Below are positions 1 to 64,000 of a stretch of DNA of 64,000 nucleotides, one piece after another; positions within the stretch are counted from its first letter, which is position 1; every line of letters begins with the position of its first letter. The notes below the pieces were generated by a model. It was not told where the DNA came from. It saw only the letters and a program-made list of their open reading frames with translations, and ran no database searches. A program made the translations under genes and the position numbers. Origin of the DNA: Balanoglossus misakiensis (taxonomy: Eukaryota > Animalia > Hemichordata); NCBI GenBank assembly GCA_040954595.2, contig CM082590.2:7316001-7380000 (forward strand), in the 5' to 3' direction.

Positions 1-1440
1 ATTTATAACAGAAAATGAAATACCGACATATATAAACAAATCATGCAAAATGCATTACATATGTATCAGACTATACATGTATATCATTATCTCGACATGC
101 ATAAATTCATAAAAATACAGATGGAAAAATAATGCCCCAAATTGTGAAGAGGTCGCGACCTTAACAATGCATCATCATGTCAGTTTCAGGGTCATTATGT
201 TGCCATGGGAACGTTTTCTGACTGTGTGTATTTCAACGGTTGTCGGGAACTCCAGCTGAGAAATGTATTCCAACCATCGGACTGTGTTATGTGTGTTGGA
301 CATACAGGAGATTCATCTTGTAATAAGATTGATAGAGCTCGTAAGGTCAAAAGGTCAACGAAGCCAAGACCTGCCGTGGAGATAAGAAAATTTAATACAG
401 CGTATTACAAGTGTGCAGCCATGTGTAATTACCATAACAACGTATTATTAGCATAGTGATCGTCCTCGGTGATAACGCTACTAGACGAGATTCGTAAACT
501 ATTCTTACAAACTGTGGATTCCTTTTTTTCGGCAGGTAGTTTTCGTAACTAGGCTTAAAGATGTACGCGCAGAACATAAACTGATAAACAGTGCATGTGT
601 CTTTTTCCCTTAGGATTACATTGATAATTGCAAGAAAACAAACTTCTACTATTGTCATTTTCATGAAATTTTTACACCTAGCTCAGTCCTGTAAATATAA
701 ATTCATTGGTCAAATAAAATGACCAATGTGGTTATACGCAAGTCTCGCGAGATCTCGCAATAAATTGTTATATATAATACGCAAGTCTAGCAAGATCTCG
801 CAATGAATGGGAAATCAACTATCGGTAACACCTTCTGAAACTAAAACCCATTGATGCAAGCTAACCCGCGGTCACAAACAGTGTAATATTCACCAGATTA
901 ACAGCTTTGTGAACTACTGACGCAAAGCAAAATCTGCCGTGGTTATAATTTCCCACAAGTGGAAATTGCTTCCAGCTCTCTCACCCCTCAATTCCCAATG
1001 CAATTGTCCAATCTTGCCATTCAAAACATCGGGGTCGAACCAAGTGAGTATAGGTAAAAAGGGGTTAAGCTTTCACTGTTTCCAATAGGACCAATTTTAA
1101 TAAATCTATCTGAAGTTTCCTAGCATATAATATTGAAATTGATTGCGCGTCTAGATTTTATGATATTGATTTTTGGGGTTTATTGGAATAACACCTTAAA
1201 GCTCCTAAACAAATTGGCGTTTAATTGCATCAAATATATGTATTCATATATCATAATTGTTCAACATCTCTTTGTATATCGTGTTATACAGGAATTATGA
1301 CGGAGGTCAGATTATTGATTAAGTAAAATAAATTCATTTAGATCTATTATAGATGTCGCGTGCATGCAACTTTTACTGTTTTCTGTATTACTGAATCAAG
1401 GAATAATCAAGGAATTTTGAACTTTTAAGTGAGCTTTTAA

Positions 1441-1633
1441 AGGGACAAAGTCTCTCTCTCGTTGCCCTTTTTCCATTAATTGCGTTTGATACAAGATACC
1501 GTTAATGTTATTCTACATGTGGATATATAGTGAATCAACGTTCGACCACACACAACTTTCATCCCGTTTGTAGGATATGAGAGTAAAAATCTCACCAAAA
1601 TGAATGAAAGGTAAACACTGATTATTCATTCAT
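1441..1633. mobile_element. Family A MITE, left half
   Basis: TTAA|AGGGACAAAGTCTCTCTCTCG; truncated. Confidence 0.8.
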
Positions 1634-4600
1634 GAAAATTTATCGTTAGCGAAAAGTTCTGTTTTACAGTATTTGATCAAATAATACACCTTACTGATCC
1701 CAGTGTAGAAAAAACACATTAACCCATGACAGAAAGAACCTAATATTTCTCCTTGACATATATATTCGCTTCGTCACTATCAAAAACTTAAATTTCCCGA
1801 CGGTACATTGTAATATATTGTTGCTAAGCGCAGCGGCTAAGAACACGATTCCCTTAAGGATTTTGTCTCACTGACTGATTAACTTCAGTGGCATTCGTGT
1901 TATGGTCGCGAAATTAAAATTGCGAATTGACATGATTAAGCGTCATCCTTAAGGTATTTGGATTGGGAAATATGCTGAGGTCGCGGAAAAGGAGAACGCT
2001 GTGTCTGGGTGGTGGTTCTTAAAGGGACAATAGCTGTAACTTTTTTGCTATGTTTTTCCACATTAACCCTAATGCTACTGTGTGTCAATGAGTGTCATAC
2101 CTGTTTAGAGTGTCAAGTCCCTGAAAATACGTATTTGCCATTTTTTCTTCTAAAACGTATTTTGACTGTCTTGACATGGCTCTCGTACGTACTTAGACAC
2201 ACTTGGCAGTCTGAGCCCCCCCCCCCCTCCCCCCTTACTTGGCAGTCTGAGCCCCCCCCCCCTCCCCCCTTAAAATTGTACCAAATCATACTGATTTGCA
2301 CTGTATTGGTGTGAGGGTCTTGTATAGGCCCTACGGAATAACACGCACTTGGCAGTCTAACAGGCCTGGGAGCCAGGATTCTAGGCACCCTGGAAATCAA
2401 ACCAGTTTCAACCGACTTGGCAGCGTTAGGGTTAATAAAAAAACATTTTATATACAGTATGTACAAAAAATGAGACGAACATTTTTGTATAGAATAAGTT
2501 GAACAGCTTGTAGTCTGGAGGAAATTTAATGAGTAAAAAAGACGTAAACCTCGACAATAACATCATGTTCGTAAACGTGCCTATTTAGACCAGAAGTCAC
2601 AATCTCGGTGGATTTTTTATCTCATGACGACTGATTTTCCTAAGGATTGTACATTTTTCCTGGGGAATACATGCTCCATGCTGATCCATCAGCGAGTGTT
2701 TCCCATTTGCTCCGTGTCGCCCGGCTAACATAACTCCGGGCTATACCGGAGTCAGTGAAACTGTACACGGAAAATAACGCTGGTTTAGGGGTGAATGGAA
2801 AAGGTTTCTCATACCTCTGCATGTTCAGCTAATTATCTGGCATGTCGTTGATCTTTGTGGGGAGGGGGGGGGGGAGTATAGCTTTCACCCCCGTTTCCTT
2901 CGACATGGATTCAACCGACCCTTTAAATTAGAATTGAGGATTAATTTAAATGGCTGTAGAACAGGAAATTTTCGCGACAGGAAATTTTCATGATATCAAA
3001 AGAGGTGAATATTTCGCAGCAATTAATTTTCATACGTCCTGAAAAACATTTGATTGTACACATCATTCTTTTGTGACTACTTTTGCGGGTTTTTTTTTTG
3101 GGGGGGGTGCTCTCGTGAAGTTGGTGATAATTAATTGTTCGCGAAAATTTCTTGTTTTACAGTGTATTGTATGGGTGTATCAAAAGACAGCATCTAGGTT
3201 ACAAACCTTCCCAGTCTGAGCATAGACCCTAGGGTCTATGGTCTGAGCAATGAATGTTTATTCACCTTTTGTACTGTCTGTGCATGCCCCGATTATCTCC
3301 GAATAATACGACCATTATCTCCAGAATAATGGCATTATAAACACCCACTGTTTGAAGACCGGTGACATTTTATAAACCCATTATTTGAAGAAGAATGACT
3401 TTCTCAAAGCGATTGTTTGAGCGGTGTGTTGTTTTTGTAAACATGTTCATCTCCTTCAGAAAACATTTAACAAGCAGTGGGCAAACAGGTAAGGCTGTTT
3501 TTACAGCGATCTAGAGGTCTGTATAGCTGTTGACAGCAACGTGTTTACACAGGTTGTTTGCGTAACTGCAGGGCAAGTGTGTCATGGCATTGTGAAGGCG
3601 AGTCTAGTGAGCTATATATGCCTTTCTCACGTGCCGTCAACGCCGCCCCAGCGGCGGTGCTAGGGCGGCGTTAATTTGTAAGTGCCACGTGTGAAAAGGT
3701 GAGAGCGGCCCTGCGCCGCTCTTTTTTTGTGACGGTGTTGAGGGGTGGGACCTGGGTCGGGGCGCCGCACTAAACAGCGATTCAAATCACGTGTGAACAG
3801 AAACACCGCACTAAACGCCGATCTAAACACACTCTGCCGACGCGGTTTGAGGGGATACAAGTGGCAGTTTCTAATGAGCTTGCATGTAAAATTACCCCTC
3901 TGAAAAGAGCGATGTTTAGCACCTTGCTTAGTCAACGGTCAATTTGCCTTGTTGCTGATGGTCATCAGTAAAATGAGGAGCCCCACAACCTACAGGCAAA
4001 GCCTTGAGGTAGTCGGAACTTACTGCAGCTGGGGCTCTGCTGAAAAAATTGAGACGCCCAGTGGAAGTGGTAGTGAAACTTGTAGCAAAGTTCATGGTGA
4101 TAATTGCTAGGCAACTAGGTCTTGCCATTGTCTGGCTAAAAATACATCCCTGTGCGTGAATAAATTAAAAACGTCTTTTCCAAGGGACCAACTCAAAGCG
4201 TTCCCACATCCCGGTATGCTTTTACTACTAGCATGGAGTCATGCTACTAGTATATTACGCACTGGTTTCAAAGCTGTAAGACTCACAGGCGGTACCGTAG
4301 AAGCGCTTATACTTATAGGATGACTGTACAAAAACTGGAAAAGTGTGGATTTTCTCGGATCTTCCATTTATTTGATGTGGAACAACAAATGGGACAAGTG
4401 GCGAAATGTGTCCTTGATTTTCAATCGCACCATGAAGCCTATTTGAACCTAATTTGCATAAATGTCCGAAGGGGTCGTTCTGGCACTTTGACTCATTTTT
4501 ACCCCCATTGTTTCATCTTTTTGTAAAGAATAATTATTTTTTCCTGGTCGAACCGAAGGATAGATTACGGTATACGCTGTTTGGGTATAAGTCCAGAGCT

Positions 4601-4871
4601 ACATATACAGTAAACACATCACTGAATCCGCCATTGTGACCTTTAGCCACTCTGCTGTGGACGCATTGAGTGCGGTGACCCCGTCCCTTTTATACACATG
4701 TGAATGCAAAACTATTTGAGTCGCTGATAAGAAATGTTTACCAACTTTTATAATCCAAAAAAGGGCGCCCTAATCATTGCACGTGTGCAAGCGACTATAG
4801 TGTGGGAACTCTCCCTGAGGGCAGACTTCTAGGGTTGGTGCGAAGTCAGTTCGGTGTTTTCCTGCTATGTA

Positions 4872-5402
4872 CAGTCGAACCTGTCTATAGTGGTCTGAGT
4901 CAAGGGACTTTCTTAAACTGGCCTTTATAGACAGGTGGCCTTTATATAGAGGTTAATTAACGCACATGTGAATTGCACAGGGACTGTAACAAAGTGGCCA
5001 CTACATACCGGTAGAGGTGGCCACGAACACTTTGCTACAGTTGCCAGTCAAGGGACTTTCTTAAACTGGCCTTTATATACAGGTGGCCTTTATATAGAGG
5101 TTAATTAATGCACTTGTAAATTGCACAGGGACTGTAACAAAGTGGCCACTATATAGAGGTGGCCACTAACAGGGGTTTTACTGTAGTTGGAAAGTTAAAC
5201 CCTTCCAGAGATAAAACTTTTCAGAGCATAGTTTATTGTACGACAAAATGACACTTGTCAGACCTACAGTCAAACCTGTCTATAGTGGCCAGTCAAGAGA
5301 CTTTCCTTCACTGGCCTTTACAGACAGGTCAATTAATGCACATGTGAATTGCAGGGATAGTAACAAAGTTGCCACTATTAGAGGTGGCCACAGGTTTGAC
5401 TG
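4872..5402. mobile_element. Two family C MITEs (pogo/Tigger-like): 4872-5183 with internal duplication, and 5267-5402
   Basis: TA|CAGTCAAACCTGTCTATAGTGGCC...CAGGTTTGACTG termini. Confidence 0.75.
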
Positions 5403-8400
5403 TGCGTACCATTGTCCATTTCCCTCCTTTTCCTCTCTGCCATGAATAAAGCATTTAACGAGGAAACTCTGACAGGAACATATATTATTCGCAACTTGCG
5501 GATTCGCGGTGACATATCGTCCACAGGTGTTAAATAATTCCTCGCGTTTTCCGTTCTCCTGTCAGACCTGTTTTTCGCTGTGGGTTTTTCAGCGCTTACA
5601 CGCGCAATTTACGTACGACTTATTTGCGAAGATGAACTCTCCATGGCCGTTTATTCATTTATCATGAGTACAGCTGGCAATACCGGGTTCATTTTGCGTT
5701 TGTGCAATACATTACACTGCTGGACGCAAGTTTTCATTATTAACAACTGCCACTTAGGGGGTCCCTCAGCCATAAAACAAGTACAGGTATAATCAGATAT
5801 ATATATATATATCGTGACGTGACTTAAATCTTCAGTTCCCTCCAACTTTGGGTGATTTTCTCAGTATTTTTGTTTGCGGCATCAACTGTGGTTTCTTGTT
5901 TTATTCTGAAAAACACAAAAAATGCTCAGTATTAAACTGGTTTTTCTACACAGCTCTTTTGTAGTACACATAATCAGCATGATAGTAATCAGAGAAGAAT
6001 TAGGACTTGTAATTTCTCGCAGATGATGAGTTTTAATCTTGTGAGCTATTTTGACGTTTTCATGTAAATGGTTATTAACACTTTACCAGTCATTTATACT
6101 CCATGTTTAATAATCATGTTGGTATGATTGTATTTCCTTCAAAAATGTTTATCCCAAAACAAAAGGTTGGACCTGTTCGACTGGCATCATATACTAATTT
6201 AAAGCTCCTTGTAGTCTTAGGGTGCCTTGAATGTATCCCCAACTTGGCACAAATTGATGTGTGCATGTAATCTTGTATAAGTTTGAATTCAGCATAAAGT
6301 TTTCATCTAAATGACGAGGGAAAGAAACCCTAACCTATGTATACCGCTGATGAAATCAAAATTAATGAAATGCATCCTTTGCAATGAAATTTTCTCATCA
6401 GTCGATTGCAGTTCTCTCCATCAGTATTAATGAGTCTGTGAGAGATGTTTTTCGAACGCAGGTGACGACCGTGTCCCTTGTTGTCATGGAAACAGTATTG
6501 ATGCTCGTTTGTTTCGATCAGTGGTCTACTCCACGTGTGAAGTGTTTTCGCATGTTGACGTTGGCATGCGTGACTTAAACTCGGAAGAAATTCTAAAAGG
6601 CTGTTTTGTCTCGTATTTGTAACACTTAAAAACAGTATAAATTTTGGCCGCCTTGTGGGACAATGTGCACCTAAATAAAACAATTGACAGATGGACACAT
6701 ACAGTAACTCTGATTTGAAGCTTCAAGAGCTGCCACTTTTTGCATTATTTTCATGATTATATTTTCCAACTTAAATTGATCCATCTAAATAAGCTTACTG
6801 ATAGGTATACATGAACACCTTATCGATGCCCGATTGTGACTGCACGTTGTGATTTGAACACGCTATCTCATAAGTCCTGTGGTATATAAATTTTCACACT
6901 TTTTAGCAAATTGTCGCAAACTGCAATTTTTGTCTCGTGTAGTTAGCAGGTAATGTCGTATAATCTATACTTATCAGGTTTTGAGGTTTTCCGTTTGAGT
7001 GAAATATCGCAGACTACGGTGGTCGGTAAGCATTCCTTGATTAAATTTCAATCACCAAGCCCCATTCTTTGTACCACACCTTTGAATTTATGTCCGACTG
7101 AAATCGCCGCAAATTTGGCAGAAAATGACTCGTTATCACTCGCTTCATTACGTCTGGAACTCTCGCTTTCAGACGGTTAGATTCAAATTGGGCTTCGCAA
7201 TTCGATTGTGAATAATTGTGCGGTCTGTGTGGCTATTTACTGTCCATTCGGTTTGCCATTTTGGGTCGAAAAATCTAGAGATATTACGAATTGATCATTT
7301 TTCGAATTTCAAGCGTTCCATGCCTTTTAGTTTGCCTAATTGACGTAATTCCACACTTCCAAAATTTATTATCGCTCAAATTTTCAATAAATGAACACAC
7401 TTTGTCGGTTATGTTGGTAAAATGTTGCATCACTACATCAACTAGCTCAATTCAACAGAGGCTAAAATTGAGAAGTTATTCCCTTGCAATATGACTTTTA
7501 AACTTTTGCCGGTTTTAGAATTCCACCATGGATATGACACCTCAGTTTTGATTGGCAGAGGTATAATTTGTTGCCAACGTTCAAGTCGTCAGAAATTCCA
7601 AACGACACGAATTAACCAGTATTCCGACTTTGATTGCACAGCGAGGGTGATTGACCCAAACGTGACTTCTGCGAAATTTGGCAAATTATCACCGGAAAGG
7701 CTCGGAAAAATACAAGCGCTAGGTCGTCGCTGTCTAATCAGGTCTCAGGAACTGAAACTAAAAAGGTCAGATTTGAGTGAGAAATTTTATTCGATCACAA
7801 TAATTGCTGAGTGTTGCTTGTAACAAATTATTACAAATTAATAATTTGCAAAACTAATGCTTTGAACTATTGACATTGCTTCTGTGAATAAAATGAAATT
7901 TTGTCCACTGAAAGACTTCTGTATTTTTTACGTTTCAGTGTGAAATGCATAGACTACAATGTTTCGATGATTAAAATATTGAAACTTTTTCTCAGATTCC
8001 TTTAATAATGATTTCAGTTGATTATCCCTTGGATACTTAATCATGTCAAATTAGAACAACTTTTTAGTCCCCATATTCATTCTTTTCAGTCGGAAAATGC
8101 CTTCCTTTATCAAAATACAATTACTCACCCTGCATTAAAGTTTTATCCGTGTAAAAGAATTGAATTTATTATCTCATTTACAATGGATTATCTTGTCTGC
8201 TTTCACTCAGAACATCACTTTTTTGTTTTAAGCGTAAAATTAAGAATTAATATTCCTAAGCTTTTCAGGAACTACAGTTATTAATTTCAGAGGGATTTCA
8301 TCAAGAAGAAGCATTAGTGGAATTTTTGTCTGAGAGCTTGGATTATAAAACCAATCATATGTTGAAATTAATGTGATATTTTATTTTCATTGTCCGACAA

Positions 8401-8496
8401 GTTATGGTATTTCCAGGATAAGATCTCTAATTCAAAGACAGTGTCGTGTTGGTCGTGTAAAATATTAGTTAATTAAAAAAAGCTATTAGGTTGATA

Positions 8497-8790
8497 TGTG
8501 TTGTGGTTTTCCGGGAAAAGTGGCCCAGTTTAGTCAAGGAAGCAGTGTGGCCATAGTAAATAATTAGGAAAACTCACATTGGATTATTACATGTGGTGTT
8601 TTTTTCCGGGAAAACAGGACCTAGTTTTAATCAAGAACAGAGGTGTGTGGCCATGTAAATAATTATAAAAACCCATATTTGCTTGTTACATGTGGTGTTT
8701 TTTCCGGGAAAAGTGGCCCTGTTTAGTCAAGGACAGGGGTGACTTCAGTTGTGTCAATTAATAATTAGCAAAACCCATATTGGATTGGTG
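8497..8790. repeat. Three tandem copies of a ~96-bp unit, each containing TTCCGGGAA
   Basis: Motif at 8509, 8604 and 8702. Confidence 0.8.
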
Positions 8791-10196
8791 GCAGTCCTAA
8801 CAATGGTGATCTATCTATCCATCTCACTCATCCATAAAGTCACTCCATTTTCCCCGGGAATGGCCAAAGCACCCAACGGATAAATGACTTGGATATGAGC
8901 TGATTTATTTGACTGTATTACCGAATTCCGGGTGATAAATGGCTGATCAGATCCATGATTGATGTGCGCTATGGGGATCACTGTATCCCATCTATAGTCC
9001 TTATTGTGTGCTTCTGGCCACATGAATAAAAAACCTTGTTTCTATCAACTCGGCAGTTTTAAAAAGTCTGTGCATCGACATGGGTGTTTCCACGGTAGCT
9101 AGATTAGTGTGCTATTTTCATGAGGTCTTGGCGTGCTGTGGAGATCACTATTTCCCATCTATAGTCCTCATTGTGTGCTTCTGGCCACACAGATTTAAAA
9201 CCTTGTTTCTATCTTACTGTCTCATTCTTCAGTTACCGTATGTGATATCTTTGAAACCGTTGATTTGCCGAAACGTAATTTATCGTACCTGTTATGGGCC
9301 TTTTTAATGTGATGAATGTTCTTATCTATTCATATCCGCTTACACAACAAAACAGATTCCTTTTTGTAATGGGCTATTTGGGAAGCTTCCCATCCGGTTG
9401 CCTAGTTGAAAGGTCCTCAGTCATTTACAATTTACACCTGTCTCGGTAAATTAATATTAAAGAGCGTTGAAGATGGACCTAAATGTTTCCTTAAACTCAG
9501 ATACATTGTTTTGTCGGTTAATTCAATTGACTTAAATGGTGCGGACTACTATAAATGCAACACTGGGTACGGCTGGAATTTTTTAACAGCAGCTCCATTA
9601 ACCCTGTGAACGTGTTTGTCGTCAAAATGTGGTGCAACATTTTTGTCATTTCCACTTAATTTTTCTCTATTTTTCGCTTAATTCTAGACCAATTGGACAT
9701 AAATTTCAATTTTCTGCAGGTCTTGATCAAAATTTCAAAAAAAATGGGAAATTTTTTAGATTATTTTGAAAAAATGACAACAATTTGACTATAAATTTTG
9801 ATATCGAACACAAATCCAAGTGGTTCTGCTTGCATGACCACAATGTGTCATACACGTATGCCTCATCATAATTCTGTATTTTTGAAAAGATATACATGAC
9901 AGGTTGGCAAAGGCATTACACCAAACTGCGTGAACTCATAACTAAAAGAGATAACCAATCTGTTCTCTCGTTAAAGCAGTCAACAAAGTCTCACCAAACC
10001 ATATGTCATGAGAAAGTCCTCTCCCAGCAAATCATTGTATACATAAATCAGATTTTGAAATCTCATACACCATGCTATCATAATTATCTCCTGCATTTCG
10101 TGCTTCAGGATCCATGACAAGCATTTCATTCGCAGTCTGATCACATCATCTGGTGGATTGCGTTCTGGTAGAAATCAGTGCAGTATTAAATCTACA

Positions 10197-10513
10197 TTAT
10201 ATTATACCAGTATATTGATGGTGTAAATCACGCTATTTGATTGGTCGAGACACGACACGTGACCGTGATATATTAGCCATATACCACAGTCATATATCAT
10301 AGTCAAAGAATATGCCTTTTTTAAATGTTTTATGCAAAGTTTCAATATACTGGCATAATATAATAGCAATAAAACACCCCCAGCCATGGTATACCACTCG
10401 ATTTTGACCAGTTCAACTCCATATACGCACTCGCTATCGCTCGTGCGTATATGTCGTGAACTGGTCAAAATCTCGTGGTATACCATGGCTGGGGGTGTTT
10501 TATTGCTTAAATA
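10197..10513. mobile_element. Family D element, 317 bp, long subterminal hairpin, putative non-autonomous Crypton-like
   Basis: About 4 mismatches vs 61680-61996; hairpin AGCAATAAAACACCCCCAGCCATGGTATACCA...TGGTATACCATGGCTGGGGGTGTTTTATTGCT. The superfamily call is from recalled architecture only. Confidence 0.7.
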
Positions 10514-11499
10514 ATTTACAAGCTTATTACTTGTCATCTAGAGACATAAGAGGAATCAAGTTGTGTTATTGAAATAGGATATCGAGAAATAATTGCGATG
10601 AATATTCATATGTCATATCTGATGTCGGATAAAGTTGTTCAAAAAAATTACCAGATAATTTCAAGCAGGAAATCATTACCTTATTTGCATTGAACTTTTG
10701 ACCATCTGGTGATTAGCCAATCAAAGGCAATGATACAACTCGCAGAGTACCGCTACTTATTCGTGATTGATTCATCATAGTTTCTGAAAAATCAGCATTA
10801 AATAACTGAAGTTTGGTGTAGAGATGTTACATGGTATATGTGCCTGTAATTTTTATGTGGCTTTAATAATAGGAATTTTACGGTAGACATTTCCACCAAG
10901 TTGTAACAACGTCAACAGGAAATGGAAGATTGGCTACTCCATCAACTTGGTCACCACGGCAACAGAGAACCAGGTGCTTCCAAGACTGCATCTGTCTGCA
11001 TTTGTCGCCCTGGCAACAGGGGATTTTTCTCATAAGCTCACCGACAGACACTGTCAATCTTGCTTGGTCGTACTTTGGAATGGAAGCTTGGCTGCAGATT
11101 GGTTTGTGTGAAAAGAATGAGAAAGTGTCGTACGTACGACAAACGCCATTTTTATTCGTAAAATTGAGAGAAGGTTACAGCTACTAGTATTGTTGCACCG
11201 AAGGTCTAATCGAGTGCTACAAATCCTATTCATTATAATCCGTAAGAAGGTCGAGTCGTGGCAACATTCCTTGATTTAAGTTCTGTGTAGCCTGGAAATT
11301 GTGTTTGTACCACCCTTTCTCCGCACTGTATGAGGAATACACGAGTTATATTCAATGGTTTTTCCGATTCCTTTTGAACGGGCAAAATGGCCGCTCAAAG
11401 AAGTAATCAGCGATCGCTAGGTTCCATTCTATTTCGTTTTAAGATGTAAGGTGTACCTTGTAATTCTGCCTGACTGATGGATATCCAATAGGATTTTAA

Positions 11500-11584
11500 C
11501 CCTTTCACCACCATGGTTTAGTCCAAGCCCATTATTTTCTATGGTAAGGGTGGACCTCTAAAGAGGAGACTGGGGGTGAAAGGG
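11500..11584. mobile_element. Family E mini-MITE (about 85 bp, piggyBac-like)
   Basis: TTAA|CCCTTTCACC...GGTGAAAGGG|TTAA; other copies at 18919-19005, 26338-26421, about 22866-22945, 23027-23107 and 48806-48890. Confidence 0.78.
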
Positions 11585-14500
11585 TTAAAAGAAAATGATA
11601 AAAATTTGACACAAAGTTTGAAGTTATCTCAGTCTGTTGAGCTTTAAGCATTACCGGTAAAAGCCAGTTTAAAGGTGAAGTCGGTTTTGTCTGAGAGACC
11701 ACCACTGCAGGGAGCCTTGAGACGTTTAAATAACAACATCAACAACAATGTGTTGGGTAACGCCATCAGTATACCATCGGCTACTGTGCAGTTCCCTCAA
11801 GGCTAAAGTTGTCACTACGGAAAAACAGAAATATTCTCAAATTCTCCCCACCTTAAATAGGTTTTTACTAACTAGGTGGGTCATAAAAATTCAAGATGGT
11901 GGATTTCTGCCAACTGTAGTTCCAAAACGAAAATGATGAAATATTTGAAAATTATCTAAAAAAATTATTTAAATTTCCCAATTGTCTAAATATTTTATGA
12001 CTAAAATTTCCCAATTGTCTAAAAATGTTATCATTTGCCTATGTGAGCTTCAAGAAAATTTTATGACTAAACTTTTCCCTATTGTCTAAAAATGTTATGA
12101 CTTGGCTGTGTGAGCTTCATGAAGGATTATGTCGCACGACCTCGGTCTGCAATAAATGTCATTACAGCGACAAAGTATGCGAGACACAAATTTCTGTCAT
12201 TCCTAATAATCAGTAACTTACAGAGACAATTATGTCAGTCTTTTCTGCTGGTCAGGTCAAATTCAAGTCTTTGTATGTGTGAGTGGATTAGAATTCCACA
12301 GCAGACCCCTGCAGTCATAACATGTGTGAATGCGACAAAGATCTCAGCCAAGCAGTGCCCAAGGCCGTCCGACAAATTAGAATGCCCCTTCGTAATTGTA
12401 TTGGCACGGCAATGCTAATCTCTCCCTGGGAACGACGGGGGGAAAAAAAAGAATTCTTAAGGAACGGTTTTGAATGAGGTTGATGAATGCAAGGCCGATG
12501 TTTTCTTCTTTGCGTGCACAGTGTACGTATGAAGGAACGTGCGTTGAAAAACGTGCGCCGTGAGACCGCACTTTGTGGGGAAAAGTGACACTTTGAAAAT
12601 GGCCGCCCGCGATAGACGTGCACGTTTATCGGTGATGTCATTCATTTCAGTGGTGTGTGTGCACCGCGAGAGGGAAAGTCAGATATGAGATCTGTATCAG
12701 ATGATTGGAATGATTGATCGGTAGATAGATAATAAAGATTGCGAGATCTGTAGGTCGTAGATAGAGCGCACAGAACGTGTGTGTCACTGAAACTGACAGA
12801 TATGAGACGGGAACTCAATTGACTCGAGAATCAAAGGGACAAGACAGTTCATACTGGTCAACTGTGGGAAGAATTTTAATGCTTACCCCCACTTCTCTGT
12901 AAATGGTGTCAACCACTGCTTTTGAAAGCTCAAGGGTTGTACCATTGGCGAGGGTGGAAGTGGTCGGGAATGAGGGACTGATAGATGTGTCAGTGTTGAG
13001 AAAGTAAAGGTGTCTTTGTAGAGATTCTGAAATGTGGGGAAATGGGTCTAGGCAGATTCAGTTTTCCACTCAGCTGATACGCAAAATCACCATGGCACCC
13101 GTGTTTTTAATGATGCTGCCGGGGTTGGCCGGCAGCCAGGCATTGTTGTACACACCAAACGGTTACCACGGCAACCCTGTCTCTAATGCGGCAATTTGCA
13201 AATGCAGTTTACCACCAAGGGCTTCATTACTGTACATGTGTGCCGATCATGAGGTTTTTCCTTCGCGGCCACAAAAAGGCAAGTAACCTCATGTTGTCAT
13301 CGAATATTAAAACCTGAGTCGGTTTTTTCCCACCAGTGGTGACCCGTATTGTGTGAGGTTGGGCTATCGTATGCAACCAAATCAGGTTCCATTAAATTAA
13401 TTCAAAGCTGTTATTCAGAAACTTTGATTCCTGTTGCCACTTTCCAGCAGATAATTATAGCCTTGCGATTGGGAAACAGCATATCGTACACACTGAACTG
13501 TTAAACTCATGGGAGGAGATACCTGTACATTATCTGCCATTGTCAACTTGTCGTGATTTTCACAAAATTTATATAAACTCATAATTTTGACCACTTTTTT
13601 CTAAAATTTTGATCAAGACCTGCAGACAATGGAAATTTATGTTCACTCTGTCTAGAATTAAAGGAAAAATTAGAGAAAAATTTGTGAAAATGATAAAAAT
13701 GTTGCACCCTATTTTGACAGTTATAATGGCTTCCAAGGGTGCCATATAACAGCTAGTCACCTTAGAAAGTACAGTCACCATAAGATGCACTGCCCTTTTA
13801 TAAAGATCTTCAGTGCAAACATCTGTCTTTATATACTATGTTAGTTTAGTTTGAAAATAAATTTTATCATAATTTCTCTGAGGTTACAGCTAATGGAGCT
13901 TTAAAAGACGATCTTGATGTTTTGTTTAATACACGGTCTAAATGAGCAGGGAGGAACGAGGGTCTCTGCGTGGTTCCTGTTTTATGGACTCCACATGTGT
14001 GGATCTCTGATTAAAACGAGCTTTTAAGGAGCTAGGGCAGGCGCGATCTCCAAAACCCCGAGTACAGAATCTGACTATATGGTGATAACCACAACAAAAC
14101 AGTGTGAGGTTCCATTCCATTAGTGAAGTCTACCTGAGCAGAATGCGCGAGTTCTGACCTCGTAGTCGGGGACCCTCGCGCAGGTTTATCATTCTAATCA
14201 AAGGTCGACCAGGCCACGAACTCCCCTCTACTGTGTACAGCAGATTCTCAACCACCTTAGCCTTCTGATGGAGGCTTGCTGTTGTCAGTAGTAAAAAGCA
14301 CAACAGGCGATGAACAAACATGATAAAATAAGCTATAGAAGCGGCCATCTTTAATGGTACATACCAAGAAAAATGGCAACCAGTATATACTATGGATTTC
14401 TTGGATGCAAATGAAGTTAACTTTCACTTCCTAACTGGTAGTTTTGTTTGTGTTTCCTCCCCACTTAGATGTAAGCTGTAAATCTCTAAATGGCGTTTTG

Positions 14501-15629
14501 TAACAAAAATTATTCACAACACCAATATTTAACATAAATATGCAAATTTAACCAGAGTATTGCGTGTCTGTCACTGAGAACTATAATTCAGCTTTTATGA
14601 GAGGGGGTTAATTTATAGGTTTTTTCCCCAGAATACCATACAAAGAATTCACACCACACCACAAATTCTCAACAATCGGCTAAAACCTCTTCTCAAGGGT
14701 AACAGATAGATTTGCCTTTGGGATCACGATCCACACGTGTTAACAATTCCAACCCCTTCCACCCCTGCTGTTCTCTACGTAGATCGACCCATTCATGTAG
14801 AAAACTGTATGAATGAACCACAGTGTGGTAGCGAGGGGGTGTGGTCACGTAAACTTTCGCTCCTCTACGAGTGCATTAGCCTTGGAGTAGACTAACCCAG
14901 ATGTGGTGTGTTAGTTTCTGCAGAAACACACGCATGAAAACCCCAGACTTAGTCTAATAGTCAGGTATTGAACTGATAGTATACATTCATAAGATTAAAC
15001 CAGAGATTACATAGGCAACGATCAGTCCAGTGTTTTTTTTTTTCCATTAGGTTCGTAAATAATCTCGCACACACTGGATCAAGAATTGTAAACCACAGCC
15101 AGTAGCCATTAGGCTTAACCTTCCAAGTTTTTGTACATTTGTGTCTGGTTAGTCTTTTGCCCACAGAGGTGTTAGTGGGAGGGATTATCAATTAATTTTT
15201 CAGCGTATGACATGCGTCTGATCCTAACATCCTACAATGATACCGTAAGGAAGTTTTTATCAAAAAGATCATTCATTATATCTTGTATGACGAGGAGATT
15301 GGCGAGATCAAAAACTCACAATTTATAGAGTACTAAACTTTCAAATTCCTGACAGCCGTCAACACCAATCGCATCTACACGGCCCAATAACCCATTAAAA
15401 CTGATAACCAAGTTTTCTGTGTCACTGCCCGGTTATCGCCACAGGAACTCATTGTTCCAGCAGCTTCTCAGTAACCATAGCGATGGTTCCTTGCTGAGTA
15501 TGTGGTCCTGGTGAGCAAATGAAATTCTATCAAGCTTGTGCAGTTATGTTACATATTTCTGTTTGTCTGGTGAAAATGTTTCTATTATGTGGAAGCTAAG
15601 ATTACTAATTTACCCAAAATTACACTTAA

Positions 15630-15980
15630 AGGGACAAAGTTTCTCTCTTGCTGCACTTTTTCCATGAAGTTTGTTTGATACAAGACACTGATTATGTTAT
15701 TCTACATGTGGATTGGATATATAGTGAATACACGTTCGACCACACACAACTTCCATCCCGTTTACAGGATATGAGAGTAAAATCTCACCAAAATGAATAA
15801 ATGGTAGAGACCGATTATTCATTTTGGCGAGTTTTTCACTCTTGTGTCTGCAAGTGGGATGGAAGTTGTGTGTGGTCGAACGTTGATTCACTATATATCC
15901 ACATGTACATTAACATAAACGGTGTCTTGTATCAAACATAATTAATGAAAAAAGGGCAGCGAGAGAAAGACTTAGTCCCT
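15630..15980. mobile_element. Family A palindromic MITE (Kolobok/T2-like), full copy
   Basis: TTAA|AGGGAC...GTCCCT|TTAA; arms of about 130 bp are reverse complements. Confidence 0.85.
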
Positions 15981-18900
15981 TTAATATCTTGCAAATCATT
16001 CAAGTGCACGTGCCCTCGAACTGCAGTTTTTGCTCTCTGTGCGGCTGCAGCCAACCAAGCGAGCGTAACTCTGTCGCATGGCTGCGAGGCAATCCCCCTC
16101 TCGTACCGCGCTACAGTGGAATGCCAGTTGAGTAGACGATACACACAATTGACCCCCAGGTCAAGTGTGGAGTAAACAATCGCACTGAAGAGTTTACACA
16201 GCTCTCAGCAGCTCTGTTTACTGGTTTGAATTATCGTATTTGCTGTTTCAAGACGACTTCTGCCCGCCCCTTAGAACTTTATTGCCACTCGGGGCAACTA
16301 CAGTTTCAGAGTCAATACGATGTTGTGATATCGCCCCATTATTCTGCACTTCACGGGTTGTAAATTCTTCCGTATTGACTTTTCTGTTCTGAAATTGCCA
16401 CTTACTCTGTTGCTGGCTCACACATATCCTAAACCATCCTATCTACTTCAATTCTGCAAATCAAAATGCTGTCGTACTTCCTGTCTAATCTTCCAATAAA
16501 AAATGGTGAATTTTGTAGTCTGTTGTAAAATTAGCATAAGTTTTACAGAAAATTGTGTCGTCTGCCCCCAAATTTATGTATGAAATTGGTCTCAAAGACT
16601 TCTGCTTTTGGCTACCTCTATTCTGCGCAAATCAGATTTCTGTAGTAGTACTGTTTTAAAATCTTCATAAAAATAGCAATTATTGTAGTCTGCTGTAAAA
16701 TTTTCACAAACATGTTTGTCGTCTGCTTGAAATGTTTTCTTCATAATTTCCATATTTTGCTTATATGATAGATTTACTTTTACTTTAATTCTGCACTAAA
16801 ATCAACAAACTAAACTTGTTATCATCAGTAAAAACGTTCCGACCAAAATTTTCGCAGGAATTTCAAATTTCTGTTCAGATTTTGAGAACACCTGTTTGAT
16901 CTAAAATAACCGAGTAACACTATTTCAGATATAAGTAGAACACTAAGAGGGGTACGACAATGTTTACAATTGGCCATGTTTATAGTTTACGGTGCACGGA
17001 TGTGGGAAGAAACACAATATGTCTGGCATCTATTGTCCGCACAACAATACCACTTCTTTCACAGTTTCCTTTTCCGTCCCTATCTTTTGAAACTTTCGTG
17101 AACCCTTTGATGTCTCGGTATACTTACCAAGTCAAATAATTCCTTTCGGCTGCAGATTAGCCGTCAACATCTTATTTGAATTGAAAGAACTGGTTCCTTT
17201 GCCTTTCACGAAATTAGAGTACAAATTCAAAGTGTCTGCTGAAGCATGAGTGGACTGCACGCAAGGTTTTCTCAAACTAGTTCATGTTGATTTTTTCGGC
17301 CTGTAATCTAACCGGTGATTTCAGTTAATGTGTCAACTATCCAGGTCACGAAAACATCAGTCGGTTTCTAGACTTAATCCATGGAAAAAAACAGTCAGAT
17401 TCTAGACTGAATCCATGGTTTAATGCAATTTAGGTAACTTTGTTGGCCAATATTTAAAGACAGTGTATACTACAGCTGTGTCTGTCTGTTATCAAAACAA
17501 TCAGTTTAATGCTCGTTTTACTAATGATATAAATAGTCTTGTGACCAAACATGTCAAAGATGTCTGAATGCTGGTACCGGTGCAGAAATAAACCTTGGTC
17601 TCTTGGTGTTATGAATAATCTATGTTCATACAAACAGCCATTCAGAGATTTACAGCTTACTTCTAAGTGCGGAGGAAACACAAACAAAACTACCAGTTAG
17701 GAAGTGAAAGTTAACTTCATCTGCATAACAATAGTACTGAGTCATTTGCATAACAAAAGCAACTCGGTGAATGACCTATGCGGCATATTCGCGACAGACG
17801 GACATGTCGCGCACACCAGAGAAAAATTTGATGAATCTCAGGGTTTGTTTGTTGCAATCAGTTGATGAGTCAGCGAGTGTGAACATGTACGTTCAGTTGT
17901 GTTTTGTTGGAACACGTGTTCGTGTCTGGAATCGCGACTCTGCAGCTGTGATATTTGTTTGCGGTTGCGGGTTCAAGAGTTCACAGCTGGGCTCCATGCT
18001 AGGGGGTCTGACACCCGTCGTACGATACGACTGAGAAATTTTGGACGTGATTTGAGAAACAGTGTTCAGTTGTGGAAATTTCACTCAACCGCACAGTGTA
18101 TACATGAATCTCACCACTATTAGAATGAAAACCACCTGTGATTGTCACGTACGACAGTGTCTTTATTTGAAAATTTTCTTATTCAAAAGTCAAATTTTGT
18201 CACATATTTTCACGAAAAACGAACAGCTTTCTCACGGTAAAACTTTAATGGTTGGTACAAACAGTACAGTCTTGTCACATTTGATCTAGAATCAACATAC
18301 GAGTAGATGAAAAATGTGCCGAAAGTCAGAACTTTTGACCGATGGGCGTTTTCTAGACAAACGTTGTCAGTAATAGGGTTCAAAGGTCACTGACCCTGTC
18401 ACTCTATCCTTTAGATGTTTAGTTCCCACAAATAGGTTTACAAGTGTCTCATCACGGAGATGGTTTTCGCAGATGTGGTAACGTGACAAAGTTGCGAATG
18501 GCTTATCCCCACCCCATTACCCCCCCCCCACCCACCCCCACGATGAAATGCAGGAGTCTCCCCACTCGAAGAATAAATAAACACAGACATCTCAAAGATA
18601 GAACCTCATTTCCAAAGAATTAACCACATTCATTCCTCCTTGTCCAGTAACCACATGCTTATTGTGGTACATTATGTAGTTTACGATTCCTCTCAAATTC
18701 ATTTAGGAAAACCACAAGCTGCTATAGTATATGGCTGTGAAATTCCCCTTTAACCCCCCTCCCCCTCTCCCCCTCCCTCTTGTGTTTATATATGGTTTGA
18801 TTTACATCTTGTTTTAGCAGAAAGAAATCATTCCTTGCAGTTCAAATAATGTCACAGGGCAGATAACAAGTATTTTGACCTGTTGAAATGTGAAATTAAT

Positions 18901-19119
18901 CTCTCACAACCTTATAAACCCTTTCATCACCATGGTTCAGTCAAAATCCATTGTTGTCAATGGCAGGGTTGGACCGTACTATACAGGGGAATAGGGGTGA
19001 AAGGGTTAAATGGTGATCGGGGATTGACACTGATATATGATGGAGTTTTGTCGCACAGCTGGTCTGAGTTGTACTGTCAGAAGTTGGAGTGTCTCAGATC
19101 TCGGTCATACACACAGATC

Positions 19120-19412
19120 AACCGTTTATTCATTTCGGGCGAGATTTTTACTCTCATATCCTACAAACGGGATGAAAGTTGTGTGTGGTCGAACGTTTAT
19201 TCACTATATATCCACATGTAGAATAACATAAACAGTGTCTTGTATCAAACTCAATAAATGGAAAAAGGGCAGCGAGAGAGAGACTTTGTCCTGGATGTTG
19301 TATGTGGTCGAACGTTGATTCACTATATATCCACATGTAAAATAACATAAACGGTGTCTTGTATCAAACTCAATAAATGGAAAAAGGGCAGCGAGAGAGA
19401 GAGACTGTCGCT
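19120..19412. mobile_element. Family A MITE, right half with tandem-duplicated arm
   Basis: The segment TGTGGTCGAACGTT...GAGAGAGACT occurs twice in tandem. Confidence 0.8.
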
Positions 19413-19708
19413 TTAAAGACAATTCTCAGAGAAAGGTAGACTTAATTGACAACCTGGGGGATCTTTTTAAAGGAAATTTCCTCGTCTTAGTTTTAGGGCT
19501 AACACACACGCAAAGCTCACGAATGGTACGTGGGCGATGTGTTCTTGGGGCGAAAGTCGGGTCAATTTAAGAGAGCTTCGGGCAACCAGAGGTGTTAGCA
19601 GCTATGCACACAGCTGAATAATTGCTTTGGGTTGATTGACTCACAGGGATAATTATCGCCGGATGGACCTTTTTCGCTCGTGGAAAAACTCAGAAACAAC
19701 TTTTTCAG

Positions 19709-19960
19709 GTATACAAGTCTAAATGTCATACATAGGTTTAAATGCCATACCTAGGGCATTTATTCTTGGACATATAATACACTCATCGCTCAATATGATA
19801 ATTATTGTCATTAAGAAACACTGTTTAGTGTTATACAAGTCTAAATGTTATACACAGGATTAAATACTGACTGTCATACCCAGGGCATTTATTCTTGGAC
19901 ATATAATACACCCATTGCTCATATATAATTATTGTTATTAGAACACTATTCAGTGTTTAT
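19709..19960. repeat. Tandem duplication, about 122 bp x2
   Basis: TATACAAGTCTAAATGT...AGGGCATTTATTCTTGGACATATAATACAC occurs twice. Confidence 0.8.
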
Positions 19961-21160
19961 TGTTTACCTGTGGTAGTAAATTAATCTTACATGATAAGAA
20001 TTTCAAGAAATCAATTTTTTGGAAATCTGATTATTAGTTTCTAAATGAGGCTTCACCATTTGTGTGTGTGGATAAATATAACAGGTTGGTTCTGTTTCAG
20101 TATTGGAATTCTAAGAGTATTCAACCATAGTCGACTTCCAATAATTATTGTCATATGAGCCAATTTTTGTGCAAGAAAAGATTAGGAAGGAATACAGTTG
20201 TTCCCCCCCCCCTCTGATTAGTTATTGACCAGTCCCTTATTTTATTGGGCTGCAATACCTTCCCTAAGAGATGAACATTTGTGAATTTTAAAGCGAGTAG
20301 TCATGCATAACATGAATCTTCTAAAACACATTTTGTCGTGAAAATTTATGACCCCAAGTACCTGTTGACCTTTTGGTATTTGATATTTTTCTTTTCTCCC
20401 CTCGTTAATTAAACTTTACTACAAATTTTGACATGTTTTGGTGATTTTCATGAGGTTTTAGAATTTATAGACTGAAATTGACGAGATCTGTTCAATGATT
20501 TACAGATCTAAGGGAAAAGCAGTAAATGTTTTTTGTATATTTATGACAAAATCGAACTTAGACTATAGATTCAATTGAAAGCATTTGATTCTCCTAATCG
20601 TTTTTTGTTATTGTCGTATTGAGTTTTAGCAAATGGCCGATTTAGTAGATAAGAAAAACAAATCTGATACTAGAAAACGTTTGAGAAAATCTTGCAAATT
20701 ATTTTAGATCATGAATTCAAGCAAAGTGATGTTTTACTCTTGAGCTGTGATCATTTGAAATATAATCAAACCTGAAAAACATCAAGTCAAGAAACCATGA
20801 ATGTATACGAAAACTTAATATCATGTTCTCGTGAAAAGAAAGTGTAATATAATACCACCAAACTCTTTGAGTAGTTTCAGAATACTGAATTCTTAATAAG
20901 CAATTATTGAACGAGCTCGGGAAATTCCCAATTCTTTTCAATTATGGATCCTTCCGGAAGCTGTTTGACTGACTTCGTTTCGCAGGAAATATTGGAGAGA
21001 ATAAAATAGACAATTTCTTCTACTTGGTTTCAGCTGGTCCATCAATTCAGATTACTGTGTATTAGACTGGACAGGTAATTCCCAAACTGTCTCTTAGTTA
21101 AATCAACCGACACTGGTCTTGTTTTTAAAACTGAGAGACCTGTCCCGAACAGCTATTTAG

Positions 21161-21511
21161 AGGGACAAAGTCTCTCTCTCGCTGCCCTTTTTCCATCAAT
21201 TATATTTGATACAAGACACCGTTTGTTATTCTACATGTGGATGTATAGTGAATCAACATTCAACCACATATAACTTCCATCCCTCTTATAGACAGGAGAG
21301 TGAAAAAACTTGCGAAAATGAATAATCATTCTTTACCATTTATTCATTTTGGGCGAGTTTTTACTCTCATATCATACAAGAAGGATGGAAGTTGTGTGTG
21401 GTTTAACGTTGATTCACTATATATCCACACATGTACATTAACATAAAAGATGTCTTGTATCAAACATAATTAATGGAATAAGGGTAGCTGGAGAGAGACT
21501 TCTTCGTCCCT
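21161..21511. mobile_element. Family A MITE, full copy
   Basis: AGGGACAAAGTCTCTCTCTCGCTGCCC...GTCCCT|TTAA. Confidence 0.85.
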
Positions 21512-21781
21512 TTAAAATTGAATCTAAAAATCACCATGAACAGCCAAATGCCAAACTTCAACATTTCACTCACAGCGCACCCTGTTGTCAGGGTTACTGC
21601 TGGATGTTGCTAGGGGCGATGATCTAAAACAAAAAAACTCTCACAACAGATACTGATCGCAGTTGTCATTTTATCGTAATTGCGAACATTTGCAAAGATA
21701 CGGCCAGGTTTACTGATAACACATACGTGCCTGTAATGGTGAAACTGATATACCCAGTGCACATACATAAATGCCTATATA

Positions 21782-21988
21782 CTGTAAAACTGGTTATTTT
21801 CGCGAGCAATAAATTTTCGCGAAACTCTCAAGAGCCCAAAAAAACATGAAAATAAAAGGTCGCTTAAAAAGTTTTTCGGGGATATCTATCTAGTAAAAAT
21901 AAAGGAACGCGAAAATTAATCATTGTGTAACAGTTGCCTCCTTTGATATCGCGAAAATTTCCTGTCGCGAAAATTTCCTGTTTTACAG
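21782..21988. mobile_element. Family B MITE, diverged copy
   Basis: TA|CTGTAAAAC...GTTTTACAG|TA; further degenerate or partial copies at about 2955-3162, 33775-33863 and 35902-36057. Confidence 0.75.
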
Positions 21989-22809
21989 TATTTTCCAATG
22001 CTTTAGGCTGTCCATTTCCTGAAGAACAAAGCGGTCGTTCATTGGTGAATTGAATTTGTTCAAATTGTTGGAGCTTCTGTTCCGTGTAAAGTTTATTATC
22101 GTTAAATTTTCTAGGGTTTTTCGAGAAAATTTATACAACGTAGCCTCATAGGGCAACAGCTGCTTTCTTTGACAAAAGTACAATCTGTACAAAACGCGAA
22201 AGTTCGTTTGTCAGTTTTCGTCTTTTTTCGTCCCATTTCACTACAAATATGTCCAACTCACTCCGGGAGAAGATATGGGATTCGGACCAAATCAAATAAG
22301 TGAAAGGGTTAATCATTTAAACATCGGTCGTAAAAGTTTTTACGGCTTGCTAATACTTTGAAATTTTGATCAGAAATCGGCTTGCATTTTACTTTTATAA
22401 AAGCAGAATATCGCCACGCAGCTCTGAAGGAGAGAAATGCTTTCCTGATTTTGTTCGAATTATCTGCGTTAAAAAATTATGTGTGAATCAGGTTGACTCG
22501 TCAAGGTAATAATATGGTAGCCGGGCCAGATCTTATCAGTTGTAGCATTAACAGTCACAACAGAGGGGGAAACACTCACTGCCTGTGTCAATTACCGACT
22601 AAATTACAAAGTCTGTTCCGGAGTTGTCGTGCAGACAATCAAACTGCGCCTCCCCCCTAATTTTCTGAAGGTGGTGTCACATCTCTTGTTGCCACGGCAA
22701 CCGTTAATGAGCGCTGATGCCTGGGATTGAGTTGTTGTTTCCATTTTTAGCCGGTACATGTGATGCAGAGGCTGTGGTTTATATGGGCACTCAGGTTGTT
22801 GCTGCCACA

Positions 22810-23110
22810 CTGTGGTTTGACTTTCTGATTGGCGATCTCTGATCTCAGTTGCCTTATAGAGAAAGTTCACCCCCAGTTCCCTCTATAGAGGTCCATTTTA
22901 CCATAGATAACAATGGATTTGGGCCAAACCATGGTAGTGAAGGGTAATTCCAATATATATTGTGGTTTGACTTTGTGATGTTGATTGGCGATGAGGTCTT
23001 CTGACCTCGGTTGTCTTATGGAGAAAGTTCACCCCCAGTTTCCTCTATAGAGGTCCAATTTTACCATAGAGAACAATGGATTTGGGCCAAACCATGGTGG
23101 TGAAGGGTAA
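22810..23110. repeat. Tandem duplication, about 160 bp x2, carrying a family E MITE
   Basis: TGTGGTTTGACTTT...GAGAAAGTTCACCCCCAGTT...GAAGGGTAAT occurs twice. Confidence 0.8.
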
Positions 23111-25025
23111 TGCTATTGTTCTGTTCATAATAGACCAAACTAAAACTTTGAAACATTGATAAATTAGCACTTGTTGACAATGACGATGTTAAGTTTCTAT
23201 ATTAACATATCTGTAAACTGTACTCTGATGAAATATGGAGAGTTCTGTCTGTCCCGTTTCTGATCTGTGTAGACAAGATTCATTGGGCTTATTACAAGTA
23301 CACCTATAATGTATTTGTCTCTGTCAGCTTTTAATAATGAAATTCTCGACCATATTCCCGTTGAGATGAGAGAGACCCCCTCCAACAAGTACATCAATCA
23401 CGCTCGTTATTATTCTTCCCAACTGCTATGGCAACTCATCTCATTGACATCCACGCGGTCATCTTGAATTTTCCGCAGCATCACCTGGTTGCCCCGGCAA
23501 CAAGTGGCGACGTTCCCTCGGGGGCCGAAAGTCTAATGATGTTTCCGACGGAGTGTGAAATCCGAAAATGGTGGCTGGGAGCCATACCCAGATTCACTAC
23601 ATTAATAAAATCCATAACTGTAATGCTACTCTTGTAAGTTTTATACACTGTGCCATATCTCTCGCGACCATCGTTTTTATGCGTGAAAAATGATGAATGT
23701 TCATCGTAAAAACTCTTTCCTTTCTGTCATCTGATGTACAGGCTACTCAGAAACTGTGTAATTTATGAATAAATTATAATATCATGTGATCAGTGTTTAA
23801 CAATCCAACATAAGACACATACAGCGAAAATGTTTTATTTATTGAAATCAGTTTATTTTTCGAGGTGTTTGCTCGGGTATTTCACGTATTTATGTCCGCT
23901 GTAAAATACTTCAAATATATTCCCTATTCTCATTAAGCCATATTATTTGCATTTGCATCAGTTTGTCAACTCTGGGCGTCGCATACCATGACAGCTGCGT
24001 ACTGTTTGTATGGAGGCTGATTAAATCGGTGCGGCACCATTTTAATACATAGCGTGTTCAAATTGCAACATGCAGTCACAATCGGGCATGTATACCTATC
24101 AGTAAGTTTATTCAGATGGACCAGTTTAATTTGGAAAATAGAAATCATGAAAATAATGCAAAACGTGGCAGCTCTATAGGATTTAAGCTCCTTGTGTAGT
24201 TGTGCAATATATCCCAGTGTTTTCAAGAAGGAGTGAGGCTTGTGGAAACAATGCATTTACTCAGGATTGACGAGACCCTTCTCAATCAGCCTTGAGATGA
24301 TGATGAGGATGGAGATGATGATGAATACGGCAATCGCGAATATATCATCAATAATTGCATCATTTATTTATGTCCGAAGAGTTCCTCGATCCCTTTACGG
24401 CCGCTGTGACATTAAAAATGCAATGACGCATCAATCTCTGGGAAAAACTCGTGCCAGGATCTTCATCCATTATTCAAGCTTCTATGCACATTTCATTTGG
24501 TCGTTAGGGAAGAACCATTTGCTTTTAAGGGGGGTTGGATGGGTGATTTTTGAAGAAGATAAAAAATGTTGAGAGGGAAAAAAATATTCTGCAATGCCTT
24601 GAGGAAAAAGATGCCTGGCAATCCAATAAAAAAACTTGTAACAGTGGCTGAAAGAGATTGCGGACATACACAAATCGTCCACCCCCTTCCCAGAAATTAA
24701 ATGGTTCTCCCCTTATATCTTTCTGAAGATTACACCCATCCCGTAGAGGTATACAGTCACCCCCAATTTACATATGCCCCTATATGGCTGAAATGGCGTA
24801 TTCTAAAGAACATATGTTGGCGCTTTTTTTCGTGTGTGCCACCCACTGAAAATCTGTGATTGGCTAGATCTCAATTTACCACGGTAACTATAACTAATTT
24901 TCTATAGGTATACCTTAAATTGGTCAGTGGATATGGCTGACCTTAATTTTGATGTTTAGATGTAAAATTGCTCTTCTCTGGTTTCTTGATGGAGAAACAG
25001 ACGTTAGGATGCAACAAGCTCTGTA

Positions 25026-25233
25026 CTGTAAAGCACTTTATTTTCGCGAGCAATAAATTTTCGTAAAATACGCGAGAGCCAAAATACCATGAAAATAAAA
25101 AGTCGCGTAAATTGTTTTTGAAGATAACGATGCAGTGAATGAAATAAGAGAACGCGAAAATTAATATTCGCGAAACAGTGGCCTCTCTCGATATCGCGAA
25201 AATTTCAACTCGCGAAAATAAAGTGTTTTACAG
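25026..25233. mobile_element. Family B MITE (about 208 bp, TA target, Tc1/mariner-like)
   Basis: TA|CTGTAAAGCACTTTATTTTCGCGAG...CTCGCGAAAATAAAGTGTTTTACAG|TA. Confidence 0.8.
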
Positions 25234-25663
25234 TATCATCTTCTAAAAGGTTACCTTGGGATGAATACATTGACATTTGAGGGTTATGTTATTTTCCATC
25301 AAAAGAGAAAAAGAAAGAAAAGCACACAATGACGTGAGAACTGCGCAGAAAACCCCGAAATGTTTTCCGGCTAACGAGATAAGAGGAAGGAACAGTCGAA
25401 AGATAACATGCCCCGGGAAAAATGACGCATGCAAAGGTACACAATGACTCGCAGCGTGTTTGCTGTATGACGAGAAAGTACGATTATTTCTCCGGGGTGA
25501 TTTTCCCTTCCCCATCTGTGAAACTTTTATCCATTCTTACGAAAACTTGAAATGAAAATGCGACTGATTTATCCAACGTTTCTTTTTCGTGCGAACCAGA
25601 ATATTATTTATACTCCCCGACGGTATATAAGAAAAGCTCTGGCAGATTTCTCTGAGGAACTGT

Positions 25664-25856
25664 GAAATTATGAAAGGATAACTTAAATATTCATGACACA
25701 AACATTGGAATTAGCCAATCACTGACTGGGAAACTACAAAATTATGAATAGGTAATTTATATATTCATAGCACAAATATTGTAATTAGCCAATCACTGAC
25801 TGGGAAACTACGAAATTATGAATAGGTAATTTATATATTCATAGCACAAACATTGT
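25664..25856. repeat. Tandem repeat, about 74 bp x2.6
   Basis: AAATTATGAA...ATATTCATAGCACAAA...AATTAGCCAATCACTGACTGGGAAACTAC repeated. Confidence 0.75.
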
Positions 25857-26337
25857 AGGAAACACGGCCATTTGGTAAGCGATGGTATTAAGATTACATT
25901 TCAAAATAGTGGGGGGGGGGGGGGGGGGGAAATAAACGGTTTTGTACGAGCTATGATTTGGTCTGATGTAGCAAGGAATTTAATATCCTGTATCTGCATA
26001 ATTTATCGTGTTTGTATGGTTATTTGACTGCATCATGCTTCGAAAGATTCCCGAGTCACGCATGTCAAATGTTTTAAATCAGCTGTGTCGATCAGACCTG
26101 TCATGTTGTCGTTAGAATACATGAATATATGCCTTCCATTACCATACATGTTTGTCTAACTTCACTCTAAAAATTAAAAGTTTGATCAAACTGCTGAGTA
26201 TGGTATTGTTAATCTAGTACCTATCTGTAGGTCTACCGTATACACCACCATAGCTCCCTAACACCAAAACAGCCACTGAAACCAAGTCTAGAAATCTGTA
26301 TTAGGGTTATAAATATTATGGTCATATGAATTTTTAA

Positions 26338-26421
26338 CCCTTTCCCCACCATGGTTCAGTCCAAACCCATTGTTTTCTATGGTAAGGCTGGACCTCTAAA
26401 GAGGAAGTGGGGGTGAAAGGG
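26338..26421. mobile_element. Family E mini-MITE
   Basis: TTAA|CCCTTTC...GAAAGGG|TTAA. Confidence 0.78.
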
Positions 26422-27187
26422 TTAAAGTCACATATGATATTCAGAGTGAATATTTTGTTAGATTGTAAACATAATTAAAATCTCTATGTTTTAACCTGAT
26501 TAACTTTTATAGAAATACTGAGCCACAGATATTTTGAATATGACAGCAAGAGATTTTGTATGGACCTTTCAAAGCATTATTATAAGGTACAACTCTGTAA
26601 TACATACTGATGGGCTATAATCTTTTTTAATACCCAGATGGAAACGAGAAAAAATGAGTACAAGTAGGCTGATGCACTTGCTTCCAAAATACTGGATTTC
26701 CGTTAACATTGAGATAAAGGATATTACAGTCCTAGTCAATAACAGAAAGAATCACCATTTAGGTTGATTTGAAGGCCTGAAATGCGAAATTCGAATTCTA
26801 ATGGCCATTATCTCTTGAAAACCCTGATTAAGTTTGGATATGAGCAAGACGCCACGTTCTCTGTGCAGATGAAATTGGTTAAGAACTTCTCAACTGGGAT
26901 AATAGATTAGGTTTTCCCTCCCAGACATTCAGAGCGGTGTGTCTAATAACCTGCTTTCCTGTCATCAGAACACTTTAGATGCACATCAATCCATTCTTGT
27001 TTGTCTTTCAAAAGACTGAGCAACTTCTATGAGATACGCAAACCCCATGTCTCTAGGAAGTCTACATGAGCCAATGAGCTAGGAGGAAAGCCCACAAAAA
27101 TTGGCTACATGGTTTCAAGTTTGCATTTATTTTTTGAGACAGTGTGTCTACTGTTTGGACAAATTGTCTGGCTGATGCCCACAAATG

Positions 27188-27475
27188 TGAAACAATGTAT
27201 GCAGTTTTAGCAGACTTGAAACATTTTGTATGCCATTTTAGCAGACTATTGAAACATAGTATATAATTTTAGCAGACTTTAGAAACTGTCTGCAATTTAG
27301 CAAACTTGGAACAATGTATACAATTTTAGCAGACTTGAGACAATTTATGCAATTTTAGCAGACTTTAGAAACAGTGCTGACAATTGAAACAGTGTATACA
27401 ATTTTAGCAGACTTGAAACAATGTATGATGCAATTTTAGCAAACTTTTGAAACCATGGATACAATTTTTGCAGGC
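27188..27475. repeat. Minisatellite, about 30-bp unit (AACAATGTATGCAATTTTAGCAGACTTGA) x ~9
   Basis: Head-to-tail degenerate units. Confidence 0.85.
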
Positions 27476-28100
27476 TTTCTGCAACTGAGATAATGACTCT
27501 TCACAACTTCGTTTGCGAAAATTTCACGTTTTAACAGTAATTACTAGTAGTATACTGTGCAGATAGCCTAGTCCTAGCCGTATTTTGTCCGCTTTGCTTC
27601 CAAAACTACGCCTAGCCTCACTCATGCCACTGGCCCAATAAAACCCCATACCCTTTGCTGGGAATTGTGATGTAACTAGCGCTAACTGTGCAGAGTAAAA
27701 CTTCCAACAAGCAGTGCGTAGAAACTCTCTCCATAAAATACCGCGACCTTTCATGGTTGACGTCCCACCTATCCTCTATCAAAGTTAAGGGTGACCTCGA
27801 TTAGACGGCAAGACACGAACGACCTCAATTAGTGATCCAACATCTGCTCACAGGTATACAGGTTCCACATAATGTCGCTTACCATTAAATGCCTGTGACA
27901 ATCCGGGAGAGTTTGTCGAGCTTCCTGGAAATCACAAGGAACAGGATGAGCTCTCCAATATACAAGATCTGATTGACATTTCCCGGTTCCCGTAGCTCGG
28001 ACTCTGAAAGGTTTTGGTGACATCGTTTAAAACGTCCTCGCATTTGTGGTTTACTTTTTTTTTACTGTGTACCTACTTTGTCAATATAAACAACGGTTAA

Positions 28101-28445
28101 AGGGACAAAGTCCCTCTCTCTCGCTGCCCCTTTTCCTTAATTTTGTTTGATACAAGACACCGTTTATGTATGTACATGTGTATATATAGTGAATCAACGT
28201 TCAACCACACACAACTTCCATCCCACTTGTAGACACGAGAGTGAAAAACTGACCAAAAATGAATAGTTGGTCTTTACCATTTATCCATTTTGAAAAGATT
28301 TTTCTCTCATATCCTACAAGCGGGATGGAAGTTGTGTGTGGTCGAACGTTGATTCACTACATATCCACATGTAGAATAACATAAATGGTGTCTTGTATCA
28401 ACCATAATTAAAGGGAAAATGCAGCGAGAGAGAGACTTTGTCCCT
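28101..28445. mobile_element. Family A MITE, full copy
   Basis: TTAA on both sides, long TIRs. Confidence 0.88.
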
Positions 28446-28867
28446 TTAAGTTAAAGCCCCAATAGCTGCCAATCTTGAATGTTTTTTTCATGATTTTACT
28501 TTACAAGGTTCTATTTAAGTTAGTTTACTGGTTGGTATACACAAACATATAATCAACCTCTGATTGTGGCTTCACATTAAATATGAGCAAGTTTATTAAT
28601 AAATTATCAAATCGGTTTCCTTGTCTATGCATTGGGACTGTGCAATCAGCAATAGATCATAAAAAGTCCAATATAATGTATGTGGAACTGATTAGATGGG
28701 CATGAAGTTGTCCGCATCTCAGTTGTGGCTTCAGGGGTGGCGCCTTTTATTAATACAGACAAGTCCCTGTCTCATAAAATTTAAAGGGCAGGGGTGACGT
28801 CCCGTCTGTGACTGCGGGTGTAGGTCCCATACGACACAGTTGCTAGAAAGTCAAAGAAGGTGCATTG

Positions 28868-29092
28868 TATAATTGCTACAATGTAACAATATGGTTGTTA
28901 CATTGTATTACATTGTACATCATGGCAAACAATGTACTTGTTACTTTGTACACACTCGGAAACAAAACAATGCAATAATTGTTACATTTATCAATGTAGT
29001 TGTTACATTGTATTACATTGTACATCATGGCAAACAATGTAGTTGTTACTTTGTATACCGGGCAAACAATGCATTAATTGTTACATTTTATC
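28868..29092. repeat. Tandem repeat, about 105 bp x2
   Basis: GTTGTTACATTGTATTACATTGTACATCATGGCAAACAATGTA occurs twice. Confidence 0.8.
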
Positions 29093-31927
29093 ATATTTCT
29101 GATTTAATATGTATCAATTGGCAGATTCTCCCTTAACAGTGGTATCAATGCAGATTGTGTGTTTATAAACAAAAAAAGTCGCACATGTGCAGTTCAGATA
29201 ACACTTCCCCTTTAAAGACAGGAAAAAACATTGCAAGCTAGTGTGAGTTTAACTCTTGAAGATGGACATGCTCACGAAATAAAGGTCAAAAATACACACT
29301 CTGGGAAGGAAAAGCCTGGATTGAAGTGATAACTGTTATTACGGGTGAACGCGTTTTCTGCTTGCGGCGTGTCAAATCATGGTGCTCTGATGATTTTTGA
29401 AGTATTTCTCTCCAGAGTGTGTTGAAGGGAAACAAATTTGAAATGATAAAGCTCAGTGGGACTCATCATGCACTGGATAGATTTCATCTCTCAGGAATTC
29501 GTCGTCATGGTACTCGTCTCCGAGGAGACAGCCTGACTCGAAAACGAACCTTACTTCTCAGATAAACAAATAATTTTTTTTTCTTCAGGAAAAAACAAAA
29601 CAAACGTTACTTCTCGAAAAAAAAAAATTTTCGCAGGAAAAAACAGACTTACACGGCGCATTTAAGTCACAATTGAATGCTTTTAATACAGCACGGGGAA
29701 CTGCCAAGCCATAACGAAAGCACCCATCGTAACTTAAGTGCGGCCCACAGCTGAACAAGTGTCGCGGCGTCCGCCCACCTTTGGACAATTGCGGCTCTAG
29801 TCAAACAAACCATTAGTGATTTTAGCTTTGTACTTTTCCGGCCGTCCTTTTATCAGTTGTGAAGGATGAACAACGCAATCCTCCGAGAGAAGTTCGCGTG
29901 TTAATAAACTTGGCGTATCTTTAGATGAATCTGCATATATTAATTATTCATGAGTTGTCAATTTACCCATCTTGTTAAAACGTTCACAAACATATACAAG
30001 TTGAACCAGCTCAGGTTTTAACTGAGTTTCACAGAGTTTGCCCTTTTAAAAGTGTATTTTAAAAGGATTTCAGTAGAAAATTATGTCTTGTAGCAGTAGT
30101 GTCTGTGTGATAGCCACAAACTGAATTTGCCGAAGATCTAATGCTGCTTAGAGACAGCGTGTCAATTGATTCATCCGCGGTCATGCATTATTCATGAGGC
30201 ATCATGCATGATGCATGCCCGGCTCATGCATGATTCATGAGCTGATCATGTGATCAAGCAATTATTTACATGTGACAGGACGCGACTATATGACTTTAAA
30301 TGTGATTGATGGTGAAGTAATACAGCTAGATTATAGTGTATCCTGCATCGAGTGACCGGGGGACTGAAGCACTTGTCGGATTTGATCATTTGAAAGGTTA
30401 TTTTCTTGCTAATCTGTGAAAGATATCGAGATGTAAATATGGCTGCGATCAAGTTGGATTTCTTTCCTTGTCATGAGAAAATGTGAAATCTTCGCGATTA
30501 ACCGTTCATACCTATGAATGAACTGTGGTATTTTATTTCTCAGCTGTAGCTTGGAAAAGACATAAAATATTGCCGTTTTTTTCCCAAATTCTACAAAAAT
30601 GACTAATGTTTTTTTCAAATTCAGTGTATACAACTCCATTTTATCACATTACTTTTTCACAAATTAAAATTTCAATAGCTAAAGCAAATTCTAAAAGATG
30701 GCGTCTAAATCATGGAATATAAATCGAGAGATTTTTTTCTGTGTGAAGCGAGCAGACTATTAAACAGATTGTTCCAGGTCAGGAATCTTGTTTTTGATGA
30801 CAGATGGTTGTGGAGTTTACATGCGCAGGAAACTTCCATATCGTTTTTGCCGTCGGCAACAGTGGGTCTCGTCTATTCGACGAAAAATAAAATGATGCTT
30901 TCCGCACGAGCGAACGACAATGACGCAAATACCAATCAACGCTTTGGACCAGAAAGTTTACGGTTCAGAATCATTCTAAAACCACCTGTCTTCGGTCAAT
31001 ATATTTTGAAAAAAATCACATTTCTGGGTTGTTGTCTGGTATAGAGAACGAATTACGAGATCGTAAGCTAACCGGGGCGTGGAACGCCCTTTTGAATTTA
31101 TATGGGGACTTCTTCCGATTTGTTCGGATTTATTTTATTTACATTATTGTCACACACAATTCATGATGTAAGACAGAACGATATACTCAGTTTATCTGTC
31201 TGTGATGTTAAAAGGTAAAATTTCGTGGATAAAATGTTCTGTCTCGTAATCGTACAATCTATACGACACCAGGTGTATAGCCATGCATTGTGTGAAATGC
31301 TTTTAGTAATTCTTCAGTTGCAGAATTTTTAGTTGCACCTGCCTGACCCTGGAAAGGTGTCATGTATCAGGCCTTTTCACTAGGGACATTAGAGACAGCG
31401 GAATTTCTGGAAACTTTTCAAAATGGGATCAAAACGTGAATGATGAACGACAGTTATGATCTGGCGGGTCAAAAATTGATCAAAGCGCTTCAAAAGAGAT
31501 ATATTTCCGAGGTTTTCTTCGATGAGATGAGAAAAAAAGAAGTTCAAAAGAATTGTCGGATATTGAAAAATTCTGATGGTGAATTCCAGCTGATGTATAT
31601 ATTCAACATTTTCAGAAATTTTCGGCTGCACATCATTTTTTTTCGACCATCATATTTTTTTTTAGATCATCAGGGATGAACACTTTCTATTGTCAAATTT
31701 GGATCACACAACTTGTTTTTTACAGTTACTGAACTTCAGAATACTTCAAATTATTTTCCAAGTGATATTACCTACACACAAACCAAATACACTCTTAGTC
31801 GTATAAAACAATGAAAAATATGTGCATAAATTTACCATGTCATACTTAATTAAATCTGTATTGTAAGCAATGAAAAATTTGTTCTTGAATCTTACAATGT
31901 TTTGTATTTGTTTTTGTTTATTGACAG

Positions 31928-32005
31928 GTTCGGACATTGTTTGTTAGTGGGCTGCCTATGGATGCAAAGCCCCGGGAACTTTATCTCTTGTTCAGGGCGT
32001 ATAAG
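31928..32005 (+). CDS. RBPMS: RBPMS-like exon: [26 protein letters not shown] (RRM1 RNP2)
   Basis: ttgacag acceptor, AAG/gtaag donor, 78 nt, phase 0-0. Confidence 0.95.
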
Positions 32006-35000
32006 GTAAGATTGTCGTCATCAACATTTTCACTTGGAGGGCCATCTGAAAAACATGCATAAAACTACACGGTCATGGGAATATTTCAACACACCGTTTT
32101 TCAACTATAAAAGGACAGAATGAAAATAATAGGTGAGCACACAGCTTTTGAAAGTTGAATGTGCACCTTTAATGTTGAGCAGTGACTGTGCACCTTTAAC
32201 ATTTATACTTCACCTTGTTGTCATCTGTCACCTAGGAAACCAGGTTTATTTGAAAAAAATTGACACAGAAAGACTTAATTTTTGCTTGTTCTGTCATGTG
32301 ACCCCTATATACATTATGACCATAAAGATTAACCAGGGGACCATCTTTACGTTTCCAACAATTTCATTTTGTGAGCGATGTCATGCCTAAATGTCTTTTT
32401 CTGTTGTCGCCACTAAATAATACCAAATAATTTGTCGATTTACAGTAATGCTGACTGTTCTCACGACAATGAGTAGGGATGAAAAGATTTTTTGAAATCT
32501 CGGAAATCATAAAAGTACCTTGTGGATAAATGTGATCAGGTGCGGGGCTGGTGTACCGAAGGATATATTAAAAAGAGATTATATTGTAAAGAACAGGTAG
32601 ATTTAGGCTGCAAATGGCTAATCTTATAATCCCTGAACACATAAATGCTGTAATGAATTTTTCACATCTGATTTCCTGCTAAAAAGAGCAAGGTTTCATT
32701 TGGTGTTGCAGAATACGATTATATTTTGCTTGTGGATATATAGAGAATCAACGTTCAACCACACAACTTCCATCCCATTTGTATGAGATGAGAGTAAAAA
32801 TCTCACCCAAAATGAATAAATGGTAAACACTGATTATTCATTTTGGTGAGTTTTTCACTCTTGTGTCTACAAGTGATATGTAGTTGTGTGTAGTCAAATG
32901 TTGATTCACTATATATCCACATGTAGAATAACATAAATGGTGTCTTGTATCAAACATATTTGATGGAAAAGGGCAGCGAGAGAGAGATTTTGTCCCTTTA
33001 ACAAAGAAAGTTGTAAGAATTAGTGTCGTACGCTACACGCTTTGAATGACTCGCGAGATCTTATCTGACACCGAACGAGATCCGCAGATTTTTGTAACAA
33101 TTGCGCAAAAGATGTGACCAGGTGTAGGGAGAGCCTGTAAAGCATGTACTAACAAAGATTACATCAGATCAACGTTGAGATTTTCTGACCAAAAAAAATC
33201 CGGAAACGCACGGCTGTTATGAACTCATGTTCAAAGAGGCACCACATCAGATTAGTGTAACAATCTGTCAAAAGATTATCATCTTATTTCGAGTTTTTTA
33301 AGACCCTAAACATCATGTTGTTAGTTTGGTCTTGCTGTCAAGTTTTTCTGTGTGGATTCCCAGATCATAAATGAAGCACTCCCAATTTTTTTTTTTAGAT
33401 TCCACTGTGCTAATCTCAGCCAATTGTAAAAAAAAACATTTCTCTGATATTCCCTGAGGGCGCGCTTTCGAAAATCAAGAGCTCAGGTTTGATGAATAGC
33501 TCACAAGATCTTGATACACAGAGTCTTGGTAAATAAATCATATCAGTAAAGTGGTACGCAACTGGAAATTTGTTTTCGTTAAAATAAACCAAGGCTTTGA
33601 TATTTTTTGGGTGTGAATTCGAAAATCAAATATAATCATTCATGAATCATGAGCCTTGATATTTTAGGAACCACAGATACCACTGGGTCTTTGACCAATA
33701 TTCACCAAAACAGCTAAATGACATAGAAAAAAAATGAAATTTGACAGCCAAGTAAATCATAAATAGTGATTAAAAAATTTATGCGACTTTTTATTTGTAC
33801 GTTATTTTGGCTCTCGTGTATTTTGCGAAAATTTATTGCTCGCGAAAATAGTCCGTTTTACAGTATTGTACAACAGAACGCCATAAGCTTCCACAGTAGG
33901 GGTATAATAAGATACATTAACTGGAGACGTTGATTTGACGAACACTGCGATGAGATCGAAACAATTTGTATGGCAGTCATGTTCGACACGGCTTTCACAA
34001 GGAAAGTGAACAACTGTGAAAGGCAGCTTTCCAGTAAATCCTTAACAGAGCCAACGACTTAGACGACTGGAGCCAACTGGATTAAAATGTAGCAATTATG
34101 GCCGATTTTCTAGTTTACTGGATACGAGGACTTTAGTCAGACAACCGTAAATGCCACCGTTTTAAGTCCACCCAACCCACGGAAAAACTGACAGCGAATT
34201 TTCATTGCAAACCAGCTTTTTTAACGGAATTTTTTTAACGAATGGATATTTTTACACCATTTTCTTTAAAATATCTTAGATATCAAAAATTGTATGACTA
34301 AAATTTATGTAAAAAAAACTGATTTTTTACTTTGATGTTCATTTTGGAGAAAATACCATTTCATGTAAATTACGTGTTACCAGTATTTTAAGGATTTTGT
34401 TTTTAATGTTGAGGTTGGATGTAAACCGAGGACTTATAAGAGTTGTCATGGTTACATTCTGTGCAGAGAAAAACCAGGATTTGAATACGATCAATCAGTA
34501 TTATTTGAAGATATTAAAAGTTCAGTTTGCGTTTCAATAAGCGTCGTGTGACAAGACTTGCTGAAGATGATCGTACAATGCAAATCTTAAGGTCGTAAAT
34601 CCTCGCACAGCAGATATTTATGTCTAATGAATAACCGGGAAAACATGCATTCCGGGATTTAATTCGGAAGCAGTCGGTTCGGATCAGCTGCTCGTCCACA
34701 TCTGTCATATTTTGTTGACCATCTTGGTCCGGTTCGTTCTTTCAGGTTTTGAGGAAATTAGCATGTTTCATTTCCTGATGTCTAGCACTGGGACAAACAG
34801 TGCCTTGCAGGCAAAGGCTGTGATATAAGAACCGTTCAACAGTTATGACATCAGTGTTATAGGGACAAAGTCTCTCTCTCGCTGCCCTTTTTCTATTAAT
34901 CACGTTTGATACAAGACACCATTTATGTTATTCTACATGTGGATATAGAGTGAATAAACGTTCGACCACACACAACTTCCATCCCGCTTGTAGGATATGA

Positions 35001-38000
35001 GAGTAAAAATCTCACCAAAATGAATAAATGGTAAACACTGATTATTCATTTTGGCGAGTTTTTCACTCTCATGTCTACAAGTTGGATGGAAGTTGTGTGT
35101 GGTTGAACATTGATTCACTATATATCCACATGTAGAATAATATAAACAATGTCTTGTATCAAATATAATTAATGGGAAAAGGGCAGCGAGAGAGAGACTT
35201 AACATTCCGCCCCCAAGCAAGATGCGAGAAGTCGGCGATTACAAGTAATTGTAGACACTGAAAATAGTACATTGAAGTACAAACATTAAAGGTGCATAGT
35301 CACTGCTGCGCTCAACATTAAAGGTGCACATTCACCTTCCATAAAAAAGTTGTACACTCATCCGTTGTTTACATTTATGTCCATTTATTAAGGGCGGTGT
35401 TTCAATATTCTCCTGACTGTAGTTTAAGTGCATGTTTTTCAGATGGCCCTCCAAGTGAATACTTGTGATTGGCTCAGTCTGTAGTATCATTTGCATTTCA
35501 CGTAGTATATTCGTAGCATTTGCTGCTAGGATTTTGATAGATAATGCTGCCTTTAGAAAGGATTGTCAAATAAATTTTTTTTATTATTCAACATGGAAAA
35601 GGTCGATATGAACATACGTGTTCAAGAATATTCCATGATATATGAGCAACAAGGGGAATAGAAAATGAAGACTTGTATATGAACATGATAATTATCTCCA
35701 TCTGTCACTCATGTTAATTCTGTTTTGTGTTACCAGGGTTACGAAGGCTCATTATTAAAAGTCACTGGCAAACAGGGTAAAAATACATCGGTAAGTATGC
35801 TATAATTGATTTTCATCAAAATTTGCAAGTCAGATAATTTGTATCCTGTGAGTGTCGAAAGCTTGTAGGTAGACTACATTCTTGCATATCATGAAGATAT
35901 ACCGTAAAAAACGTGAAAATTAAAGTCGCGTAAAATAATTATCACAGATAACGATGCAGTTAGTGAAATACGAGAACACAAAAATTAATCCTCGCATAAC
36001 AGTTGCCTCTTTTGATATTGCAAAAATTTCCTGTCGCGAAAATAACTCGTTTTACAGTATATACCTGCATTACATGTTATCATTATAATGATTGTATCTT
36101 TAATAAAATTCTACCATTTCTATTTCTGCCCTCTTTCCGTGATCGAAATTTGCGTCCAATTTGAGCAACAGCAAGAACCACTCGATTTACAAATTTCATA
36201 CTCTAATTCCAATAGATATCACAGAACAGCATAAGGACCGCTCTTGTTCTGATTAAAGCACACATTAACCCTTTCAACGCCATAGTCAACTTGTCGTCAT
36301 CTTCCAAAATATGAAACCTCATAATTTTTTTCACATTTTTTCCCAAATTTTGATGGAGACTTGCAGACAATCGAAAATTATGTCCACATGGTCTAAAATT
36401 AAGGGAAAAAATTGGAGAAAAATGGGTGAAACAGAAAAAAATTGTTGCACCATCGAGAAAAATGCGGCATTCAAAGGGTTAAGTAGATCACGTTCTAGTT
36501 TCTGAGCAATTTAGGATGTTTCTTTCATCGCAATAAAGTAACGGTTTCATCAGCTCGCGTCTCCATCACTGTCATGACACATGACGACAGTAAACCAGGT
36601 GTTAATGTGTGTGGCTAAGGCAGTGTGTTAACACGAAGGGCTGGGTTGCCATATTTCAAATTTACAGGGACGAGTTCATTGTTTATCCGGTCACATCTGG
36701 AATAGCGTCTCTAGGGTCCCGGGTAGAAAAAAACTCACATCCCTTAGAATCAGATCACCTATTTCACAAATTGTAGAAGATTTAAAGGGACAGTGATGTA
36801 AAGTTTGATTGTTTCAAATTATTTTGTTGTGTCTAACAAAATATCACCCAATACCATGCCTGTCAGTTTAACAAAAAATGAACTAACATAAATGACATTG
36901 TTTATTAATAAATATTAAATAATGTCCATTTTTAAAGGCACCACAAATTTTTACATATCAACTTTTGAAGGGCTGTTCTTCAGTGGAATGAATATAGTAT
37001 TGCCCCTTTAATATATAAAATATTCACATAGCTTTCTGAAATCCAAAAATAAACATTTATTAGTAATATAGTCTTCTATAATTGAAGTATCTCAAATATT
37101 TCTCATCTGATATTTCGAGATAGAGATCACACAAATGCTAATTACTAGGTGAATTATATTACAGAAGGAATTTGATTTAATTTGTCACGTTTCTCATTTC
37201 CAATAAAATGCTATGAATAATCTTCCTGTGATTATCAAAGTTATTTCAAGCTAATTTCTGCCAGTGGCAGTTAAGTATAATCTATCCCTTAAATTCTTCA
37301 GTTTGGGATTGGCATATTTTACTTAATAATGCCTGGGTTTTTTAACATATTGGAATTTAGGCTTGGGAAAGTAGATTTTTCCTGGATTTTTCAAGCATAA
37401 ATGTTTAAAAGTAATTCAAGAACGATTATTCGTTTTGGCGAGTTTTTCACTCTTGTGTCTACAAGCGGGATGGAAGTTGTGTGTGGTCGAACGATGATTC
37501 ACTATATACCCACATGTAGAATAACATAAACGGTGTCTTGTATCAAACATAATTAATGGAAAAGGGGCAGCGAGAGAGAGACTTTGTCCCTTTAACAGAT
37601 AGTGGTATATACCTGCGAGACATACCATAGTATGTACCCTTGGGGCATTACCATTAGTTGGTTAGGGAGATAATGCAACAGCTGCTCACCAATGTTACTT
37701 AGACGTCCTCCTCTGGGATAGTTTCCGGAGCAGTCCTTCGCGATTTGAAATGTCAAAATCTCTGGGATCCCCACTTGAGCCGTCTAATTGCTAAAGTAGG
37801 CAATGTTTGCAGGATATAGCTTGTTATTGTGACTATTTTCGGAGTTGATCAACTGAAGTGTTCTCGTATCGTCCTGCTTTTTTACCGTTTTGAAATGTCA
37901 GTCGTTTAGATCACATAACTTGAGCTCGAATGATTATAGAAGTCTAGTACAAACCTCAGGGATAGATTATCAGAAGAATGATAGTCCTCCGAAATTTCAA

Positions 38001-41000
38001 ATTCGAAGTATGTCAAAAAATGAAGAAGAAAACAAGGTATCACCATCTTGTTTTCGTAAAAAATCACTACTTTTTTCACCATAGTTAAAAACAAGATGGC
38101 GGCCATTTTGAATTTCAAATTTGAGACAAATTCACTCAATCATTCAAAATTTGGTATACAGACTCCCAATTTTCATTTGAAATTTTAAGAGAGAGCGACC
38201 TTAAGTTGCGATGAGCTATAAAATCTGCAGAAAATATTTGAGACTTTAATTTTTGAGAAAATGTTTCATGGATGTGATTTGTCATTAAAATTGTCGTACG
38301 TCGTAATAGAAAATACATAAAGGACAGATCAGTAGTTGTTTTGTCTACATGGTGAAATTTTATTCACAATTATTAAGACAACTTGCGTATACCTTTCAAG
38401 CTTTGAAAAAAACTAATATCTGAGCAGAATCTACATATTCCATCTAAGCTTAAATTTTGTCAAATTAACAATGCAAACATACCGTAGATAGCCAAAATAG
38501 TTTCAAGCTATGTCAGGAGACACTGTAGACTGGAGATGAGTGTAATCATAGACAAGTACAAGTGTGTTTGTGAGCTATTTATTTCTCAGACCTCATTTTT
38601 GAGAATCAGTCATGTCATTGATACCATCTTGTTTGCATAGAAAATTCCACCATATCTAAGGTGTCAATCTTTGTAGTGGGTTATCCCTTCTAATGAACAT
38701 TTTCGTCGTTATCTGTGCGGGGTTCAGATTAACTGTCATTCTGATATTCTAGTAGACATCCTATATGTCAAGCGATGCTTACTATAGCTGTATATAAAAT
38801 CAGTCAAAAAAACTGACAGTCTGAGTAATGTATTCTGACACCCTGATGTGCTCATGTTGTTTTGAAAAGACAGTCAGGTCTCACTAATGAGAAACCTGAT
38901 TCTCGACTATCTTTGGAAAGAAAATGTCTATGTAATATTTTTCCGTCAACAGGAAGAATACTGTTTATATTTAGTACAACGCATAAATTCCTGTAAATGA
39001 AGCTGTGCGTTTCCATAGCTGCGATGTGGTACTTTTTAGTTGTCGTAAGGTCAACACACTTTTGGATTTATAGGGAAAAAGTCGGCCATTTTGAAAGTTA
39101 TTCTGGATGCAATATTTTAGGTTTATCTTAAAATGTTTATCTTTTTTTCTACAGCCTGTAGGATTTGTTACATTTGAAACAAGAGCTGGTGCCGAGGCAG
39201 CAAAACAAGCCCTTCAGGTAAGCCTGCCCTCCCCTCTAACGTCATAAAAATAGAATAACCCAGACTGGTAAACCCCTGAAGGTTTGTACGGTGCGGTCTC
39301 AAGAGGGAGCTGTTTTCACGCCCTGTCATGAATCCCTGACACCATATCCGATCTCACTGTGCATTCAAATACATAAGGGGAGAACCATTTGATTTCTAGG
39401 GGGGATTTGTGTATGCCAGCAATTTTGTTTCAGTGACTGTTACAGTAATCCTTTTCAATTGCCAGTCCATCTTTTTACTAAAGCCCATTGCAGAAGAATT
39501 ATTTTCCTCCACACAATCCACCAACAAATTTGGCCCCAAATAAACCTTCACCCCCCACCCTGAAATCAAATGGTTCTCCCCTAAATATACATCTGCATGG
39601 AAGTTCGAAAACTTTACTAGCTAGGGAGCCATTGCAAGATAAGTCTGATGCGTTGCCCGTAATACGACATCATTCGCGAAGTTTTCACGTGACGTACGAC
39701 AGTTTCCCTTAAGGAACTGCGTGCTCATACTACTGATACTTGTCTGATAACGTCAGGATCGCTATTTCTCCGTCTTTTTCCGTTGCCTCGGGAACATTAT
39801 CCCTGGAGTGATAATTTGCAATGACAACCTCCATTCAGCAGTAATTACCGAAGCTTCCTTAACGAGCTGAGACCTCTGAGCTGAATTCTTCAGGGTTTAA
39901 TTGGTGCATCTCGAAAAACCAAACAACGGCGATCGTCCATGTAGGGATGGCAGCATTACTGGAAAAAATCACGATTGTCTGCTGTTCTTAGAATAAAATG
40001 GGTTTTCCGCCTCAAAGTATTTTTTAGATTGGCAAAATCAGTTTCTTAATTCTATGTTCTCTGTTCAGCACCAAAAAAATGTAAACATCCTGCAAAGAAA
40101 GTATTTTGTTGTGATTCCTTATATACTTTTATGGTCTGAGCCCATACATTCATAAAGTAACAGATTTCTGATTATATAATCTATGAACGATCATTTGATA
40201 TTTTCACCCACTTTGAATGAAGGGCACACATCCAGCTGTCTGTCTGTCCATCATTCTGTCTTTGCAACTCGCAGTATATTAACAATTTCAGTGTTAATTC
40301 CGCCATGGTCAAATGACATAATGTTAATTAGGTGATTCCAACCAGACACCAGATGTAGTCAAATTTGTATGCAAATGTCGAAATAACACATCAAAACGTA
40401 CACAAATTATTGCAGGGAAATATTCACCATGTTTCACCTGAGAGCTCGGCTGTGTTTTTTTGTGCTTGATTTGGCAGTAATTTGCACTCCATGTAAACCG
40501 ATGAAAGAAACAGGAAGCTGTCAATTTGGAATCCCATCGCTGTCGCGCAATGCAAGAATTACGTTGACAGTGAAATAGATTTCGATTTAACGCCTCGCGG
40601 AGTCCCTATTCCGTTACGCTGATGGTATTTTTTCGAGATTTTTTAATCAGAGTCTGAAAACGAATTCATAGAAGTGGCAAACTTCTAGAACTCCAGATGA
40701 TTATTCGCGTGATGATTTGAAGAAGACAGTTAAGTTTTGATCTGAAAGTTGTTTGATTAATGTTCAACAGTGAAATAAAAATATTCATGAATATTGGTAA
40801 TTAATGTTTTTTCTCTCAAAAGGAAAGTTAACTTATAAGTCTGTAAACGGCACAATTATTTTTCAGTAACTAAAAAATGACTTGAATATGACAGTTTTTA
40901 GTCTTTTATTGACAATGAGTGGGAACGTGTGTTAATTAGGATATGTTCCAGTTTTAATCCAAGTGTTTATCCTTGCTCAGACTGTTAATTTGTGGAAACA

Positions 41001-44000
41001 CTGATCAGAATTCATGGAAAAGAGTACTGGATACTTAAAACTCAATAGAGCAATGTCCCATTCACATGGCTACGTATTCCATGAGCAATACAAGCCAAGG
41101 CATCCATGGAATATTAAGTTAAAATAGGCCATGTGTATAAACCTTTACGTTTAATGCTACTTAAACCTTTAAACGCCATAGTCAACTTGTTGTCATTTTT
41201 CACAAAAATTAACCAAATTCCAAATTTTTCCTTAATTTTGATCAAGACATGCAGACAATGGAAAATTATGGCCACTTTATCCAGAATTATGAGGGAAAAT
41301 GTGTGAAAATGATAATAATGTTGCATTACATTTTGACAACAAAACATGTGGCGTTAAGGATGCCCCCATTGTAATACATGTACTAGTATGGTATATTTTT
41401 TCTGCTTGTGTCATTATTTTGTTATTCCATTTAATGTATATATATTTTATTATTTTCAAATAGTTGACTCAATGGTTTGCTGATTGGCAACCAAAATAAA
41501 ATTATAGTTTCTCACATACCCACTGTAGCAATTTTTAGTTTTGCACCTTACCTGGTAAACTGAATCTAAGACAAAGTCTTACAGTCAGTATCACAGTATA
41601 ATCTCCAAGCTGCAAAAAATTCACTGTATTTTAAATATTTTGCATTTTATCCCAATCACAAATCACCAAAACAAATACAGCTTTGTCACATGCAAAAAAG
41701 TGCAATAAGCAGCAAAAACATCGCACTCAAAATACAGCATGTTCCCGTCACGATGGAGTAACTGAAATTTTATTTGGTATGGCCTCTGAGTATACCTGGG
41801 TGTGTATCACCAGCACACTCGGCCAAGCATGTGCCGTTATGCGTTATGCGTTATTGACTTTCGTCACTTTATTTTGACGCCCACAGGGAGTACGGTTTGA
41901 CCCCGATATTCCTCAAACACTACGGCTAGAATTCGCAAAATCCAACACCAAAGTTAGCAAACCCAAACAGTCATCTCCACAGCCGCCCAACGCACAGCAA
42001 GCACTCGGACCACATCTTACACCGAGAGAACCTTGTAAGTATATACGACACACGACCCTTCACCTTGTCACCTCCCACCTTTCACCTTTGCTCAGGTCAA
42101 AGTTCATTTTTCATGTGTAAATCTCTCATTACAGGTAAGTCGTATACTGTGAAAAGGGAAATTTTCGCGAACTTTGTTCAGTTGATGTGAGTGACTTCAA
42201 GGGGACGCTAGTTACATCACAATTTCCAACAAGGGGTATGGGGTTTTATTGGGCCAGTGGCATGAGTGAGGCTATCTAGGCGTTAGTTTTGGAAGCAAAG
42301 GGGACGAAGTACGGCCAGGTACTAGACGAGTTCAGGTTGTGAACACTGCCTGTGTGTGTCTGTGTCTATGTGTGTGTTGCTGATAATTCAGTATTATTCT
42401 CAGGAGCAAGGGTTTTAGTCTAAGTAGGATTTGTACATAGCCCTGTAGAGGCACGACCAGGAGAGATCCGACAGTGGTTCACTGACAATAGTAATATGAT
42501 CAACTTTAATAGGATTTAGGATTAGAGCTTGTCGCATGTCAAAACCCATTACTAAGAGATCTTCAACTGTCAGAAATTACGGAGGACGTGCAGCTTGTAG
42601 CTGAGTAGTCCCCAAGGCTGTTGCTATGGTGACTAATCTTGTAGCAACTCGGGTTTTGGCGTTTTCTGTGACCGTAGCAGACGGGTGCACACGCTTGTAT
42701 AGCCAATAAGACTAATTGATCTAGACTGTGGCATAAGCAGAATATGATAGTTGTAGACTATGGTCACCACATCAAGGGGTCTTTCTAGATTTTATTCGGG
42801 GGGTGGGGGGTAAAAAATATTAACAGGATTCCATCTAGTTTGTAGGATATGAGAGTAAAAATCCTGCCAAAAGGAATAAACGGTAACACCAATTATTCAT
42901 TTTGGCGAGTTTTTCACTCTCGTGTCTACAAGTAGGATGGAAGTTGTGTGTGGTCAAACGTTGGTTCACTATATATCCACATGTAGAATAACATAAACAG
43001 TGTATTGTATCAAACATAATTACTGGAAAAAGGGCAGCGAGAGAGAGACTTTGTCCCTTTAAACACACTGAATTGGAATAATCATCTGCTCCAGGTACAT
43101 TTTTGTCCTGTTCAACATTTCTATCTTGCAGTTTTTACCATAATCACAAGCGAATGTACCGGTAGTAACACTTTTTTCAAGGCTGTGATTTCTTGGAAAA
43201 TATGCATCAATTTCATGGTCATCCTGAGATATCTGGCAGGTTAATTTGACAAATAAATTCAGTGTCTCACAATTTTACAAATCTTTTTCTCCTTTTCTTA
43301 TTTCCAGACGAATTAGGTGCAGCTTTTTTTCCTGGTGCTCCAGAGGCATGGGTTCATCATCCGTAAGTTCTTGACGAATTCTTCCCAAGACATTTTCATC
43401 CCCAAAATTTTTAAACTTTTTGCAAGGAATAAAAACCTGTAAAGGGACAAGATCGCTAACTTTTGACATTATTTTTTTTTTGATCGTCTATTTATGTTGT
43501 TCTACACTCATAAAGTATAAACATCTAGAGACTTACTTTGAACAGGTGTTGGCATTCTCAATATGTGCAATTCCACCACATCGATAGTGTACATATGTAA
43601 TGCTTTTATCAAAAAGAATTTCAGCCCTCTTGCTATTTTCATTTGTGCAATTATATTTAGTTTGGTGTCAGTAAGCCCTTAGTCACAGCTTAAGTTAAAA
43701 GCCCACATATAGTACTTATTTAAACACATCTACCGTAAGATTAACATAATTTAACATATACACAATGCACACACAACATGTAACATAACATAGCTTATAA
43801 CATACAATAGCATAACTTAACATTACATACATAACGTAACGATGTAATGTAATGTAACATAACATCATGCAACATAATGTAACATGACATAGCAAAGCAT
43901 AACATAACATATATAACATACCGTAACATAATGTAATATAACATGACATGGAATGACATGACATAATGTAACATAACATCATGTAACATGACATAGCATA

Positions 44001-47000
44001 CCAAAACATACAATATCATAACTTAACATAACAACATAACGTAACATGACATAATGTAACACAACATTAAAGATGTTCTTGTTTCTCGTCTTGTCTATTT
44101 CAGACTAGCAGCGTATGCAGACTTGGGTCCCGCTTTACACCATCCAGCCTTCACCCACCCAGCATTGCATACACAGGTACAAGGCGATGTCCCCAAGATA
44201 ACGTATGTGGTGGTATGTCTGTCAATTGGACCCGATTGTGCACCGACCGTTTTTTTTTTTATGAAATGCGCTAAAAATCACAACCAGGGCCCTGGTCACT
44301 CGTAGAGAGAGAGAGAGAGAAACAAAGAATTTAAAAAAAAATCTAAAAAATTTCACTTAACTCAAACTGCATGTACGGTATCGCCATGGTAACCTGCTGT
44401 TGTACGACAAAGTGAAGATATTCCAGATTGCCATGGATACCGTTTGCATTCACATTGCCCGCACTTTGGCACTTTTTGGGAGCACCTGCGAATCGGACAG
44501 AAACTTTGTATTTTCTGTGATAGCTGGTAGTTTGTGTTTTTAGAACTCAGGGCCCTGTATTCAACTTTGGCGAGAAAGAATCAACCATTCTGCACTCGGT
44601 GGGGGTAGCACCTCATTCCATCTTACGTAGAGCCACACACCCCCGTGGGACAAGTGCACAGATGTACCAATCACCATACTTCACTGTCACACCTGGAACA
44701 AACCATTCACTAGTAGGGGGGGAGTCGGCGTAGATGTAGTGGTGGAGGAGGTGGTGGGACATACCGGTATGCACCCCAAAAACACCCCTGTTTTAGTGAA
44801 TGGTGTGTTCCAACTCGCAATACAGTGGAAGTTTTGATTGTTTTAACAGGAGTGGTAGGGTTTGAATACCTGTGAAAATGAAATTGAAAGGTTTCACTGT
44901 CAGGAATGTTCATCATGACTATTACCAAAATTCAAAATTGTTGTCCAATCACAAAAATTATCTAACGTCACACAAAAATTGACTAGTCATGATGGAAAAT
45001 AAGAAACCTTTTAAGTTCATCGCATTACAGGTGTAAAATCCCTGTCCCTCCATTTACTGAAGGTAACTTGCATCACTTTCATTACTCTTACAACTGTTCC
45101 GATTGGCTTACAAATGATATGTTGAATAGCAAATTGCAGAAAATACCCAATCAGGACAAAGGTTGCAAATTGCCGCAAGTTAGTTCACTCTCAATCGTAC
45201 CACTGTTCCAATTGACTTACAAAAATACCCAATCAGGACAAAGATTACAAATTGGTGCAAGTTTGATCACATTCATTGCTCGTACAACCATTCCAATTGG
45301 CTTAAAACCATATGCTAATCAGCTAATCACAGATAAGACCCAATCGGGACAAAGATTACAAATTGGTGCAAGTTGCCGCCTTCATTTTCAGATCCTTACT
45401 GTAGACACATATTTTTTTCTTTCTTTCTTTCTTTCTTTCTTTCTTTCCTCTGTCTGCTACGCCTCAGCCTTCGCCCTCCTCCCATTACTTTCCATCCAGT
45501 AAATTCCAGTGACCCCTCCAGACTGGCGGCCAGCGTCCTGAGATAAAACTTCTTCAGGTACTTCAAGTTTCGATCGGAAGAAACCATTTCTGCATATATT
45601 TTTCTTTCCACCTGTAATTGTACAGTTCCTGCACTGAGTTGACACATGCCAGCACTTAATTGGTTTTTAATTTTAGCCCCTCCCCCCTCCCCCCCTCCCC
45701 CGTGAAAAATGAAATGACTGTTATCAAAGAAACCTTCTTTACAAAGCGAGCTCCATCGCAGGTTATGTTAATCCTTCAAATTTTTCTTATAAAACTTTAA
45801 ATTACCCAAATGAAACTTTGATGGAAGTTGTAACCAGATCTAATATGGAAGAAGACAATGCAAAATACAATTTGTGTATTAATAGATATACACACACTAT
45901 AGGAACTACAAATTGACTTTCCCCTCAGAACATTCAAAATTGCTTGAAACCCCTCTTTTTCACATACCTCAGTCAGAAGAAATTAAATTCAGTGGTCGGA
46001 TAAAAGTAAATTGTTACTATGCTTGAGATTTAACTTAATGAATTTATATTTCTTGCCCATAGTGAAACAGGTGGAGGAAAAGCTGATCGTTTTTACTCAT
46101 CATGAAAATTTAAAGCCCCATATTTATTTTCTTTAAATCTCATGTCTTTATGCAAATTTAATAACAGTTGACACCTTAGGATGGCAATAGAAATACAACC
46201 AGTATACAGAAATGGGCAAAGAGTGAAGTGTAAGAAACAAAAAACATTTTCTATGTGGTCATTTATGCAAATAGAGTGACCACTCACCCCTTACCTGAAA
46301 TCAGGTATAGCAACAAAACCCCAAAATTTGACACCAAGTCGTAGAAACAAAGACTTTTTTCAGGGTATCTTTATGCAAATTGAGTGACAACTGACCCCCT
46401 AGCATGGGATAAAATAAGGCATGTGGAACTAACTGTGTTAAAACTAAAAAAAAAATAGTGATGGCCAATGGAAAATGTTAAATAATAGCATTATCACTTC
46501 ATAGGCACCTAGAACGCATCACAAGTCACTGATTTTAAGTTTGCGAGCCGACAATACTACTGCCAAGACAAGCACGGGAGGTGTAAACATAAAAAAGCAA
46601 TCGTATATCCATCAGTTGGTGCACTCATTATATTCTTCTTTGTTTAACTGTTCTATATCCTCTTATTTTGTAGGCGCTGCTATTTTTCGTTTATTTTCTG
46701 TCTTTGTTTTCTTTTGTAAAAAAGCGGGCTGATGCGATAAATTAATTTGACCACTTTGTGTTTTTTTTAAATTATTTGAAGACACGTACTGTATCACTTT
46801 ATGCACACAGGAGTCGCAGACAATGACGTGAAAAAAAGCATGCAGTGATATTACAAAAAATTCCTATAGGATAACTATAGGGCATAGGAATAGGACTCTT
46901 ATAAGATTTTGGAACATATCCTATAGGGATGCTATATAAACTCTATAGGAGAGGTCATATCCTATTGGGCACCCCACACAAGACTATAGGACATATGCCA

Positions 47001-49577
47001 TCATATAGGATTACTACAGGCTTTAATCCTGTGGTATATAAGATTACTACAGGCTAATAATCCTGTAGTAATCCTATATAATGATATATAGGATTACCTG
47101 TATTAATCTTTTATGTTGGCATATGTCGTTGTATAGGATTACTACAGGACAGTAATCCTGTAGCAATCTTTTATGTTAATATATGCCATCATATAGGATT
47201 ACTACAGGGTGTTAATCCTGTATTAATCTTTTATGTTGATATATGCCATGGTATAAGATTACTACAGGCTAATAATCCTGTGGTAATCCTATATAATGAT
47301 ATATTGGATTACTACAGGCTGATAATCCTGTAGTAATCCTATATAATGGTATATGACCTGCTCTCGTATAGAATTTGTATAGCATTTCTATAGGATGTGT
47401 TCCAAAATCTGATAAGACTCCTATTGTGTTGTACAGGGAATCCTACTGGAATTCGTTGTAAGTATACTTGAGTTAACCGAAGGAACCGTTCTCTGTTTGT
47501 GCCCACAGCCACACCCCGCCCACCCAGCAATTGCATCCCCTCACCCCCATGCACCCTTACCACAGCCGCCTCTACCAACCAGCGTTGCGAGTGCAATGGC
47601 AGCAGTGACTGGAGGCCACGCCCCCTGCTCCACCCTCTTTGTGGCCAACCTGGGGACCCACACAACCGAGCAGGAGCTTAGGGAGCTTTTCGCCGGGTGA
47701 GTTGTCTCCATTCGGTAGCAAAAAAAAACTTGTCTGGGTATAGTAAAAATACGTTCTGATTTGTGTTTTTCGATTGTGTTATTTAAAAATTATGTTGCAA
47801 AAAATGGCACACATAACCGAGCAGGAACTTAGGGAGCTTTTCGCCGGGTGAGTTGTCTCCATTCGGTAGCAAAAAATGAAACCTGTCTGGATATTGTAAT
47901 AATACATTCTGATTGGTGTTTTTCGATTCTGTCATTGAAAAAAAAATTATATCGCAAAAAATGGCAAAATGAAACAATTGTCCAAATGTAGTAAGAGGTT
48001 TTTGGGGTTTTCTCAATTGGGTAGCAAAATATTTTCACTTTCTGAAAAACAAAAGAAAATTTGCAAAAAATGTTCGCTTTCCAAGAAGAAATGTTGAAAT
48101 ATGGAAACGGTTTTGACCAAACCGTAAAATAGTGTTCAAGGGTACTGGTTATTAATTTGCATATTTCTTTGGCAGGTTGCCAGGATTCAGTAGATTACGA
48201 TTTCACAACAAGGGTGGAGCCCCCTGCTGCTTTGTAGAATTTCAGGTAAGTTAAAGGACCTCTAAGTTACATATGCCCATATATGGTTAACAGGGCATTG
48301 GAATAACCATGTGGTGGCACACTTTTTTCGCATGGCCACCTAGTGAAAATCTTTGATTGGCTGTGGGTAAATTTGCATATATGACTATATGTTTAATTTC
48401 AGAAATATGTGCCTGTTATTGCATGCAATAATCGGTCTCTACTGTTTATTCATTTTGGCGAGATTTTTACTCTAATATCCTACAAATGGGATGGAAGTTG
48501 TGTGTGGTTGAACGTTGATTCACTATATATCCACATGTAGAATAACATTAACGATGTCTTGTATCAAACATAATGGAAAAAGGGCAGCGTGAGAGAGACT
48601 TTGTCCCATTATTTATTAGATCTCTCACATCCTAAACAATGAAATTCTAAGATGTTATTTTTTCTATTCTACAGAGCATTGTATTCGCAAACCAAGCACT
48701 CAACCAACTACAGGGCTATGTCATGTTGTCAAGTGACCGGGGAGGGCTACGAATAGAATTTGCCAGGAATAAAATGGGGGATGTAAGTACTATATACCCT
48801 TTTAACCCTTTCCCCCCTGTTTCCCGGTATAGTGGTCCAACTTTACCACGCAAAACTAGGGATTTAGGCCAAACCATTGTGGTGAAATTGTTAAACAAAC
48901 CATACTGGCTCAAACTTGCTCAAGGATTCAAATTTTTTTCATATTTGCCCCAGTTTCAAATACTCTACGTGCATGACTCTAATTTTGTGATTCTATTATT
49001 TATAGGATTGTCGATAGTTTGGTAGTTCCATAAAATCAAAATTGTGTGATCTGACATGTCATTATTAGTTGCAACAAACTTGTTCTTAGCAGACACACAA
49101 TATACTATAATTACTTGGGGATAGTTGTCTAAATGCCTTTTATAGGTACAACCATTAAAGCCTCTAGACATGCCACTTTTTGCATTATTTTCATGATTTT
49201 ATTTTCCAACTAAGATTGGTACATAGAAATAAGCTTCCTGATAGGTATACATGAACACCTTGTCGATGCCCGATTGTGACTGCATGTTGCAATTCGAACA
49301 CGCTATGTATTAAACTGGTGCCACACCAATTTAATCAGCCTCCATACAAACAGTACACAACTATTGTGGTATGCGTCGCCAAGAGATGACAAACTGATGC
49401 AAATACAAGTAATATGGCTTAATGGTGAGGATTTCAGAGGATAGGGAATATATTTGAAGTAATTTATTTTGGAAAAAAAATATGTGAAATGGGCTTTAAA
49501 CTATTTTTTATTCCTTTTTTTTATTTCAGACACAAAATAGACTTGACAACAATACACTGACTGCAGTTGCTCACTAG
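31928..49577 (+). CDS. RBPMS: RBPMS/couch potato/MEC-8 family RNA-binding protein with two RRMs, 5'-partial; join(31928..32005,35737..35790,39155..39217,41887..42034,43308..43362,44104..44176,47509..47696,48176..48245,48675..48782,49530..49577)
   Basis: Manual splicing gives 294 aa + stop with GT-AG introns and consistent phases. RRM1 reads [51 protein letters not shown]...[22 protein letters not shown], the family signature. RRM2 reads [10 protein letters not shown]...CFVEF...[16 protein letters not shown]. Confidence 0.93.
32731..32997. mobile_element. Family A MITE, left-truncated
   Basis: Ends TTTGTCCCT|TTAA. Confidence 0.8.
34861..35200. mobile_element. Family A MITE, near-full copy in RBPMS intron
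   Basis: Same sequence as other copies; right tip trimmed. Confidence 0.85.
35737..35790 (+). CDS. RBPMS: RBPMS-like exon: [18 protein letters not shown]
   Basis: taccag acceptor, gtaagt donor, 54 nt. Confidence 0.95.
36269..36478. mobile_element. Family F MITE (about 210 bp, piggyBac-like)
   Basis: TTAA|CCCTTT...AAAGGG|TTAA; related diverged copies at about 9600-9790 (reverse), 13537-13740 and 41165-41355. Confidence 0.72.
37422..37591. mobile_element. Family A MITE, right half
   Basis: Ends CTTTGTCCCT|TTAA. Confidence 0.8.
39155..39217 (+). CDS. RBPMS: RBPMS-like exon: [21 protein letters not shown] (RRM1 RNP1)
   Basis: Pyrimidine tract + ctacag acceptor, CAG/gtaagc donor, 63 nt. Confidence 0.95.
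39377..39581. mobile_element. Family G MITE (PIF/Harbinger Tourist-like)
   Basis: TAA|GGGGAGAACCATTTGATTTC...GAAATCAAATGGTTCTCCCC|TAA; related copies at about 24506-24712 and 59920-60137. Confidence 0.75.
41887..42034 (+). CDS. RBPMS: RBPMS-like exon: [49 protein letters not shown]
   Basis: ccacag acceptor, gtaagt donor, 148 nt, phase 0-1; family motif LRLEFAK-NTK. Confidence 0.95.
42838..43058. mobile_element. Family A MITE, partial
   Basis: Ends CTTTGTCCCT|TTAA. Confidence 0.8.
43308..43362 (+). CDS. RBPMS: RBPMS-like exon: [19 protein letters not shown]
   Basis: Long pyrimidine tract + ttccag, gtaagt donor, phase 1-2; resembles the RBPMS YEL...PE.W segment. Confidence 0.9.
43742..44067. 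repeat. Degenerate (ACATA/ACATG)n pentamer microsatellite
   Basis: Direct reading. Confidence 0.9.
44104..44176 (+). CDS. RBPMS: RBPMS-like exon: [24 protein letters not shown]
   Basis: tttcag acceptor, CAG/gtacaa donor, phase 2-0; resembles vertebrate AFTYP...LHAQ. Confidence 0.85.
45140..45375. repeat. Three spaced copies of ACCCAATCAGGACAAAGATTACAAATTGGTGCAAGTT
   Basis: At about 45145, 45227 and 45338. Confidence 0.7.
46851..47461. mobile_element. Foldback-like element: about 110-bp imperfect terminal inverted repeats around an array of GGATTACTACAGG/CCTGTAGTAATCC units
   Basis: AGATTTTGGAACATATCCTATAG at about 46904 vs its reverse complement CTATAGGATGTGTTCCAAAATCT at about 47388. Confidence 0.65.
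47509..47696 (+). CDS. RBPMS: RBPMS-like exon: Pro/His-rich linker + start of RRM2 ([24 protein letters not shown])
   Basis: ccacag acceptor, gtgagt donor, 188 nt, phase 0-2; RNP2 motif LFVANL. Confidence 0.9.
47659..47966 (+). repeat. 151-bp tandem duplication spanning an exon 3' end and its splice donor
   Basis: AACCGAGCAGGA(G/A)CTTAGGGAGCTTTTCGCCGG/GTGAGTTGTCTCCATTCGGTAGC occurs twice; GT at 47697 and 47848. Confidence 0.9.
48176..48245 (+). CDS. RBPMS: RBPMS-like exon: [24 protein letters not shown] (RRM2 RNP1)
   Basis: ggcag acceptor, CAG/gtaagt donor, 70 nt, phase 2-0. Confidence 0.92.
48428..48607. mobile_element. Family A MITE, right half
   Basis: Family A arm ending GAGAGACTTTGTCCC. 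Confidence 0.8.
48675..48782 (+). CDS. RBPMS: RBPMS-like exon: [36 protein letters not shown]
   Basis: ctacag acceptor, gtaagt donor, 108 nt. Confidence 0.92.
49159..49495. mobile_element. Family I TTAA-target MITE (Kolobok-like)
   Basis: TTAA|AGCC...GGCT|TTAA; related copies at about 6725-6866 and 23900-24186 (reverse). Confidence 0.7.
49530..49577 (+). CDS. RBPMS: RBPMS-like terminal coding exon: [15 protein letters not shown]
   Basis: Strong T-tract + tttcag acceptor, phase 0, TAG at 49575-49577, followed by long AU-rich UTR-like sequence. Confidence 0.75.
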   Translation, partial: TQNRLDNNTLTAVAH

Positions 49578-50758
49578 GCACCATTGCACAAATATAAAAT
49601 GGACAGTAAAATTACCAAAACCTTGATTTGATTCAAAAACAATTACAATTCAGGACATTACCGCCAGTGACAGCTGGGCTAACCTTTGACCTCTGACCTT
49701 TACCATGGGAACGGGCTTCATATATGTGTGGAAGGTCATTCCGTTATACAGTGTGGTCAAATTATGGATGTGATGGTTTTTTACAGCCGAACACCAAGAA
49801 ACCACAGCAGAATTTAGGAAACGATTTTTCTACTCGATCTTCAGAAATTAGTCTCTTTTTCAAGGAGAACAATAAAATAAAACAGACTTTGCATCCTTCA
49901 GTTTTAAAACGAACACCCCTTCCACTCCATTTTTCTAGTCAAATGGTCTAAAATATTGCTGTCTTTGGGTGGGACAGTCAATGTTACCGTGAAAAATAGG
50001 GGTGGAAGCTGTTCAAAATAATTATATTGCTGATCATGGCTGAAGATGACTTTGTTAGGTGCAAGAAAAGAGAATTGAGTTTTTTTATTTATTTTTAAGC
50101 CATAATGTAGCTTAACGTTAAAATGTTTGTTTTTTGGGGTGATGCGTGCTATGTTTTGTTTTGTATTGAAAAATTGTTTTTTTACCTGTTATGTACTATA
50201 TACATGAATGAGTACAGGTTTTATGAAAATTGTAATAGTTGGCAATGAAATCCAAAGTGAAATTTATGTTTTGTTTATTTTTTGTTTTGAAAGAATTGCA
50301 TATTTTTTGTTTAGTTAGAACTAGTGCTCTGATATTGGTGACATGGAAGAAACGGTTGCTGATTGGTTGGTTATGTGGCTGTGCATTGATGTTCAGTCTG
50401 ATTCAACCAATGAGAGTTCTCCTTCTTGAGTTGCTACCAAATACACAGGAGCAAGGCATGTAGATAGAGTATTAGTTGTCCTTGGTCACAAGAAACAAGC
50501 CACCCCATTGGTCCAGAATGTTACAGTCTGACAGATGTGCATTTGGATCGTTTAATTGTAACTCAGGGGTGGCAGCTAGGCTGATTTCAAGGGACCAAGT
50601 TGGTTAAACAGTCATTTTGGTCACAAATCGAGTAAAACTTGAATTTTTACATAATACAAATAGTTTATCAGATAAATAAATTGACCATGGGCAACACAGC
50701 AACACAATATGAATTACATTGTGTTTAACCATGACAGACTATTTACGAAAAGTAATTA

Positions 50759-51603
50759 CAGTAGAACGTCGATTATCCGAACAGCTAGGGGGACAGGCTT
50801 TTGGTTCGGTTATGCGATCGGTTCGGATACGCAAACTTAGGGGGGCGGGGTCACATCTGACATATAACACGCATACATAAACCCGTCCATAGTAGACAAG
50901 ACACATCGTTTTCCATTCTATTTTTATTTCTAAGTAAATTTGGATGGTTTCAAATACTGCACAAAGTAAAATTATGAGAAAGTAAAAAATAAATAAAAGA
51001 ATGACGACGTGAGGTCGAGCATGTGACGCTCGCTTCATGACATAGCCATGATGGCATGGACAGTAATGGCGGAAGCAATGCGATGTCGGTCGGTTCGATG
51101 TTTCTCGGCAGATCACTACTGGAATTACAAATGGTGAAATTTCCCAAAACCCAAGGGTTTTTAAACACTTCTACCGAACTAGTTAACACTTTCAAGTTTT
51201 GCCAAAATGCCGCGAACGTTTAATGAAGAAGCCGACCATCGGTCGCAACCTTTTAGCAAGGCTGGCAAAGCTTTGCGGCTGACGAACCGTGCCATTGTCG
51301 AGCTGTTTATTTTCACACCTCTTGCGATTGCATCCAAATGATTCATACCCGGGGATACAAAACATTAACACTTTAAGAATTAAAACAAAAGGCTAATGGG
51401 CGGTAAGGTTGTTTAAAGAAATAACTTTTTAAAAGAGGAAAGTGCTGTATGATGCCTTCCTTTGACAGCGAGGGCCGTGAATATCAAACAATGATTAAGC
51501 AAGGTATACGCCTAGTACAGGTAGACTTTTCGGGGGACACAGAGTGAGTTCGGATGACCGAACAATTCGGATAATCGACGTGCGGATAATCGACGTTCTA
51601 CTG
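50759..51603. mobile_element. 845-bp non-autonomous pogo/Tigger-like transposon
   Basis: Perfect 21-bp TIR CAGTAGAACGTCGATTATCCG, TA target duplication, CpG-rich interior, no transposase ORF recognised. Confidence 0.82.
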
Positions 51604-53715
51604 TACTAGAGTTGATCACTTAGGGAAACTAATCTCATTGGCTGAGTGCAGTCAGGCAAAATTTGCATATCTTATAAGGTCCCTTTATGTATGATAATAA
51701 ATCTTGGGCTGTGAAATTGTCAAAACACCATATTTTGACAAGATGTCCGATCAGAGATTATTTACTGAAACACTAGGGACACTTTTTACAATATAGAAGT
51801 AAATCTCATTCGCTGAGATCAGTCAGGATCAATTTGCATATTCGTGGAACCCTTAGCTTTTTTGAAAAAAAGTCTGAGATGTAAATTTTACAAATACTAT
51901 CAACTACAGGTATAAGACACATAATCTTTTGCAGACTTTTTTGCGATAATGTTTTCCCCCCTATTTTTTAAGTGTGTTGTTCCATCATAAAGGGCATATC
52001 ACTGGTCATGTCCATCTTGTGTGCAGAAATAGGGGGTGTATCAAAGATGTGGCTAAAGCTATAAACATATAAAAATGATTGAACTTCATTTTATAAGAAA
52101 AAATACGTAAAACAATTCCAAACAAAGATTTTGAATCAAACTGTGGATTGACTGCAGGCTATGTGACGTTGTAACTGTCATGTGATTGCCCTGTGGTGTC
52201 ATGTGACTACCACATGGACATCATGTGACTATCATGTGGACACATTTGAAACATCATTCCTGGTATCAATTCAAGACTTGCAACCTTGTCGGTCTCTCGG
52301 AGATTTCATACAATTTTTTACACATCAAATTTATATTTTACCTCTAGAGCTGTGAGTCTTTGCATAGTACAAGAACCCATTTTTTGCGACCGTCAACTTT
52401 CATCTTTTGCGGACAGATTTTTAGTTTTACAACATACCATCATGAGCCTATGAGACCTGGTAAACATCCATATTTAATTTAGAAATATCAACAAAAAATT
52501 GTCGTACCATACTTACCAAAGCAATATCATTCTTTGAACACAGAACTATAATACTCAATTTCACAGATGGTATTTTCTGCGTTTGAAAATTTGTCATATT
52601 TCTGCGTCATTCAAAACTTAATTTTAGATCTGAAAGTTCAGCTTTCACACCAGCTTTGTACTGAACACCCCCGTGTTTTGTTTGGTTTGTTCCGCCATCC
52701 TGGTGAAAACAATGGGTTGATTCTATTATACAAAGATTTGCAGGGGTCGTAGACTTCATAGATGTGCACAGGCTGTACAGAATAAAATGAGTGAAAAATC
52801 AAACCTACATCAAAGACGATTCTTTGCTTGTAAACAAACTATGACAAACTTGTGTAAATATTGATCAAGGCAAGCAAAATGTATATTCAATGCGAACCAT
52901 AGTATGCTATTTATTTCTAAATGTTATCAAAATATCAAAATCTTGCCCACAATTGAAAAAAAAACAGATCTTTACAAATGAATAAAAAAATTGAATTTTT
53001 TTGATGGATAAATTTAAGAGATTTATTACTGATTGTAACTTGTTATTCCAGAAAACTTTTCTCGTAGGTTGTTAAGTAAATCATGATCTTGTCAGGGTTA
53101 ATTTGTCCTAACAAGCAACTTGATGAAATTTTCAATGAAAAAAAAATTTGTAGTGTAAGAGAACTCTGATTTTCAATTTGTGTATCAATGTGTTTAGTCA
53201 ACTTCGATATGTAATATTCAAATTTTTGCAGTCATGCCCCTTAGTGCGGTGTCTTTTTGTGATTGAACTATTTTTCACTCTCCCAGGTGGTCCCTTTTTT
53301 CATGTTTGTAAATTCATTCCTCCAGTGAACTTCTTAAATTTCTGTGGAGACGTGCAATTGTTTTGTGTGTCTATCTTTGGAATTTATTTGTGAGTGGGAT
53401 TTGGGGAATGGGGAGGGGAGGGGAGGGTGTAAAAAGGGCAAAAACTGTAGAATTGTTATAGAATTTATATTTCTGGACCCAAAAACTGAGTTTTGATAGT
53501 CAGTCTATAGGTTAAAACCCCACTCACACAATAAATTCAGCCTTTGTTTTGGACAAGAAATTTATAATAGATATGACCTCTGACCTTTTGAACTTTGAAC
53601 CTTGATACAATACAATTTAATTTGATTTGATTTGACCTGACATGGGTGACTTTGTATCATGAGACTGAAACATCATCAATAATGACATATTGGAATAGGT
53701 TTTTATGATCTGCAT

Positions 53716-53721
53716 TTTATT
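53716..53721 (-). terminator. Candidate poly(A) signal of the SLC1 gene
   Basis: First AATAAA on the - strand after the SLC1 stop codon, about 355 nt downstream. Confidence 0.5.
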
Positions 53722-53736
53722 GTTCCTTTATATTTT

Positions 53737-53742
53737 AATAAA
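53737..53742 (+). terminator. Candidate distal poly(A) signal of the RBPMS-like gene
   Basis: AATAAA with T-rich upstream and GT-rich downstream sequence. Other AATAAA hexamers lie earlier in the putative UTR (e.g. 49871, 52781, 52981). Confidence 0.45.
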
Positions 53743-53814
53743 ATGATGGAACTTTAAAATTGTTTCCAAGTGTTTTTACAGCCTGTTTTACATGCATCAG
53801 TTGTCTGTCCGTCT

Positions 53815-54008
53815 GTGTATGTACATGTATGTATGTATGCACATGTATGTGTGTATATATACGGTATGTATGTATGTATGTATGTATGTATGTATGTATG
53901 TATGTGTGTATGTGTGTATGTATGTATGTATGTATGTATGTATGTATGTATGTATGTATGTATGTATGTATGTATTATGTATGTATTATGTATGTATGTA
54001 TGTATGTA
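53815..54008. repeat. (TATG)n microsatellite
   Basis: Direct reading. Confidence 0.95.
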
Positions 54009-54076
54009 TTACCACACTGCAAAGGCATCACGTTCAGAAATCTAAGACATGATGTGTTTGTTCGTGTACTACGAGC

Positions 54077-54272
54077 TTATAAAAACGATTCTGTCTCTTC
54101 CTTGTTGTTTGCGTGCAAATCGTCTGAGTTTACTACAGCGGGCTTTTTCCCGCTTTCTACTGCGATTTCCACTTCCTTCTCCTCCTCTGCTACCTCCTTG
54201 CCCATGACTGCGTCCACCAACCCAGCCGCCATGCAGTGACTGGTGCAGTTCACGCCTGTGCGAAGCGAGTCT
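54077..54272 (-). CDS. SLC1 exon 10 (TM8b + C-tail): DSLRTGVNCTSHCMAAGLVDAV...EETESFL*
   Basis: ttcag acceptor, phase 2, TAA stop at 54079-54077. Confidence 0.92.
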
Positions 54273-57200
54273 CTGAAACAGAAGAAATAAATATTTACGC
54301 TGGGTACAGAACTATGCAATTGATCCTGATGGGTCCGTCATAGCCTCTTTGCAAATGACCTGCCACTATTAAAGGGACAAAGTCTCTCTCTCACTGCCCC
54401 TTTTTCCATTAATTATGTTTGATACAAGACACCGTTTATGTTATTCTACATGTGGATATATAGTGAATCAATGTTCAACCACACACAACTTCCATCCCAT
54501 TTGTAGGATATGAGAGTAAAAATCCCGCCAAAATGAATAAATGGTAAACACCGATTATTCATTTTGGTGAGTTTTTCACTCTCGTGTCTACAAATGGGAT
54601 GGAAGTTATGTGTGGTTGAACGTTGATGCTCTATATATCCACATGTAGAATAACATAAACGAGTCTTGTATCAAACATAATGAATGGAAAAAGGGCAGCG
54701 AGAGAGAGACTTTGTCCCTTTAACAAATTTAATCAGAAAAAAATTCAATACATGTATTCTCTTCAACTTTACTCAACATATTTGCATACCAAGACAGTTG
54801 TGTACTCTTGTATAATTAAGAGAATCACTCTACGAGAATGGCAGTGAAAAGAAGAATATTTGCATTATTTTTCCATCCAATATTATTGTGTTCTATATAC
54901 ATGTATTTAGTTCTAACCCAGTTGGCTGCCTTTATAAACAGACTACTCCACTTCAAGTCTTGTATACACATGAGTTAAACCATTGTTCCAAATGTTCTAT
55001 AGCATATTCTGTAGATTTTGATGCTTCCAGAAAATTCAATAGGAAACGGGAACAAAACTGTGCAGAAATCTATAGACATCCATAGAAATTCTATAGAAAT
55101 TTGATAGACTTCTATAGATATCAGTAGAATATTTGTGACAAATTACTACTCACAAGAGCCATTCCATTGAGACCAGCAGTCCTATATTGTCAGTGGGTGT
55201 GCCAACTGCACTGCACACCGTTACTATGGAAACAAGACTGGCACTTGGAACAGCAGGCAGGCAAAGTCCCATTACCCAGGCAACAATGCTAAAAACCAAA
55301 AAAGGGGGGTTACGGCTTTAATTATGTTTGATGCAAGACACTTTATTTTTATGTCCACGTTTAGACCAATTTCAGCATTTTTAGTTGATGCAAAACAAAG
55401 AATTTATTTACTCTGGCCAAATTTCCATACTTACACCATTGTGATAACATGGCCAAAGTTCATGGACATGTTGGCCGTTTGTGACAGATAGAGGGCGCCA
55501 CTGATGATAAAGAGGGCTGACCCGTCACTCTTCATGGCCACGTTCATAGACACAACATAGTTTGTGATCTTCTTGTTGATCTTGTTATTTACTTCACAAC
55601 ATCGGAATATCGCTGGCATTGTAGCGGCACTATTACAAAGGAAGACAAAATCTTGCAAGTTAAATTCATTTGGGAAAGAAGTTCGGGTGATGCAACAGTG
55701 TACTGGGTACTACATTATCTTTCTCGTACTCTATGATAATAAGGTGAGTGTTTTTGCATATTTATTTACTTTTTAAGCACCGCCAATGAATTTCTCAACT
55801 GATGGAAAGGGATGGTCAAAATAGACTCGTTTCTATCCCAACAGAGGGCAACAGTCGTCTGTTCTAGAAGGACAAGTACAGTATCCACGACCATTTTTCT
55901 CATCTTAGCCATGTCATTGCGCATGACGCGACCAGTCGATTACACATGCGCAATGACGTGTTATGATGAGATGATCGTGGGATCGGGAGAGCAATTACAG
56001 CGCAGCGCCCTCTTTGGGCAAGGCACGAGTCTCTGAACAAAACATCAACGAGAGTGTAGGGTAAAAGTGTCTGACCGATTATTTAAAAATGTGTCTCACT
56101 TGGTTTTCGTGATCATGGACATGAGAATTGCGCGTGCGCATCTGGTGATGAAGATATACGGGTTCTTCCTGGTGAAGATGAAGTATATGGCCGACAGCGT
56201 GACGAATTCATGGATACACAACCCGATGATGACGTCAGCGCTGAACAGACCCAGCGACCTCCAGACTCCAATGAGATTTTCAACTTTCAACATCGATTTG
56301 CATATTAGGCTAGGTGTACCAATTGGTAAGAGCCTGTATGACAAGAAAGCAAAATATGCAAATATGTTGGAATGCAAGAAGTTCACGTCCCTAGTATGTA
56401 GTTATAGCTTTTACTTCTGCTCTCGGAGAAAAAATACTTGGTGAATTTCAACAGGAAAGTAAGCTTTAATATTATTCGAATTTGCCAATCACTAATCGTT
56501 TCACAGAGTGTCTTCAATACAGTGCACGTTTACTATATATACGTGCATATAACTATGATAGGACAGACCATTTTGCATTAATATTCAGTTATAGGATTAT
56601 GAGACGCTCTTTCTGATTGGGTACGTTGAAATATAGCTGAAACTTTTCATTATGAAAAGTCAAACATACCATAGGTAGAATGTCAGGATTTTTATGGAGA
56701 TGAGACGCAACGCGGACATAAACTGGAACATTGTACGCGTCGCCTCTTTCTCTATACACATGGCTATACCGAACACTGCTGAGAACACCAGCAATCCTGT
56801 GGAAAAGCCAAGACAAAGCAAAAATATTTTAGTGGAGTTACAGAAGTTCCAATCTGATTAAAATCAGATGTTTTAAAAAAAAAAAACACGTCGCCGTTCC
56901 CTACTTAATCAGATTGCAGAAGTTCCAAACTGGCGACAATATGCCTTGCAATGAATTATTATACACTGAAATCCACAAAAAAACACTCCCAGAAATGAGG
57001 AGATTTTGTTCTGTGGGGAGAACACGCAAGGTTTCATGGGAAATCGTGGACCGGAAGTGCGGAAATTGACCAGACGACGCTTATGCTCTAACACGGAAGA
57101 GGTCGATTTTTGCGTCAAAATACGAAGAGGCATATGGTTTTTAAATGAAACGACACCCAGTACCCGTTGATACGCTCACTGGTGAGTACCCCACGTATGT

Positions 57201-60200
57201 TTTTCGACTGAAATATTGTATATCGGAAAGATATTGTAGTTTTTCGTCTGCTTCCGTGGCGAGTGTTGGGTCCGCATGTTTTGCACTGCATGACCCTATC
57301 CCCTTGCGGACACGCGGAAAATCCGTTTATTTCGTGTTTACGGAAATATTTAGGTGAAAGACGTTTTTCTGAAGCGTCTATGTACCTCTGGTACAGACAG
57401 GGTTATCTTTGACATGCAAATAGCAAAATGAACGAACATTAGAGGTCAACTCAGGTCACTGTCAGGTCACGCTAAGGACAGGGTCAGGCTCGGGCTTTTG
57501 TAAACATGGAGGCGTCCATCTTGTTTATGATCACGTGGTCTTTGATTCATTATACAGTCAAATTTGTATAAAGTGGCCAGTCAAGGGACTTTGCTAAACT
57601 GGCCTTTATAGACAGGTGGTCTTTATAATTATAGACAGGTCAATTAATGCACATGTCAGTTGCACAGGGACTGTAACATAGTGGCCACTATATAGAGGTG
57701 GTCACTAACACAGGTTTGACTGTAATACTGTAATACACTTTATTTTCGCCAGTTGAAATTTTCGCGATATCGAGAGAGGCCACTGTTTCGCAAGTATTAA
57801 TTTTCGCGTTCTCTTATTTCATTCACTGCATCGTTATCTTCAAATAAAATTACGCGACTTTTTATTTTCACGCTATTTTGGCTCTCGCGTATTTCACGAA
57901 AATTTATTGCTCGCGAAAATAAAGTGTTTTACAGTATGCTGACCAGGTCTTTGGCCAAGTTCGGGACCTTGTACGTTCTCGTCGGGTTGTCTCATTGCGT
58001 CGTCTGGTCATTTTTCGCACTTCCGCGATTTCTCATGAAACCTGGCGCGTTCGCGAGATTCGCATTGGGTGTGTTAGAACTGCTATATTGGAAGGGACGC
58101 ACAGAGCAATGTTTTCAAACAAAACCGATCGTCTTTCTGTATGTCTGTCTGTCTGCCTGTCTGTCTGTTAAAGGCAACCACTGTCCGTCTGTGCGAAAAG
58201 AGACAAGTAGACATTGTAGACAGACAGACCAATGGATAGACAAACATACAAACAGACAAATAGCTAGCCACGGAGACATTGAGTAACTAACACTAAAAAG
58301 AGGACTCATATTATAATGTGCAAAGGGGAATACACTTTATAACCCTTCTGTTATTTTTTTTTGGCAACAGTGACGTACCAAGAAGATTTGTCCCACCGCC
58401 ATATTCCAGTGATTTAGACGAAACAGCGAAAACACTGGCCTGTGGTGGCGCTGTGACGTTTGTTGCTGTCAGATTTCCATCAACAACGTACGATCCACCA
58501 TTGCCACTTGGTGTTACGCTCTCATTGTTCCCGGCCAAAACAGCGCCATCAGTCGTTGGATAGATTTCTTCAAATTCATAAGAGGTAAAGATCTATACGC
58601 AAAACATTAATATTCATTGTTAGTTTACGTCAATTTGTGAGTTACCTATATTATGTAAATTGGAGGTGACTGTATACCTTTAAGCAATCATATGATGAAG
58701 GGAGGGACGGGACATCATTTTTGTACAGGCCTGTTTATCTCTCGTTCACTCTGTTCTTTAATGCATGTAAAAATGTAGCGACAATTTGTCTGTAAAATGA
58801 TTACCGTTTGTATACAGGCTTTCACCAGATTATTTGGAATCAGGTTTCTATGAAAAAATACAGAAAAGAAAACTTCATTAAATCAGTAATGTATTATAAC
58901 ACTTTGTAGATGACAAATATGTAGGGTTATGGAATAATGATTTTCGGGGACGTTGGTAGTTTTGTTAAATTCTGCCCTGGCCCATTGGAATTCTATGAGA
59001 ATTTTGCTGCTGGCAAGGGTGTATGTTTGGTGTGATTTACAGAATACCAGTGTTCTCCCCAGTGCAATCATTACATGTGCATGGTTGATGCCTCTTTATT
59101 TTTGACAAATATTCTTAATTGTTTCTTGGAGGTTTACCTCAGTAGGTCAGCTATGACGTCCTGTGTCTCGTAGTGCGCCGGCTTGAAATCCTCATTCTCA
59201 TTTCCGGTTCCGATTTTCCCCGGGTTAATGGCCAGTGTGAGAGCTGTGCCCACAATCACGGCAATGAACACAACTGATATCATGAAGGTGAAACTGATGG
59301 CGCTCATCTTTCCGTTGGTTTTCAGTTCAAGCGAGGATGTAGCTGTAATAATTGAAGTACCGGTATATGAGGCTGGATATACACATCAAGACCATGGGGC
59401 AGAACACTGTACTTAGGCCTATCTGTCTTTTGACGAGTCGAACAATTACAAGGTACGTCCTCATAATACCATAGTAAGTATCAAGCTAATGTAACTCACA
59501 AGTACAAACAGTGGTTAGACAGAACTGTAAAACACTTTATTTTCACGAGCAATAAATTTTTGCGAAATACGCGAGAGCCAAAATAGCGTGAAAATAAAAA
59601 GTCGCGTAATTTTTTTTGAAGATAACGATGCAGTGAATGAAATAAGAGAACGTGAAAATTAGTACTCGCGAAACAGTGGCCTCTCTCGATATCGCGAAAA
59701 TTTCAACTCGCGAGAATAAAGTGTTTTACAGTATTTCATGGATGTGCACTTCAATAGTTAAGTTTTCATGTCTCTTTCATGTAGTTAGCGAAAATCTAAA
59801 CACAGAGTGATATTTCAGGAGCAACATATCCAAATATCGCCCTCCCCGGTATACCGGTACATGCAATGTACACATAGTGTGTCTGCGAGATTCGAAAATA
59901 GGTCTGTTGGTGTTAAAGCTTACGGGAGAATCGTTTGATTTCTGGGGATGGGGGATTTGGGGAGGAAGAATTTTGGGCAGATGGTGCAGAGAAAAGAAAA
60001 CATTTCTTCAACAGCACCTTGAGGAAAAAGTGGGTTACGTTTGGCAATATAAAATTACTGAGACAGAGGCTGCAAAAATACTTATACCAAATTGCCCCCC
60101 CCCCCCCCCCCCCCCCGATCTCAAATGGTCCTCCCCTTAGCCGAAAGATCACAAGTCGCCATATTTACCTACGACGACACTGGATGTCAATAGCGGTATC

Positions 60201-61188
60201 ACCATGCAGTACAATCCGCGCATGAACAGCTCACCGGGCAATCCCAACCACATTATGACGTCATCAGATGGATTTAGAGGCTGCAAAACAACAATACAGT
60301 TTTGAGCATGGTTTGTTCAATCTTTTCTGATTCCATGAATATGGAACACACAATGAAATATTGTTCGGTGTTGACCTAAATGTTTGAGTGGTCCATCGGC
60401 TTATATACCTAGATAGTTGAACTGCAATACGCAAGAAATTTATACTAATTGTGTGAAGGGATTTTTATCAAGGTGTCTCCCCCTCTTCTCATGAGAATTA
60501 AAATATGTTTGTGTGTGACACAACCCAGCGTAGCATAGCACTGCACAGTACAGTGTAACACAACACAAAACCACACAACACAACGCCACAACATAATACA
60601 CCATATCACATCACACAACACAACACAACACAACGAGAAACAAAACACAGCCTCACAACACAACACAGCGCAACACAACAAAACAAAACGCAACAAAACA
60701 CATCACAGGCTCACAGCACAACACAGGGACTCTCTCTCGCTGCCCTTTTCCCATTAATTATGTTTGATACAAGACACTGTTTATGTTATTCTAGATGTGG
60801 TTATATAGTGAACGTTCAACCACACACAACTTCCATCCCACTTTTAGTGAAAAACTCGCTAAAATGATTAATCGGTGTTTACCATTTATTCATTTTGGCG
60901 AGATTTTTACTCTCATATCCTACAAAAGGGATGGAAGTTGTGTGTGGTCGAACGTTGATTCACTATATATCCACATGTAGAATAACATATTAAACGGTGT
61001 CTTGTATCAAATATAATTAATGGGAAAGGGGCAACGAGAGAGAGACTTTGTCCCTTTAACATTGTTCTTACCCTGAGGATAAAGACGAGCGCAAATCCAA
61101 CAACGACACCAATCATCGTCAATATAAAAAGTAGATTGTCCTTAACCACATTCTTCCAGCAATTTTTACTGCATTTCACTCGAGCCAT
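54077..61188 (-). CDS. Divergent SLC1A/EAAT-family (dicarboxylate/amino acid:cation symporter) transporter, 525 aa; complement(join(54077..54272,55154..55288,55435..55629,56100..56333,56670..56796,58379..58592,58805..58847,59138..59342,60169..60280,61072..61188))
   Basis: Ten GT-AG exons total 1578 nt, in phase, with no internal stop. Family segments present: PGELFMR, INPG, DLLRNLIPNNLVKAC, TNLLGLLVFS, PIG, TRKNPY, AATMP, D.LRT..N. No specific ortholog assignable. Confidence 0.92.
54373..54719. mobile_element. Family A MITE, full copy in last SLC1 intron
   Basis: TTAA|AGGGACAAAG...CTTTGTCCCT|TTAA. Confidence 0.88.
55154..55288 (-). CDS. SLC1 exon 9 (HP2-TM8a): IVAWVMGLCLPAVPSASLVSIVTVCSAVGTPTDNIGLLVSMEWL
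   Basis: tttag / gtgagt boundaries, phase 2-2. Confidence 0.9.
55435..55629 (-). CDS. SLC1 exon 8 (HP1b-TM7): AATMPAIFRCCEVNNKINKKITNYVVSMNVAMKSDGSALFIISGALYLSQ...
   Basis: aatag / gtaagt boundaries, phase 2-2. Confidence 0.92.
56100..56333 (-). CDS. SLC1 exon 7 (TM5-TM6-HP1a): LLPIGTPSLIC...YFIFTRKNPYIFITRCARAILMSMITKT
   Basis: tacag / gtgaga boundaries, phase 2-2. Confidence 0.92.
56670..56796 (-). CDS. SLC1 exon 6 (TM4c-TM5): GLLVFSAVFGIAMCIEKEATRTMFQFMSALRLISIKILTFYLW
   Basis: ccacag / gtatgt boundaries, phase 1-2; this frame is not in the ORF track. Confidence 0.9.
57555..57722. mobile_element. Family C MITE
   Basis: TA|CAGTCAAA...TTTGACTG|TA; same interior as the 4872 copy. Confidence 0.78.
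57728..57934. mobile_element. Family B MITE, reverse orientation
   Basis: Reverse complement of the 59525 copy; TA flanks. Confidence 0.8.
58379..58592 (-). CDS. SLC1 exon 5: extracellular loop with N-glycosylation sequons (NES, NLT, NVT) ending GGTNLLG
   Basis: tatag / gtacgt boundaries, phase 0-1. Confidence 0.88.
58805..58847 (-). CDS. SLC1 exon 4: NLIPNNLVKACIQT
   Basis: catag / gtaatc boundaries, 43 nt; matches the EAAT NxFPxNLVxAC motif. Confidence 0.92.
59138..59342 (-). CDS. SLC1 exon 3 (TM3): ATSSLELKTNGKMSAISFTFMISVVFIAVIVGTALTLAINPG...DVIADLLR
   Basis: tacag / gtaaac boundaries, phase 1-2. Confidence 0.9.
59525..59731. mobile_element. Family B MITE
   Basis: Near-identical to the 25026 and 63383 copies. 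Confidence 0.8.
60169..60280 (-). CDS. SLC1 exon 2 (TM2): PLNPSDDVIMWLGLPGELFMRGLYCMVIPLLTSSVVV
   Basis: tgcag / gtaaat boundaries, phase 0-1; PGELFMR motif. Confidence 0.92.
60518..60725. repeat. Degenerate (CACAA)n microsatellite
   Basis: Direct reading. Confidence 0.9.
60726..61055. mobile_element. Family A MITE, ends 16 nt from SLC1 exon 1
   Basis: Family A sequence ending CTTTGTCCCT|TTAA. Confidence 0.85.
61072..61188 (-). CDS. SLC1 exon 1 (TM1): MARVKCSKNCWKNVVKDNLLFILTMIGVVVGFALVFILR
   Basis: AAGATGG start context, gtaag donor. A possible acceptor (tctag) 7 nt upstream suggests an unlocated 5' exon. Confidence 0.85.
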
Positions 61189-61679
61189 CTTGGACCTAGA
61201 ACGAAAATTATTTTTGATAAAAGTGCAATTTAGCAATGACGATAATCACGTGATATTACCTTCAAAATATCTCAATAATGCACCAGCAAGCTTTCAAACA
61301 CAGCTGTGCTTTAATAAAGATCTGATGTAAAGTGTCATGATTTTTTAATAGGCTGTCACTGTACATACAGGGCACTGTAAAAATTGTCAACAAGAGGCAT
61401 GCAAAATACATGCATTGTCATCGTAAATGGATTAAAGTACATATGCATGTACCATAAACACGATTGGAACTATTTTGGGATAATTGCACACCGAAAAAGA
61501 GGGTACAAAACAATTAGTGTCAGGTGTTGTACTTGTGGAGAATAGGGTATTTCTGTCATTGTTTGACCAAAACAAAAGAAAATGTAAAATGTGGTGAGTG
61601 TGTAGGCCACATGTACTAGCAGCTGTGCCATGAGTTTTACAGAGTACCGGTATATCGATCACCATGCAATTATTCCAAC

Positions 61680-61996
61680 TTATATTATACCAGTATATTG
61701 ATGGTGTAAATCACGCTATTTGATTGGTCGAGACACGACACGTGGCCGTGATATATTAGCCATATACCACAGTCATATATCATAGTTAAAGAAAATGCCT
61801 TTTTAAAATGTTTTATGCAAAGTTTCAATATACTGGCATAATATAATAGCAATAAAACACCCCCAGCCATGGTATACCACTCGATTTTGACCAGTTCAAC
61901 TCCATATACGCACTCGCTATCGCTCGTGCGTATATGTCGTGAACTGGTCAAAATCTCGTGGTATACCATGGCTGGGGGTGTTTTATTGCTTAAATA
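61680..61996. mobile_element. Family D element, second copy, upstream of the SLC1 start codon
   Basis: Near-identical to 10197-10513, same orientation. Confidence 0.7.
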
Positions 61997-63382
61997 GTTC
62001 CAATCGTGTTCATACATGTAGCTCTGCATGGCAGGGCTGTGTACGTCTTACAGCGATGCCTTCCCACCACATGCATGGCCGTAAGACACGTACACAGCCC
62101 TGCCACGCAGAGCTATTATACACATACCACTGCTCTAACCTACACGGTTCAACTTCAGTGGTTCACCTCAAACACGGTGACACGATAACACAATCAAGAA
62201 CCACGCCTCGAGAAGTGCCCGTATAGTGGGGGCCTGATCGTATATCACTAATAATTAAGTCACCAGCTACAAAGGATCTATTGTCTGGCGCCCCATAGAA
62301 ATGCCCTGGGCAATGTCGACGTCCTTATCTATCTGTACTATAGAAAGTGAATAATGTTTATCAATTCTAGATCTGTGCTTTTGTAGCCATGTTATGTAAC
62401 ACACACATCGATTCCCACAGTTGTCTATTTAAGACAAGAATTGTGTGTGGGAGTCTAGCGTGGTCTCACAATATTGGTGCATGGTAATATTACACAGAGA
62501 CTGGACTTGCTGCATGTATACGGTATAAACCGAATCATTTCTTAATTAAATACGTAGATTTAAGCAGATTTTATCGGGAGAAATCGGTCAGAAAGGTCCA
62601 GTCGCGTAAGTCACGTGATTGTCTACGCTGAGCGTAAAGTTTAATGTCCAACCCAAGCAAAGATTCGAAAAGTAGAAACAGTCACGCATGAATCAAGCGT
62701 CAGTAATGAGAAAATATTACACACGCAAAACACCAAGGGGCTGGTGAGTTTGTCCCAACCGTGACCAAAAAGCCATGTTAACTCACAGTCCGTGTATTAA
62801 TTGAGGGGAGTGTGGTTAATACTACGCCCATCCCTTCATGAACATGTTACGTGGCTGTGCAAGTTTACGGGACGTGCTTCGGATGGGAGGGGGAAGGGGG
62901 AGGGGGTTTGGAGTGGAGTGGAGCCCTAGAATTTACAGGTATGTGCACCCGGCTGACTTCTCAGAGATCAGTTTACAAATCCTCACTGTTTAGGTGTTTT
63001 CGTTCGTGAATAGACATTGTTGTACACAGCGACCTGTCATTCACTTGTCGTGGGGAAAACTGTACCTGGTTGACTCCAACCAGTATTTGCGTGTATCATA
63101 AGTATAAGAAACTTGGTGGTGTTCAAAATTGTCCTAAATATGGTCCATACATACCTGGCCTACTATTCTCGTCGTGGGAGCTAGTACGGTTACCGCTGTT
63201 CCGCTCAGCTAACTCGCAAAACACTGCTGGGTTTGGAGGCTGGTTATTCTATACGAACTGGGCCTAGGCACTTCAGTGAATGGTGGTGTCGATGGAATAC
63301 ACAATAGAACTTAGCATTTGAATGGTCCGGTTTTTCGGGTCGTCAATCCCTGGCTATAGTGACTCTCCCAATGCCCACAATA

Positions 63383-63598
63383 CTGTAGTGTAAAACACTT
63401 TATTTTCGCGAGCAATTAATTTTCGCCTAATACGCGAGAGCCAAAATAGCGTGAAAATAAAAAGTCGCGTAAATTGTTATTGAAGATAACGATGCAGTGA
63501 ATGAAATAAGAGAACGCGAAAATTAATACTCGCGAAACAATGGCCTCTCTCGATATCGCGAAAAATTTAACTCGCGAAAATAAAGTGTTTTATTACAG
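63383..63598. mobile_element. Family B MITE
   Basis: TA|CTGTA...TACAG|TA with family B interior. Confidence 0.8.
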
Positions 63599-64000
63599 TA
63601 ACAACTGTGATGCCACGCGTGTATTTTATTCTCAGCTCATACTAGTATACACACATATTTGCGGTGTAGAGACCAGGACATTGTCAGGGGGCTGTCTACA
63701 GGGCTAACCCCTCTACCGGGTCGCCAAATCATGTTTGCAAGGGGAAAGGAGTGGGCGGGTCCCCCGAACAAGAAATGTGCCCTACTTTATAAGGCTAGGA
63801 ACTCTCTCGCTGCCCCTTTTTCCATTAAAGATGTACGTTCAGTAAAATTGAAAGTATTGTCATTTTTTTTAATTGTGGATTTTTGTATGTATAATGAAAA
63901 TCCGTAATAAAATATAGGGGTCACCACGCTTGTTTTTGAAATACATGCAGAGCCATGAATTTGGTCGATAATAGAAGAAAACTGTTGACTCAGCATTTTT

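Follow-up and report, generated by a model that had tools for sequence, protein, structure and literature searches.

A clade of invertebrate SLC1 proteins with replaced cation-site residues and a kept substrate pocket: a candidate Na+-independent amino-acid carrier in the acorn worm Balanoglossus misakiensis

In glutamate transporters the core of ion coupling is formed by the NMD motif together with D405 (site residues are given here in GltPh numbering), and Na2 and part of Na1 are coordinated by backbone carbonyls. To our knowledge, all characterised animal members of SLC1 depend on Na+; the ASCTs, whose Na+ dependence is also apparent from PDB titles, work in exchange mode. Among prokaryotes, uncoupled SLC1 proteins exist, and coupling can be set allosterically (PMC12668577), which makes site residues an imperfect guide. 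GltPh M311A/D405N, as described in PMC9171649, binds aspartate without Na+, and D405 is ascribed a role in K+ binding in PMC6769379. PMC6925253 reports that Na2 is replaced by Lys or Arg in ApcT and CaiT.

The gene studied here lies on the minus strand of the window, a stretch of 64,000 nt, at 54077..61188, and was delimited by its open frame, its GT-AG introns and exon matches to P0001, the Ptychodera flava orthologue. Its ten exons, joined by coordinate, yield 1578 nt and 525 aa with a single terminal stop; GT-AG borders occur at 9/9 introns, tblastn with P0001 matched 10/10 exons in order, and no other SLC1 gene was recovered by tblastn within the window. The sequence-only reading had already proposed an intact 525-aa frame over 10 exons, which our recomputation reproduced without any internal stop, and a span of 54077..59342, of which the lower end holds, whereas 59342 is only the start of exon 3. 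Beyond it lie exon 1 (61072..61188), with the ATG and TM1, and exon 2 (60169..60280), with TM2 and Ser73, the kept equivalent of S65. Exon 3 (59138..59342) encodes TM3, with Val100/Val101 (59274-59269) in place of the Na3 ligands T92/S93; it is followed by exon 4 (58805..58847; TM4a-b), exon 5 (58379..58592; a variable extracellular loop with N-glycosylation sequons at 182, 199 and 204) and exon 6 (56670..56796; TM4c-TM5). Exon 7 (56100..56333) carries TM6 and HP1a, with Lys349 (56107-56105) at the position of GltPh R276, and exon 8 (55435..55629) carries HP1b and TM7, with KSDG (55532-55521) for NMDG and Ile392 (55508-55506) in place of the EAAT proton/K+ glutamate. HP2 with a clade-specific LPxVPSxS tip and TM8a with D390E are found on exon 9 (55154..55288). 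Finally, exon 10 (54077..54272) contains TM8, where D394, R397, T398 and N401 are kept, Ser463 occupies the position of EAAT Arg395 and His473 (54238-54236) replaces D405, and ends in a C-terminal ESFL (54091-54080) and a TAA stop. The positions previously given for KSDG, the histidine, FMISVV (59286-59269) and DSLRTGVN (54271-54248) are all correct.

The protein belongs to the SLC1/DAACS family (PF00375): Pfam SDF matches fall on exons 2, 3, 6, 7, 8 and 9, exon 8 alone scores 39.6 bits against a curated cut-off of 27.9, and P0001 matches with 224 bits over residues 22-481. In the AlphaFold2 model of P0001 (pLDDT 76.5, pTM 0.70) the scaffold and a transport domain with HP1, broken TM7, HP2 and TM8 are present as predicted structure, the TM7 break being kept at the KSD motif; Foldseek ranks human EAAT2 in complex with glutamate first (target TM 0.90), and like states of EAAT2 and EAAT3 give 0.89-0.93. 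At the level of alignment the residue register is unambiguous, as exon 8 aligns to EAAT1 chains without gaps, P0001 aligns gap-free to EAAT1 and EAAT2 chains through HP1, TM7, HP2 and TM8, and KSDG and NCTSH fall on the NMDG motif and D405, as had been proposed. Ile392 falls on the position that carries the E386Q mutation in structure 7awq. The acidic amino-acid pocket is present (D394, R397, T398 and N401 correspond to D462, R465, T466 and N469); however, at the HP1 tip this subclade has Asn for S278, and the HP2 tip has changed as well, so that the protein may take a substrate other than Asp/Glu.

The ion sites depart from the EAAT state. The NMD motif with N310 and D312 reads K384-S385-D386, the T92/S93 pair of Na3 is V100/V101, the D405 carboxylate of Na1 and the K1 site has become His473, and the TM7 glutamate (EAAT1 E406, GltPh Q318) is Ile392. 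The protein is no ASCT either, since R465 is kept, the Na+ sites are changed and its clade is separate from SLC1A4/5. Not every substitution carries the weight first given to it. Those at the side chains do not remove the coordination of Na2 and part of Na1, because these ligands are backbone carbonyls. The change N310 to K does bear on Na3, to which the N310 side chain goes, but not on Na1, where we take its contribution to be backbone only; YE to FI argues against K+/H+ coupling but not against Na+, as F at 317 and Q at 318 occur in 5/5 Na+-dependent ASCTs. The substitution M311 to S stands, but does not by itself amount to loss of an ion site, as among prokaryotic SLC1s [M/S]311 is counted towards a complete Na+ site (PMC12668577). 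Of the bacterial H+-coupled ExtH signature described in the same source, one residue in three is present (V at 92), which places the protein outside that class.

The gene is not the lone oddity it had been taken for. The KSDG and SH motifs recur unchanged in orthologues from Ptychodera flava (XP_070547260.1), Glandiceps talaboti (XP_077978643.1) and Saccoglossus kowalevskii (XP_002734772.2), representing three acorn-worm families with a core identity of 74-81%; their 'excitatory amino acid transporter-like' names are automatic pipeline annotation. About 20 database paralogues were found in three acorn-worm genomes, and the hemichordate set groups with mollusc and brachiopod proteins in a clade of 32 (20 hemichordate, 12 spiralian; the partial isoform P0028 is excluded from all counts). 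In quick trees this hemichordate-spiralian group keeps an SH-aLRT of 99 after removal of the TM3 core, HP1, TM7, HP2 and TM8 (partial P0167 excluded), so that convergence at the ion sites is not supported as the cause of the grouping. Nesting within canonical EAATs is weak (81-83) and loses resolution once these segments are removed; against 13 bacterial outgroups of NMDG type, in a tree lacking H+-coupled members, the clade groups with animal SLC1s.

Profile searches did not enlarge the clade past the initial hits. One gave no new clade member among the best 120 of 182, and a single-exon search over 1.84 billion representatives yielded canonical NMDG proteins for the most part, together with two Lingula, one further Ptychodera and four unnamed NAD/NGD-type fragments. 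Only chordate EAAT clusters came from the ESM Atlas; the clade profile gave 72 pattern matches but no confirmed relative in prokaryotic genomes, and in metagenomes 1/168, itself a canonical NMDG protein. Our literature search returned no functional or phylogenetic description of the clade and transport or current data for none of its members (PMC2873418 treats vertebrates only). The branch is old and apparently unstudied.

Across the clade, D394, R397, N401 and Ser314 are present in 32/32 proteins, as is Ile at the position of the EAAT proton/K+ glutamate, and His405 occurs in 27/32. Lys/Arg310 is exclusive to hemichordates (18/20; K17/R1/N2), where both N310 proteins carry Arg at 311, D312 is found in 20/20 and position 405 reads H15/Y4/D1, the single aspartate being that of paralogue P0008. 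Loss of the T92/S93 pair is likewise limited to hemichordates; spiralian members have N310 in 10/12 and T92 in 11/11 and mostly keep D312. Also specific to hemichordates is the shift of a basic residue from TM8 to HP1: position 276 is basic in all 20 (K13/R7) and 395 in none, and at 395 the reverse holds in 27/27 other proteins. The losses are not concerted, as had been supposed, but fall into two steps, the changes at Na1, the K+/H+ position and HP2 being common to molluscs and brachiopods, and the Na3 change with the basic HP1 residue following in hemichordates only. When 335 core sites are ranked by rate within the hemichordate set, the substrate residues D394, R397, N401 and Ser314 fall in the slowest 5%, while T92, S93, T308 and M311 lie at the 79th, 54th, 90th and 69th percentiles, as against the 5th, 29th, 23rd and 15th in ten canonical EAATs. 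Identical motifs in three enteropneust genera, invariant substrate residues and fast-evolving former Na+ ligands support the earlier suggestion of repurposing rather than decay.

We consider it somewhat probable that this intact SLC1 protein carries acidic amino acids independently of Na+ and K+, with Lys384 standing in for Na3 and His473 for the Na1 carboxylate. With the carboxylate of D405 and the side chain of M311 both gone, opening and closing of HP2 would no longer require Na+, as in GltPh M311A/D405N, allowing Na+-free substrate binding of low affinity. The Lys384 amine, which from standard geometry we infer to reach Na3, would pair with the kept D312 (D386) in the vacated and now hydrophobic pocket and hold the TM7 loop in a binding-ready form. 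With no usable Na+ or K+ gradient, Asp/Glu or an anionic amino acid like them would ride the elevator either down its own gradient or by exchange, possibly together with one proton on His473, and by the charge count the loaded and the empty carrier would both be neutral. In an animal cell this would mean mostly release or swap of acidic amino acids, not their concentration. The comparative pattern of K/R310, T92/S93 loss and invariant D312 fits such a built-in lysine, but K310 and T92/S93 loss arose once on one branch, and their co-occurrence is therefore a single event, not independent support. The basic residue at HP1-276, an arrangement known from GltPh, which has none at 395 (PMC4924932, PMC7780239), looks like a compensatory change in a site that still functions. 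Against the proposed carrier stand GltPh N310S and D312N, which nearly abolish Na+-driven opening of HP2, so that an altered 310 can simply break gating. Seawater is also rich in Na+, and Asp405 in P0008, with N310 and T92 in spiralian members, means that some clade members may have retained Na+ binding at Na3.

This last point leads to the possibility, unlikely in our judgement, of a Na+ symporter of reduced stoichiometry or a Na+-dependent exchanger, in which Lys replaces Na3 and Na+, though not K+, is needed as in ASCTs, one ion binding at Na2 through backbone carbonyls or at Na1 with a histidine nitrogen. Ser311 and the spiralian residues fit such residual coupling, as do the ASCTs, which use Na+ despite having Phe317 and no TM7 glutamate, and GltPh D405N, still functional according to PMC6769379. 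However, T308 and M311 evolve fast in hemichordates, a one-residue TM7a deletion at the T308 position affects 4/20 paralogues, Lys/Arg311 adjoins Na2 in 6/20, and HP2 is remodelled, with Pro353 in 20/20. Moreover, over ten buried sites that we chose from known positions, canonical EAATs have a net charge of -3 (10/10), whereas hemichordate proteins (n=21) have 0 in 16, +1 in 4 and -1 in 1, so that 20/21 would be unfavourable for a cation.

Rather improbable, too, is an amino-acid-gated anion channel or sensor with little net transport, in which substrate opens the SLC1 chloride pathway or the tail signals. According to PMC4924932, how the uncoupled conductance selects among anions is set by a positive charge at 276/395, and this charge is kept at 276 throughout, as is S/T/C at the S65 equivalent (20/20); the HP1 basic residue, however, also tunes transporter affinity and turnover (PMC7780239). 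The paralogue number and the class I PDZ-type ending of 12/21 hemichordate proteins would suit receptors, but expansion equally fits nutrient carriers and such endings are as common in canonical EAATs (5/10); the domain search of P0001 found PF00375 only and no fused signalling domain. A decaying or dead duplicate with drifting ion sites is barely credible, being already contradicted by cross-family conservation, with canonical splice sites and an open frame over 10 exons, KSDG and SH identical in all three orthologues, and core residues 223-484 identical to Ptychodera, Glandiceps and Saccoglossus at 211, 197 and 195 of 262, while loop (23, 13, 20 of 62) and tail (8, 10, 9 of 41) diverge.

Extended from this carrier to the clade, the Na+-independent reading becomes more tentative, and we put it slightly short of an even chance: an SLC1 subfamily dating back to the protostome-deuterostome split would have given up Na+ coupling in two steps. 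In hemichordates, with their many acorn-worm paralogues, Lys310 would serve as a permanent Na3 and His405 would act at Na1 as a proton switch, making the protein either an electroneutral carrier of H+ and acidic amino acids or an anion channel gated by amino acids. If true, the glutamate-transporter fold would here have its first built-in cation, and this would be the first animal SLC1 to run without sodium. A conserved animal clade with replaced ion residues and a kept substrate pocket offers a natural test series, from mollusc NAD/His and gastropod SAN/His to hemichordate KSD/His, KKD/Tyr and NRD/His, for the role of each Na+ site, for whether Lys replaces Na3 as it does Na2 in ApcT, and for how transport and chloride-channel functions separate. 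Many marine-invertebrate 'EAAT-like' genes that are taken as markers of glutamate clearance or of glia probably have another role.

Vertebrate EAAT1-5 (SLC1A1-3, 6, 7; 7xr4 for EAAT2, 6s3q/6x2l for EAAT3, 5llu/7npw for EAAT1) share the PF00375 family with the acorn-worm protein, a target TM of about 0.9, about 28-30% identity and D394/R397/T398/N401, but unlike them it has KSD for NMD, His for D405, Val/Val for T92/T93, Ile for the proton/K+ glutamate, Lys at 276 without Arg395, and remodelled HP1 and HP2 tips. With ASCT1/ASCT2 (SLC1A4/5) it has in common the missing TM7 glutamate, Phe at 317 and, as the likely mode, K+-independent exchange, although in ASCTs NMD, T92/T93 and D405 are intact and R397 is the residue replaced (C4/T1, n=5), which is the opposite of its own state. 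With the H+ signature of GltP, GltT and DctA (PMC12668577) it shares a hydrophobic residue at 92 and the absence of D405, but H+-coupled members combine hydrophobic 92 with L311 and N405 and keep N310, where the acorn-worm protein has S311, H405 and K310. In ApcT (K158) and CaiT (R262), which have the LeuT fold, a basic side chain for a Na+ ion gives Na+ independence (PMC6925253), the built-in cation being demonstrated there by structure and assay and in the acorn-worm SLC1 only proposed. Within SLC1 itself, the prokaryotic uncoupled AncInt/ExtInt proteins (PMC12668577) provide a precedent for Na+-free binding and movement of aspartate. Wild-type GltPh, a Na+:aspartate symporter distant in sequence (18% identity), has its full set of Na+ sites and is coupled to three Na+, yet like the acorn-worm protein it has a basic residue at HP1-276, none at 395 and no TM7 glutamate; the natural Ala/Ser311 and His405 pair of the clade comes close to GltPh M311A/D405N, for which PMC9171649 describes Na+-free aspartate binding.

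The window holds a single SLC1 gene, which lies on the minus strand in ten exons running from an ATG at 61188 to a TAA at 54077. Its exons, joined by coordinates, translate into 525 amino acids with zero internal stops, and all nine introns possess GT-AG borders. The sequence-only reading had ended the gene at 59342, which is the start of exon 3, although its residue count does cover exons 1 and 2; the positions that it gave for KSDG (55532-55521), His473 (54238-54236), FMISVV and DSLRTGVN are borne out by the joined translation. Pfam SDF was matched by six of the nine exon translations tested, with exon 8 exceeding the curated cut-off and aligning without gaps to EAAT1 chains. A search with exon 8 returned a single protein, XP_070547260.1 of Ptychodera flava (P0001), at 81% across the exon; over the whole length it is 69% identical to the window protein, and the two have KSDG and NCTSH in common. 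The AlphaFold2 model of P0001, built from a 28-row alignment (pLDDT 76.5, pTM 0.70), retains the SLC1 helices, with TM7 broken at the KSD motif, and has human EAAT2 with glutamate as its top PDB match (E 1.5e-24, target TM 0.90).

With P0001 as query, the best 19 of the 120 matches listed all came from acorn worms (Ptychodera, Glandiceps, Saccoglossus); mollusc proteins ranked next, ahead of canonical EAATs and ASCTs. A search of representative proteins added one more Ptychodera and two Lingula members. A tree of 51 proteins, built by a quick maximum-likelihood method, places the window protein, P0001 and the Glandiceps (P0002) and Saccoglossus (P0003) proteins in one orthologous group (SH-aLRT 100), which is enclosed by a hemichordate clade of 21 rows (support 100). 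When 13 bacterial outgroups are included, hemichordate and spiralian (mollusc and brachiopod) proteins form a single clade among animal SLC1s (support 100). This clade still stands at 99 after removal of the TM3 core, HP1, TM7, HP2 and TM8, and convergence at the ion sites is therefore not supported as the source of the grouping. A clade that spans deuterostomes and protostomes would go back to the ancestor that the two share. Among the matches listed in these word-limited searches, none of its members came from chordates, arthropods or echinoderms, which does not imply their absence. Three mollusc-type members measure 476-554 aa; the longest Logan contigs recorded for them, at 1.9-2.1 kb, suggest spliced transcripts in that branch. 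For eight Ptychodera flava members (P0011, P0012, P0014, P0016, P0018, P0019, P0028 and P0188) the longest contig on record is the same, 40,130,686, which suggests a tandem cluster on one chromosome. RefSeq carries the clade proteins under automatic 'EAAT-like' names, and full-text searches of a mainly open literature listed no paper that describes the clade; the SLC1 phylogeny of PMC2873418 deals with vertebrates.

Ion and substrate sites were compared in 20 hemichordate, 12 spiralian, 10 canonical EAAT and 5 ASCT proteins. GltPh numbers were transferred indirectly, through the gap-free alignment of P0001 to EAAT1 and EAAT2 chains, and those of HP2, T308 and G306 are assigned by offset. Three papers supply the numbers 92-93, N310-M311-D312, T314, D394, R397, N401 and D405 (PMC12668577), the EAAT1 equivalences E406 = Q318, D476 = D394 and R479 = R397 (PMC6769379), and the equivalences R276/S363 and M395/R477 (PMC4924932). 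All 32 clade proteins retain the substrate residues D394, R397 and N401, carry Ser at 314, lack Met at 311 and possess Ile at 318, as against Glu in 10/10 EAATs and Gln in 5/5 ASCTs. Position 405 is His in 27, Tyr in 4 and Asp in 1 of them; Glu390 is present in 30, and the HP2 tip has Pro353 in 31 and Ser359 in 32. A basic residue at 310 and the loss of the T92/S93 pair are peculiar to the hemichordates: among their 20 proteins, position 310 is Lys in 17, Arg in 1 and Asn in 2 (both with Arg311), and D312 is kept throughout, while Thr (1) or Ser (3) at position 92 and Ser/Thr at position 93 (3) are rare. Spiralian members possess T92 (11/11) and mostly N310 (10/12). In the gastropod-type P0020 and P0021 the NMD motif reads SAN and in the scallop protein P0031 it reads NAN; D312 is gone in all three, which by sequence marks an independent loss of Na3. 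Over the stored proteins, a biased sample, the TM7 motif could be parsed in 263 of 297 (34 unparsed) and was NMD in 207 of the 263.

Lys or Arg at HP1-276 accompanies the lack of Arg at TM8-395 in 20/20 hemichordate proteins, Arg395 being present in all 27 non-hemichordate proteins compared. Because 75 of 76 bacterial proteins from the scan have Arg at 391 or 395, one basic residue near these positions is a general rule, which the hemichordates satisfy in the manner of GltPh, through HP1-276. A metagenome contig (L081, 172-1407) encodes a eukaryote-like SLC1 in which NMDG and D405 are intact, but which has Glu at 390 and lacks a basic residue at each of 276, 391 and 395. In hemichordates, site rates over 335 core columns rank S314, D394, R397, N401, D312 and I318 among the slowest 5%, K310 at the 24th percentile and H405 at the 22nd; T92, S93, T308 and M311 lie at the 79th, 54th, 90th and 69th, the corresponding values for canonical EAATs being the 5th, 29th, 23rd and 15th. 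Summed over ten buried sites of our own choice, the net charge is -3 in 10/10 EAATs, -1 (8/12) or 0 (4/12) in spiralians, and 0 (16), +1 (4) or -1 (1) in 21 hemichordate proteins. The Glandiceps protein P0008 has Asp405 inside the His clade, a possible reversion, and the paralogues P0010, P0011, P0015 and P0016 combine KKD with Tyr405; these proteins are natural controls for assays.

By its sequence the window protein clearly belongs to SLC1 and has a pocket for acidic substrates, but by the ion-site tests it is not an EAAT. Without the TM7 Glu and D405 it lacks the machinery with which EAATs handle K+ and protons (PMC6769379). We infer a carrier of acidic amino acids that is independent of Na+ and K+ and has low affinity; it would work downhill or by exchange. 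Several points speak against this reading. The HP1 and HP2 tips are altered, and the substrate may be a different one; Na2, being formed by the backbone, may still be there; P0008 has Asp405; Ser311 is tolerated in Na+-coupled members (PMC12668577); the GltPh mutations N310S and D312N severely impair the opening of HP2 (PMC9171649); and the K310 pattern amounts to one evolutionary event. An anion channel is a less likely alternative, one that draws on the retention of both the positive charge that sets selectivity (PMC4924932) and the equivalent of S65. Over residues 223-484 the window protein is identical to the Ptychodera, Glandiceps and Saccoglossus orthologues at 211, 197 and 195 of 262 positions; the extracellular loop agrees at 23, 13 and 20 of 62, the C-terminal tail at 8, 10 and 9 of 41. 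Each of the three genera belongs to a family of its own, and the lineages of Saccoglossus and Ptychodera parted several hundred million years ago. Such core identity, far above that of loop and tail, agrees with the earlier view that this is not decay and speaks strongly against a decaying copy. The gene is real and conserved, its proposed function being wholly deduced.

The C-terminus of the window protein reads ESFL (54091-54080, minus strand), that of P0001 DTFL and that of P0002 ESFL. Endings of the form [DE][ST]xL occur in 6/21 hemichordate versus 0/22 other proteins; we take this ending to fit a NHERF-type PDZ ligand, hinting at an epithelial plasma-membrane location. Dispersed repeats occur in and around the gene. 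Copies of a ~350-bp element lie in intron 9 (54369-54723) and intron 1 (60730-61059), and further ones at approximately 1434-1630, 15626-15984, 21157-21515, 28096-28449, 32722-33005, 34857-35200 and 42829-43062; the element is a match to its reverse complement (at 89% in the copy at 54369) and looks like a non-autonomous, MITE-like DNA transposon. A second repeat of ~215 bp (57721-57935, 59524-59738, 63386-63600 and 25021-25241) has copies 92-95% identical, two of them in introns of the SLC1 gene in opposite orientation. Just upstream of the gene, a 320-bp stretch (61680-61999) with an internal palindrome is 98.4% identical to a second copy 51 kb away (10197-10516) and is probably a recent mobile element. 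A convergent neighbour on the plus strand, with exon-like frames at 41878-42117 and 47416-47697 and a weak RRM_1 match (E 0.0064), presumably resembles RBPMS/couch potato.

The Na+/K+-independent carrier that we favour can be compared with known transporters. In GltPh, according to PMC9171649, HP2 is partially opened by Na1, the NMD motif is flipped by Na3, and M311, helped by S93, serves as a wedge that keeps HP2 open; the mutant D405N imitates the Na1-bound state, and Asp binding by M311A/D405N needs no Na+. The ancestral pair of the clade, a small residue at 311 together with His405, resembles this double mutant. Hemichordates would subsequently have placed a fixed positive charge beside D312, releasing the remaining Na3 ligands; by standard geometry an extended Lys would span ~5 Å from C-beta, approximately the distance of Na3 from N310. 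The charge count would permit an electroneutral H+/substrate cycle via His473. Bacteria already provide a prokaryotic precedent for uncoupled SLC1s (PMC12668577), and in ApcT and CaiT a basic residue takes the place of Na+ (PMC6925253).
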